64,000 nucleotides of DNA from Eledone cirrhosa (lineage: Eukaryota), in assembly GCA_964016885.1 (NCBI GenBank), contig OZ024741.1, positions 231,694,001-231,758,000 of the forward strand, read 5' to 3'. Of the stretch, positions 1 through 64,000 are shown piece after piece (the first letter of the stretch is position 1; each line of letters starts with the position of its first letter). The notes beneath the pieces are model-generated. The model did not search any database, was not told the DNA's origin, and saw only the letters and a program-made list of their open reading frames with translations. Position numbers and translations under genes: made by a program.

Positions 1-639
1 AATTTACAACATATTTTTCCATTAGTTTAATAAATATTTATTTTTTAAACCATCTCATTCTATTTACACACATGAGAGACTAAAGTATTTGTTTTTATTA
101 TGTGTTCATGCACAGTTATATGATAGAAGTTTAATCTCTGTTTCTCCTTTCAGAATCATAAGTATATAATAATAGAAGGTAATATCAAATTTATTTTAGA
201 TATTTTAACTGCTCTTATACTGATTTATTTTTGTTTTTGATGGCGACTTCTGTCAATAGACTACTTGGATTATAGTTATTGAAAATCTAAGCGTTAACTG
301 CTTTTTCACCCTCATTCATACATCAAAATATAGGTTTCTATTTTAGGTACAAGGGCATCAGATTTAAGGAAAGGGCAATGCGCATTAAAACAATCCTTAT
401 CTTTCGTTGGTACTTTATGTACTCGAACAGTTTCACTATGGCTTGAAACGACGCTTGCAATATGAAAACAGTTAATATTAATTTGCATATAACCCAAGAA
501 AAATCTTTTTTATTATTACATCTTTGCAGTTGTTCCTGTAATAGGACGCAACCTGAAAATATATGATATTTTATACTTTTGTCACAAGACAGTGTTGATA
601 GAATTTTTTTGAGTAGTCGTTCACGAATTTGCTCTCTCT

Positions 640-685
640 GTGTCAAGGTTAACTTTGCCTTTCGCCTTTTCGAGATCCATTGAAA
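640..685 (+). mobile_element. Degenerate fragment of octopus-type tRNA-derived SINE core (paralog at ~29565-29610)
   Basis: AAGGTTAACTTTGCCTTTCGCCTTTTCGAGATC resembles the octopus SINE core GAGGTCGACTTTGCCTTTCATCCTTTCGGGGTCGAT as I recall it. Confidence 0.5.
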
Positions 686-1197
686 ATATTCCGGTCCCGT
701 ACTGCGTTTGATTCTACCTTTAGATATCCTTCACACTATACATCATCCTCACTGTCCCTTTCTCTCCTTGTCTGCAAAGTAGCGGCTGTCTTCAGACCTG
801 GAGAGAATACGGATTCTGTCGGGTTTAAATCCCCAAGTATCAAACTATGTTACTGTTGCTTCTCTACGATTCCATCAGGCGTTACATTTCCAAAAGGACA
901 CATTAAACTACACACACACATACACTCACACACATACATACACACATACACACACACACACATACACACACATACACATAAACACACCACACATATAAAC
1001 AGAAACGTCCATTGTCACGAGTAATATGATTGCTTCCTTCAGAGCAAGGAAAACATGATTATTATTCATGTCTTTAACGTGCTCATTTACTAAAGTTGTA
1101 GCCTAGTTTTCGCTGGAGTGTCAATCAGCTCCTGAATATTACTGGAATTCTATAAGAATCCAGCTTTTATAATTTTCGGTGGAAGCAGGGGTTGCGT

Positions 1198-1240
1198 GGC
1201 TCTGATGATCGCCAGCCAGCGTGGAACAGACTGTTCAGAT
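1198..1240 (+). ncRNA. Type-I hammerhead ribozyme motif, degenerate copy (GGAA in place of GAAA)
   Basis: ggct-CTGATGA-TCGC cagcca GCGT-GGAA-CAGACTG-TT; tandem paralog of 1513-1554. Confidence 0.5.
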
Positions 1241-1512
1241 GTCGCCCTTCTTTCGCCGAAGAGAAGTAAGTGACATAGGCACTACTTTAAAATAGATAGC
1301 GTATGGTCTTCTAAATGATTTTAATTAAACATACCGTATATTGCCAAATAACTAAACATACATTCATGTATACATCGCTATTTCATATCACCGATTCCAA
1401 TACCCAAGTTTTCGATGGACCGGAAATCGCTCTGTATAATTAGCTGTTGATTATTACTGGAAATCTATAAGAATCTAGTTTCTATAATTTTCGGCGGAAG
1501 CTGACTTTACCT

Positions 1513-1554
1513 GACTCTGATGATCGCCAACCAGCGTGAAACAGACTGTTAGCT
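1513..1554 (+). ncRNA. Minimal type-I hammerhead ribozyme
   Basis: gact-CTGATGA-T CGC caacca GCG T-GAA ACAG a CTGT-T|agct. Core intact, near-palindromic stem III, stem I imperfect; third copy at ~30099-30140. Confidence 0.65.
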
Positions 1555-1693
1555 TCTCTCCCTTCTTTCTCCGAAGAGAAGTAAGTGACATAGTTACTAC
1601 TTTAAAACCTATAGCGTATGGTCTTCTAAATGCTTTTACTTAAACATGAGGTATATTGCCTTATATATTTATATATTCATATATAAATTTAGA

Positions 1694-1839
<146 letters not shown>

Positions 1840-1991
1840 ATTTAAGTATCGAGAGAGAGAAAAGAAGAGTTAAGCGATACTTATATTAGTTGCCAATAGC
1901 TTGTGCAAATTTGCACAGTACTTGTGCCTACAGGGTTAAATATTAGAAGCGTTAATATCTAGCGGACGAGAATATAAGCAGAGAAGTTACA

Positions 1992-2549
1992 AGTGAAATG
2001 AATACAAAGGACTATATACCGTTAAAACATGTTTATATAAACATGTACCTACGTACGTTTCGCCCAAAAATGGCTTCTCAAGGGGAAATAAAACACAATA
2101 AATGATCAGTACGTGACCCAGGAGGGGTTTTAAAACCCCTCCTGCTCCACGAAAAGAGCATTTGTTTTACCTCTATGCCCTATAGTTTAAAGCGTATCAC
2201 TCAGAAGTTCCGGACTCTCAGCCAATGATGACATCGTTAGTGCCTCTGCTCCTTATTCCATCGATGCCCTTTCCTGCAGTGGCTTTAAACAAACGGTCAC
2301 TTATCTAGAAAACACACCAAGACAACTTAGGAGAAATAGGCATATGCTGGAAACTTGGTAAAACCACCCTCTTCCACCGAGATGATCAGTACGTGACACA
2401 GGAGGGGTTTTAAAACCCCTCCTGAGTCACGTACTGATCATTATTTTGTCTTTTATGCCCTTGAGAAGCCGTTTTTGGGCAAAATGTACGTAGGTGCACT
2501 TTTATATAAACATTTTTAACGGTATATACTCCTTTGTATTCATTTCACT

Positions 2550-2550
<1 letters not shown>
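1992..2550. mobile_element. Fold-back element: ~160-bp inverted arms (1992-2143 / 2383-2550) around a PLE fragment
   Basis: Arms are reverse complements. Spacer 2184-2380 is the reverse complement of PLE sequence at ~5510-5705. Each arm carries an HHR-like motif. Confidence 0.75.
2046..2085 (-). ncRNA. Hammerhead-like motif with U3-A8 core (UUGAGAA)
   Basis: Minus strand cc-TTGAGAA-GCC atttttg GGC-GAA A CGTACG T-A|gg; inverted copy at 2457-2497. Stem I is weak. Confidence 0.5.
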
Positions 2551-2614
<64 letters not shown>

Positions 2615-2618
<4 letters not shown>

Positions 2619-3720
2619 ATGAGAAGAATTGAGTGCTACGTGGTTGTACATGGGTTACATATGAAAAAAATAGTCCTTCATCAGTGACTTTCCAACCTTC
2701 ATTGGTATTTCATCGCTTTAAAAATCATATACCTCCAGTTGGTGCGAGCAATAGCTAAATAAAGCTATTGGGACAAGTAATATCGCATAAAGCGAGGAAG
2801 ACAATTAAACAAACATATAAGGTATAGCAACGGAAAGATAGGAAGAAACAAGCACGTAATATCCGTTCAGCTTAAGGTGGGTGAATTTCATTGGCGAGAG
2901 TGATAACAGACCGTCCGTCGTGAGTAAGGTGTGAGCGAGAAAGGACCCCACACAGGCCAAAAAGAGGAAATGAGAAGGGGAGAAGCAGAGAGAGAGTGAG
3001 TGGAAGTGCGAAGAAGGGGCCAGTCGAGAGAAAGTGTGACTGGCAGAGGGGGCGAAAGAAGGTGAGAGATACAGAGAGAGGGGGAAGCAGTAAGAGAGAA
3101 ACAGACAAACGCAGCTGGGGAAAATATATATAAAAACATGAGAAGAATTGAGTACTGCGTGGTTGCACATGGGTTACTGATGAAGGACTATTTTTTTCAT
3201 AAGTAACCCATGTGCAACCACGCAGCACTCAATTCTTCTCATGTTTTTATATATTTTTTCCCTAGCTGCCTTTGTCTGTTTCTCTCTTACCGCTTCCCCC
3301 CTCTCTCTGTATCTCTCACATTCTTCGCCCCCTCTGTCAGTCACACTTTCTCTCGACTGGCCTCTTCTTCGCACTTACACTCACTCACTCTCTGCTTCTC
3401 CCCTTCTCACTTCCTACCGTTTGGCCTGTGTGGGATCCTTTCTCGCTCACACCTTACTCACGACGGACGGTCTGTTGTCTCTCTCGCCGATGAAATTCAC
3501 CCAGATTAAGCTGAACGGATATCATGTGCTTGTTTCTTCCTATTTTTACGTTGCTATAACTTATGTTTGTTTAATTGTCTCGCTCGCTTTACGCGATATT
3601 ACTTGTCCCAATAGCTTTATTTAGCTATCGCTCGCACCAACTGGAGGTATATGATTTTTCAAGCGATGAAATACCAATGAAGGTTGAAAAATCACTGATG
3701 AAGGACTATTTTTTTCATAT
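2615..3720. repeat. ~520-bp-arm inverted repeat (GA/CT-rich), probable PLE pseudo-LTR fold-back between (TA)n tracts
   Basis: 2653-3176 is the reverse complement of ~3205-3720 with scattered mismatches; arms end in CTGATGAAGGACTATTTTTTTCAT. Confidence 0.85.
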
Positions 3721-3914
3721 ATATATATTTATTTATTTATTAAAATAACAGATTAATGTTTGAGAAGATCTCATTAAGGGTGAAAACAGCGATTCTTTGC
3801 TGAAACTTTAATCAGTTATTTTAATAAATATTTTCTCTACGGTTCTTATATATTTGATATATATTTATCCTTATCGAGTCCTCTTTGGATTTTAGTCTTC
3901 AAATTTATAATTAT

Positions 3915-4017
<103 letters not shown>

Positions 4018-4229
4018 AATAAAAGGCAGAGTTAATAACTCATACTGATACTCTGTAATATGCTTCTGGTTAAATCTTTCAAACAAATGTGGTATTTCAA
4101 CCCTCGTAGGTTTAAACACACGATTTGCTGTGTTTATCATTACATATATTATATATATATATATATAAGAGTGTATTGACGTTTGCTTGAAGCATTGTGG
4201 AATAATAAGGTATATTTCTTTAAGACGTT

Positions 4230-5290
4230 TAGGAAGCCTCGACAATGCAGATGGGTAAATCTCCGAGTAACAAGATCCGGTGGTGGCGAGAGAGATGTAA
4301 GTGAGTGTACGTTGAGATGTGTAGCGTGTAGAAGAATGTAGGAAAGAGCGTAAAGGATAAAAATAATAACACGAGATAGAGTTACCTTGGGGTGATTTAA
4401 TTGTCCCTATATATTTCGGATTCACGTCCATCAACTGAGGGGAGGGGGGTTCCGGGGGGCGGGGATTGTCTGTCGGAAAGGTGCGAAACGTGTTCTCCGC
4501 TGTTCGTTGTTTTGAATAACTGAGGTATTCAGCAAAGCGCGCGTGCGCGGGAAATGGGGTCGGTAAAGCAGAGGTCGAGGCCTAAATAGTTCTTTGCAAT
4601 TGTGGGAGTGAGGTGGCGTTAGCTGTCAGTCCATAGTATTCTCTGCCTGTTTGGTGAATGTGACTGTGTGTGTGTGTGTGTGTGCGTGTGTTGTTGCCTC
4701 CGTCTGTATTGGCAGTGTAGTATGTTCGTATGCGGAATGCTACTGTGTGTGTGCGTGCGTGTGTTGCTGTCTCGCTTATGTGTGTGTGCGTGTGTTGCTG
4801 CATCGTTTGTTTATTTAAACCAACCACCTCATTTCGCTTCTCACGGATCGGTTGTTTATTTGTGGCCCTAGGCGTTTGATCCAAAGTGCTTCCTTGATTC
4901 GTAATGTGCCGACGTTTCTTTCTGTCACTAGAAATATGACAATGGGCCTTCCGTCTTTGTTTCCGCATTTGGCTATGTGTTTCCGGAAAGACGAGGCCCT
5001 GGTGTTAGTGTGCTCCTTGATCCCGATGTGCAGCGGCCGGATTGTGCTACCTATATAGTATTGGTTGCACTTGTTACACTATATCTCATACACGACGTGT
5101 GTACGTAGGCAACAGTTCGTATGGTGCATCGGACAGTCTCTGAGGGAGCACGCGTCAGTTGATTTCCCGTGTTTCCTGGAGAGGCATCTTCGCAGAGAGG
5201 GGCCCGAGTGGGCCAGGTGCATGTCAAGGCCCTCCCTCCGTATAGCCTTGCGGATGGCCTTGGTGGTATTTTCGCCCAGGTCTGGTATTT
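4230..5290 (-). mobile_element. Penelope-like element 3' fragment: GIY-YIG endonuclease (4815-5290, one in-frame stop) plus 3' non-coding region
   Basis: Manual minus-strand translation: CSLRDCPMHHTNCCLRTHVVYEI*CNKCNQYYIGSTIRPLHIGIKEH...TLRIKEALWIKRLGPQIN; degenerate HHR-like motif at ~4404-4445. Confidence 0.8.
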
Positions 5291-5314
5291 TAAAGAAAAA
5301 AAAATATATATATA

Positions 5315-6440
5315 TATATTATGGGTATAACCCACCGGTTTTTAAAACCGTTGGAAGTCATTCCGATATATGTATTTTTGTTGTCATCAGTACCTGAGGC
5401 GACATCACATTTATATACGATCTTGTTCGTCAGGCATTTGTTTTCGAGAGGACAAGTGTTTATTCAGCAATGTGAAGGAAGTCCTAACTATTGGTATAGA
5501 GACATCGTTGAAGGGGGTGTGTTGTACCAAGTTTCCTACATATGTCTATTTCTCCTAATTTTTCTTTGGGTGTTTTCTAGATATGTGATCATTTGTTTAA
5601 AGCCACTGCAGGAAAGGGCGTCGATGGAATAAGGGGCAGAGTCACTAAAGATGTCTTCATTGGCTGAGAGACAATATATTCTGAGTGATACGCTTTTAAC
5701 TAAATTGTCTGTGATATTTTTGAGGTGGACGAACTAAAATCTGTGTATCTCAGGAATTCAAAAGGTTTGTGGTACAGGTAATAGAGGGTAGTATCAAAAT
5801 CTAGAGTGACATCTAAAAACTTAGCCCTAATCTCATTTGAATCTATGGTTATTCTAAAGCCTACATTACGGAAGAACAATCTTAAGTTTCTCCGAAACCC
5901 GTCAGTGGTTCTGCGGTTTATTTTGTGGAAGGCAACAAGGCCAGCATCTCCAAATAATCCTCCGGTTAGGTTCGTGAAGAGGATATTCATGGTGTGTAAG
6001 ATTTACAGGCCCACGAGGTCGCTAACTTCAGCCCCCTCACTTGCTCCCATGCTGGCGTTAAAAGGGATCTTAGACTTCTTCTTAATTCAGTAAAATCCCT
6101 CGTAGTTTATAAAGGTCTTACGGACGTGGAGGATCATATCCGGCTCATCGTCGGTGATGGTGGTAACATTCCTGGCAAAAACAAGTGGTTCCTTCAGTAG
6201 AGGCTCTGAGATAGAAACTTAGTAGTCTTCAACGTCCAGTTGCAGAACGCGGGTGTTACGTTTATCGGGCAATTCTTGTAACTAAGAGATTGCCTTAGTG
6301 GTTCTGCCCCAGAGTGGGAGAGGTGAGGGCGCACGCAGCGGAGGTAGTATTCCATAAGGGATCTTTTTGCAGATCGAACCGATGTCCGAACGTATGGGGT
6401 TGATCAGTCTAACCAACGGTTGTGAGTCTAAATATGGTTT
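5315..6440 (-). mobile_element. Degenerate Penelope-like RT plus start of GIY-YIG (Naiad-like lineage)
   Basis: Motifs VRLINPIRSDIGSI, LQLDVEDY, MGASEGAEVSDLVG, GLFGDAGL (from GLYRDDGL), KFLDVTLD, NKCLTNKIVY..YIGMT; stops and deletions. Confidence 0.85.
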
Positions 6441-6534
6441 CTAAAGAATTCACTTTTCTTTAAATCCTTCAACCAATGAATGCACCCATTCCAACAGAAA
6501 ATGTATAAGTACTACCATATGACTTGGACAGTCG

Positions 6535-6582
6535 GTTTCCTGATGATTTCATCCAATGAAACAGTTCTAGTGCTGTAGAAGC
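6535..6582 (+). ncRNA. Type-I hammerhead motif in an inverted segment at the 5' end of the PLE
   Basis: gtttc-CTGATGA-tttcatccaat-GAA ACAG ttctagtg CTGT-A|gaagc; stems I and III pair, stem II weak; related to 39537-39630. Confidence 0.6.
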
Positions 6583-6600
6583 AATTTCTATATTAAATAA

Positions 6601-7290
<690 letters not shown>

Positions 7291-7360
7291 AGAATTCTCA
7301 TATTTATATATATAAATATAGTGACGAAACATAAGTCAATGAAATCATAATCCTTTATTT

Positions 7361-7416
7361 ACTGCTATATATATTTCGATGATAGCCATTGAATGGCTAT
7401 GACCTCATCAGGCAGT
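7361..7416 (-). ncRNA. Canonical minimal type-I hammerhead ribozyme
   Basis: ACTGC-CTGATGA-GGT c ATAGCCA ttcaa TGGCTAT c ATC-GAA A TATATA T-A|GCAGT; perfect stem I, palindromic stem III loop. Confidence 0.85.
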
Positions 7417-8339
7417 TAGTCAGTTCTTAGATATGCCAGCTCTGTGTTTATAGTGTTGATAGTATCAGAGCCTTGGGACATATGAGCTTGTTAGGAATAA
7501 TTTAATGTTGTTAGCAGGAATAGTCTTAATTCTCATTGGTCAGTTTGTAGATGCTAGTAGGGTTGGTATTTGACCTGAAAGATGCAGGTGGTGTTGTAAA
7601 TTTCAAACCGTCAGGCAAGATGACAATAGTTCTATATGACTGATTTTCACAAAAAGCATTCCTGGTCAGATATATATTCAATTAAGATAAATAGTATGAA
7701 ATAGATACTACAGGTCATTCTTAAATTGAAGAATTTATGTGGAGTGGTGCTACTGAAATTTATGGTTAAAGTATAAAATTTACAAATAAAAAGACTTATG
7801 TAGGTTGGCTTGCACGTACACTCACACCCACCTCTACAGACACACGCACACATCCACACATACAAAATGTGGGGTGGTAATACTTAAAATAATGGTTAGA
7901 GTTCAATACTTAGATAGTTTTAAAAAATTAGAAATAAAAGGCTTATGCTGGTTGAGTTGTACATACACTCACACCTACCCCCCCCCCCAGACACACACAC
8001 ATCTACACACACAAATCCATACAGGTGCGTATATATATATATGTATGCATGTATGTACGCACAAGTATATATATATATAAAATATAAATATATACACAGA
8101 ACATACATATATATCAAATATATATATATAAAATATATATATATACATAAAATATATACACATATAAAATAGATACACACATAAAACATATATATATATA
8201 TATATACAAAAATACACATACATATACATATGTATATAAAATATATACATATATATACATATATATAACATACACATATATACACATATAAAATATATAT
8301 ATATATATACACACATGATATATATATATATATAAAATC

Positions 8340-9975
8340 AGGTTCAATAAAACGTGGTATTGATGTCTCCTAACCAGTAGAGGATCCGCTAGACCATCCA
8401 CCAGAGGGACCACAACACAAACTATGGGTGGTTGTTGTTGTCCATTGGTCATTGGTACGGGGCGTAGGGGACCTACGGGGGGGGGGGCGTTGTGGGGGGG
8501 CCGTAATCGGGGTTTATCCATATAGCTTGAGGAAAGTTCCCGTCCTTAGGTGTCTGCAGGCACCGAATAAGTCGGCCCTTCTGTTTAATAGCTTGGTTCC
8601 GCAATGAAGAATCTCGAGTGTCTGACTAAGACAGAGGTTGCAAATATCAGACCCGCCTCTGTCTGGGGGAACCTTTCTAACCAAGGACCAGACCAGAGAG
8701 TGCGGGGTCTTTTCAAGTTTGAGCTTCCAAATCAATTCAGAAAGGGCCGTACATTTCCTCTTATCTATTCTGTTAAAGGAATAGCGATGGTTATACCACC
8801 GATCTTTGAAGCTCGTCGCTGTGGATCCTATGTAGTGGTGGACCGAGTTAGGGGTTGTGACCTTGCAACTGTAGACTACGTTTTTCATCATGCATTCATT
8901 ACTAAGGGGGCATAGTGATGGGTCTCTGCAATTACATGACTTCTTAAGCCCCACCACATGTACCGCGTAGTTACCATCACTCGTCGGGGTTGGCTGGATA
9001 GCCTCCGCAATCAGCACAGGGTCGTTGGGTTCCGATGTTGTAGTTGGGCCTGTCCGGGTTCCGGTGCGTCCAGCGTGCTGGTTCTGTTGGGTGGCTCCAG
9101 AGTTTACGGTGGTATTAGAGGCAGTGAGCCTATTCCTATTTATGCCAGCTATGAGCTGGGCTACGGAGCGTGTGGTTGAGTAGGAAAGTTTCAGCGTGTG
9201 CCGGTTGAATATTTTCTGGTACTTGTGGGCCCTAGGGAAACATTTATCCAGTACTCTAAAGAATGTTCTACCCAGGCTAGTACGTAGACCCACCGTGTAC
9301 GGAGGGTTATACCATGTGACCTTCCTTGTCCTATTCTTGCGGGGTTGTTGGGTGTCCGCCGTGGGCCATCGCGTGGTTGTGCACAGCTCAGGTCGAGCTC
9401 GGTTGGTGTCAATCAGGTGTGTGGAGCGGTCACTATCATGAGGGTTATATGGGCCCACCGTGGGGCTATAAACCTGCGAGGTGCGGCCTTCCTGCTCAAT
9501 TAGGGTCCGGCGGATGGTGGGGCCGGTGTACGGGTGCCAATGATCCGCAGAACAGTGGTCTTCAGCGTTGCAGGAATTAGACCGGTGAGTTATGCGGGGC
9601 CTTCTACCGAGGGTGGTGACGGATAGGGGTCTGGGAGTGTTACTACTGGTCTCCAAGGTATTAGGTGTGCGACTCATGCCCCTGAGGGTATTGGTCCGGG
9701 GTACCCTTGGGTCATCTCGATCATGTCCCTTAGGGTTATAGCTGATCCTATGGCTGTGGGACGCCCTAGCTAGCGCTGAGTTATAGTAATCAGCGTTACT
9801 ATTGAAGATCTCTTTATTGGCCGACAAGTTAAAGATCCTGTCAGAGACACTCTTAACTACGGCCTTAACTATTGATCTAGGGTGATTAGACCCAGCGTTG
9901 ATATACACCAGCTTCTCATAGGGTTTATGATATGGGTGGTGTAGCTTGGTGTTGAGGCTGAAGGTGGTCTCCAGG

Positions 9976-9980
<5 letters not shown>
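8340..9980 (-). mobile_element. 5'-truncated Penelope-like element (Naiad-like): RT thumb, linker and GIY-YIG in a continuous ORF (8514-~9980)
   Basis: NFLETTFSL..PYHKP..YINAGSNHP, WYNPPY, KIFNRHTLKLSYS, CNCRDPSLCPLSNECMMKNVVY..YIGST..FKDRWYNH, CNLC, LLNRR..CRH; flanked by (TA)n. Confidence 0.92.
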
Positions 9981-10024
<44 letters not shown>

Positions 10025-10080
10025 GACGTAAAATAAGAAAATTTAAAAAATTAAAAATTAACTTACTTACTAAAATTTTC

Positions 10081-10162
10081 ACTCCAACTAATTAGTTTCT
10101 GTAATGGGATAAAGATAGTTACGCAATGTAACCATCGAGAATTCATTACGTCATCAGGGAGT
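10081..10162 (-). ncRNA. Type-I hammerhead ribozyme with long stem II (copies at 10614-10695 and 11147-11228)
   Basis: ACTCC-CTGATGA-c GTAATG..GATGGTTAC attgc GTAACTATC..CATTAC a-GAA ACTAATTAGT-T|GGAGT. Confidence 0.78.
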
Positions 10163-11715
10163 CTATTCTCAGCTAAGTCTCCAGGCAATGCGCGGACACT
10201 AGGGACTCGTATAAAAATAATAATTCGGTGGATGGAACAGCTAGCGGGGACTGATTTCCATAGCACTGAAAAAGTTCACTGTCTCTGGTCAAGTGGCAGA
10301 TTCTAAAGAATCAATCACGTGACACTGAGGCTAGTCAGAAGGAGTGGGATGGTATAATGACAAGAGCCTACTACTACTACATGAATTAGTAGTGAATTTG
10401 GCAAGTTTGCTCAATAAATAAATAATTTGGGGATAAATATAGAGAATTAGTATATTTACCAACATATGCGTACAGATGTACACTAATGCTAGCAAATACA
10501 TAAGTTATGTCATAGTACCTCGGTGGTTCAATGCAGGGGAATGCAGAACAATTATATGAAAGACGTAAAATAAGAAAATTTTAAAAATTAAAAATTAACT
10601 TACTAAAATTTTCACTCCAACTAATTAGTTTCTGTAATGGGATAAAGATAGTTACGCAATGTAACCATCGAGAATTCATTACGTCATCAGGGAGTCTATC
10701 CTCAGCTAAGTCTCCAGCCAATGCGCGGACACTAGGGACTCGTATAAAAATAATAATTCGGTGGATGGAACAGCTAGCGGGGACTGAATTCCATAGCACT
10801 GAAAAAGTTCACTGTCCCTGGTCAAGTGGCAGATTCTAAAGAATCAATCACGTGACACTGAGTGTAGTCAGATGGAGTGGGATGGTATAATGACAAGAGC
10901 CTACTACTACTACGTGAATTAGTAGTGCATTTGGCAAGTTTGCTCAACAAATAAATAATTTGGAGATAAATATAGAGAATTAGTATATTTACCAACATAT
11001 GCGTACATATGTACACTAATGTTAGCAAATACATAAGTTATGTCATAGTACCTAGGTGGTTCAATGCAGGGGGATGCAGAACAATTATGTGAAAGACGTA
11101 AAATAAGAAAATTTTAAAAATTAAAAATTAACTTACTAAAATTTTCGCTCCAACTAATTAGTTTCTGTAATGGGATAAAGATATTTACGCAATGTAACCA
11201 TCGATAATTCATTACGTCATCAGGGAGTCTATTCTCAGTTAAGTCTCCAGGCAATGCGCGGACACTAGGGACTCGTATAAAAATAATAATTTTAAAAATT
11301 TTCTTATTTTACGTCTTTCATATAATTGTTCTACATCCCCCTGCATTGAACCACCTAGGTACTATGACATAACTTATGTATTTGATAGCATTAGTGTACA
11401 TCTGTACGCATATGTTGGTAAATATACTAATTCTCTATATTGATCTCCAAATTATTTATTTGTTGAGCAAACTTGCCAAACCCACTACTAATTCATTGTA
11501 GTAGTAGTAGGCTCTTGTCATTATAGCATCCCACTCCTTCTGACTAGCCTCAGTGTCACGTGATTGATTCTTTAGAATCTGCCACTTGACCAGAGACAGT
11601 GAACTTTTTCAGTGCTATGGAAGTCAGTCCCCGATAGCTGTTCCATCCACCGAATTATTATTTTTATACGAGTCCCTAGTGTCCGCGCATTGCCAGGAGA
11701 CTTAGCTGAGAATAG

Positions 11716-11797
11716 ACTCCCTGATGACGTAATGAATTCTCGATGGTTACATTGCGTAATTATCTTTATCCTATTACAGAAACTAATTAGTTGGAGT
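11716..11797 (+). ncRNA. Type-I hammerhead ribozyme, inverted copy of the 533-bp unit
   Basis: actcc CTGATGA cgtaatg...tattaca GAAACTAATTAGTT ggagt. Confidence 0.75.
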
Positions 11798-11982
11798 GAC
11801 AATTTTAGTAAGTAAGTTAATTTTTTATTTTTAAAATGTTCTTATTTTACGTCTTTCATATAATTGGTCTGCATCCCCCTGCATTGAACCACCTAGGTAC
11901 TATGACATAACTTATGTATTTGCTAGCATTAGTGTACATCTGTACGCATATGTTGGTAAATATACTAATTCTCTCTCTCTCG

Positions 11983-12024
<42 letters not shown>

Positions 12025-12026
<2 letters not shown>

Positions 12027-12300
12027 TAAGGCGGGTAAAATTCCCGAGATCCATGGCCGAGTTCTCTCCAGCGGTCTCTGTCCCTCATTATCGCTGCCAT
12101 GTCCTGCGTCTCCAAGTCTCCAATAGTCCAGTGTCTGTCCTTAGGGCATCAACATACGTTAACTTTGGTCTTCCTCTTCAAGTGTGTCCATGTAGGGGCT
12201 CCAAAAGGAGCACTGAGTGCAATGTTAACTCTGGATGTCGGTGAGCATGTCCAGCTAACCTCAGTCTCCTCTGTGTCACTTTTGAGCTGACTTTTGGGAT
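12025..12300 (-). mobile_element. 3' fragment of an RTE/RTE-X-like LINE (shorter copy at ~38812-38950)
   Basis: QRRLRLAGHAHRHPEL..VLLLEP..RGRPKLTYVD..DRDRWR, a typical LINE ORF2 C-terminus, ending at (TA)n. Confidence 0.7.
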
Positions 12301-12304
12301 TATA

Positions 12305-12545
12305 TATATATAGTAATTATATATATATAGTAATAATATAGTAATATATATTAATAATATAGTAATATATAGTAATAATGTAGTAATATATAGTAATATA
12401 TAGTAATATATAGTAATAATATAGTAATATATAGTAATATATAGTGATAATATAGTAATATATAGTAATAATATAGTAATAATATAGTAATAATATATAG
12501 TAATAATATAGTAATATATAGTAATAATATAGTAATAATAATAAA
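12305..12545. repeat. TAGTAATATA-type minisatellite
   Basis: Seen directly. Confidence 0.9.
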
Positions 12546-12632
12546 TTCGAAGACTAAATCCAAAGAGGACTCGATAAGGATAGATATATATCAAATATAT
12601 AAGAACCGTAGAGCAAATATTTATTAAAATAG

Positions 12633-15029
12633 CAGATAAAAAGTTTAAGCAAAGAATCGCTGCTTTCACCCTTAACGGGATCTTCTGAAACTAACAAAGT
12701 CAATCTGAGAACGCAGAAGTGAATATTTAAAAAAACGTTGCAATCGGAGGAAGACAGGAAGACGATACTTTGGTTCGTGGAAACGTTCCCTGGCAAAGAA
12801 CGGGGAAAAACGAATATAATACGTCATTATTTGGAGCGGTGAATAACAATTACACACAAAGACAAAACCACGTTTATGGTATAAAAGAAGTCGTAGACTA
12901 ATATTCTATTAGGTGGTTCATAGAGACGTTCTCTGGCATTGAACGGAAAAAACGAAGATAATAGGTCATATGTTGAGCGTGGAAAACAATTGTACGCAAA
13001 GACAAAACCACGTAAATGGTATAACTGAAGTCGTAGACTAACATTCTAACTAGGAAACCGAATAATTCTCGACTTCAGAGTTAAGAATAAAGTAAATAAA
13101 ATACAGAAGTAATTGAAATTAAATAAATACTTCCACGTATCCATATACGTACATACACAAGCATACGCGAAAACACTCGCCGTAGGTATACAAATACATG
13201 CACATATATAAATGTGTGTGTGTGTGTGCGTGTATACAAATAATTAAATAAACGTATATAAATAAATAAATACGTATATAACAAGCACACACACATACCT
13301 ACATGTAAATACAGATATGTACGGAGACGAACGTCAACCAAAACATGAAGTACACATATACACACACCCTACATACATACGAACCCGCATACTCACACAG
13401 ACGCAAAACTCACGTATACACATAACCAAAAGCATATGTACCAGAATATATAAAATATACGCCATAACATATACAATCAAATATACGTACGAGAAAGTAT
13501 ACGTACCTTCACAAAACATACAGGTAATATATACTTACCTATACAAATAAGTAATGGTATAAACATAACATATACTTAGCTACCACATCGAGACGTAAAT
13601 TATCCGCGTATAGATCGTACTATCCGTTAGGGTATAATGTGGGGCTGTAATACAGGAAAGTTTTGTGCAATTTGTGTTTACAAATGTAAGTTTGAAACAC
13701 CCACGTCCCGTAGGGCCTAAATAGGGTTAACCGCTGCGTATTTACATGCATACCCATTATTTTCGTTACTCTCTAAGAAGGAATATGACGTCACTTTCAG
13801 CTTATATCTGGAGTCTAAAAGACAACCACACTCAATATAAGTTACACAGAGAGATCCTAGCTAGGGCTAGATCGTATAACGGAAATAAAAGAACATGTGA
13901 ACTCTGCGCCTCTGAGGCCCTGGAAATACTCTACGCCACTGATCTCATCTTAAACAAAAAATCTGAGGCAATTTCGGCGTGTAAACATAAATTGCACAAA
14001 ACTTTCCTTTATTACAGACCCACATTATACACTAACGGATAGTACGATCTATACGCGGATATTTTACGTCTTGATGTGGTAGCTAAGTATATGTTATGTT
14101 TATACCATTACTTATTTGTATAGGTAAGTATGTATTACCTGTATGTTTTGTGAAGGTACGTATACTTTCTCGTACGTATATTTGATTGTATATGTTATGG
14201 CGTATATTTTATATATTCTGGTACATATGCTTTTGGTTATGTGTATACGTGAGCTTTGCGTCTGTGTGAGTTTGCGGGTTCGTACGTATGTAGGGTGTGT
14301 GTATATGTGTACTTCGTGTTTTGGTTGACGTTCGTCTCCGAACATATGTGTATTTACATGTAGGTATGTGTGTGTACTTGTTATATACGTATTTATTTAT
14401 TTATATACGTTTATTTAATTATTTGTATACACGCACAAACACACACATCTATATATGTGAGTGTATTTGTATACCTATGGCGAGTGTTTTCGCGTATGCT
14501 TGTGTATGTACGTATATGGATGCGTGGATGTATTTATTTAATTTCAATTACCTCTGTATTTTATTTACTTTATTCTTAACTCTAAAGCCGAGAATCATTC
14601 GGTTTCCGAGTTAGAATTTTAGTCTACGACTTCAGTTATTCTATTTACGTGGTTTTGTCTTTGTGTGCAATTGTTCTCCACGTTCCACATATGACGTATT
14701 ATCTTCGTTTTTTTCGTTCAATGCCAGAGAACGTCTCTATGAACCACCTAATAGAATATTAGTCTACAACTTCTTTTATACCATAAACGTGGTTTTGTCT
14801 TTGCGCGTAATTGTTATTCACCGTTCCCAATAATGACGTATTATATTCGTTTTTTCCCGTTCTTTGCCAGGGAACGTTTCCACGAACCAAAGTATCGTCT
14901 TCCTGTTTTCCACCGGTTGCAAAGTGTTTTGAAATATTCACTTCTGCGTTCACAGATTGACTTTGTTAGTTTCAGAAGATCCGGTTAAGGGGGAGAGCAT
15001 CGATTCTTTGCTTAAACTTTAATCTGCTA

Positions 15030-15035
<6 letters not shown>
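12633..15035. mobile_element. Fold-back PLE remnant: ~1.05-kb inverted arms (12633-13682 / 13978-15035) around a GIY-YIG C-terminus (13746-14042, +)
   Basis: TSLSAYIWSLK..YNGNKRTCELCASEALEIL..LNKKSEAISACKHK; arms are reverse complements and end in an HHR-like motif; partial third copy at 18260-18830. Confidence 0.88.
12642..12692 (-). ncRNA. Hammerhead-like motif with CAGAAGA core (family copies at 3757-3807+, 14968-15018+, 18766-18816+, 31793-31843+, 36099-36149+, 37137-37187-)
   Basis: AGTTT-CAGAAGA-T CCC gttaa GGG T-GAA AGCA gcgattctt TGCT-T|AAACT; all three stems pair. Confidence 0.62.
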
Positions 15036-15100
<65 letters not shown>

Positions 15101-15164
15101 GTACATACATATATGTGTACAGACGCACAGGAGTATGTATATATATACATACATATACATACAT

Positions 15165-15206
<42 letters not shown>

Positions 15207-15646
15207 GTGTGGGTTTACCGAACATTTATTACGATGTTCGGTTTCTTTGTAAACAAACAGTCCGAATTACGCCGTACAGTGCTCGCCATGAATCTAGCTG
15301 ACTTACTATTTCCCGATGTTCACTGGAATGAATGGTATGAACATTAATATAAGGAAACCATAGTAATTTCCATAAGTTCACTGTGGAGATGTGACTGCCC
15401 CACATGCCGTTGTTTTTCCTTTGTATTTGTTCCATGTGCAATTTGTTTTGAATATATATTATCAGTAACAAGGAAGTGGATGATTTTTTCTCAATGTAGA
15501 ATTCTCATATGTAGAATTCTCTTATATATATATATAAAATTTCAGGTTATCAATAATGTAGTGATAATATATCGTCACGTTAGAGATGAACAGCGTACGT
15601 GTAGGTTTGCTCAACGAGTATAAATTATATTCCGGAGATAATGTAG

Positions 15647-17787
15647 AAAAGATGAATATAAAATGAAAGTGCTTTTTTTTTAAAAGGAATTTATTAGGTT
15701 TTGACATATGTTTCTGTAACAGACGGAATACCTATGTATCGCTGCTTGCGTAATCATATAATGTTAGCAAGTATTCGATAGCAACTGTATAATCAGTTGT
15801 CACTTCTTCAGAGATATTGGATAAATTGGAAAAAACCCAGAAAAATTGAAGTATTTATATTAGTTGTAATAAAGGAAGAAGAGAGGGGATAGTATATGAC
15901 AGATGGCAATTCAATTTACTGGTAAACAAGTATATAAAGGGTTTCTAATGAGAATACAATGAGTATATAGTTTCTTTTATCTAAATAAGAATTTTTGGGA
16001 GTGCCTATTTTAATCTATACTTGACCGATTGAACAATGGACAGGACTGGTCGTTTGGTGTAGTAGTATTAATTATAAAGTGTCAATTAAGGAAGAGGGAG
16101 ATTTTCACTGCTACTGAATAACAACAATGCTGGTAGTCTGCTGGTATATGCATTAGAGAATTAAATTAAGAAATCTCATTTTATCTATAGCAGTTTATAT
16201 TAAATGGTAAAGAATAGAAGAGTTGATAGAATTAAGACTAATAGAGAATGTTAATATGTATTTTGACAATCAAACGGAGATGGAGACAGGGGTTCAATTC
16301 TGGTAGTGTTTGTAATATGAACATGTAGATTTTAAGCGATGGTTACAGTATAACGATCGCTCTATTTTGTTATTTAATAAAATATCTTTGGATTTCATAA
16401 TACAAAATAATTTCATATAACACAATTTACAAAATTCTTGTCCGTGTGTATATGGAGGGGCAGCGCTATTATATCCCATTTTAGGTTAAATTGTTGGTTA
16501 TTTTCGCGCAGTTGCCAAGCCTTGTCTGCGAGTGTTGTTACATAACGCTGGTTTTCATGTTTTATCGAGTAACGATGTCTATAAAGGCGAAATTTGAAGG
16601 AGGTGGCTGTAGACCCCACATAGTACCACTTCTGGCTATCCGATTCGATAGTACATTTGCAACCTCATCAACCCATCCATGCCAATACAACAACGCAAAA
16701 TTATAACTGTAACTGTGTCCAACCAGGAATGTGTCCGTTGAACAATCCGTGTCTTGAAAGCAACATCATATACAAATGTACTATCGAATCGGATAGTCAG
16801 AAGTGGTACTATGTGGGGTCTACAGCCACCTCCTTCAAATCTCGCCTTTCTAGACATCGTTACTCGATAAAACATGAAAACCAGCGTTATGTAACAACAC
16901 TCGCAGACAAGGCTTGGCATCTGCGCGAAAATAACCAACAATTTAACCTAAAATGGGAGATAATAGCACTACCCCTCCATATAAACACGGACAAGAATTT
17001 TGTAAATTGTGTAATATGGAATTATTTTGTATTATGAAATCCAAAAATATTTTATTAAATAACAGAATAGGGCGATCGTTATACTGTAACCATCGCTTAA
17101 AATCTACATGTTCATATTACAAACACTACCAGGATTGAACGCCTGTCTCCATCTCCGTTTGATTGTCAAAATAGATATTAACAGTCTCTATTAGTCTTAA
17201 TTCTATCAACTCTTCTATTGTTTACCATTTAATATAAACTGCTATATATAAAATGAGATTTCTTAATTTAATTCCCTAATGCATATACCAGCATGCTACC
17301 AGCATTGTTGTTATTCAGTAGCAGTGAAAATCTCCCTCTTCCTTAATTGACACTTTATAATTAATACTACTACACCAAACTACCAGCCCTGTCCATTGTT
17401 CAATTGGTCAAGTATAGATTAAAATAGGCACTCCCAAAAATTCTTATTTAGATAAAAGAAACTATATACTCATTGTATTCTCATTAGAAACCCTTTATAT
17501 ACTTGTTTACCAGTAAATTGAATTGCCATCTGTCATATACTATCCCCTCTCTTCTTCCTTTATTACAACTAATATAAATACTTCAATTTTTTCTGATTTT
17601 TTTCAATTTATCCAATATCTCTGAAGAAGTGACAACTGATTATACGTTTGCTATCGAATACTTGCTAACATTATATGATTACGCAAGCAGCGATACATAG
17701 GTATTCCGTCTGTTACAGAAACATATGTCAATACCTAATAAATTCCTTTTTAAAAAAAAAAGCACTTTCATTTTATATTCATCTTTT
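15647..17787. mobile_element. Fold-back PLE remnant: ~1-kb inverted arms (15647-16659 / 16773-17787) containing the GIY-YIG domain (16657-17138, +, frameshifted)
   Basis: CNCVQPGMCPLNNPCLESNIIYKC..YVGSTATSFKSRLSRH..FCKLCNMELF..LLNNR..CNHR; arms are reverse complements. Confidence 0.9.
17616..17695 (+). ncRNA. Decayed or atypical hammerhead-like motif (inverted copy at 15737-15816)
   Basis: tatct-CTGAAGA-stem II CAACTG/CAGTTG-GAAT-CTTGC..GCAAG-..cgata; GAAA and NUH are not canonical. Confidence 0.35.
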
Positions 17788-17849
17788 ATATATATATATA
17801 TATATACATATAAATATATATATATATATATATACATATAAATATATAT

Positions 17850-17882
<33 letters not shown>

Positions 17883-17969
17883 TACATATAAATATATATA
17901 TATATAAATATATATATATATACCTATAAATATATATATATATATATATACATATAAATATATATATAT

Positions 17970-18000
<31 letters not shown>

Positions 18001-18004
18001 TACA

Positions 18005-18135
<131 letters not shown>

Positions 18136-18824
18136 ATAATAATTAATTTGAAGACTAAAATCCAAAGAGTCTCGATAAGGATAAGTATATATGAAATATA
18201 TAAGAACCATAGAGCAAATATTTATTAAAATAACAGATTAAAGTTTCAGCAAATAATCGCTCGCACATACACACACACACATATTTATATGTGCGTTTAT
18301 TTGTATACCTATGGCGGGTGTTTTCGCGTATGCTTGTGTATGTACTTATTTGGATGCGTGTCTGTTTTTATTTAATTTCAATTACCTCTATTTTATTTAC
18401 TTTATTCTTAACTCTGAAGCGGAGAATCATTCGGTTATTCTATTTACGTGGTTTTGTCTTTGCGTGCAATTGTACTCCACGGTCCACATATGACGTATTA
18501 TCTTCGTTTTTTCACTTCATTGCCAGAGAACGTCTCTATCAACCACCTAATAGAATATTAGTCTACGACTCTTTTTATAGCATAAACGTTATTCTGTCTT
18601 AGCGTGTAATTGTGTTTCACCGCTCCAATTAATGACGTATTATATTCGTTTTTTCCCGTTCTTTGCCAGGGAACGTTTCCACGAACCAAAGTATCGTCTT
18701 CCTGACTGCCTCCGGATGCAACTTTTTTGAAATATTCACTTCTGCGTTTACAGATTGACTTTGTTAGTTTCAGAAGATCCCGTTAAGGGTGAACGCAGCG
18801 ATTCTTTGCTTAAACATTAATCTA

Positions 18825-18894
<70 letters not shown>

Positions 18895-18927
18895 AAAGAA
18901 TAGAGGTGTAACCCACAAGTTATTATA

Positions 18928-19467
<540 letters not shown>

Positions 19468-19763
19468 ATATATATATATAAATAAAGTATACTTTTCTGT
19501 CAGATGATTGAACGTCTGAAAGTATATACCTTCCTTAGGCATATTAATGGCTGAACAGCCTAATCTGCATATCGAATGAGTTATTCGGCCGGGCATACCG
19601 AAAACGATGAATGGAAAAATGAAACGAAATTACATTTCTCATTCTTAGTACGGCTGATGCCTACATATAAGTATATATATGTATATACATATATACGTAC
19701 CTATATACATGCATAAGGAAAGTATATACTTTCAGACCTTCAATCATTCGACAGAAAGTTATA

Positions 19764-19804
19764 CGATGCTGACGATAGCTAATAAGCTTGAAACTAGTAC
19801 ATCG
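19764..19804 (+). ncRNA. Minimal type-I hammerhead ribozyme (dispersed, inverted copy of the ~490-bp array unit, 19485-20070)
   Basis: CGATG-CTGACGA-T AGCT aata AGCT T-GAA ACTAGT-A|CATCG; perfect stem I. Confidence 0.85.
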
Positions 19805-20188
19805 TTCCTGTGTCAGTGTTGAACAAAGGGCGACGATGGTTGCCGAGCACTGTACGGCGTAATTCGGGCTGTCTGTTTACAAACAATCCGAACATAATAA
19901 TTGTTCGGTAAATCCATACGTACATATATATATATGTGTGCGTGTATGTGTATGTATATACAAACGACAGTGCGTTGTACACATATATGCATGTACGTAT
20001 ACACACTTTTATTTATCTATCAGCCATACTAGGAGTGAGAAATGAAATTTCGTTTCATTCTTTTCCATTTATATTTATATATATATTTAAATATGTATAT
20101 TTATATATAGACAAGCCATTTAGACGGTATTGTCTGGACAGAAATTGCTGTCGATATAGCTTTGCAGTTGGGGTCGTGAATATTTCAC

Positions 20189-20274
<86 letters not shown>

Positions 20275-20321
20275 AAAGAATGTAAGTTAACAGCTTAAAA
20301 TTAACTCGTTTTATCATATTT

Positions 20322-20380
20322 GCTGTGATATATATTTCGGTGATATCCATCATACAACAGCTATGACTTCATCAGACAGC
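20322..20380 (-). ncRNA. Type-I hammerhead motif related to 7361-7416 (decayed paralog at 33661-33719)
   Basis: GCTGT-CTGATGA-agtcatag...tatcacc-GAA A TATATA T-C|ACAGC. Confidence 0.65.
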
Positions 20381-20689
20381 TAGAACATGAACAGATAAAG
20401 TAGAAAACATATGGATGGAACAAATATTACCTCCGATGTTTCGGTGCTTTGATATGGCCTGTCCCGAAATATGGTGTTGTTTTCTCTACGATATGCCACC
20501 AGTTTTGAGAAAACAAAATTGTTTACTATATTCCAGATGACCAACCTACCATTAATTTGGATCCACATGGGATGGCAAATTCCGATTACATTAAAGCCAC
20601 CTCAATAGATGTAAGTATTCGGAAAATATTTAACATGAACAACATTTTTTAAAACTGATAATACAATTCTATGTGTATTACTTATAAAC

Positions 20690-21035
20690 CGAGGACAATC
20701 CCTTTACCGTGTCGACGACATTATGCAACTGCTGAAAGCTTGTCTCATGTCCGCTTCGGAAAAAAATGCGCCGTGAAAGCCATTGCAATGTCACGTCCCC
20801 TAAATCGACGTATAGACACATAGGAGCTACGTCAACAAGCATCAAGTACAGGAGGTACAATAGAAACACCACAACTCCTTTAGCTAGATCGAAAATCCAA
20901 AAAGCACGGGCCTTTCCGATAGATCTGGTATCTTTTGTTAGACAACACCCGGAAATCTCTCGTTTGTTCCAGTGTTCAGGAAGTCCGCACAGATGGAGTT
21001 GCCTCGGGCATCCGCAGTTTGTGTCTGAATGAAAC
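20690..21035 (+). mobile_element. Decayed PLE GIY-YIG fragment (paralog at 34030-34340)
   Basis: CNC..CPL..C..HCNVTSPKSTYRHIGATSTSIKYRRYNR..PQFVSE. Confidence 0.65.
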
Positions 21036-21213
21036 CCTTGATATTTATATATATGTGTGTGTTGGGTTGGGTGGGGCGCGTATGTGTATATATTAGAATC
21101 AAATCACATGTAAATATGCATATATACATAAATGTATATATATATAGACACACACACACACACACATACACACATACACACACACACCTATACGCACACA
21201 CATATAAATATAT

Positions 21214-21343
<130 letters not shown>

Positions 21344-21480
21344 ATAATAAAACTATTTATAGTTATGTATATAGTATAAACAACTATAAACAGGAAGGTC
21401 AGTTATTTCTTAATTACCTTATTACCAGTAAGACAAATATCTCAATGTATGAACATCAGTTGTTTTACAGATCAGGAAAA

Positions 21481-24400
21481 TAAATACATTATACGATTAA
21501 GCATTTAATAGCTGACAATCGTTTCTTCCCAACTCTCGTTTGGACTCATTGGAGCATTATCTATGTTTGCACATATAAGTAACCTCCTATTCAACTGAAC
21601 AATAATATAGATACATATAAATTGAATTTCCGAGTAACAGTTTCGTATTTACAGGGTGAAAATGATGTAACATATATTTTACCAGAATTGTACAATAATT
21701 GTACAACCATTCATGTTCAAATTAAAATTAAAATTAAAATTAAATTAAAATCCAAAGAACGGAGTGGAAATCATGCAACAGTTAAAACAAGGGAATAGTC
21801 TAAATATTAAAGAGGCATTGAGAAGTAGTTTTGAGAAAGAAATAGTGCAATAACAATTCAAATGCAAGCGTGTGGATAGTGTAACTGCGTAAGGCATATA
21901 CATGAGGAGGAGACAAGCAAAGCCATTATGCATATATAGATGAATAAATACTGCACTTTAAGCAAATATGTTAATGTATTAGAATCTATTGTGGATGTTG
22001 AATGTTGATGGTATTCGAATTAATGGGTGTTGAGAAAAACAGTTTTTGCAGACTTTTCCGTGACATATGTTGAATTAAATTTTAGTTAATGTTTATATTG
22101 AATGTTTTAAATTAGTTAGGTCAATGGATTGTAAATTAGTCTTAATGAATTCATATTCATAGACTATATTTGATCAACCGTTAAATTTTCAATCGTTAAT
22201 TTCCGGAAGTGAATAAGGGGAGCTAATACGTAAGGGAAGGTAAGTAGCTAATTCATTTCATTTCAGTTATTAAAATTCTTTGTTCTAATACACAATATAA
22301 TGTGATACCATTGGATCTCTGTTACATAACGCTGTATATTTATGCCTGATTTTAAATACAGTGTATTCTATTATCATACATTAAAGGTCTCTTTAGATTG
22401 TTATCTATTCATTACTGGACAAGATATATGTTATGAAGGATTATTCAGCTGTTAATATGTCATAGTAGATATGCCATATATGTAATAATATAATACCTAT
22501 TATACAATGCTATTATATTTTATATTCAATTATAAATCTATATATATTTTTTTATTTTGTTGTGTAATTTAAGCATTTAATTATACAATTATAAATGCAC
22601 ATATAGTTTATTATCACATATTACATTAAATGTCTCTACATACCAAGTGCCAAATATCCATTACTGTATATGATATAATTAATCTATTGTAGTTATATCA
22701 CAAGGTGGTAATTCTATGACTAATTCTAACTGTTATTGCAGAGCATAAGGTTATAGATGAATAGCAGTTGTGTAGAGGAAAAAGTTGGTCGAGTGGTTTG
22801 TCCTAGATGTGTAGTGCTAATGGTGGTGGGGAATTCAAATCTGACATTGTTGTATCCTAACAGCTAAGTTTAAAGTTATGGAACGAGTGCCCGTACCGGT
22901 AACTGTTTTCTGATTTTGTTTATATTAATTTCTTTATAGTCTATAAGAAGAAGCGCATCATCGCTATACAAATTTAATATAGAAAAAAATAGGAAACAGT
23001 TACACAAAATGTTCAAAAACTACAATCTAAATATCACCTTAGATAAAAATACTAAAAACGTCAACTTCCTTGATACGACCCTTAGCCTAGACTCTAAAAT
23101 ATACACACCCCATCATAAACCTAACGAAAACTAATTTATGTGAACACCAACTCTAACCACCCTAAATCCATATAAAACTCTATTACCAAAGGAATATCTA
23201 ATAGAAGCTCTAATCTATCATATAATGAAACTATATTTAACAATAATTCACAATACTATAATGAGGCCTTAGCTAAATCAGGACATAAGAATGAGATTAA
23301 ATTCCAACCTATAAAATCAGATAGTTACAACATTATTTCTCATAATATGGCCATGAGGAAAAATAGTAAAAACACAGCCACTATAACTCTAAGACGAAGA
23401 GTATATACCAAACTTAACTCGCACCAAAGTAAACACCACGATAATAATATAAACAGGGATATAAATACTCAAAAAACAATACTATAAACAAAAATAGAAA
23501 AACTACTACGTCCTTCAATCCTGCTTTCAATCTGAACGTCTCTACCAACTTGCCTAAGGCTTTCTTCTCAATCTTGGAAAAAAACTTCCCGACCGGTCAC
23601 ATGTACCATAGCCTTATCAATAAAAATACAATTAAAATATCGTACTCCACCACACCTAACATTTCATACCATATAGCTAGTAGTAATAAAAGGAAGATTA
23701 ATAACTAGTTCCAACTAATTAAAACACAACAGGATGTAAACTTAGTACCTGTAAACAATAGTAGTAATAATAGTAATAATGATAATAGCACTAATGAAAT
23801 CAATAACAATACGAATGTTAGACTTCATTACCCTAGTGCTATCCCTAGCAATCAGAATTCTTCACAATATAGGAACCGGCAAGCTAACACCCGGAATAAA
23901 TGTAACTGTAGAACTAATAGAATTTACCCCTTAGGTAAGGGGTACTCATGCACCGTCAAGGCAAACAACTCTTCTAAAACATATATAGGTTCTACTTCGA
24001 ACAATTTCAAGACGAGATATTAACTCGCACCTCCACTCTTTCAAAAAACACAATCTAGCCAGCTCCACTTCTTTATCTAGCTACGTACACTCTCTGAAAA
24101 CTAGGAATAGACCATTTACACTGCAATGGGAAGTAGTAGGTGGGGCCTCATCGTATAAACCACCGAATAAATTGTGTAATCTCTGCCTTCTGGAGACCCA
24201 TACTATAATCTTTTCGAAACTAGACCTGCTTAATAGAAAGTCAGAGACATTTTCCTCGTGCCAACACCGGTACCGACACTTGTTCCATAATGTTAAACCT
24301 AGCTGTTAGTATACAACAATGTCAGATTTGAATTTCCCACCACCATTAGCACTACACATCTAGGACTTAGCAGTACCCACAACCACAAACCCCTCGACCA

Positions 24401-25710
24401 ACTATTTCCTCTACACAAGTCCTATTCATCTATAACCTTGTGCTCTGCAATAACAGTTAGAATTAGACATAGAGTTACCACCTTGTGATATAACTTCAAT
24501 AGATTAATTATATCATATACAGTAATGGATATTAGGCACTTGGTATGTAGAGACATTTAATGTAATATATGATAATAAACTATATGTGCATTTATAATTG
24601 TATAATTAAATACTTAAATTACACAACATAATAATAATAAAGTATATATACATTTATAATTAAATATAAAATGTAATAACATTGTATATTAGGGATTATA
24701 TTATTACACATATAGCAAATCTACTATGACATTAACAGCTGTATAATCCTTCATAACATATATCTTGTCCAGTAATGGATAGATAACAATCTAAAGAGAC
24801 CTTTAATGTATGATAGTAGAATACACAGTATTTAAAATCAGGCATAAATATACAGCGTTATGTAACAGAGATCCAATGGTATCACATTATATTGTATATT
24901 AGAACAAAGAATGTTAATAACAGAATTGAAATTAATTAGCTACTTACCTCCCCTTACGTATTAGCTCCCCTTATTCACTTCCGGAAATTAACGATTGAAA
25001 ATTTAACGTTTGATCAAATATAGTCTATGAATATAAATTCATTAAGACTAATTTACAATCCATTGATCTAACTAACTTAAAACATTCAATAAAAACATTA
25101 ACTAAAATTTAATTCAACATAGGTCAGGGAAAAGTCTGCAAAAACTGTATGTTTCTCAACACACGTTAATTCGAATACTATCAACACTCAACATCCACCA
25201 TAGATTCTAATACATTAACATATTTGCATAAAGTGCAGTATTTATTCATTTGTATATGCATAATAGCTTTGCTCGTCTTCTCATGTATATGACTTACACA
25301 GTTAAACTATCCACACACCTGCATATGAAATGTTATTGCACTCTTCCTTTCTCAAAAATGCTTCCTCAATGCCTCTTTAATCTTTGGACTATTCCATTGT
25401 TTTAACTGTTGTATTATTTCCACTCCGTGCTTTTGATTTTAATTTAATTTGAATTTGAACATGAATGTTTGTACAATTATTGTACAATTCTCGTAAAATA
25501 TATGTCACATCCATTCCACCCTGTAAATACGAAACTGTTGTTCAGAACATCAATTTATATGTGTCTATATTATTGTTCAGTTGAAAAGGAGGTTACTTAT
25601 ATGTGCAAACATAAATAATGCTCCAATGATTCCAAACGAGAGTTGGGAAGAAACGATTGTCAGCTATTAAATGATTTGAACACAACTTTCATAATTGTAT
25701 AATGTATTTA
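21481..25710 (+). mobile_element. Penelope-like element (Naiad-like): degenerate RT C-terminus, linker and GIY-YIG at ~22940-24305, with ~1.4-kb 3' region (24293-25710) and its inverted copy upstream (21481-22872)
   Basis: NVNFLDTTLSLD..PHHKPNE..VNTNSNHP, INKNTIKISYSTTPN, KCNCR, YIGSTSN, CNLCLLE, LLNRKSE..CQHR; arms are diverged reverse complements. Confidence 0.9.
25620..25664 (+). ncRNA. Hammerhead-like motif with CCAAUGA core near the PLE 3' end (inverted copy at 21511-21555)
   Basis: GCT-CCAATGA-TTCC aAAC gaga GTTg GGAA-GAA A CGATTG T-C|AGC. Confidence 0.5.
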
Positions 25711-25724
25711 TATATATATATATA

Positions 25725-26285
25725 TCATAAATCATGTCTTTAGAATCATCAGATAAAATATATACTATTTCTTCTTCTAATTAGCATAATTAACAATATA
25801 AAAAATCAATTAGATCAAGCTATAAGAAGAAAGGTTCTTATGGAGAAATCTCCGACAAACAACCGAACGTAGCCTCTTCGCGGCGGCCCCAATCGAGTAT
25901 TTATCCAATATTTCGACAGAATGTAGAAACTGACTAAATATATCATCAACCATACACAATTAGGTGTAAAATTAAACTTAGAAGAAATGCGTACATACCG
26001 AGATATAATTACGGTATGTACGCATTTCTTCTGAGTTTAATTTTACACCTAATGGTTGATGATATATTTAGTCAGTTTCTACATGCTGTCGAAATGTTGG
26101 ATAAATACTCGATTGGGGCCGCCGCGAAGAGGCTACGTTCGGTTATGTGTCGGAGATTTCTCCATAAGAGCCTTTCTTCTTATAGCTTGATCTAATTGAT
26201 TTTTTATATTGTTAATTATGCTAATTAGAAGAAGAAATAGTATATATTTTATCTGATGAATCATAAAGACATGATTTATGATATA
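25725..26285. repeat. ~275-bp-arm hairpin (single-arm paralog at 33262-33527)
   Basis: Centre CGTACATACCG agatataatta CGGTATGTACG; arms end near a CTGATGA followed by a hairpin but no GAAA. Confidence 0.85.
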
Positions 26286-26381
26286 TTGCTCTGATTTTTT
26301 AATTTATTAATTCTTCATAGAGCTTAAAAGTGACCAGTTGCAACATATATATATCTATAACGTTATGTATATGTTAATCTT

Positions 26382-26466
<85 letters not shown>

Positions 26467-29400
26467 TGGTTATGAGTTGTTTTAAGTATATATTAACCCG
26501 AAGAATAATTATTTGTTATCAACACATGAAACATTTGAGCAAATCATATGTTTTTGGCCTAAGAGGGATCATCTGAAAATGAGAAAATTCAGACATTAGA
26601 CGCAGAAATAGATATCTGAAAACGTTACAAGCAGATATTGTATGTTTGATGTTCGTGAGGTCGGCAACTAAACTGGTTCCAACCAACCACCGTCTGATGA
26701 GGATGGTAGATGGAACCCCAGTTGCTCTAAATACAAGAGCTATAAAATTGGTGGATGAAAGTTTCAGGGTCAAAGTCCATCTACTTCATCTATGGGTTAA
26801 ATCGCCTCACCCACGTCAATTGACCAAGTGTGTATTTACAGTTATATAACTCACAAGATCAAAACCAAGCAGAAAGCCGTGACGGTCAATCTGGGAGATA
26901 TCAATCTAACGGGAGTGGGAAGGACTCTAGATTGTATATATTTATATGTATGTATCTGTATATATCAATATGTTTTCATTTTACTTGTGATATATAAACA
27001 CATTTTGGTCATATCACTGGATTTAGGAGGATGTTCTGTTACTCCTCAAATTTCTATCACATATTAACAGATACATTGTTATTTCCACTGCCCGTTCCTA
27101 CCTGAAAATTCATGCTGATACATTTTGTCTAGTAGAGCGCATCCAAGTAAGCTAGCAGGAAAGTATATCTGCTAGTTTCCTCTGTAAGATCGGAAAGACA
27201 GAAGCTCACAGGAAGAAGCTCCTTGATGTGGAATGACCATTCTTCGCGGTAATACTTCCCTGATTTTTCCGCGGGGCGCAGTGGAAATAAACCATCCGGA
27301 TTGAGTTGTGGAGTCTGTACACACTCCGGGTTTTCACTACCTTTTGTAGCTTATATTTATTTCATGTTTTTACGGTTTTTCTTTTCCGTTTCATCATTAT
27401 CATTTATATTGCACAATTTACAACATATTTTCCCATTAGTTTAATAAATATATATTTTATAAACACTGTTGATTAGCTTTTCATCTCATTCTCCTTACAC
27501 GCATGAGAGACTATAGTATTTGTTTTTATTATGTGTTCATGCACAGTTATATGATAGAAGTTTAATCTGTGTTTCTCCTTTACAGAATCGTAAGGATACA
27601 ATAATAGAAGGTAAGTGATGTCTTTGCTAAACATTACAGCAACACCTCTTACTCACAACCACATTGAGTGGACATTACCGACACTCTCCTCTCTTTGCCT
27701 CCCTCGCTCTCTCTCTCGCAACCTCATAAATATGTAATTTCTACACCCCCACCCCAACGCACCTTCTCTCTCTATCAACAACACAGTCTGAATATGATCT
27801 CCTCCCGTCACTCTCTCTCTCTCTCTGAACAACATAGACTTGACATTAACGCCTCCTCCTCCTTAATACCTGCAAACATTTATGATTTGGAGTGATAGAA
27901 TCTTACATCTCTCCCTAAACAACATCGAGTGGACATGACGAACGCTTTCACTCTCTCAACGAGATAGATTGTACATTACTTCCACACCCTTAGGTTCCAA
28001 AGAACTTAGTGTGTATATTACAACCGTCATCTATATGCACAACATACCTCCTCTCTCACTTTCTAATCAATGTATACTGGACATTACACTCACCCTCTCA
28101 CTCAACAATATAAACTGGACATTACCGCGCCTTTCTCATCAGCCTAGGCAGAAGTTTCCCTCCAGCCTCTCTCACTCTCTATCCATCACTGTCATCAACG
28201 ACATACAATGTCCATAGCCACCTCTCACAGAGATGGATACTTCAAACCCCATCTCTTAATCTCTCCCAGCTCTCTACTTAATGCAACCGACATGGAGATA
28301 TCCATCGCAAACACTTCCTCCAGTAATTTTGACTGACACCCTCAGAAAATCTGTCGCTAAATTTGGAGGTAACGGTGACTAGGACTGCTTTTCTCAGTAT
28401 CTCTTTGCTTTCGCTCTATCTCTCTCCTCTCTCTATCGAGATAATGGTGATTCGGAATGATTCTCTCAGTATTTCTCTCTCATATAATAACAAACATAAA
28501 ATTCTGTTGTTTAGAGCCCTACAATGTATCTTTCTGTAAATCTCCATAACCCGAGTTAACGGGAAATTTGACTGACCATTTCAGCACAATTTTCTCATTA
28601 CCTTCCTAGATAACGTTGAGTGACTGCTCCAGTTCAGCTCTCTCATTCTCTCCAAAGATAACACCGATTTAGACTGATTCTCTCAACAAATCTCTTTTGT
28701 TAACTTACGAAATAACGGCGAGATATTCTGACTCTCAGTACATATATCTCGATAAATCCTTCAAGTAACGATGAAGTGATCTTATTTCCTCAACGTTACT
28801 TTCACAATATCCCAAGATAAAAGCGATATGGACTGCCTCTCTAGGCAAATCACTTTCGCTATCTCCCGACATAATGTTGTGTTTTAGTGACTTTCTCAAT
28901 ACATCTATCGTGCTATTTCTTGAAGTAGCAGCGCGTTTGTCTCATTTTGTCGGAACACATCACTCGCTATCTCTTGGTGTAGCGAATTACCTATACTGTC
29001 CGTCGTCAGTATAAGGTAACCTCCATGTCTTGCTAACATATGAGGGTATTGTTACCAATATATGTTTTCAATTATTTATACTACGAACACAACGAGTATA
29101 CAAAATATCAAATTTATTTTAGATATTTTAACTGCTCTTATATCGATTCATTTTAGTTTTTGATGACGACTTCTGTCACTAGCCTACTTGCATTATAGTT
29201 ATTGAACATATAAGCATTAACTGCTTTTTAACCCTCATACATTCACCAAAATATAGGTTTCTATCTTAGGTACAAGGGCAGCAGATTTAGGGAAAGGGAA
29301 ATGTACATTGAAACTATCCTTATCTTTCGTTGGTACTTCATGTACTCGAACAGTTTCACAATGGCTTGAAACGACTCTTGCGATATGAAAACAGTTAATA

Positions 29401-30317
29401 TTAATTTGCATAGAACCCAAGGAAATCTTTTTTTATTGTTACATCTTAGCACTTGTTCTGAAATAGGAAGTAACCTGAACATATATGATATTTTATACTT
29501 TTGACACAAGACAGTACTGATATAATTTTGGGGGTAGTCCTTTACGAACTTGGCTCTCTCTGTGTCAGGGTCAAATTTGCCTTTCATCTTTTCGAGATCG
29601 ATTAAAGATATTCCGGTCCCGTACTGCGTTTGATTCTTCCTTTAGATATACTTCACACTTTACATCATCCTCACTATCTCTTTCTCTCCTTGTCTGCAAA
29701 GAATCGGCTGACTTCAGACCTGCAGAGAATATGGACTCTGCCGGGTTTAAATGCCCACGGATCAAATTATGTTACTGCTGCCTCTCTACGATTCCATCTC
29801 ACAAGAACACATTAAACCACATACACACATACACATACACACATACACACATACACACACATATATATAAACGAACCACACATATAATCAGAAACGTCCA
29901 TTGTCACGAGTAATATGATTGATTCCTTCAAAGCCAGGAAAAAATGAGTATTCTTTATGTCCTCAACGTGCTCATTTACTAAGGTTGTAGCCTAATTTTC
30001 GCCGGACGGCAATCGCTCTGTATAATCAGCTCTTGAATATGACTGGAATTCTATAAGAATCCAGCTTTTATAATTTTCGGTGGATGCAGTGGGTACGTGG
30101 CTCTGAGGATCGCCAGTCAGCGGTGAAAAGACTGTTCACTTCTCTCCCTTCTTTCGCCGAAGAGAAGTAAGTGATATACTTACTACTTTAAAACCTATAA
30201 CGTATGGTCTTCTTAATGTTTTTTATGAAACATACGGTATATTGCTTTATATATTTATATATTCATATATAATTGTATATGTATATATATATATATATAT
30301 ATATACATACATATATA

Positions 30318-31545
30318 TATTATGGGTATAACCCACCGTGTTTTAAACTGTTGAAAGTAATTCCGATATATGCATTTTTGTTGTTATTATCAGTTCCTGA
30401 GTCGTCATCACATTTATATAAGATTTTGTTCGCCAGGCATTTGTTTTCGAGTGGACATGTTTCCTTATTCTGGCAGTTGCACAATGCTCCCGTCCAGGGA
30501 TGTGTTATGGAGAATGTAGATTTATGTAATTTAGCAGTTTGCCTATATTCCAAGTAAGGTGTAGTGGATTAGGTGAGTCTTATTTGCTTCTTATTATAGA
30601 TAGTGTAGTACCTATGTTGTGTGGGGAAGTGTTTATTCAGCAATGTGTAATCCTAGCTATTGTTATAGAGATATCTCGGTTGAAGGCAGTGGGTTGTAGA
30701 ATGTTTCCTGCATATGCCTATTTCTCCTAAGTTGTCTTGGGGTGTTTAAAGCCACTGCAGGAAAGGGCGTCGATAGAATAAGGAGCAGACGCACTGAAGA
30801 TGTCTTCATTGGCTGAGAGACCGGAAGGTCTGAGTGATACGCTTTTAACTAAATTGTCTGGGATATTTTTGGGGTGGTCGATCGAACATCTGTGTATCTC
30901 AGGGATTCGTTAGATTTGTGGTACAGGTAATAGAGGCATGTATCAAAATCTAAAAAGTTGGCCCTAATCTTATTTGAATCTATGGTTATTCTAAATTACG
31001 GAAGAACAAGCTTAAGTTTGTACCCGTCAGTGGTTCTGCGGTTTATTTTGTGCAAGGCGACAACGCCATCATCTTCAAATAATCCTCCGGTTAGGCCGAT
31101 GAAGAGGTTCCTCAGGTGGTATAAGATGTACAGGCCCATGAGTTCGCTAACTTCAGCCGTGTCAAATGTGGTCTCAGACTTCTTGTTAATTCCGTAAAAT
31201 CCCTCGTATTGTAGAAAGGTCTTACGGTCGGGGAGGATCACATCCTGCTTATCGTCGGTGATGGTGGTAACATTCCTGGCAAAGACAAATGCATCCTTCA
31301 GTAGAGGCTCTGAGATGAAATCTTAGTTGTCTTCTACGTCCAGTTGCAGAACGCGGGTGTTACGTATATCGGGCAATTCTTGGAACGAAGAGTTTGCCTC
31401 AGTGTTTCTACTCTAGAGTAGGAGAGATGAGGCCGTACGCAGCGAAGGTAGTACTCCATCAGGGATCTTTTTGCGGATAGAACCGATATCCGAACGTGTG
31501 GGGTTGATCAGTCTAACCAACGGTTTATGACTCTTAATATGGTTT
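30318..31545 (-). mobile_element. Degenerate PLE RT plus GIY-YIG, paralog of 5315-6440
   Basis: AEVSELMGLYILYHL..GLFEDDGV; CNCQNKETCPLENKCLANKILYKC..YIGIT. Confidence 0.85.
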
Positions 31546-31858
31546 CTAAAGAATTCACTTTTCCTTAAATCCTTCAACCAATGTCATGCACCCATCCCAA
31601 TCACCACGCTCTCCTACCAACAGAAAATGTATAAATACTACCATATAACTTGGACAGACGGCTCCTTATGGTAACATATCGAATGGAACAGTTCCAGTCC
31701 TGTAGAAGCCATTTCTATATTATCTTCCTGTCTTCCTCCGGTTGCAACGTTTTTTGAAATATCCAGTTCTGCGTTTACAGATTGACTTTGTTAGTTTCAG
31801 AAGATCCCGTTAAGGGTGAAAGCAGCGATTCTTTGCTTAAACTTTAATCTGTTATTTA

Positions 31859-31909
<51 letters not shown>

Positions 31910-32032
31910 GGAGGTGAGTTTTATTGTAGTACAATAAAGCAATGCAGATATCGGATAAGAAGCACTCTACAGTTTGTGGGACTGGAGTATGCATAATATA
32001 AGATCAAAAGATGGTTAAAGGAGTTCCATATA

Positions 32033-32099
32033 TTTTATTATGCGCATTTCAAAAACAAACATCATCAAACAATAATATTTGCGTTTTCATCAGATAAAA
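32033..32099 (-). ncRNA. Canonical type-I hammerhead ribozyme (left arm of hairpin 31994-32310)
   Basis: Reverse complement of 32201-32267. Confidence 0.82.
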
Positions 32100-32200
32100 C
32101 AGGAGAACATGATATGAAGGCTAAAAAACACTTGTTGATATGTTGATTTAAAACTGCACTATCAACAAGTGTTTTTTAGCCTTCATATCATGTTCTCCTG

Positions 32201-32267
32201 TTTTATCTGATGAAAACGCAAATATTATTGTTTGATGATGTTTGTTTTTGAAATGCGCATAATAAAA
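32201..32267 (+). ncRNA. Canonical type-I hammerhead ribozyme (right arm)
   Basis: TTTTAT-CTGATGA-AAAcGCAAATATTATT gttt GATGATGTTTGTtTTT-GAA A TGCGCA T-A|ATAAAA. Confidence 0.82.
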
Positions 32268-32299
32268 TATATGGAACTCCTTTAACCATCTTTTGATCT

Positions 32300-32330
<31 letters not shown>

Positions 32331-32842
32331 ACCCGTGTATTTCAATCTTGCTTAGTCATATAAACTTTTGTGGAATCTATCAGATAATTAACTTTACATC
32401 ACCCGGTCTGCCTTCCTCTATTCTCTCTTCTTATTTATCCACCACCTCCATGTCATGCTTTCTTGTCTGTAATTTGGACGACAGTCTATATTAATCGTTA
32501 CTGTTTTGCTATTTCTTGTCTTTCTATATACTCGCCTCCTTTGGCTGCTCCCATTATACACTACTTTCTTAGTTGCCCCACGTAGAATCATTTCCTTCTA
32601 TATTTGAGTAATTCTTTAAAGATATAACATGACTCTAGCTGTTTTGCTATTTCCCAATGTTCACTGGAATGTATGGTATGAACATTAATATAAGGAAATG
32701 ATAGTAATTTCCATAAGTTGACTGAGGAGATGGGACTGCCCCACATGCCGTTGTATTTCCTTTGTATTTGTTCTATGCGCAATCTCTTTTGAATATATAT
32801 TATCAGTAACAAGGAAATGGTTGATTTTGACTGAATGCTTAC

Positions 32843-32924
<82 letters not shown>

Positions 32925-32935
32925 TAAAAGATTAA

Positions 32936-33001
<66 letters not shown>

Positions 33002-33079
33002 TTAATCTGTTATTTTAATAAATATATATATATATATATATATATAATGTAAGCATTCGATATTCAGTCAAAATCAACC

Positions 33080-33158
<79 letters not shown>

Positions 33159-33201
33159 TATATATGTAAATATATATATACAAATATATATATATATATT
33201 T

Positions 33202-33263
<62 letters not shown>

Positions 33264-33553
33264 CATAAAATATGTCTTTAGAATCACTAGATATAGTATA
33301 TACCATTTCCTCTCCCAATTAGCATAATTAACCATATAAAAGATCAATTAGACCAATCTATAAGAATAAAGGCTCTTATGAAGAAATCTCCGACAAATAA
33401 CCGAAAGCAGCCCCTTCGCAGTGGCTACGATAGATATTTATCTAACATTTCGACAGCATGTAAGAATCGACTACATACAGTCAACTAAACACAATTAGGT
33501 GTAAAATTGAACTCAGAAGAATTGCGTATATATATATTTACACACACATATAT

Positions 33554-33613
<60 letters not shown>

Positions 33614-34355
33614 ACGGAATGAAAGTTAACAGGCTAGAATTAACTTGTTTTATCATATTCGCTGCTATATATGTTTCGGTGATAACCATTATACAACAGC
33701 TATGACTTCACCAGACAGCTACAACGTGAACAGATAAAGCAGAAAAACATATGGGTGGAATAATCATTACCTCTGTTATTTCGGTCCATTGATATGCTCT
33801 GTCCGGAAGTATGGTATTGTTTCCTCTACGATCTGCCTCCAGTTCTTTGAGAAAACAAAATTGTTTAATCTATTTCAGATGACCAACCTAGCGTTAAATT
33901 GGATCCACATGAGATGTCAAATTCCAATTACATTAAAGCATCCTCTATAGATGTAAGTATTAGGAAAATATTTAACATGAACAACAATGTTTTAAACTGA
34001 TAATGCAATTCTATCTGTATTACTTATAAACGACATTATGCAACTGCTGAAAACTTGTCTCGTGTCCGCTTCGGAAAAAAATGCGTGGTGAAAGTCATTG
34101 CAATGTCGCGTCCCCAAAAATCGACGTATATGAACATAGGAGCTGCGTGAACAAGCATCAAGCACAGGAGGTACAATACAAACACCACAACTCCTTTAAC
34201 TTGATCGATAATCGAAAAAGCACGGGCCTTTCGGAATAGATCTGGTATCTTTTGTTAGACAAGACCCGGCAATCTTTCATGTGTTCTAAGGTTTAGGAAG
34301 CCCGCCCTGACGGAGGTGACTCGGACATCTGCAGTTTGTGTCTGAGTGAGACCCT

Positions 34356-34494
<139 letters not shown>

Positions 34495-34558
34495 TGTGTG
34501 GTGTGTGTGCGTGTATATATTAGAATCACATGCACATCTATATATGCATATATGTAAA

Positions 34559-34607
<49 letters not shown>

Positions 34608-35284
34608 GATATGCGTTGTTATAAGTATATATTAACCCGTAGAGTAAATATTTGTTATAAATATATATTAAAAGTTTAAGCAATGCATATGTTTTAGGCA
34701 TAAAGGGGGATCATCTGAAACTGAGAAAAATGAGACTTTAGACGTAGAAATAGATATCTCAAAACGTTACTAACATATATTGCCTATATCATGTTTGAGT
34801 GGTTGGCGACAGGATCCCACCAGAACAGCGTCTGGCGAGGAGGGTACGTGAAACCCCAGTTGCCCAAAATACAAGAGCTATAAAATGGTGCATGAAATCT
34901 TTAGGGTCAAAGTCCATCTACTTCGCATATGGGTTAAATCGCATCACCCGCCAACATTTGATCAAGTGTGATGTTTACTGACATGACCAAAATCAAGCAG
35001 AAATCCGTGAGAGTGAAGCTGGGAGATATCAATCTAACGGGAGTGGGAAGGACTCTTGATTGTAGATTGAATTTTTTCATCTCATTCTATTTACACTGAT
35101 GAGAGCCTATGGTATTTGTATTTATGACGTGTTCATGCACAGTTATATTATAGTCTTAAACTCTGTTTCTCTTTTACAGAATCGGAAGTATATGATAACG
35201 CAAGGTAAGTGATGCCTTTGCTAAACATTACAGCAAAACCTCTTATTCACAACCACATGAGTGGACATTATCGTCACTCTCCTC

Positions 35285-35339
<55 letters not shown>

Positions 35340-35650
35340 CAACAATATAAATATGTAATTTCTCCACCACTTCTCTATGTATCAACAATATGGTCTAAAT
35401 ATTAAATCCTCCAGTCCCCCTTTCTTTCAACAACACGGTCTTTATATTATCTCCTCCCCTCACTCTCTTTTTCTCAACAACATAGACTGGACATTAACTG
35501 CTCATCTCCCCCTCTATGGCTGCATACCGTTTATGATGTGTTGTGATTGAATCTTGTGACTCACCCATCCTCTCTCTCAAAGAGATAGAATGGATGTTAC
35601 TTCCACACCCTTACGTTCCAATTAACATAGACTGTATAATACAATCATTA

Positions 35651-35821
35651 TCTACAAATCTAAAACAGAGAGTGTCTGTCTGTTAGACTCCCTAAAACTC
35701 GAGAATCACCAAAGCGATTGTTTTCAACCTTTACATATATAATACTTATGGACCTGTGAGTCTTTTGAGCAAAACATATTTTAAATTTTCAATGCCTTAG
35801 GAAGCGCCGCAGGTGATCTAG
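35651..35821 (+). mobile_element. Possible short non-autonomous Helitron
   Basis: A|TCTA start, GC-rich GAAGCGCCGCAGG then CTAG end; absent from the paralog at ~28030. Confidence 0.4.
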
Positions 35822-36318
35822 CGTTCTCTCTCTATAATTCTTAGTCTTTCTTTTTAGATAGATACTTAGATATAACGTTGCGCCCTTATAATATGTCTGT
35901 ATGTCTAGCTGTCTGCATTACGACATTATGACGTCGCTACGTGTGTATATATATGTATATATAGTGTGTGTATATATGTATATATATAGTGTGTGTTTAT
36001 ATATATGCATATATATAGTGTATATATATATATATATATATATAGTGTGTAACTTTTTTCGAAATATTTACTTCTGCGTTCACAGATTGATTTTTTTTAG
36101 TTGCAGAAGATCCCGTTAATGGTGAAAGCGGAGATTCTTTGCTTAAACTTTGATCTGTTATTTCAATATATCCTTGCCGAATTACCTGGAGTTGCTCGGG
36201 ATTTGCTTTAGGGTTCTTATATATTTGATATATATTTATCCTTATCGAGCCTTGTAATATAAAAACGTTTGTTTATATTTTGTAATTGTCTATGCAACAA
36301 TATCTTTACACGAATATA

Positions 36319-36402
<84 letters not shown>

Positions 36403-36409
36403 TAGCTAT

Positions 36410-37085
36410 ACTTTGGGAGTGTCATGTTGCCAATAAGAACCACGCACCAGTTGCTTCCACTCCAATTTATTATACATTAAATTATAAATTTAAAAAAATT
36501 ATAATTTTCCAGTTGTTTGGTTAGTTCCACAACCGGACGGTTGTTCATATATTGTCAAAGTTCTTTTGTCACACATTCCGTGACCTCATCAGTTGCCGGG
36601 GATTCTTTTCTTTTTTTTGTTTTGTGCCTCTCCTTTGTTCTGTCTTATGTCATCTTGTATTTGTGTGTGTTGTTTGCTTAGTTTGCGCATGCATTACATC
36701 CGGGTGTCCGTGTGTGTTTTTATTTGTTAATTTATTTGTTTATTTACATGTTACTAGCTGGTTGTTTGTTCTATGTGTGTGTGCTTTCATTTTGTCCTTA
36801 ATTGTAAGTTGTGATGTTGCTATTCCATTCATGTTTTCTATTTAATTTTGGTTGGAGTTCATTTATGTTTATTGCCTCTGTGATTTGTCTAAAGTTTGCG
36901 TCTTTTCTGTGTGTAGATTTTATTTTTATTTCTATGTACTCTAATTTGCCCTTATGTTCTATTTTAGCATGTTGGTGGAGTACTGGTGTGTTTCTTATTG
37001 GCAACATGACCCTCCCAAAGTATAACAATATCGGTTTCAACACACGTTTTCAGATAAAGAATCTTGCTAAACAAATTCAGAAACG
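36410..37085 (-). mobile_element. PLE GIY-YIG C-terminal fragment plus pseudo-LTR
   Basis: VLHQHAKIEH..IKIKSTHRKDANFRQITEAININELQPKLNRKHEW; HHR remnant CTGATGAGGTCAC..GTGAC at ~36545-36595. Confidence 0.75.
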
Positions 37086-38767
37086 AAATATAAATATATA
37101 TATATATATTTATATATATATATATATATTAAAATAAGTTTAAGCAAAGAATCGCTGCTTTCACCCTTAACAGGATCTTCTGAAACTAAAAAATCAATCT
37201 GTGAACGCAGAAATAAATATTTCGAAAAACGTACACAATATATATATATATACATATATATAAACACAGACTATATATATACATATATACACACACAGCG
37301 TCATAATGTCGTAATGCAGACAGTCAGACATACAGACAGATATTATGAGGTCGCAACGTTATGTGTAAGTATCTATCTAAAATGGACAATACCTCCACTC
37401 TCACTTTCTCATCAAAATATACTGGACATTATACTCACCCTCTCATTCAACAATATATCCTGGACATTACCCCTTCTTTCTCATGAGGGTAGACGGAAGT
37501 TTTTCTCCACACTCTCTCTCTCTCTTTCAATGATATAGACACCTCTCACAGAGATGGATACTCCAAACCCATCTCCTAATCTCACCCAGCTCTATACTTA
37601 CTGCAACCGGGGTGGAGATATCCATCGGCAAGCACTTACTCCAGAGATTTGGACTGACACCCTCAGACAATCTCTCGCTAAATCCTGTGGTAACGGTGAC
37701 TTGGACTGCTTTTCTCTCTCTCTCTCCCCTCTCTTTCGGGATAATTCGGATTGATTCTCTCAGTACAACTCTCTCACTAAATTACAAAGATAACAACGAG
37801 TTGGTCAGAGTCCTATCGTGCTATTTCTCGAAGTAGCAGCGCGTTTGTCTCAATTGGGCAGAACACATCACTCGCTATCTCTTGGTGTAACAATTTCCCT
37901 ATAGTGTTCGTCGGAAGGTTAGGTAATTTCTATTTGAGGTTGGCTAACATATGATGGTAGTGTTATCAATATTTGTTTTCATTTATTCAAACTAGGGGCA
38001 CAACGTCTATACCACAGGTTCTCAATCCATTTCGGGCAAAATACCCCTTTGCTCATCGAAATCACCAAACGCCCCCTACCCTATTTTTCCATTTTTCAAT
38101 ATACTACTGATTTTGATATCAGTAGATTAGTGGGCCAAATCAAGTTGTTAGAATCTTTAAACAAATCTTTAAAAATATTCGTACGAATTAAATCCAAGAA
38201 CAAAATCAAATTATATATTTTTGAAAAGTAGACGCGAATGTTCTCAAAGACATGATCTCAGTCGAAAAAGCTTATTTTTTAAATTCTATGTTTCAACGTT
38301 AGCTGTTGCAATATTTTGAGTGGATAGACAATTCTATAATTCACACTGTAAAGACAAAATACAAATGATGCAAAATACGAAGAATTTCTTACCCTTTTCT
38401 GGGATCACAAACTCAAGGGAAAAATAGTGCCTTGCAAAATAAAGTGTCTCGATCACAAAGTTAGATGCTTGGTGACAGTGAGCAAACAATATCAGTATCC
38501 CTTATATATATAGAGAGAGAGCTACCTCCCCCCCACACACACACCCACATACGCACACACACACACACACCCACATACGGACACACACACACACACACAT
38601 ACATACATACGCACCTACGAACATGCGTGTCCTTGTGTATTTGATAGCCTTGCTTTTTGGTACACACCAATTTAGTCTCCAGTTTCTATTGCCGAGACAA
38701 AGACCACTGCTCTTTTCAACAACATCAAATCACAACGCCATACATATGTGTATATATATACATATAC

Positions 38768-38802
<35 letters not shown>

Positions 38803-38951
38803 TATCTATCTATGGCGGGTAAAATTCCCGAGATCCATGGACGAGTTCTCTCCAGCGGTCTCTGTCCCTCATTATCGCTGCCATATCCTGCATCTCCAAC
38901 AGACCAGTGTCTGTCCTTAGGGAGCCCCTACATGGACACACTAGAAGAGGT

Positions 38952-39081
<130 letters not shown>

Positions 39082-39258
39082 GGATGGATACTTCAACAGG
39101 TACAATGTACTTGTAGAAATATTAAAGTTGTTTATAATACATGTGGTTCAATGGCACTAATTCGAGATACCAGAACTATATAAAAGTAGCAAAGCAAGCG
39201 GTTATTAAACAATTTTCTAAATAAATTAAAAAATGATTAAATAATCACCTGTTCAGAC

Positions 39259-39339
39259 GCTGTTACCGACGGTTTCATCATTCCGAAAGATTGAAAATCC
39301 AACGAATTTCGTATGGAAAGAAATGAATCTTCAGACAGC
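39259..39339 (-). ncRNA. Type-I hammerhead ribozyme with extended stem II, in the loop of inverted repeat 39180-39485
   Basis: GCTGT-CTGAAGA-T TCATTTC...GGAATGA T-GAA ACCG t CGGT-A|ACAGC. Confidence 0.82.
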
Positions 39340-39477
39340 CCTATTTCCACGCCATAAGGTATCAAGCCTAATAGCAAGTAAATATTATGCTCCCTGCCCA
39401 ACAGCGTCTGAACAGGTGATTATTTAATCATTTTTTAATTTATTTAGAAAATTGTTTAATAACCGCTTGCTTCGCTA

Positions 39478-39524
<47 letters not shown>

Positions 39525-39536
39525 TTAATATAGATG

Positions 39537-39587
39537 AGATTCTACAGGACTAGAACTGTTTCATTCTTTAGAAATCATCAGGAATCC
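39537..39587 (-). ncRNA. Type-I hammerhead ribozyme within a 127-bp hairpin (39521-39647); inverted core copy at 39587-39630 (+)
   Basis: GGATTC-CTGATGA-T TTCT aa AGAA T-GAA ACAG ttctagtc CTGT-A|GAATCT. Confidence 0.75.
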
Positions 39588-39859
39588 TGATGATTTCTAA
39601 AGAATGAAACAGTTCTATTCCTGTAGAATCTCATCTATATTAAAACTTTTATACTCTGCTATGTATTGAGTACCTTACTTACTGTGGTTACCTCCGATTC
39701 AACCCGGAATAATGTACCTATACATGTATATATATATATATGTGTGTAGAAGTTATATTTAAATTGTTGGGATACAACAGGCAAATATTTGTATAACTGA
39801 TATAAAGCACTCAAATTATTGGAATAAAAATACAATATATATATATATATATGTATATG

Positions 39860-39910
39860 TAAGTATGTATGTATACGTACATACATATATGTATACAGAC
39901 GTACAGTAGC

Positions 39911-39969
<59 letters not shown>

Positions 39970-40392
39970 CAGGCACACATATATATATATACACGTATCA
40001 GTTTACCGAACATTTATTATAATGTTCACTTTGTTCGTTTGTAAACAAACGAACAGCCTGTTTTACGCCGTACAGTGTTTAGGCAACCACGTCACCTTTT
40101 TGTTCAACACTGACACAGGAACGATGTACTAGTTTCAAGCTTATTAGCTATCGTCAGCACCGTATACCTTTCTGCCAGATGGTTGAACGTCCGAAAGTAT
40201 ATATTTTCCTTATGAAAATTAACGGCTGAGTAGCCTAATTTGCATATCGAGTGAGTTCAGTCGGCCAGGCGCACCGAAAACGATAAATGCAATAGAATGA
40301 AACGAAATTTCATTCTTCACTCTTAGTACTGCACTTACTTTAAAGTAAGTATGTATACGTACATACATATATGTATACAGACGTACAGTAGC

Positions 40393-40469
<77 letters not shown>

Positions 40470-41366
40470 CAGGCCCACATATATATATGCACGTATTAGT
40501 TTATCGAACATTTATTATAATGTTCGCTTTGTTCGTTTGTAAATAAACGAAAAGCCTGATTTACGCCGTACAGTGTTTAGGCAACCATGTCACCTTTTTG
40601 TTCAACACTGACACAGGAACGATGAACTAGTTTCAAGCTTGTCAGCTATCGTCAGCACCGTATACCTTTATGCCAGAAGGTTGAAAGTCCGAAAGTATAT
40701 ACTTTCCTTATGAAAATTAACGGCTGAGCAGCCTAATTTGCATATCGAGTGGGTTCAGTCGGCCAGGCGCACCGAAAACGATAAATGGAATAGAATGAAA
40801 CGAAATTTCATTTCTCACTCTTAGTACGGCACTTACTTAAATGTAAGTATGTATGTATACGTACATACATATATGTATACAGACGTACAGTAGCATGTAT
40901 ATATATATATCTCTCTCTCTATATATATATATATATACATACAGGCACACATATATATATGCACGTATCAGTTTACCGAACATTTATCATAATGTTCGCT
41001 TTGTTAGTTTGTAAATAAACGAAAAGCCTGATTTACGCCGTACAGTGTTTAGGCAACCATGTCACCTTTTTGTTCAACACTGACACAGGAACGATGAACT
41101 AGTTTCAAGCTTGTCAGCTATCGTCAGCACCGTATACCTTTATGCCAGAAGGTTGAAAGTCCGAAAGTATATACTTTCCTTATGAAAATCAACGGCTGAG
41201 CAGCCTAATTTGCATATCGAGTGAGTTCAGTCGGCCAGGCACACCGAAAACGATAAATGGCATAGAATGAAACGAAATTTCATTCTTCACTCTTAGTACG
41301 GCACTTACTTAAATGTAAGTATGTATGTATACGTACATACATATACGTATACAAACGTACAGTAGC

Positions 41367-41433
<67 letters not shown>

Positions 41434-41858
41434 CAGGCCCACATATATATATGCACGTATCAGTTTATCGAACATTTATTATAATGTTCGCTTTGTTCGT
41501 TTGTAAATAAACGAAAAGCCTGATTTACGCCGTACAGTGTTTAGGCAACCACGTCACCTTTTTGTTCAACACTGACACAGGAACGATGTACTAGTTTCAA
41601 GCTTGTTAGCTATCGTCAGCACCGTATACCTTTCTGCCAGATGGTTGAACGTCCGAAAGTATATACTTTCTTTATGAAAATTAACGGCTGAGCAGCCTAA
41701 TTTGCATATCGAGTGTGTTCAGTCGGCCAGGCGCACCGAAAACGATAAATGGAATAGAATGAAACGAAATTTCATTTTTCACTCTTAGTACGGCACTTAC
41801 TTAAATGTAAGTATGTATGTATACGTACATACATATATGTATACAGACGTACAGTAGC

Positions 41859-41915
<57 letters not shown>

Positions 41916-42240
41916 CAGGCACACATATATATATGCACGTATCAGTTTACCGAACATTTATTATAATGTTCTCTTTGTTCGTTTGTAAACAAACGAACAG
42001 CCTGATTTACGCCGTACAGTGTTTAGGCAACCACGTCACCTTTTTTTTCAACACTGACACAGGAACGATGTACTAGTTTCAAGCTTGTTAGCTATCGTCA
42101 GCACCGTATACCTTTCTGCCAGATGGTTGAACGTCCGAAAGTATATACTTTCCTTATGTATATTAACGGCTGAGCAGCCTAATTTGCATATCGAGTGAGT
42201 TAATCGGCCGGGGTACCGAAAACGATAAACGAAAACAAAA
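39860..42240 (-). repeat. Five tandem ~490-bp units, each with one hammerhead ribozyme; non-LTR retrozyme-like array
   Basis: HHRs at 40122, 40620, 41092, 41584 and 42066 (spacing 498/472/492/482, varying mainly with an internal (TA)n); further ~1.4 units at 45210-45890. Confidence 0.9.
40122..40162 (-). ncRNA. Minimal type-I hammerhead ribozyme (copies at 40620-40660, 41092-41132, 41584-41624, 42066-42106, 45484-45524)
   Basis: CGGTG-CTGACGA-T AGCT aata AGCT T-GAA ACTAGT-A|CATCG. Confidence 0.85.
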
Positions 42241-42259
42241 TATATATATATATATATAT

Positions 42260-43655
42260 ATTGTTATACTTGGGTAGGGTCTTATTATTGTAATAATATT
42301 GCCAGTAATAATAACAGAACCACCTCACTTTTTGGTTGGTTTACGCTTCTGCATCTGTTATATCTCCATATATAGTTAATTCATTTGGCCATCGATTTTT
42401 ATCATGAACTGAACAACGCTAAAAAATACAGATATACATATATGTATAGTCTAACACATTTCTTTCGTTGCATATCTGCAACATCACCAGAGGTACTATT
42501 ATCATGGTTCCCCTACAGTATTGTATGTATTGTAATGTCTACGATATTTTTATTTTATCTGTTTACTTATTTATTTAATTTTGTCTTCTGAGCGCATTCG
42601 TTTGCGTGTGTGTATAGTGTTTGGTGTGAGTGTTCGCAGTTGTGTGTATGTGTTTTGGTTATTGTATTATATGTTAGTTTATTAGTGTGTGTTTATATGT
42701 GTTTGTTGTTATTGTGATTGTGTATATATTTATTTATTTATATTTCTCTTAAGTCAGTATTGTTTGTTTGGGTGTTGTTATTCTATTCATTTTTGCTCTT
42801 TAGCTTTGGCTTTGTAATCTCTATTTCGCTTGCTTCGCTGATTTGCCTACCTGTTGGGTCATTTCTATGTTTAGATATTATTTTAATTTCTATGTTGTCT
42901 ATATTACCTTCATGTTGTTCGCTGGCCCGTTCGTATAGTACCTAACCGTATTTTTTCCTTTTAATTCCCCCCCCCCCCAGTATTGATATATTATTTCTCC
43001 TATGCTTCGAGCTGTCTAACCTATATATATATTGTTGTCATGTTTCTGCAAGTACCCTCTGTACATCTTATGCTATACACTACATTTCTAGTTTTACAGT
43101 TTATCTGGGGGTTTACTTTACATATAACACATTTCTTATTAGTAGAGTGAGTTTTCTTAAAAGTGTATATTTTGCTAATCAGGGATTTTATGGTAGTTCC
43201 TGGCTCTTCTACCACTTTGATCTTTAAGTGGGTATTTCTTAGTGCCTTTCTACATTGGTTAGCTAATTTTCCCCCCGGGGTAGCATCCTCGATCAGGACA
43301 CTCTAGTATCTCTGGTTGTCGTACCATAAGGTGGCTTTTCCTATCTCATATTTAATTCTATATAAGCTATTCCATGAGTTGCTCCTACATAATGGTCAAA
43401 TTCCTTTCATGACTAGTTCTATGAGAGTCTTATACTTCTCCGTGGCATCTTTGTATACTTTGATTCTGTCTCTTTGGTTGTCGCCACAGAACTGCATGCG
43501 TTTGATGAAATGTTTGATGTGTCTTTCCATTTCTGTTGGGTCGCACATGCGGGATATGTTCATCATCACTCGTCCCAAGTCTGCGATCAGAATATCAAAC
43601 TTAGCACTACTGGACATTGCTGAGTTTTTGAGTATCAGGTATTTGGAGTATCGTG
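42260..43655 (-). mobile_element. Degenerate PLE of a different lineage: RT thumb, linker, GIY-YIG and pseudo-LTR
   Basis: MSSSAKFDILIADLGRVMMNIS, TPGGKLANQC..KVVEEPGTTIKS, CVICKVNPQINCKTRNVVYSIRC..C..YI. Confidence 0.8.
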
Positions 43656-43659
43656 TACC

Positions 43660-43704
<45 letters not shown>

Positions 43705-43712
<8 letters not shown>

Positions 43713-45140
43713 ATACTTGGGGAGGGTCATATTTGTGTAATATTGCCAGAATTAATAACAGAACACACTCACTGTTTGGTTGGTTTTCGCTTCTCGCTTC
43801 TGTGTCTTTTATATCGGTAATCTAATTTATTCGGTCCTTAATGTTGCCATTGACTGACCAACGATCAAAAATAATACAGATACAATATAGACACAAACAC
43901 ATATATATAGTTTATCAAAGTTCTTTCATTGCACACTGCAACATCGTCAGTGGTGCTATTGTTTCCTCCAGTTGCATTGTATTTTCTACGACATCTATAT
44001 TTAGTCTGTTTATATATTTCTTTATTTGTTTATTTTATTTTGTCTTCTTTGTGCATGCGTTTGCGTGTGTGTATAGTGTTTTGTTTGATGTGTTTTCGTG
44101 ATTGGGTGACAGTGTATTGGTTAATGTATTCTATCTTTACTAGTGTGTGTTTATATGTATTTCTTGTTATTGTGCTTGTGTATGTATTTATTTCTGAATT
44201 TATTTATTTATTTATTTATACTTCTCTTAGGTCAGTGTTGTTTGTTTGGGTGGTGCTGTTATTCCATTCATTCTTTCTGTTTAGCCTTGGCCTTCTATGT
44301 TTAGATATTATTCTAATTTCTGTGTTGTCTATGTTACCGTCGTGCTGTTGTCTGGCATGTTCGTATAGTACTGAACCGTTTTTTCGTCCTTTTAGTTCCC
44401 CCCAGTGTTGGTCTATCCTTTCACCTATGCTACGAGCTGTCTCCCTTTGTATGTTGTTGTCATGTTTATGCAAGTACGCTCTGTATATATTATGCTATAG
44501 ACTACGTTTCTAGTTTTACAGTTTATCCGGGGGTTTCCCTTACATATGATAAATTTCCTATTAGTACAGTGGGTTTTCTTAAAAGGGTAGGTTTTGCTGA
44601 TCAGGGATTTTATGGTGGTTCATGGCTTTTCTACCACCTTAATCTTAAAGTGGGTCTTTCCCAGGGCCTTTCTACACTGGTTAGCTAATTTCCCTCCAGG
44701 GGTAGCGCCTACAAACATGACACTCTGGCATGCACAAAGAAGACAAAATAAAATAAACAAATAAATAAATATATAAACAGACTAAATAAAGATGGCGTAA
44801 AAAATACAATGCAACGGGAGGAAACAAAAGCACCACTGACGATGTTGCAGATGTGCAACGAAAGAACTTTGATAAACTATATATCTGTGTCCGTGTCTAT
44901 ATTGTATCTGTATTATTTGTGACCGTTGGTCAGTCAATGGCAACATTGGGGACCGAATAAATTAGATTACCGATATAAAAGACACAGAAGCGAAAAGCGA
45001 AAACCAACCAAACAGTGAGTGTGTTCTGTTATTAATTCTGGCAATATTACACAAATATGACCCTCCCCAAGTATAACAATATTTGTTTCGACAAACGATT
45101 TCATATCAAAAACCTCGCAAAACTAATTCATCGCCGTTAT
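43705..45140 (-). mobile_element. Second copy of the same PLE lineage (43705-44730) with an inverted pseudo-LTR at its 5' side (44737-45081)
   Basis: ETARSIGERIDQHW..SVLYEHARQQH..PRLNRKNEW; 43706-44050 is the reverse complement of 44737-45081. Confidence 0.8.
44831..44874 (+). ncRNA. Hammerhead motif with an extra U after the core (copies at ~43912-43955 and ~42455-42497, minus strand)
   Basis: cacca-CTGACGA-T-GTTGCA gatg TGCAAC-GAA A gaac T-T|tgata; stem I has mismatches. Confidence 0.55.
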
Positions 45141-45147
45141 ATATATA

Positions 45148-45214
<67 letters not shown>

Positions 45215-46770
45215 GGAAGAAATGAGACGAAATTTCACTTCTCACACTTAGTACGAGTGTTACTTAAATATAAGTATGTATACGTACATACATAGATGTA
45301 TACAGACATACAGTAGGATGTATATATATACATACATGCACACATATATATATATATATATACGTATGAATTTACCGAACATTTATTATAATGCTCGGTT
45401 TGTTTGTAAACAAACATCCCGAATTAAGCCGTACAGTGTTTAGTAACAATCGTTGCCCTTTTTGTTCAACATTGACAAAGGAACGATGTACTAGTTTCAA
45501 GCTTATTAGCTATCGTCAGCACCGTATGCCTTCCTGCCAGATGATTGAACGTCTGAAAGTATATTCCTTCCTTATGCATATTAACGGCTGAGCAACCTAA
45601 TTTGCATATCGAGTAAGTTAATCGGCCGGGATACCGAAAACGATAAACTGAAAAAATGAAACGAAATTTCATGTCTCACTCTTAGTGCGCCTGTTACTTA
45701 AACATAAGTATGTATACGTACATACATATATGTATACATACGTACAGTAGTATGTATATATATATATATATACATACATGCACACATATATATCTGTACG
45801 TATGGATTTACCGAACATTTATTATAATGCTCGGTTTGTTTGTAAACAAACAACCCGAATTAAGCCGTACAGTGTTTAGCAACCATCGTATAAATACTAG
45901 CTGAGCTACCCGGTGATACCCGGCTATTTTATGAAAGTTACAATATATTTGGCACACATTACAAAATATTTGACCATTCAAATATGATTGCTGAATTTTA
46001 ACCAAATTAAGAATTATAGCAGAATATTTGTTGCCGTTTGGTCAAAGTAAATCATCTAGATAAAAATATTTTTTTCTAATGGTGATTTTTTAAATACAGT
46101 GGTAATTTTTTTAATTTATTCATAGATTAATCATTAGGTATGTTGTCAGTGAAAAAGGCATGACCAAATAAATACATTTAGATTTTTTTGTTTTATTTAT
46201 CCTTTTCTCTCTTTCTTTTTTTTTTTTGTTGAATCTGAACCTCTGAAATTCAAACATGTAAAGACTATTTTAAAAACCAAAAATAAAATAAGAAAATAAA
46301 TTTAGCATTGGTTTATAATTGAATTGAGCATTTACTTACTCATTTCTGTAATTCTGGGAAAGTGTATTTAAATTTGTACCAATCTTTGCCTCTATGGCAG
46401 TAGGATCTTGTTTGAGGGAGATTTGTTTTCTATTTCTATTAGCTATACCAACAGTTATAGTGGCTCACATGACATACATAGATACATACACACACATATA
46501 TGTGTGTAAGGCAGTTGTTTGCGATTTGAAATATATTTTGCTAATATTTCTAGTAGATCGAGTTATCACATAGAACCATTCCTTTTTGCTTCATACATAT
46601 ATACATACCTGAGAAAGTAAGGTGGGATTTGAAGGAAATTTGGCTGCTATTTCTACCCAACAAAGTCCTCACTTATACTACTTTATATAGCAGAGGTACT
46701 CGGGAATGCCTGCATATTCTTCCAAAGTAACATCATGCAGTAAATTTGCGGCTTCAGAATTCCTTGCAAA

Positions 46771-49700
46771 CTACATGACTAAGGAATTAGGATCTGTGTG
46801 TATTGTCATTGAATGAGGAATTACGACATGGCTCATTCCAAAGACTCTGGATATAAAACATTTTTGGTTTACCTTGAGTGCCACAATCAAGAGACAACCA
46901 GGGTTCCCAACACTTGTTGTGCCAACATAGAGTTGACCATGTGAAAAGACAGGATCTGCCAGATGCAACCCAACGACATTCAATGATTGTCCTTGAGAGT
47001 TATTAATGGTCATGGCAAAATTGAGCCTGATCGGAAATTGAAGTCTTTGAAATACAAATGACAAATCAGTTGGCTTCAGAGGTATTCTGAGAATGAAACA
47101 ATTGTCACCAGCAAATTTTCCTAACATGATTGCATATTCCAGAATATTGGACATCATATTTTTGATGATGTGTCTTGTGCCATTACAAAGTTTTGGAGGA
47201 TCCAGATTGCGAAGTAGCATAACCGATGCCCCAAGCTTCAGTATCAGGTTGTGTGGAGGAATTCCCGCTCGTTCAAGACTGTTCAAATATTCAGTTGGAT
47301 AGTTTACAACCTGGACTTGAGAAGTCATTGTGTCAACTGATTTGTAGCATATTTTCTCTCCCGGCAGCGTTCTATTGATTTCTATCACAGCAACATTTTT
47401 AGGTGCTAATATTGCTGGTTCTCAGCTGAACATTTGTAGGTGCTAAGATTGCTCGTTCAATTTCGGATAACATTGCCTGGTCTGAATGTTTGGAAACACT
47501 CTGGCAATCACTTCTTGTCCTGTGTCAATGGTATGGCCAAATGACAACTGAATATGGTCATTGGAGTCCTTTTCAAAAAGTCCAATTCCCAATTTAAGTA
47601 GTTGGATGGCAAACTCACTGTCACCTTCGTCACCAGTTAAGTGCACTCGCATGTTGGTTGTAAGGCTCAGAAGTTGAAAGTGGGGCTAGAGACAGGATGT
47701 TTTCAGATAAGCATTGACCTGATCAGCTCGAGTCCCTCGAAGAATTACATGCAGAGTTTGTCTGAAATGACCAGCAAGAACCATTGTCACTCCTCCCATT
47801 ATGTAACTATTTTCTTTCAGATCCCTTATCGTCCGGTCTAAAGTTTCAATTGCTCCTTTATGGCTCATAGTAGCTTCCTCCCAAATTATCATCTTGCATG
47901 TTTGCAGAAGCTTGCCCTTGGATGAGTACTTCTTGATGTTGCAAAAAGATTGTTCATGCCGTGTGAGCTCAATGGGCAGCTTAAACATGGAGTGTGCAGA
48001 TCTTCCCCCATCCAGAAGTGTTGCTGCAATGCTACTTGAAGCCACAGCAATGGCACTATGTTGCTTTTGGCGAACGTTTGCAAGCAGGACGTTTATGAGG
48101 AATGTCTTGCCTGTGCCAGCAGGAGCATCGATGAAGAAAAGTCCTCCTCTGTAATTTTGAATGTTTTCGCTGATGTTGTGGTAGGCGTATTTCTGGACAT
48201 CTATTCTTATCGAGGTTCAATTTCATCCACAAACTTACGCAATACTTTAATATCGTAGTTTGTATCCTGAAAAATGTCTTGTGCTACCCCCATTTCTTTG
48301 TCTGTCTCTGGCATCCCGCAGTGAGTTAATGTGCTATTCATTGCCTGAACTCGATGGGACAGGTCACAGAGGGCTTGATTGTTATTCCTGGGGGTATATT
48401 CCATATACATATTGCCATGATGTCTACGGGCTAGGTGTAGATAGTCGTCTGACATATTGCTTTTGTTCTCCTCCCAGAGTAGATGAGCTTCATCAATTAC
48501 ACATGCTGTGAGCATAATTGCAAATAATTGTCTTATTTGACTGGCTGCTTTAGTGATTTCTTCTTCTAGGCACTTCTTCCAGTGTCCATTGTCATGCAGG
48601 AGTCCATGCTATTTACATGTTTCTTGGTATGTTGCGCACACCTTTCCTCTGAAGCACCTAAGTTCCTCAAATGACGTTGGTTCTCGAACAGGATGCAGAA
48701 GTAGCCGTAAATAAAAACATATCTGTTGTTGGGATGGACATTGTAAACACGCCCAATAGCATCACTTGACTTGACTTCATGACCTTCCACTAAATGATCC
48801 TGCTTTCTTCGATACCAGGTTTTGCAATTGGTCCAGGTGTAGTTTGTTGGGACTTCAGCATATAGGAGGGATCGAGCAAATTCATCAATCTGGCAGAGTT
48901 TAAAGAAAGCAGTTAGTGTAGTGTCATGAGATGCCTGTGCCAACTGATGAGCAGTGATCTCAGTAATGTACACTCTCTGTCCATTTTCCAGATGGACTGA
49001 GAGTTTGACCAATGTTGGGTGGCATTGGTGGATATAAAATCCAAAGATTCGCCAGTTAGCTTCATTGCTGGAGATGTATCGACCTCTTTGATACCGTTTG
49101 ACCTCATCCAGCCCACCATCATTGAGTTTTTGTCAGTAATAAAGGTAGCCATGTCACTGCTTTTGTTGATATATTTTGTGACATATAGGATCGCCTTGAC
49201 GGAGCTGCAATACTCAACATATGATATGAGCTTTTAAAAGTTTACACAAAAATGTGTTGTGATCGACGACACACTGATTGTTTATGGTCAGCTCCGCTCT
49301 TCGAACTGTTAGGCTTGCAGTATTGCCTCCATGTTCTAGTCTAGGCCTACGATAAAGGCGGGTATCCATTATTGTCAGTCCGAGTTTCCCGAATAAAAAC
49401 TCTAGGATAATGTTTGCTGAATTTTTTATATTTCATGCAGGGAGAGGCTGGATTGATGACTTCGCATGGACCATGAATGAGTTTGGACTTGATGGTATCA
49501 AAGAGCTCTGGCTCACCACCTTTATCAGACAACTCTACTGAAATGATCTTATCAATATCATCTGGTCTTATCACCAGATTAATGTGTCAGAGTGAGGAAG
49601 ACCTCTCGTCTGCCACTCAATAGTGGTCATCCAAGCACTAAGCGCACCAAAAATTCTTCCTTCTTTTAGGAGCCAGATGAGTTGTTTTTTTGCTTTTCAT

Positions 49701-51260
49701 GAGAAACCCGAGCAATGAGGTCATGGCAATCCTTTGGTTTTTGATTTTGAAATAATTCAATTGATATTTCTGACCAGTTTGAATTGAATGTAAATGTAAT
49801 GAAGAGATCTGGCCGACCAAAGTTTCTGACATAGGCCATTGCATCTTGCTACGTTCATGCATGTAACGTGGTCCTCCCGTGAAGCTTGATGGTAGTATGA
49901 CTGGCTGTCCAATATTTCTTGTATCAACATCAGAATTGATGGCATCTCTAAGGTGGATATAGTTATCTGCCCTCAACTTAGTTTGATTCCTTCGCAGAAA
50001 ACCCAATCTTTCTGTTTCAATTTTGGCACAGATGTCCACCATGTACTGGTTGGTTACTTCTTTGAATCGCAGAACTTGGTTGAAGTGATCACGTACCATG
50101 AAATGATAAGCATAGAATTCTTTGCAGCTGATTGAACGGCCAGTTTCTTGTCCTTTTCCTGGCCTGATCTGCCGTAGCTGAAAATGATATCCATCTTGAC
50201 CATTCCAAAAGATGAGCGGATATTGGAGTGAATCATAGGCTCTATGAGTTTCACAAATGGGCTCCAAATATCCTATTCGTTTTTGAAAAACAATGTCACG
50301 CCGTTCATGCTGTTCATCAACCATTTTGATTGCAACTTCATCAGTGAAAGGTGCATTGAATCTGCATTAATATTCTGAAGCTGGGCGTTTGTCTGCCCTA
50401 ATGAGGATTTTACGATCTCTGGTGTTGCTCATATGTTCCTGTGCATATTTAAATACACTGACATACATGTGATGTTGGTGAAGCATTTCTTGTAACTATG
50501 ACTGTGTAGAACTGCAATCCACCATGGGCATAGGTACATCATTGCTGTGCCTGTATTTCATATCCACCCATGAAGTAAACCTGCACAAATTTGTGAGGCT
50601 CCTGTAAAAGTAGTAGAAGGCCACCCATTAAGTGGTAACACTGTCCCTGAATTTTATAAGTTGTACAGAATCTAAAGTCAGTCACATTCCTGTCAGCCCC
50701 AAAAGATGTCATTTGAAAGGCAGAATTATATTTTATGATGTATTTATTGAAGTGTCGTGCTTCTGGTGTATGCTGAAGGAGCGGATTCTTCAGAAATTCA
50801 GGAGGTTCTTTTATTGTTTTAAGGCTCACTTTGTCTTTTGAGTAGCATAGACTTTGTGTGTCTGTTGCCCACTTCTTGGCACCACAATACTGGCAGCATT
50901 TGTTCATTTTCCCAATGTTGATTTGTGGATTACTGCTGTAGTCCTTTTGGGGGTCATAAGAAAAAGCACCTATCAGTCAGTTCATTTTACTTGTGGTTTG
51001 TTCTCCTGCTCGGGCAGTAGAACGATGTGCTTGATTAGCATTTCGTCTGATTTGCTGCTGTTCCTTAATTAGTTGTTCTCGTGTAGCAGCAGTCCTTTGT
51101 TCCCTTTTATCCAAACGGTGTGCTTGTGCTAAAGCTGTTTGGGGTCTGTTAGCAGCTTGACGAGCATGCCGAACTTCTTCACTTTCTTCAGATCGCTGTG
51201 TTTTCTTTCTCTTAGCCTCTGAAGATGACCTTCCATATAATGATCTTGAACGTTTTCTAG
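46771..51260 (-). pseudogene. Helitron Rep/PIF1-helicase (RepHel) pseudogene with many frameshifts and stops
   Basis: CQYCGAKKW, YNSAFQMTSFG, YDSLQYPLIFWNGQDG, LPSSFTGGPRYM, EWQTRGLPH, IHGPC, LSVHLENGQ, DAPAGTGKTFL, ASSSIAATLLDGGRSAHSMFKLP, LRNLDPPKLCNGTR, QFPIRLNFAMTINNSQGQSL, FSHGQLYV. Confidence 0.93.
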
Positions 51261-51290
51261 TCACTTGAAGTGATATTATTACACACCACA

Positions 51291-51360
51291 TGATAAAATT
51301 AAGTACCAGTAATGCACTGGAATAATTGGTGGCCTTGTGCCAAAAGTAGAAACAATTATT
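51291..51360 (+). mobile_element. SINE 3' fragment inserted in the Helitron
   Basis: GATAAAATTAAGTACCAGTAATGCACTGG..GGCCTTGTGCCAAAAGTAGAAACAATTATT is the reverse complement of the SINE copies at 63130-64000. Confidence 0.75.
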
Positions 51361-52113
51361 GCACACCACATTCTTTCCGAAATAGAAACAACTATAGAAT
51401 GTATTGTTCACTCTGTAAAGTTGTGTTAAATTATCTCTTTATATGAATGTATATTAGGTGTAATTAATTTTAGACATATGTAGAAAATATTGGGATTTCA
51501 GATTGTATTCTGAGATTATCATCCCCCCCCCCCCTCCTCCCAAAAAAACGACAAACACTACAAAAACAATATATATATATATTTTCTGTGTTAATTCAAA
51601 TAACAGCGGAAAATAATATATTCAAATAATATGTTTTAAAAATACGGTTTTCTTTTTGTCTGTTAAATACAGACATATATACAACTTCTATAAACGCGTT
51701 TGTGATTTCTTTAGGCATATGTAGAAAATAAGCTTTGATGGTAACATATATCATCTGCTAAAGAACCCCCCACCCCCATAACACACACATATGTCTGTGT
51801 AAATATGTATATAAACGCGGACACACGTTAGGTAAAGAATCCCTCCAATCACCCTCCCTCTCTCCTGCCCCGTTACTTTTTTTTCTCTCTCCCATCTTTT
51901 ATCTTTTCTTATTGTCTTACTCTCCCCATCCGCCTCACTCCTTTTCTCTTTCTCATCTCCTCTCTTTCTTTCTCTCTCTCATCCTCTACAGAATAACGAA
52001 AATAAATAAATAAAAGATAAATAACATTGGATGAGTTAAGAAGTGTGTAAAAATAATAAATAAATAAAAGTTAATGAACGCTGGCTTCTTTCCCTCTCTA
52101 TCTCCCATCCCAT

Positions 52114-52114
<1 letters not shown>

Positions 52115-52206
<92 letters not shown>

Positions 52207-52735
52207 CTCTCTCTCACATCCCCCTCTCTTCTACAGAATAGAGAACAAAAAAATAAAGAAATGATAAATAACGTTAAGGAAGCGGGAGATTTAAAAAGTG
52301 TGTAAAAATTATAAATAAATAAAAGTTACAACGCCGGAAAATTTCCCTCTCTCTCTTTCATCGTATTTCTCTCTCTCATCCCTTACTCTCTTTATTTCTC
52401 TCTTACATGCCCTTATTCTCTCTCTCTCCCATCTGCCACTCTCCCTCTTTCTCTCTAAATCCATTACTCTCTTTCTTTCTCTCTCCATCCCCTTACTTTC
52501 TCTCCCTCACATCTCCCACTCTCTCTCTCTTTCTCTCTCATCCCTTACACTCTTTCTTTCTCTCTCCATCCCCTTACTTTCTCTCCCTCCCATCTCCCAC
52601 TCTCTCTCACTTTCTCTCTCATCCCTTACACTCTTTCTTTCTTTCTCACATCCCCTTACTCTCTCTCTCCCTTCCACTCACTCTCACTTTCTCTCTCACC
52701 TCTTACTCTCTCCTTCGCTCTTCCATCCCTCTCTC
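52115..52735. repeat. (CT)n and CT-rich low-complexity tract
   Basis: Seen directly. Confidence 0.9.
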
Positions 52736-52959
52736 TGTTATCTACAGACTGGAGAACATAAAAAAACAAAATGAATGATCTCTTTTGATATTCATTGAAT
52801 TTAAATGAATTCGTTGCTTTGCAAAGTAAAACATTTTCGACTGTTACCTGTCTGAGTGTATACTGAATATGTACATGTAATTTTGAGGAGTTTGGTCCGG
52901 TAGTTTGCTAGTTTTAGGCGGAGACACTGAATCGTAAACTTGCATTTATATAGATATAG

Positions 52960-55900
52960 ATAGAGGGATAGATAGATAGAAATATAGATATGTATCTTTA
53001 TTAGAGAAAAGGGGCACAAAAGAAGGTGACAAATACAAAGGAGGAAGTTTACATATAATAAAAACGTGTAAAATATTATCACAAATGCAATTTAAAAATT
53101 AGTCGATTTTCCCTCATAGGGAGAGACAGTTCATATGGGTAACACTTACCCCCGAAAAAATGTGCAACCCTCATCTCCAGGAGTACGAAGTGTTTGTACT
53201 CCATCCCTCTCCTCCTCTTTTTCCTCAACCTACAGGCTGATATAGAGAGATGGCCCATTCACTCGGTCCATTCTCGCCACTTTCACCCACCTTTCATAAA
53301 ACTTGCTGGGGTACAGCACCTCTCTCTCCATCATGATTCTACTTCTAAAGTGGTATTTGAAAAAAAGAATCAGTTGTTGGCCGGAGACAAAGGTGTCTGA
53401 TCTCAGCCCTTTCAACCTTGTCCACCATACAACCTCTTTTGCCATAGCTATCACAGAAAAGAAAAGCGCCTCTCCTCTCCTTCGTTTTTGAAGGAGGGTG
53501 GCGGTTTGAGCATGACAATGGACTCGGTGGTCAAGCGGATTGTTCCCACCCGCGACAATAGTCGTTCTACATAGCCCCACAGGTCGGTGACGCCGGGGCA
53601 GTGTATGAATGCGTGCGCGACGGTTTCTTCGTCTCGCACGCACCTCGGACAGATCTTTTTTGCAGGGTCCCTGCCCGGGCGCCCATGTCTGTAGAGCTTG
53701 TCTCGAACTGGTACAGCTCCTCGGTAGCATTGCCAGGCCAGGGACTTTTGGAAGTTGTCCATCGGTTCCGGGCGGAAGGTCCTACCGAATAGACTGGCCA
53801 GCTCATCTTCCTCTACGCCTAGAGTTTCACCGAGCGCGTCGTCGCACTTGCTGCGGATCAACACTCAATAGAATGACGAAGTTGAGTCTCCACTGATCCC
53901 CGTATCCGCCTGCCAGATGGCTGTGAGCGCCTGAGCACATTCGATGTTCCAGTCGCCCATTTTCCTTGGTCTTTGCTTGACCCAGGACTGCAGCTCGGTC
54001 AGCGAGACGAGTCGTGGGAAGGCTCGCCTCACGAACGGGACCCACACCGGTTGTCCGGTGAGGAATACGTAAAGATGCCGCAGCCTGAGCGCGTGTTTGT
54101 GCATCGACAGCCACGGAATACCCAGCCCTCCGTTGGAAGGGTGTTGGCAGAAGATGGATCTTCTCACCAAAGGAGACCGCCTCTTCCAAAGGAATTGGAA
54201 GAGAGCGCGCTCCATTTTGGTGAGCGTTTTGGCTGGACAAGGCACGACGGTCAAGCGGTAGTAGATGGCGGACGCTATAAAAGTGTTCGCCACCTCCGCT
54301 CGACCTTTCAAGGATAGTTTGCACTCGGCCCACTTCTGGGTGAGTGCAAACACCTTGGCCGTCACCTCGTTCCAGTTCTTCCCCACCTGGAGGTCCGGAC
54401 CAACCCAGACCCCGAGTAGCTTTAGAGCTCCTTCCGTCCAGCGTCCGACGACGCCACCGGAAGGCATCGGTTTGCCTCTCCACAATTCGAGTTGCAAACC
54501 GATGGATTTGTCCCGATTCAGCTTCGCTCCTGTGAAACTTTCGTATTCCTTCAGTAAGCTGCCGACTTCCACGATTTGCGAGGCGCTCGACACCATCACT
54601 GTTATGCCGTCGGCGAAGGCAGACGCCGCTTTCCGCAGTCCCGGTTCCAGAGGGATGCCCTGCAATAGCTCCAACTTCCGCAGTAGTGGCTCGAGAGTCA
54701 GTACGTAGAGAAGGGAGGAGAAAGGGCATCCCTGTCGAATGGATCGCGTGATATGGAACGGTTCCGAGAGGTAGCCGCTCACCGTGACTCTTGAGCAGAT
54801 GTTGCTTTTGTGCATTGCAGCAATCCAGCCCCTGAACACAAGCCCGAAGTCTGCCGCCTCGAGCACCGCATTCAGGTAACGATGGTCAACCCTATCGAAA
54901 GCCTTAGACTGATCCAAGTTGATCAGGGCCCCACCGAAGCCGGGTTTACACCCTACCCTCTCTATGATGTATCGCATGAGGTGGAGGTTGTCGGCACAGT
55001 CGGAAAATCTAGTCGATAACTATCGGCCAGGTCAAATCGGTCGATTAACTGTTTGAAGCTGTTACACCAACCTTTATTGGGACATGCTCCCACATAGTCC
55101 CAACGTGCATCTCTGATTCCATTCCAGTCCCCCACTAAAATCAAGGAGCGGCACGTTCCCAGAAAAGTCTCTAGACGTTTGAAGAAGTCTGGCCGCGGTG
55201 TCCCGGATGGGGCATATGCAGTCACCAGCCTGAAGGCTCCACCTTCACTACCCTCAACGTCTAGGACCACCAGTCGACCCTTCGGGTCCAGATGTACCGT
55301 CTGTGTTACGAGGCCCAGGTGTTTTCGCAGCAAAACGGCAACCCCGCCCCACCCCCCTGCCGACAGAGAGATGCGTAGATCTCAAAGTCATCGAAGATGG
55401 GGGCCAGCTGTCGCTCGCTGTGGATCCTGGACTCGCAAATGTCTACCACATCCAAACTGTGCGATCTGAGGTCGTTTAAGAGTTTGCCATGTTTCCAGGG
55501 CATCCCCAGGCCGCGTACGTTCACACATCCAACTCTTATATTGGCCATGTTGGTGCTGAACATTTAAAAGAGGAAAAAAATCACTCACCCTTCGTCTCCT
55601 GGGGACCAGGCTGCACGGTTTCCATGGGGGTATTGGAGGGGTTGTCTGGGTGGGTGGTGGTTTCCGGCGGGATGGGGACGGAGATGTTTGGTGGGGTGGG
55701 GTCTGGTGGGATGGGGGTGTCTGGGGTGGGGAGACATTTGAGAAGAACGCGGTTATGTGGTTTCACGCAGCAATTCCCCACATCCTTTTCAAATGTTTCT
55801 TTTAGGGACCTATAAGTTTGTATAGTATAGTGATCCTAATCAGTTTTAGGTTCAGTTTTTTTGTTATTTTTAATAGAGTGGGCGAAAGTTTTCCCTTCGG

Positions 55901-56450
55901 TTTTCACCGAAGGGTTGTTCGTGATGGTCTCCATTAATGTTTTGTTTTTAGTGTTTATGTAAGTGTAAGTGTAATTTTCTTGTGTTGTGTTTGTTTTTGT
56001 CTGTAGTTCTTGTGTGTGCTTTCGTTTTGTTGTAGGTTTTTTTTTTTTCAGGAGGTGGGGGTTTTGTTTCTGATGTTTTTGTTGTTTGTGTTGGTGGTTG
56101 TATGTTTGTGGTAGTGTTTGCTGGTTTTTGCTTTTGTGATGTCTTTTCTTTCTTTTCGAGCGATGGGGTTCTTCCTCGTCTTCACTGGGTGATGGCGAGA
56201 TAGCCTCATCTGTTGTATTGTATGTGTGATTGGGGAGGGGTATGACTTGGGGAGCTGTTGTGTCTGTATGTGATTTTGCAGTTGGTCAAAATTTCTTGTA
56301 AACACAATTAAATCTTTCATGGTGGAGGGTGGGTGATGGGGGTGGCTGAACTTGCCTGTAGAACAATTAGGGAGTGGGTGGAGCCGGTCAAATGTTGAAA
56401 GTGAATTATATCCAGCATATTCTAAGGAATGCGTATGAAATTAGACTACT
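52960..56450 (-). mobile_element. Degenerate L1/Tx1-clade LINE: ORF1 remnant, ORF2 (55563 to ~53230) with frameshifts and an internal deletion near 54990, 3' UTR with AATAAA
   Basis: APE: VGCVNVRGL, GRLVVLDV, YAPS, LVGDWN. RT: LDQSKAFDRVDH, IRQGCPFS, AFADG, LNRDKS, GGLG. C-terminal CPRC..EETVAHAFIHC. AATAAA at 52997-53002. Confidence 0.85.
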
Positions 56451-56814
56451 TAGAAAGCAGGCGAAAAAAGAATTCTGGAGGAATCTGATAGTGGGAAGTT
56501 ATAAATTAAAAGTTTAATAAATTGAGATAAAAAAAAAAATGATAAAAAATAATAGAAAAAACCTAGAGTCGAAAGCAGCTGCTATATTTTTAGCTGGTAA
56601 TGAATTTCGGCCAATGCTATATAGAATTTACTGGGGTTGGGATACTGAGGCTACAAAAGCAGGATGGGCTGCCTCATGATAGGCGAAAGAGGAAAAAGGA
56701 AAAGGAAGGGGTGAGGGTGTGTATGGAAGTGAGAAGAAGAGATAAAGGGAAAAAAGAAAAGAAGTACATCTACCTATGTATGCCGGGGTTTGCCCTATCT
56801 TGTTCGGCATTATA

Positions 56815-56901
<87 letters not shown>

Positions 56902-57698
56902 GTATATGCATTTGCGTATGTATATTTTTGCAGACTAGTGTGTTTATACCCTTGTGTCTATGGCATGTGTACATTTATATATATGTGCACGCGTATTTTA
57001 ACTTTTTACCTTTATACGTTTGAGTTCTTAGTCTTAACACACATATATATGTATGCATATGTATATATATATATATATATATAAATCGCTGTAGCCTACA
57101 TAGAGCACTCTCTTTTCCTTTACCTTTCCTACGGAAACACTTCATATATATAAATATATATATATGTAAAAATATATATATAAATATATGAGTGTGTGTT
57201 TGTGTGTGTGTATTTATATGCGTATGTGTATGTGTACGTATATGTGTGTGTGTATGTGTATATCCGTGTATATGTATGTTTGTGTATATATATATGTATG
57301 AATATATATATATATATATATATATAATTTTTCTGCTTTTGGCACGGATCCAGCGACTGGCCAGCGCATCACTGGTACTCTCTTTTGTTGACTCCGTGGA
57401 GAGCCATAACTCTATGCTGTAAAGCAATTATAGTAATACTGGACTGTAATACGATCGGCTTCAACTATACAAACTCTTGAAAGTCAACAGTTGACATAAT
57501 CTGGTAATCTTGTATCAGTAATGACGGTAATATATATATATATATGTGTGTGTGTGCGTGTAAGTGAGTAGAGTAGCGTGTGTGTGTGTTTGTTGTGTGT
57601 GTGAGTGTTGCTGTGTGCACGCATATGTATGCGTGTGTGTGTATGTCGTACGTATAAGTGTCAATAAGTAATTTTTTTTTTTTTTTTTTTTTTTTTTT

Positions 57699-58001
57699 GC
57701 GCGGGGACATAGAAATAATCGGGCTGGATGCCCGATCGCGCAGTTAAACCACTGGGAGTGAAGAACCCCTAGCCCATGTCAGGGTATTCTTCTAGGAGAA
57801 GGCATCTCAGGAAACTGGGTTAACTCCGATATAAAACCTGCGGCTCAGTAGTTACCGATGATGTTGATCTTTTCTTCTTTTCGGGTTATAGCTACTGTCG
57901 CTCAGAGAGTGGGATTGGTTCAGTGCACAGTCTTTCCTCACTTTAAAAATATTCGTCACGCACAGGCATTGCACGAGTGCATTAATAATTATTAATAGTG
58001 T

Positions 58002-58036
<35 letters not shown>

Positions 58037-61000
58037 TATTATTACTTTTTTTTTTTTTTTTTTTTTTCCAATTCAATGATGTTCCAGAACAATGTAAACG
58101 AGATAATTGCCAATTTGGGTTCTGGAACAAAAGAGATCATTGGCAATAAGGGCAGGGGCCCCAAGTTATCACAACCTGGGCCCGCCCGTCATCGTGCCAT
58201 TGTAATAGAGCCAAACAGGGCATTTAGTCTTGGCTGCTGGAACGTACGGACGCTGCTTGACGGGGATTCTTTGGAGCGTCCTGAACGAAGGACCGCTCTT
58301 GTTGCGAAGGAGCTTCGACGTTACGATCTTGACATCGTGGCTTTGTCTGAGACGAGGTTAGCTGGAGATGGTCATCTTGCGGAATTTTGTGGAGAATATA
58401 CATTCTTCTGGAAAGGAAGAGATGAAGGAACCAGAAGAGAGGCTGGGGTGGGATTTGCTGTTAAGACTGTACTGGTGAATAAATTAGAAGAATTCCCAGT
58501 GGGGATTAGTGAGCGTCTTATGTCCATGAGAGTTCCGCTGGACAAGGGAAGATATGCTACCCTGGTGAGTGTGTATGCTCCAACTATGAATTCTGTCGAT
58601 GAAGAAAAACTGTCCTTTTACCATGCCTTGAAAGGTGTTTTAAGAAATATTCCTCAGGCAGACAAAGTCATCGTGCTTGGTGACTTTAATGCTAGAGTGG
58701 GTAGGGATTTTAACACATGGAATGTAATCGGAAGGCATGGGGTGGGAAAGTGTAACAGCAATGGTATGCTCTTGCTGCAGATGTGTGAGGAGCTGGATCT
58801 GTGTGTTACCAACACCATGTTCCAAGAAAAGAACAAATTCAAGACCACATGGATGCATCCTGCATCTAAGGAATGGCATCTTTTGGACTACGTCCTAGTC
58901 AGGATGCGTGACAGACAGGATGTGCAGTGTGTTCGTGTTCTTCGTGGAGCTGAGTGCTGGACGGACCACCGCCTGGTGCGCGCAAAAGTGAATCTAATCA
59001 CCAAACGTAAAATCCGGGCTCCTGGTGTTACCCTGCCCAAAAGATTGAATGCTGCTCGTCTTAAGGATAAAAATGTGAAGAGGACATTGGAAGAAGAGAT
59101 GCAGGCTGCAGATCTTGGTGAGGATTGGCCGACCCTTAAAAAGTCGGTTTATGATGTAGGCAGGCGTGTTCTGGGATTGGTGCAGAGAAAACATCAGGAC
59201 TGGTTTAATGAGAATGATGTACATATAGAAGACTTGTTGGCTGATAAGAGGCGTGCTCTGTCACGCTACTTGACGGCAAAACCACAGGAGAGGAATACGT
59301 TGCATGAGGAGCTCAGGGATGTAAAATCACGTGTTAGGCGGAGTCTTTCTCAGATGAAGGATCAGTGGTGGAGTGAGAAGGCTGGTGAGATACAAACTGC
59401 GTCTGATTGCAATAACACAAAGCTGTTGTACAGTCTCTTGCGTGAGGTTTATGGACCGTCTTCTTCTCTGGTGACACCGATTCGCAGCAGGGATGGCAAA
59501 GAACTTCTTCGTGACTCACAGGGAATTCTACGAAGGTGGCGAGAGCACTTTGATGATCTTTTGAATCAGCCGTCTGTCGTCAGTGAAGATTTCCTCAATC
59601 TCATTCCGGAAAGTCCTGTGAAAGTAGCTCTCGCAGAACCTCCGACACTTGTGGAGGTTGCAGTGGCTATTTCGAAGCTGAACAGTGGAAGATCTCCAGG
59701 TATGGATGGCATACATGCTGAGCTCCTACAATATGGTGGTGAGAGACTCCTGCAACATCTTCACTCTCTGTTTGGAAGGATATGGGCTAATGAATCCGTG
59801 CCTGAGGACTGGAGAGATGCAGTAATGGTGGTCTTGTACAAGGGAAAGGGTAACAGGAATGATTGTGGGAACTACAGAGGTATATCATTGCTTTCTGTCG
59901 TGGGGAAAGTTTTATGTAGGGTGCTTCTGGACCGTCTGCTGACACACATTGCAGATTGTGTCCTTCCTGAAAGTCAATCTGGTTTTCGTGTTGGACGCGG
60001 CACTACTGATATGATCTTCTCAGCTAGACAGCTCCAGGAGAAGTGCATTGAACAGGGCTTGGATCTGTATCAGGTTTTTGTCGATCTGACAAAGGCTTTC
60101 GATACTGTCAACAGAGATGCATTATGGAAGATTCTCCAGAAACTTGGTTGCCCTGATAAGTTCCTTGCTTTAGTTAGGTCTTTCCATGACGACATGAAGG
60201 CTTGGGTTAATGTCGGAGGTAACATGTCGGAGCCTATCTCAGTAAAAAATGGAGTGAAACAGGGGGATATTCCAGCACCGACCCTGTTTGCCATATACTT
60301 TGCAATGGTTTTCTGTGTTGCATTCAGGAATTGCGAGCATGGTGTTTACATCCGATATCGAACCTCAGGCAGCATATTTAACATCAGGCGCTTTGCTGCG
60401 AAGACAAAGGTATTTACATCAGTCATAAGAGACCTCTTGTATGCAGATGATTGCGATCTTGTAGCGCACACAGAGAGTGATATGCAGCACATTTTGAATG
60501 TATTTTCTGACGCTTGCACTGCCCTGGGTTTGACTGTCAGTCTCAAGAAAACCGTCGTCATGTACCAACCTGCACCTGGTAGGCAGTACACTGAACCAAA
60601 CATCTATGTGTATGGCAAACGACTTGGAGTGGTTGATCAGTTTGTCTACCTGGGAAGCACTGTCAATCGATACGGCAACCTTGACGGTGAAATCTCACTT
60701 AGGATTAGGAAAGCAAGTGATGCTTTCGGAAAGCTAGAAAGGCGACTCTGGGGTCGGCGAGACATATGCAGGAGGACAAAGGTAAGGGTGTACAGGGCAT
60801 GTGTACTCTCTTGTCTTCTTTATGCCTGCGAGACCTGGGTCACATATCGACGCCACCTTAGGCAATTGGAGCGTTTCCATCAGATGTGTCTCAGACGGAT
60901 ACATGGCGTTCGCTGGAGGGACCACATCAGTGATGTCGAGATTTTGGAAAGCTCTATGTGTGACAGTATAGAAGCTCTTGTGCTTAGGCAGCGACTCCGT

Positions 61001-61629
61001 TGGAGTGGTCACCTTGCCGGGATGAAGGATTCTAGAATACCAAAACAACTCTTCTATGGAGAGTTGGTTAAAGGAAAACGACCGCCACATAAACCAAAAA
61101 AGAGGTATAAGGATTCCTTGAAGGCCTCTCTGAAAGACGCTAACATCTCTGCTGATACATGGGAAAATATTGCTGCTGATCGTAATAAATGGAGAAAGAC
61201 TGTATATGAGGGAAAAGTTGCCTTTGAGGCATCTCGAATCGCACACGAGAAAGTAAAGCGGGACGTGAGGAAGGGTATTGCTGTTGCACTTCCAGACGGC
61301 GAGGGTCCTCCTATGTTTCTGACATGCAGCGTCTGTGCGAGACTCTGCCTAAGCAAAGCTGGACTCGAAAGTCATCTTCGCAGTCATAAAGTAAGACCAG
61401 TGGTTGACTACCAGGCTGCTGTTGGAGATGCTACTCATCATGCTTGCCAAACATGTGGTAGAGAATGTAAATCAGCAGGAGGACTCAAGCGACATGCAAA
61501 AGTACACGAACTCCAACCACAGCCGACTATTCCCAGTAAATGTTTTGGTTGCCGACTCTGTGCAAGACATTTTAGATCATTGGCTGGGCTAAAAAGCCAC
61601 ATTCGATCGCAGCACTGTTAGTTGCTATC

Positions 61630-61635
<6 letters not shown>
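57699..61635 (+). mobile_element. Apparently full-length RTE-clade (BovB-like) LINE
   Basis: Structured GC-richer 5' UTR containing CTAGGAGAAGG, single long ORF, (TG)n immediately after the stop. Confidence 0.85.
58076..61621 (+). CDS. Intact LINE polyprotein: APE endonuclease, reverse transcriptase and three C2H2 zinc fingers (1181 aa)
   Basis: WNVRTL, ALSETRL, YAPT, LGDFNARVG, TWMHP, LDYV, WTDHRLV; NYRGISLL, PESQSGFR, FVDLTKAFD, GVKQG, LLYADD, YLGS; CSVC..HLRSH, CQTC..HAKVH, CRLC..HIRSQH. True start codon uncertain. Confidence 0.95.
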   Translation: MMFQNNVNEIIANLGSGTKEIIGNKGRGPKLSQPGPARHRAIVIEPNRAFSLGCWNVRTLLDGDSLERPERRTALVAKELRRYDLDIVALSETRLAGDGHLAEFCGEYTFFWKGRDEGTRREAGVGFAVKTVLVNKLEEFPVGISERLMSMRVPLDKGRYATLVSVYAPTMNSVDEEKLSFYHALKGVLRNIPQADKVIVLGDFNARVGRDFNTWNVIGRHGVGKCNSNGMLLLQMCEELDLCVTNTMFQEKNKFKTTWMHPASKEWHLLDYVLVRMRDRQDVQCVRVLRGAECWTDHRLVRAKVNLITKRKIRAPGVTLPKRLNAARLKDKNVKRTLEEEMQAADLGEDWPTLKKSVYDVGRRVLGLVQRKHQDWFNENDVHIEDLLADKRRALSRYLTAKPQERNTLHEELRDVKSRVRRSLSQMKDQWWSEKAGEIQTASDCNNTKLLYSLLREVYGPSSSLVTPIRSRDGKELLRDSQGILRRWREHFDDLLNQPSVVSEDFLNLIPESPVKVALAEPPTLVEVAVAISKLNSGRSPGMDGIHAELLQYGGERLLQHLHSLFGRIWANESVPEDWRDAVMVVLYKGKGNRNDCGNYRGISLLSVVGKVLCRVLLDRLLTHIADCVLPESQSGFRVGRGTTDMIFSARQLQEKCIEQGLDLYQVFVDLTKAFDTVNRDALWKILQKLGCPDKFLALVRSFHDDMKAWVNVGGNMSEPISVKNGVKQGDIPAPTLFAIYFAMVFCVAFRNCEHGVYIRYRTSGSIFNIRRFAAKTKVFTSVIRDLLYADDCDLVAHTESDMQHILNVFSDACTALGLTVSLKKTVVMYQPAPGRQYTEPNIYVYGKRLGVVDQFVYLGSTVNRYGNLDGEISLRIRKASDAFGKLERRLWGRRDICRRTKVRVYRACVLSCLLYACETWVTYRRHLRQLERFHQMCLRRIHGVRWRDHISDVEILESSMCDSIEALVLRQRLRWSGHLAGMKDSRIPKQLFYGELVKGKRPPHKPKKRYKDSLKASLKDANISADTWENIAADRNKWRKTVYEGKVAFEASRIAHEKVKRDVRKGIAVALPDGEGPPMFLTCSVCARLCLSKAGLESHLRSHKVRPVVDYQAAVGDATHHACQTCGRECKSAGGLKRHAKVHELQPQPTIPSKCFGCRLCARHFRSLAGLKSHIRSQHC

Positions 61636-61667
<32 letters not shown>

Positions 61668-61746
61668 GCTTATGTGCGTGCGTGTGTGTGTATATATATA
61701 TGAATATGTATATTATTGTTGTTGTTGTCGTTATTAATATTATTGC

Positions 61747-61789
<43 letters not shown>

Positions 61790-61911
61790 GTTATTAATGT
61801 ATGTGTGTATATATGTGTGAGTGTATGTGTATGTATGTGTGTGTGTATATATGTATGTATGTGTATGTATGTGTGTGTGTATATATATGTGTATGTATAT
61901 ATATATGTATA

Positions 61912-61942
<31 letters not shown>

Positions 61943-61976
61943 CTTTTCCCTTTTTTTTTTTTTTTTTTTTTTTTTC

Positions 61977-62030
<54 letters not shown>

Positions 62031-62334
62031 TTTTTTTTTTTTTTATTTATTTATTTTTTTTTATTGTGCAATGGCCATACTCGATAACGAGGGGGCAGCC
62101 ATCATATATATATATATATAATTATATATGTTTCACTTATATCTGTGTGCATGTGTGTGTATATGTATATACCCATATGCTTTTATATATATATTGCTAT
62201 ATATTTTTATATATTACTTTTCTTACCCTTCTTTTTATACATTTTTTAATGTATATTTCCCGTTATTTTTTCCAGCCTCACTTCCATCCTTTAACAGATT
62301 TTCAATCTTATTTCATATTTTCTATCCATAACAT

Positions 62335-62402
62335 CTCTCTCTGATGACCGATCCAGACGTATATAAATATTGTCTGGGATCCAGAAACGTTTCGTAATGG
62401 AG
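62335..62402 (+). ncRNA. Type-I hammerhead motif, solitary
   Basis: ctctct-CTGATGA-cc GATCC AGAC..GTCT g GGATC ca-GAA ACG ttt CGT-A|atggag; stem I has one mismatch. Confidence 0.6.
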
Positions 62403-63129
62403 TAGTTATATTTTGTGTTGTTCACTTTCTAATTGAATATATATATATATATACACCCTAATATATTTATGAGAAAAAACTTCTTTACAATTGGATAAAC
62501 AAGGTATGCCCCTATTTAGAAAAATGATATCCCCTTATGAGTCAGTCACTTACACGCCAATGCCGTTGGCCTTCAATCTGGAACAAGCTGTTGAAAAGGC
62601 AACAGCTCAATCACCGGGGTAGCGACTCTTTATAAAATAGACACAATTTATTACCTGATGTATGATTACTTGGTTGTGTAATGATCTAGCCAGTTTCAAA
62701 CTGAATCCATCCTGATATATGCTTATATGCATATTTTGAAGAATGTAATCCTTCAACTTTGCGATTGATAGCGTATTATTCCTAAACATGTTGAAATATA
62801 TCTGTGAGGCCGTCTCATATTTCCCAATGTTTTATATTTATCTATTGACAGCTCCATCGGAAGTTACCATTACAGAGTCCCAGCGAATGAAATGGCAAAA
62901 GGAATGCTCAAGGATTGTCATAACACAGGTAATGAGTCCTTAGAATCAACTCAGTATTTGCATTAGGAATGCCAATATGTTACAGAATCGTGGTTGGTTG
63001 CGTTATCACTACGTGTACCATTAACGAATTTAATACTGATGTGGTCCCAGATTTGGCTTCTCCTGTGCGTTGCCTCTGTAATACAGATATCTACACATTA
63101 CTGCATGCTCTATTTACTTGACTAAGGAT

Positions 63130-63435
63130 ATAATAATTGTTTCTACGTTTGGCACAAGGCCAGAAATTATCCAGTGCATTACTGGTACTTTATTTTATCG
63201 ACTAAGGATATAATAATATGTGACCATTGGTTTCAAGATACGTTTTATAATTTCGCCCTTATGACATTTCTGATAAATTTGAAAGCTATATACTATTTCA
63301 GCCGCAAATATGGGTTTTTAATTTAAATGAAATTATGATTTAAAATGTTAAGGAACGTCCGAGTGCAATTTTTCAGTGTTAATATTTGATTCTACGTATA
63401 TACATATATATGTGTGTGTGTATGTGTGTGTGTGT

Positions 63436-63513
<78 letters not shown>

Positions 63514-64000
63514 GTATGGGGCTGATGGCTGGGAGAATTGACTGTTCAATATCGATGTAGAATGTTAATATTCCTTTTGTTAAGATACAATAGTGCGTCA
63601 TTTTACACTTGAGTTTCGCCCGTTTACATCAGATGACCCTGTGATCAACAGACGAAGCACCAGGGTAATAATTATTTCTATTTTAGGCACAAGGCTAGTA
63701 ACTCTGCGGGAGGGCAAATTTGATTAAATCGGCCTCAGTGCATTACTGGTGCTTTATTTTATCTACTTCGCAAAGATGAAGGAAATTGAACTCAGAACGC
63801 AAAGGGCCATAACTTCATACTGCAAAGCCTGGTGTCTGGCGCCTTATTGATCCTGCCAATAATAATTGTTTCTCCTTTTGGCACAAGGCCAGCAATTATC
63901 CCAGTGCATTACTGCTACATTATTTTATCGATTTCGCAAGGATGAAATGCAAAGTTAGCTCAGGGGGATTTGAACTCAGGACGTAAAGCGCCGTAACAAA
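63130..64000 (-). mobile_element. Cluster of octopus-type tRNA-derived SINE copies (63130-63205, 63670-63860, 63865-64000)
   Basis: Repeated GGCACAAGGCCAG..CCAGTGCATTACTGGTACTTTATTTTATCGA..GGATGAAATGCAAAG..TTTGAACTCAG; minus strand contains B-box-like GAGTTCAAATCC. Confidence 0.8.

What the first reader, a model, noticed from the sequence alone, without database searches (positions are those of the whole stretch)
10019..11972. Second HHR array: 533-bp units with a long-stem-II hammerhead, in both polarities
Seen: HHRs recur at exact 533-bp spacing (10081, 10614, 11147 on minus), then the array inverts at ~11291 and gives a plus-strand HHR at 11716. The ribozyme has a perfect stem I (ACUCC/GGAGU), a 12-nt palindrome AACUAAUUAGUU spanning stem III, and an ~50-nt stem II with two helices (GUAAUG/CAUUAC and GAUGGUUAC/GUAACUAUC). 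Short-stem descriptors would miss it. Inference: a separate retrozyme family or amplified pseudo-LTR; read-through would give long dsRNA with self-cleaving sites, or 533-nt circles.
Basis: partly seen in the sequence, partly recalled or inferred. Interest (0 to 1): 0.8.

Follow-up and report, generated by a model that had tools for sequence, protein, structure and literature searches.

The report
Two-primer Penelope-type hammerhead retrozyme insertion
This is one of thousands of copies of a protein-free mobile element carrying a hammerhead-ribozyme motif; both halves of each head-to-head insertion match one template sequence and end at two different fixed sites, likely because a Penelope-type enzyme copies one RNA circle from two primers.

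Summary
In detail: four type I hammerheads at 10081, 10614, 11147 (minus, 533 apart) and 11716 (plus), inversion at 11287-11291, (TA)n on both sides. The 533-bp unit belongs to a dispersed non-coding family (9,418 exact hits of a ribozyme 20-mer; units 522-571 bp). Both helices of the 51-nt stem II covary across subfamilies; Rfam misses the motif. Outer ends are fixed at two sites about 110 nt apart (A, B). Every head-to-head insertion with two intact ends has one of each (27 of 27; 17 of 17 in a biased set; 14 of 14 in a sister family). Coding Penelope-like elements in this genome show the same one-sided tail. All units of an insertion, in both arms, share one haplotype. Best reading: a non-autonomous, Penelope-mobilised non-LTR retrozyme, likely reverse-transcribed from one circular monomer by two primers. 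The inversion is then an integration by-product, not a dsRNA device. Cleavage, expression, circles and the partner enzyme are untested; no RNA data were found. The kind is known; the long-stem-II ribozyme variant and the genomic evidence on mechanism were not found in my literature searches.

The parts
9980..10020 (.). (TA)n target/flank, left
10016..11291 (-). Left arm, 2.4 units; outer (3') end at fixed site A (about 70 nt after the predicted cleavage site), inner end 5'-truncated
10081..10162 (-). Hammerhead copy 1 (intact stems I, IIa, IIb, III); predicted cleavage GUU| between 10086 and 10085
   Evidence: (163.8 bits)
10614..10695 (-). Hammerhead copy 2 (intact stems)
   Evidence: (150 bits)
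11147..11228 (-). Hammerhead copy 3 (stem I end pair and helix IIb mutated)
   Evidence: (142.1 bits)
11287..11291 (.). Head-to-head inversion junction, 5-nt overlap TAATT joining two different 5' truncation points (unit positions 394 and 29)
11287..11974 (+). Right arm, 1.3 units; outer (3') end at fixed site B
11708..11741 (+). Candidate pseudoknot: GAGAAU (11708-11713, 5' of stem I) with AUUCUC (11736-11741, internal loop of stem II); not proven
   Evidence: 6 pairs, 88.6% of cells paired, no two-sided change; the sister family has UGGAAA/UUUCCA at the same places
11716..11797 (+). Hammerhead copy 4; predicted cleavage between 11792 and 11793
   Evidence: (153.2 bits)
11863..11974 (+). 'Tail' between sites A and B: two conserved hairpins (about 11866-11889 and 11915-11964); present at only one end of the insertion
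11970..11981 (+). (CT)n run expanded at terminal site B (internal copies have 2 or fewer)
   Evidence: 3 or more in 30 of 75 terminal sites, 0 of 84 internal
11984..12024 (.). (TA)n target/flank, right
8514..9968 (-). Neighbour, not part of the element: 5'-truncated Penelope-like ORF (RT thumb to GIY-YIG, read by motif; Pfam gives no hit) of an unrelated family

Best explanation
A non-coding tandem mobile element with a hammerhead motif, inserted head-to-head in (TA)n, whose two arms end at two different fixed sites and share one template sequence; it was likely made when a Penelope-type reverse transcriptase/endonuclease copied one circular RNA monomer from two primers. Steps: (1) Shown: thousands of dispersed ORF-less arrays of a 522-571-bp unit in (TA)n. 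(2) Inferred: a tandem transcript self-cleaves at GUU| (probably as a dimer through the palindromic stem III) and the monomer is ligated to a circle. (3) Inferred: a Penelope-like RT-EN dimer nicks both strands of a TA run; one 3' end primes at site A and the other at site B, which flank two conserved hairpins; both sites have AUAU-type microhomology to the target. (4) Inferred from shown anatomy: each cDNA runs round the template, often for more than one lap. (5) Inferred: the two cDNA 3' ends are joined, mostly over 0-11 nt of overlap, giving the inversion; if one arm fails, a single-arm copy results. Odds: Penelope-dependent retrozyme about 0.9; two-site priming on one template sequence about 0.85; circular monomer rather than linear multimer about 0.65.
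For: Fixed outer and variable inner ends. A+B pairing in 27 of 27 inverted insertions with both ends at canonical sites (37 inverted in 57 position-ordered C1 loci; 10 had a non-canonical end); no A+A or B+B. Also 17 of 17 in the young set (biased toward A), 14 of 14 in sister family 3, and 3 of 3 distinct insertions of a coding Hydra-type element. One-sided tails in all 6 further inverted pairs inspected: 4 in the window (3 with GIY-YIG coding remnants) and 2 coding Neptune-type loci. One haplotype per insertion: at 6 balanced sites, 0 of 194 same-arm and 2 of 88 cross-arm comparisons differ, against 3185 of 6346 between elements; rare variants are fixed across both arms, including u410 in all 4 covering units of this element. 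Across divergent subfamilies an arm is 96.8% identical to its own partner against 84.2% to others (medians); own partner best or tied in 19 of 27. 22 of 54 arms exceed one unit; no two units of different elements share 2 or more unit-specific variants (0 vs null mean 3.7). Stem II covariation: 6 pairs with two-sided changes, 39 cells vs 11.5 shuffled, 0 of 500. Monomer fold z = -5.1; tail hairpins kept by G-U and compensatory changes on the ribozyme strand. Literature: two internal RT starts defining the tail, both strands cut and extended, predicted dimer (PMC11167929); tail often at one end and (TA)n bias (PMC8557442); circular template proposed (PMC4209133; PMC7229834).
Against: No RNA evidence of any kind; cleavage, circles and expression are unobserved. 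The core has a C-A mismatch at 10.1/11.1 and a GUU triplet, and the hammerhead fold is 2.5-4 kcal/mol above the MFE fold. In the young set the ribozyme is only slightly more conserved than the rest (0.55-1.2% vs 1.5-1.7% mismatch). In the anole Penelope, uncleaved RNA is the dominant template in vitro and ribozyme mutants insert normally (PMC11167929). 8 of 9 tested Xenopus retrozymes did not cleave (10.64898/2026.07.22.740005). No autonomous partner was found; the best coding candidate aligns at only z = 3.5 (2 of 200 shuffles, one of 15 family-versus-coding-element comparisons, out of register). The haplotype comparisons are not independent (linked sites, several pairs per element). The sharing test has low power (about 25 of thousands of elements) and a crude null. 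The AAGT repeat count varies within elements, and one 6-unit array shows a partly alternating variant pattern.
Confidence: 0.65

Rival explanations
1. Same element and same two-site priming, but the template is an uncleaved linear multimer read through a young, still homogeneous genomic array; the ribozyme is slow or dispensable.
For: PMC11167929: unprocessed RNA is the main substrate in vitro. C-A mismatch at the base of stem II. Arrays of 4-6 or more units exist as possible sources.
Against: Sampled arrays carry about 2% within-array divergence, yet none of it is seen inherited between elements (low power). Subfamilies 15-25% apart each give homogeneous insertions, which needs a repeated monomer bottleneck. 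5' truncation alone would shorten arrays each generation (inference).
Confidence: 0.2
2. One primed arm only; the inverted arm arises by fold-back self-priming or template switching on the new cDNA, and extra units by later local duplication.
For: Self-priming was proposed for Penelope head-to-head repeats (PMC3846280). 4 of 27 junctions have both arms stopping within 20 nt of each other, at least 2 at palindromes.
Against: 23 of 27 junctions join distant unit positions. In 15 of 27 the A arm is too short to supply the B arm's tail, in 14 of 27 the B arm is too short to supply the A arm, and in 4 neither contains the other. It does not explain why the second arm always ends at the other fixed site.
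Confidence: 0.06
3. The unit is the detached pseudo-LTR of a coding Penelope-like element whose ORF copies were missed.
For: Xenopus retrozymes are homologous to pLTRs (bioRxiv 10.64898/2026.07.22.740005). A Hydra-type coding element here has a long-insert hammerhead-like core and a tail of about 118 nt. In L082 the unit abuts a Neptune-type 3' region with no TA run.
Against: Same-strand spacing is 522-571 bp, not kilobases. No unit serves as the 3' repeat in 79 other GIY-YIG loci; L146, L178 and L229 hold a copy nearby, and L229, the one read in full, has it beyond a long TA run. An ancestral pLTR origin is still possible.
Confidence: 0.05
4. The inversion is functional or selected: it makes a long hairpin RNA with active cleavage sites.
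For: A read-through transcript would form a hairpin of about 690 bp, a plausible small-RNA source.
Against: Inversions are the default geometry for this family and for unrelated coding elements. The sense ribozyme is sequestered in the duplex in the fold. The arms have diverged about 5% and this locus carries damaged ribozyme copies.
Confidence: 0.04

Closest known systems
Metazoan non-LTR retrozymes (Cervera & de la Pena 2020, PMC7229834; Li et al. 2026, bioRxiv 10.64898/2026.07.22.740005)
   Same: Low-GC, ORF-less tandem units with one type I hammerhead each; thousands of copies; co-occur with Penelope-like elements; palindromic short stem III; a mismatch at the base of helix II has a precedent (U-U in axolotl HHR_Amex2).
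   Different: Unit 522-571 nt (170-400 nt in the 2020 study, within the 51-972 bp range of the 2026 one); 51-nt two-helix stem II; C-A mismatch; most insertions head-to-head with two fixed termini in (TA)n, which I did not find described for retrozymes in the passages read.
EN+ Penelope-like elements: Poseidon PAc (PMC11167929), Hydra/Neptune/Naiad (PMC8557442), Adineta Penelopes (PMC3846280)
   Same: Partial tandems plus an inverted 5'-truncated arm, two RT start sites giving a tail at one end, (TA)n targets, hammerhead upstream of the tail.
   Different: No ORF; tail about 110 nt rather than 30-40; strict one-A-one-B pairing is counted here, whereas these papers call the tail optional or often at one end.
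PLE minimal hammerheads (Cervera & de la Pena 2014, PMC4209133)
   Same: Longer helix II, 5-bp helix I, extra nucleotide after A9, palindromic stem III suited to dimer cleavage.
   Different: An extra A also precedes G12 (so C-A mismatch, not a bulge); second helix beyond a 7x7 internal loop; candidate pseudoknot of the kind described in PMC3088659.
LINE-1 twin priming (recalled, not read here)
   Same: Two primers on one RNA give an inverted insertion joined by microhomology.
   Different: Here both sites are fixed and the arms overlap in sequence and exceed one unit.

Membership tests
Type I hammerhead ribozyme | Core CUGANGA ... GAAA ... NUH with three helices | tested here: met
Type I hammerhead ribozyme | Covariation of helices | tested here: met
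   IIa 2 of 6 and IIb 4 of 5 pairs with two-sided changes. Stems I and III show none, and their 3' strand was fixed by the search pattern in most rows
Type I hammerhead ribozyme | Watson-Crick pair at 10.1-11.1 | tested here: not met
   C-A (A-A in 3 of 22); U-U variants are known and active (PMC3088659; PMC7229834)
Type I hammerhead ribozyme | Loop I-loop II tertiary contact | tested here: inconclusive
   Pseudoknot and an alternative stem I extension score equally (93.2% paired)
Type I hammerhead ribozyme | Self-cleavage | not testable with these tools
   needs an assay
Non-LTR retrozyme | Tandem ORF-less units, one type I hammerhead each, low GC, dispersed high copy | tested here: met
Non-LTR retrozyme | Expressed as linear and circular monomers | not testable with these tools
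   no RNA holder listed
Non-autonomous Penelope-like derivative | Fixed 3' ends with one-sided tail, 5' truncation, head-to-head inversion, (TA)n target | tested here: met
Non-autonomous Penelope-like derivative | Homology to the pLTR of an autonomous partner | tested here: inconclusive
   none found in 79 GIY-YIG loci or among 5 coding ends aligned; best z = 3.5; the genome holds tens of thousands of candidates
Autonomous Penelope-like element | RT and GIY-YIG ORF within the repeat unit | tested here: not met
   no ORF in the unit; unit 522-571 bp
Plant LTR retrozyme | Type III hammerhead in LTRs | tested here: not met
   type I topology in tandem units

The most novel reading that the evidence does not exclude
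These insertions are a genomic record of bidirectional rolling-circle retrotransposition: a Penelope RT dimer grips one ribozyme-made RNA circle and starts one subunit at each end of a two-hairpin tail, which would explain in one step the tandem, inverted and one-sided-tail structures of Penelope elements. The ribozyme is a pseudoknotted long-stem-II hammerhead subtype shared by at least three sister families, whose many co-active subfamilies (15-25% apart) may have diversified as RNA.
Probability: 0.35. Interest if true: 0.8.

Novelty: new variant of a known kind. Interest (0 to 1): 0.55.

Why it matters
How Penelope-like elements make their tandem and inverted insertions, and whether animal retrozymes really move through circles by borrowing Penelope enzymes, are stated as open in the papers read (PMC8557442, PMC11167929, bioRxiv 10.64898/2026.07.22.740005). 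A small unit with thousands of young, polymorphic insertions makes both questions countable from sequence, and gives a 530-nt substrate with two predicted start sites for an in vitro test. The long stem II also shows a hammerhead form that Rfam misses.

Tried and rejected
Rfam at gathering and E<=10: no hammerhead. RNA runs: no RNA holder listed. Two runs of unknown kind, contigs only and possibly the source sample, hold many variants of the unit; this says nothing on expression. Neighbouring ORF 8514-9968 as partner: its family has a different 3' end without a hammerhead; 1 of 29 other loci holds a unit fragment. Partner search through Pfam GIY-YIG hits, 20 long-ORF regions and model R1: none. 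Hydra-type coding element (window 15641-17793; 3,094-bp tandem in L271): hammerhead-like core with weak stem I, homology not convincing. Assembly artefact rejected: arms differ by 5% and end at different fixed sites genome-wide. Metagenome scan: one hit, 20-29 nt without the 5' core, judged chance. Earlier scan findings: none. A Pol III B-box reading of the conserved motif on the antisense strand was considered by eye; no conserved A box was seen and it was not pursued. Target-site duplications cannot be read in (TA)n. Lunse et al. 2017 is not held; PMC8490949 passages added nothing. No supplements were read; those of PMC8557442 (HHR lists) and PMC7229834 could hold similar motifs.

Full report
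Observation. The array is as described. Two arms sit inside (TA)n: 10016-11291 on minus (2.4 units) and 11287-11974 on plus (1.3 units), 95-96% identical, overlapping in TAATT. Four hammerhead motifs start at 10081, 10614, 11147 and 11716. The third copy has lost a stem I pair and part of helix IIb, and the plus copy has two wobbles. Rfam finds none of them.

Family. The unit has 3,398 candidates in the 3.0-Gb genome, 40 scored. A ribozyme 20-mer has 9,418 exact hits against 0 for the control. The first 100 hits fall in 62 clusters, suggesting roughly 5,800 insertions as a rough lower bound. Same-strand spacings are 522-571 bp. Copies are 75-98% identical to the window's, in many subfamilies. 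The exact A-terminus 20-mer followed by TA occurs 2,383 times and its internal form 2,974 times. The flanks carry SINE-like motifs that I recall from octopus genomes; no call tested this.

Ribozyme. I clustered 120 copies into 24 groups and aligned 22 representatives, dropping two chimeric ones. Helix IIa shows all four Watson-Crick pairs at one position. Six of 30 pairs change on both sides, in 39 cells against 11.5 shuffled (0 of 500), and slid structures fall to 36-57% paired. Cells count sequences, not events, and the 3' strand of stems I and III was fixed by my search pattern in most rows. A pseudoknot GAGAA(U)/(A)UUCUC between the 5' flank of stem I and the internal loop has only one-sided compatible changes, and an alternative stem I extension scores the same. 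The sister family has UGGAAA/UUUCCA at the same places, so this is a lead only. Stem III folds weakly alone and as a -9 kcal/mol homodimer, the known dimer arrangement (PMC4209133).

Insertion anatomy. With unit position 1 as the first base after GUU, outer ends fall at about 70 (site A) or 178-189 (site B), and inner ends are scattered. I examined 57 non-redundant loci from the position-ordered C1 list (two segmental duplicates and three clusters left out): 37 inverted structures and 23 single arms. Of the 37, 27 have both ends at canonical sites and all 27 are A+B; chance under even odds is 7e-9. The young set gives 17 of 17 (of 18 inverted), but its query ended at A. Sister family 3 (window 39090-39490, 457-467-bp units) gives 14 of 14 in 28 loci. 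A coding Hydra-type element gives 3 of 3 distinct insertions. Four inverted pairs in the window and two Neptune-type loci all have a tail at one end only. The tail holds two conserved hairpins, kept mostly by G-U changes on the ribozyme strand with 3 of 31 pairs changing on both sides. Junction overlaps are 0-11 nt in 20 of 27. At site B the (CT) run is 3 or more in 30 of 75 terminal copies and never in 84 internal ones; slippage at initiation or later is not distinguished.

One template per insertion. In about 100 unit fragments of 25 young elements, divergence is 2.0% within and 3.5% between elements. At six balanced sites, 0 of 194 same-arm and 2 of 88 cross-arm comparisons differ, against 3185 of 6346 between elements; the two appear to be third alleles in one element. 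Rare variants are fixed across both arms in five elements, including this one; a sixth case rests on a misregistered arm and is discounted. These counts are not independent. Across divergent subfamilies the own partner arm is 96.8% identical against 84.2%, and best or tied in 19 of 27; the misses are mostly short arms or close sister elements. Many subfamilies are thus similarly young, so a single master at a time does not explain the match. Arms exceed one unit in 22 of 54 cases. No pair of units from different elements shares two unit-specific variants (null mean 3.7, crude and low power), and neither arm can generally be a copy of the other.

Mechanism. Shown: the anatomy, the A+B rule, the single haplotype and the covariation. 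Inferred: self-cleavage, ligation to a circle, nicking of both strands of a TA run by a Penelope-type RT-EN dimer, priming at A and B, copying round the template, and joining of the two cDNA ends. The anole protein cuts and extends both strands and starts at two internal sites that bound the tail (PMC11167929, main text read). That paper also found uncleaved RNA to be the main substrate, which keeps the linear-multimer rival alive at about 0.2. Fold-back self-priming (PMC3846280, passages) fits at most 4 of 27 junctions.

Partner. Not identified. The adjacent ORF belongs to a family with another 3' end. 79 other GIY-YIG loci show no unit as their 3' repeat. Two sister non-coding families are homologous to the unit (z 4.7 and 9.4, 0 of 200 shuffles); five coding ends are not, or only weakly. 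The weak one carries the Hydra motifs RxxWK, DKT and CxCX5C (definitions in PMC8557442 section 11).

Comparison and novelty. It works like, and meets the sequence criteria of, a non-LTR retrozyme (PMC7229834, passages; bioRxiv 10.64898/2026.07.22.740005, parts 1-3 of 5). Its insertion signature is that of Penelope-like elements (PMC8557442, passages). The circle template and Penelope dependence were already proposed (PMC4209133, parts 1-2 of 4). Seven searches of the held library returned no description of this ribozyme form in such a family, of strict A+B pairing, or of a haplotype test; subscription papers and supplements were not seen. Mismatched 10.1-11.1 pairs and pseudoknots are known hammerhead variations (PMC3088659, passages).

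Verdict. A real feature and a new variant of a known kind; interest 0.55. No RNA-level evidence exists here for cleavage, expression or circles.

Noticed in passing
window 39090-39490; L191-L220, L222: Sister non-coding family (457-467-bp units, 1,907 candidates) with a 51-nt stem II hammerhead, U-U at the base, GUA triplet, and the same A+B rule (14 of 14).
   Followed up: partly
L081:2717-2846, L083:2000-2700: Second sister family with a 52-nt stem II hammerhead and the shared hairpin motif after site A.
   Followed up: partly
window 15641-17793; L241-L273: Young Hydra-type coding Penelope family (3,094-bp tandem) with a hammerhead-like core around an insert of about 87 nt, weak stem I, and a one-sided tail of about 118 nt.
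   Followed up: partly
window 39854-42229, 45519, 19769: The other hammerhead array (about 470-500-bp units, short stem II with U-U mismatch) with dispersed copies.
   Followed up: no
window 31993-32307 and 39521-39647: Short palindromic insertions of further hammerhead families (36-nt and 12-nt stem II inserts), also seen in many fetched loci.
   Followed up: no
window 2656-3723, 12540-15042, 21340-25700; L226, L234: Head-to-head insertions (three window pairs, two with GIY-YIG remnants, and two Neptune-type loci), each with a tail of about 45-117 nt at one end only.
   Followed up: partly
window 46771-51438 (minus): Fragmented ORFs resembling a Helitron Rep/helicase (read by eye).
   Followed up: no
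window 58004-61621 (plus): Uninterrupted 1,205-codon frame resembling an RTE-type LINE (endonuclease, RT, C2H2 fingers), read by eye.
   Followed up: no
G000 C1:199062910-199066325 (L024, L025): Array of 6 or more 540-bp units with private fixed variants and a partly alternating pattern at a few sites; possibly a dimeric template or later duplication.
   Followed up: partly
window about 11807-11817 (unit positions 15-25): GTAAGT splice-donor-like motif just after the cleavage site; the AAGT repeat count varies within single insertions.
   Followed up: no
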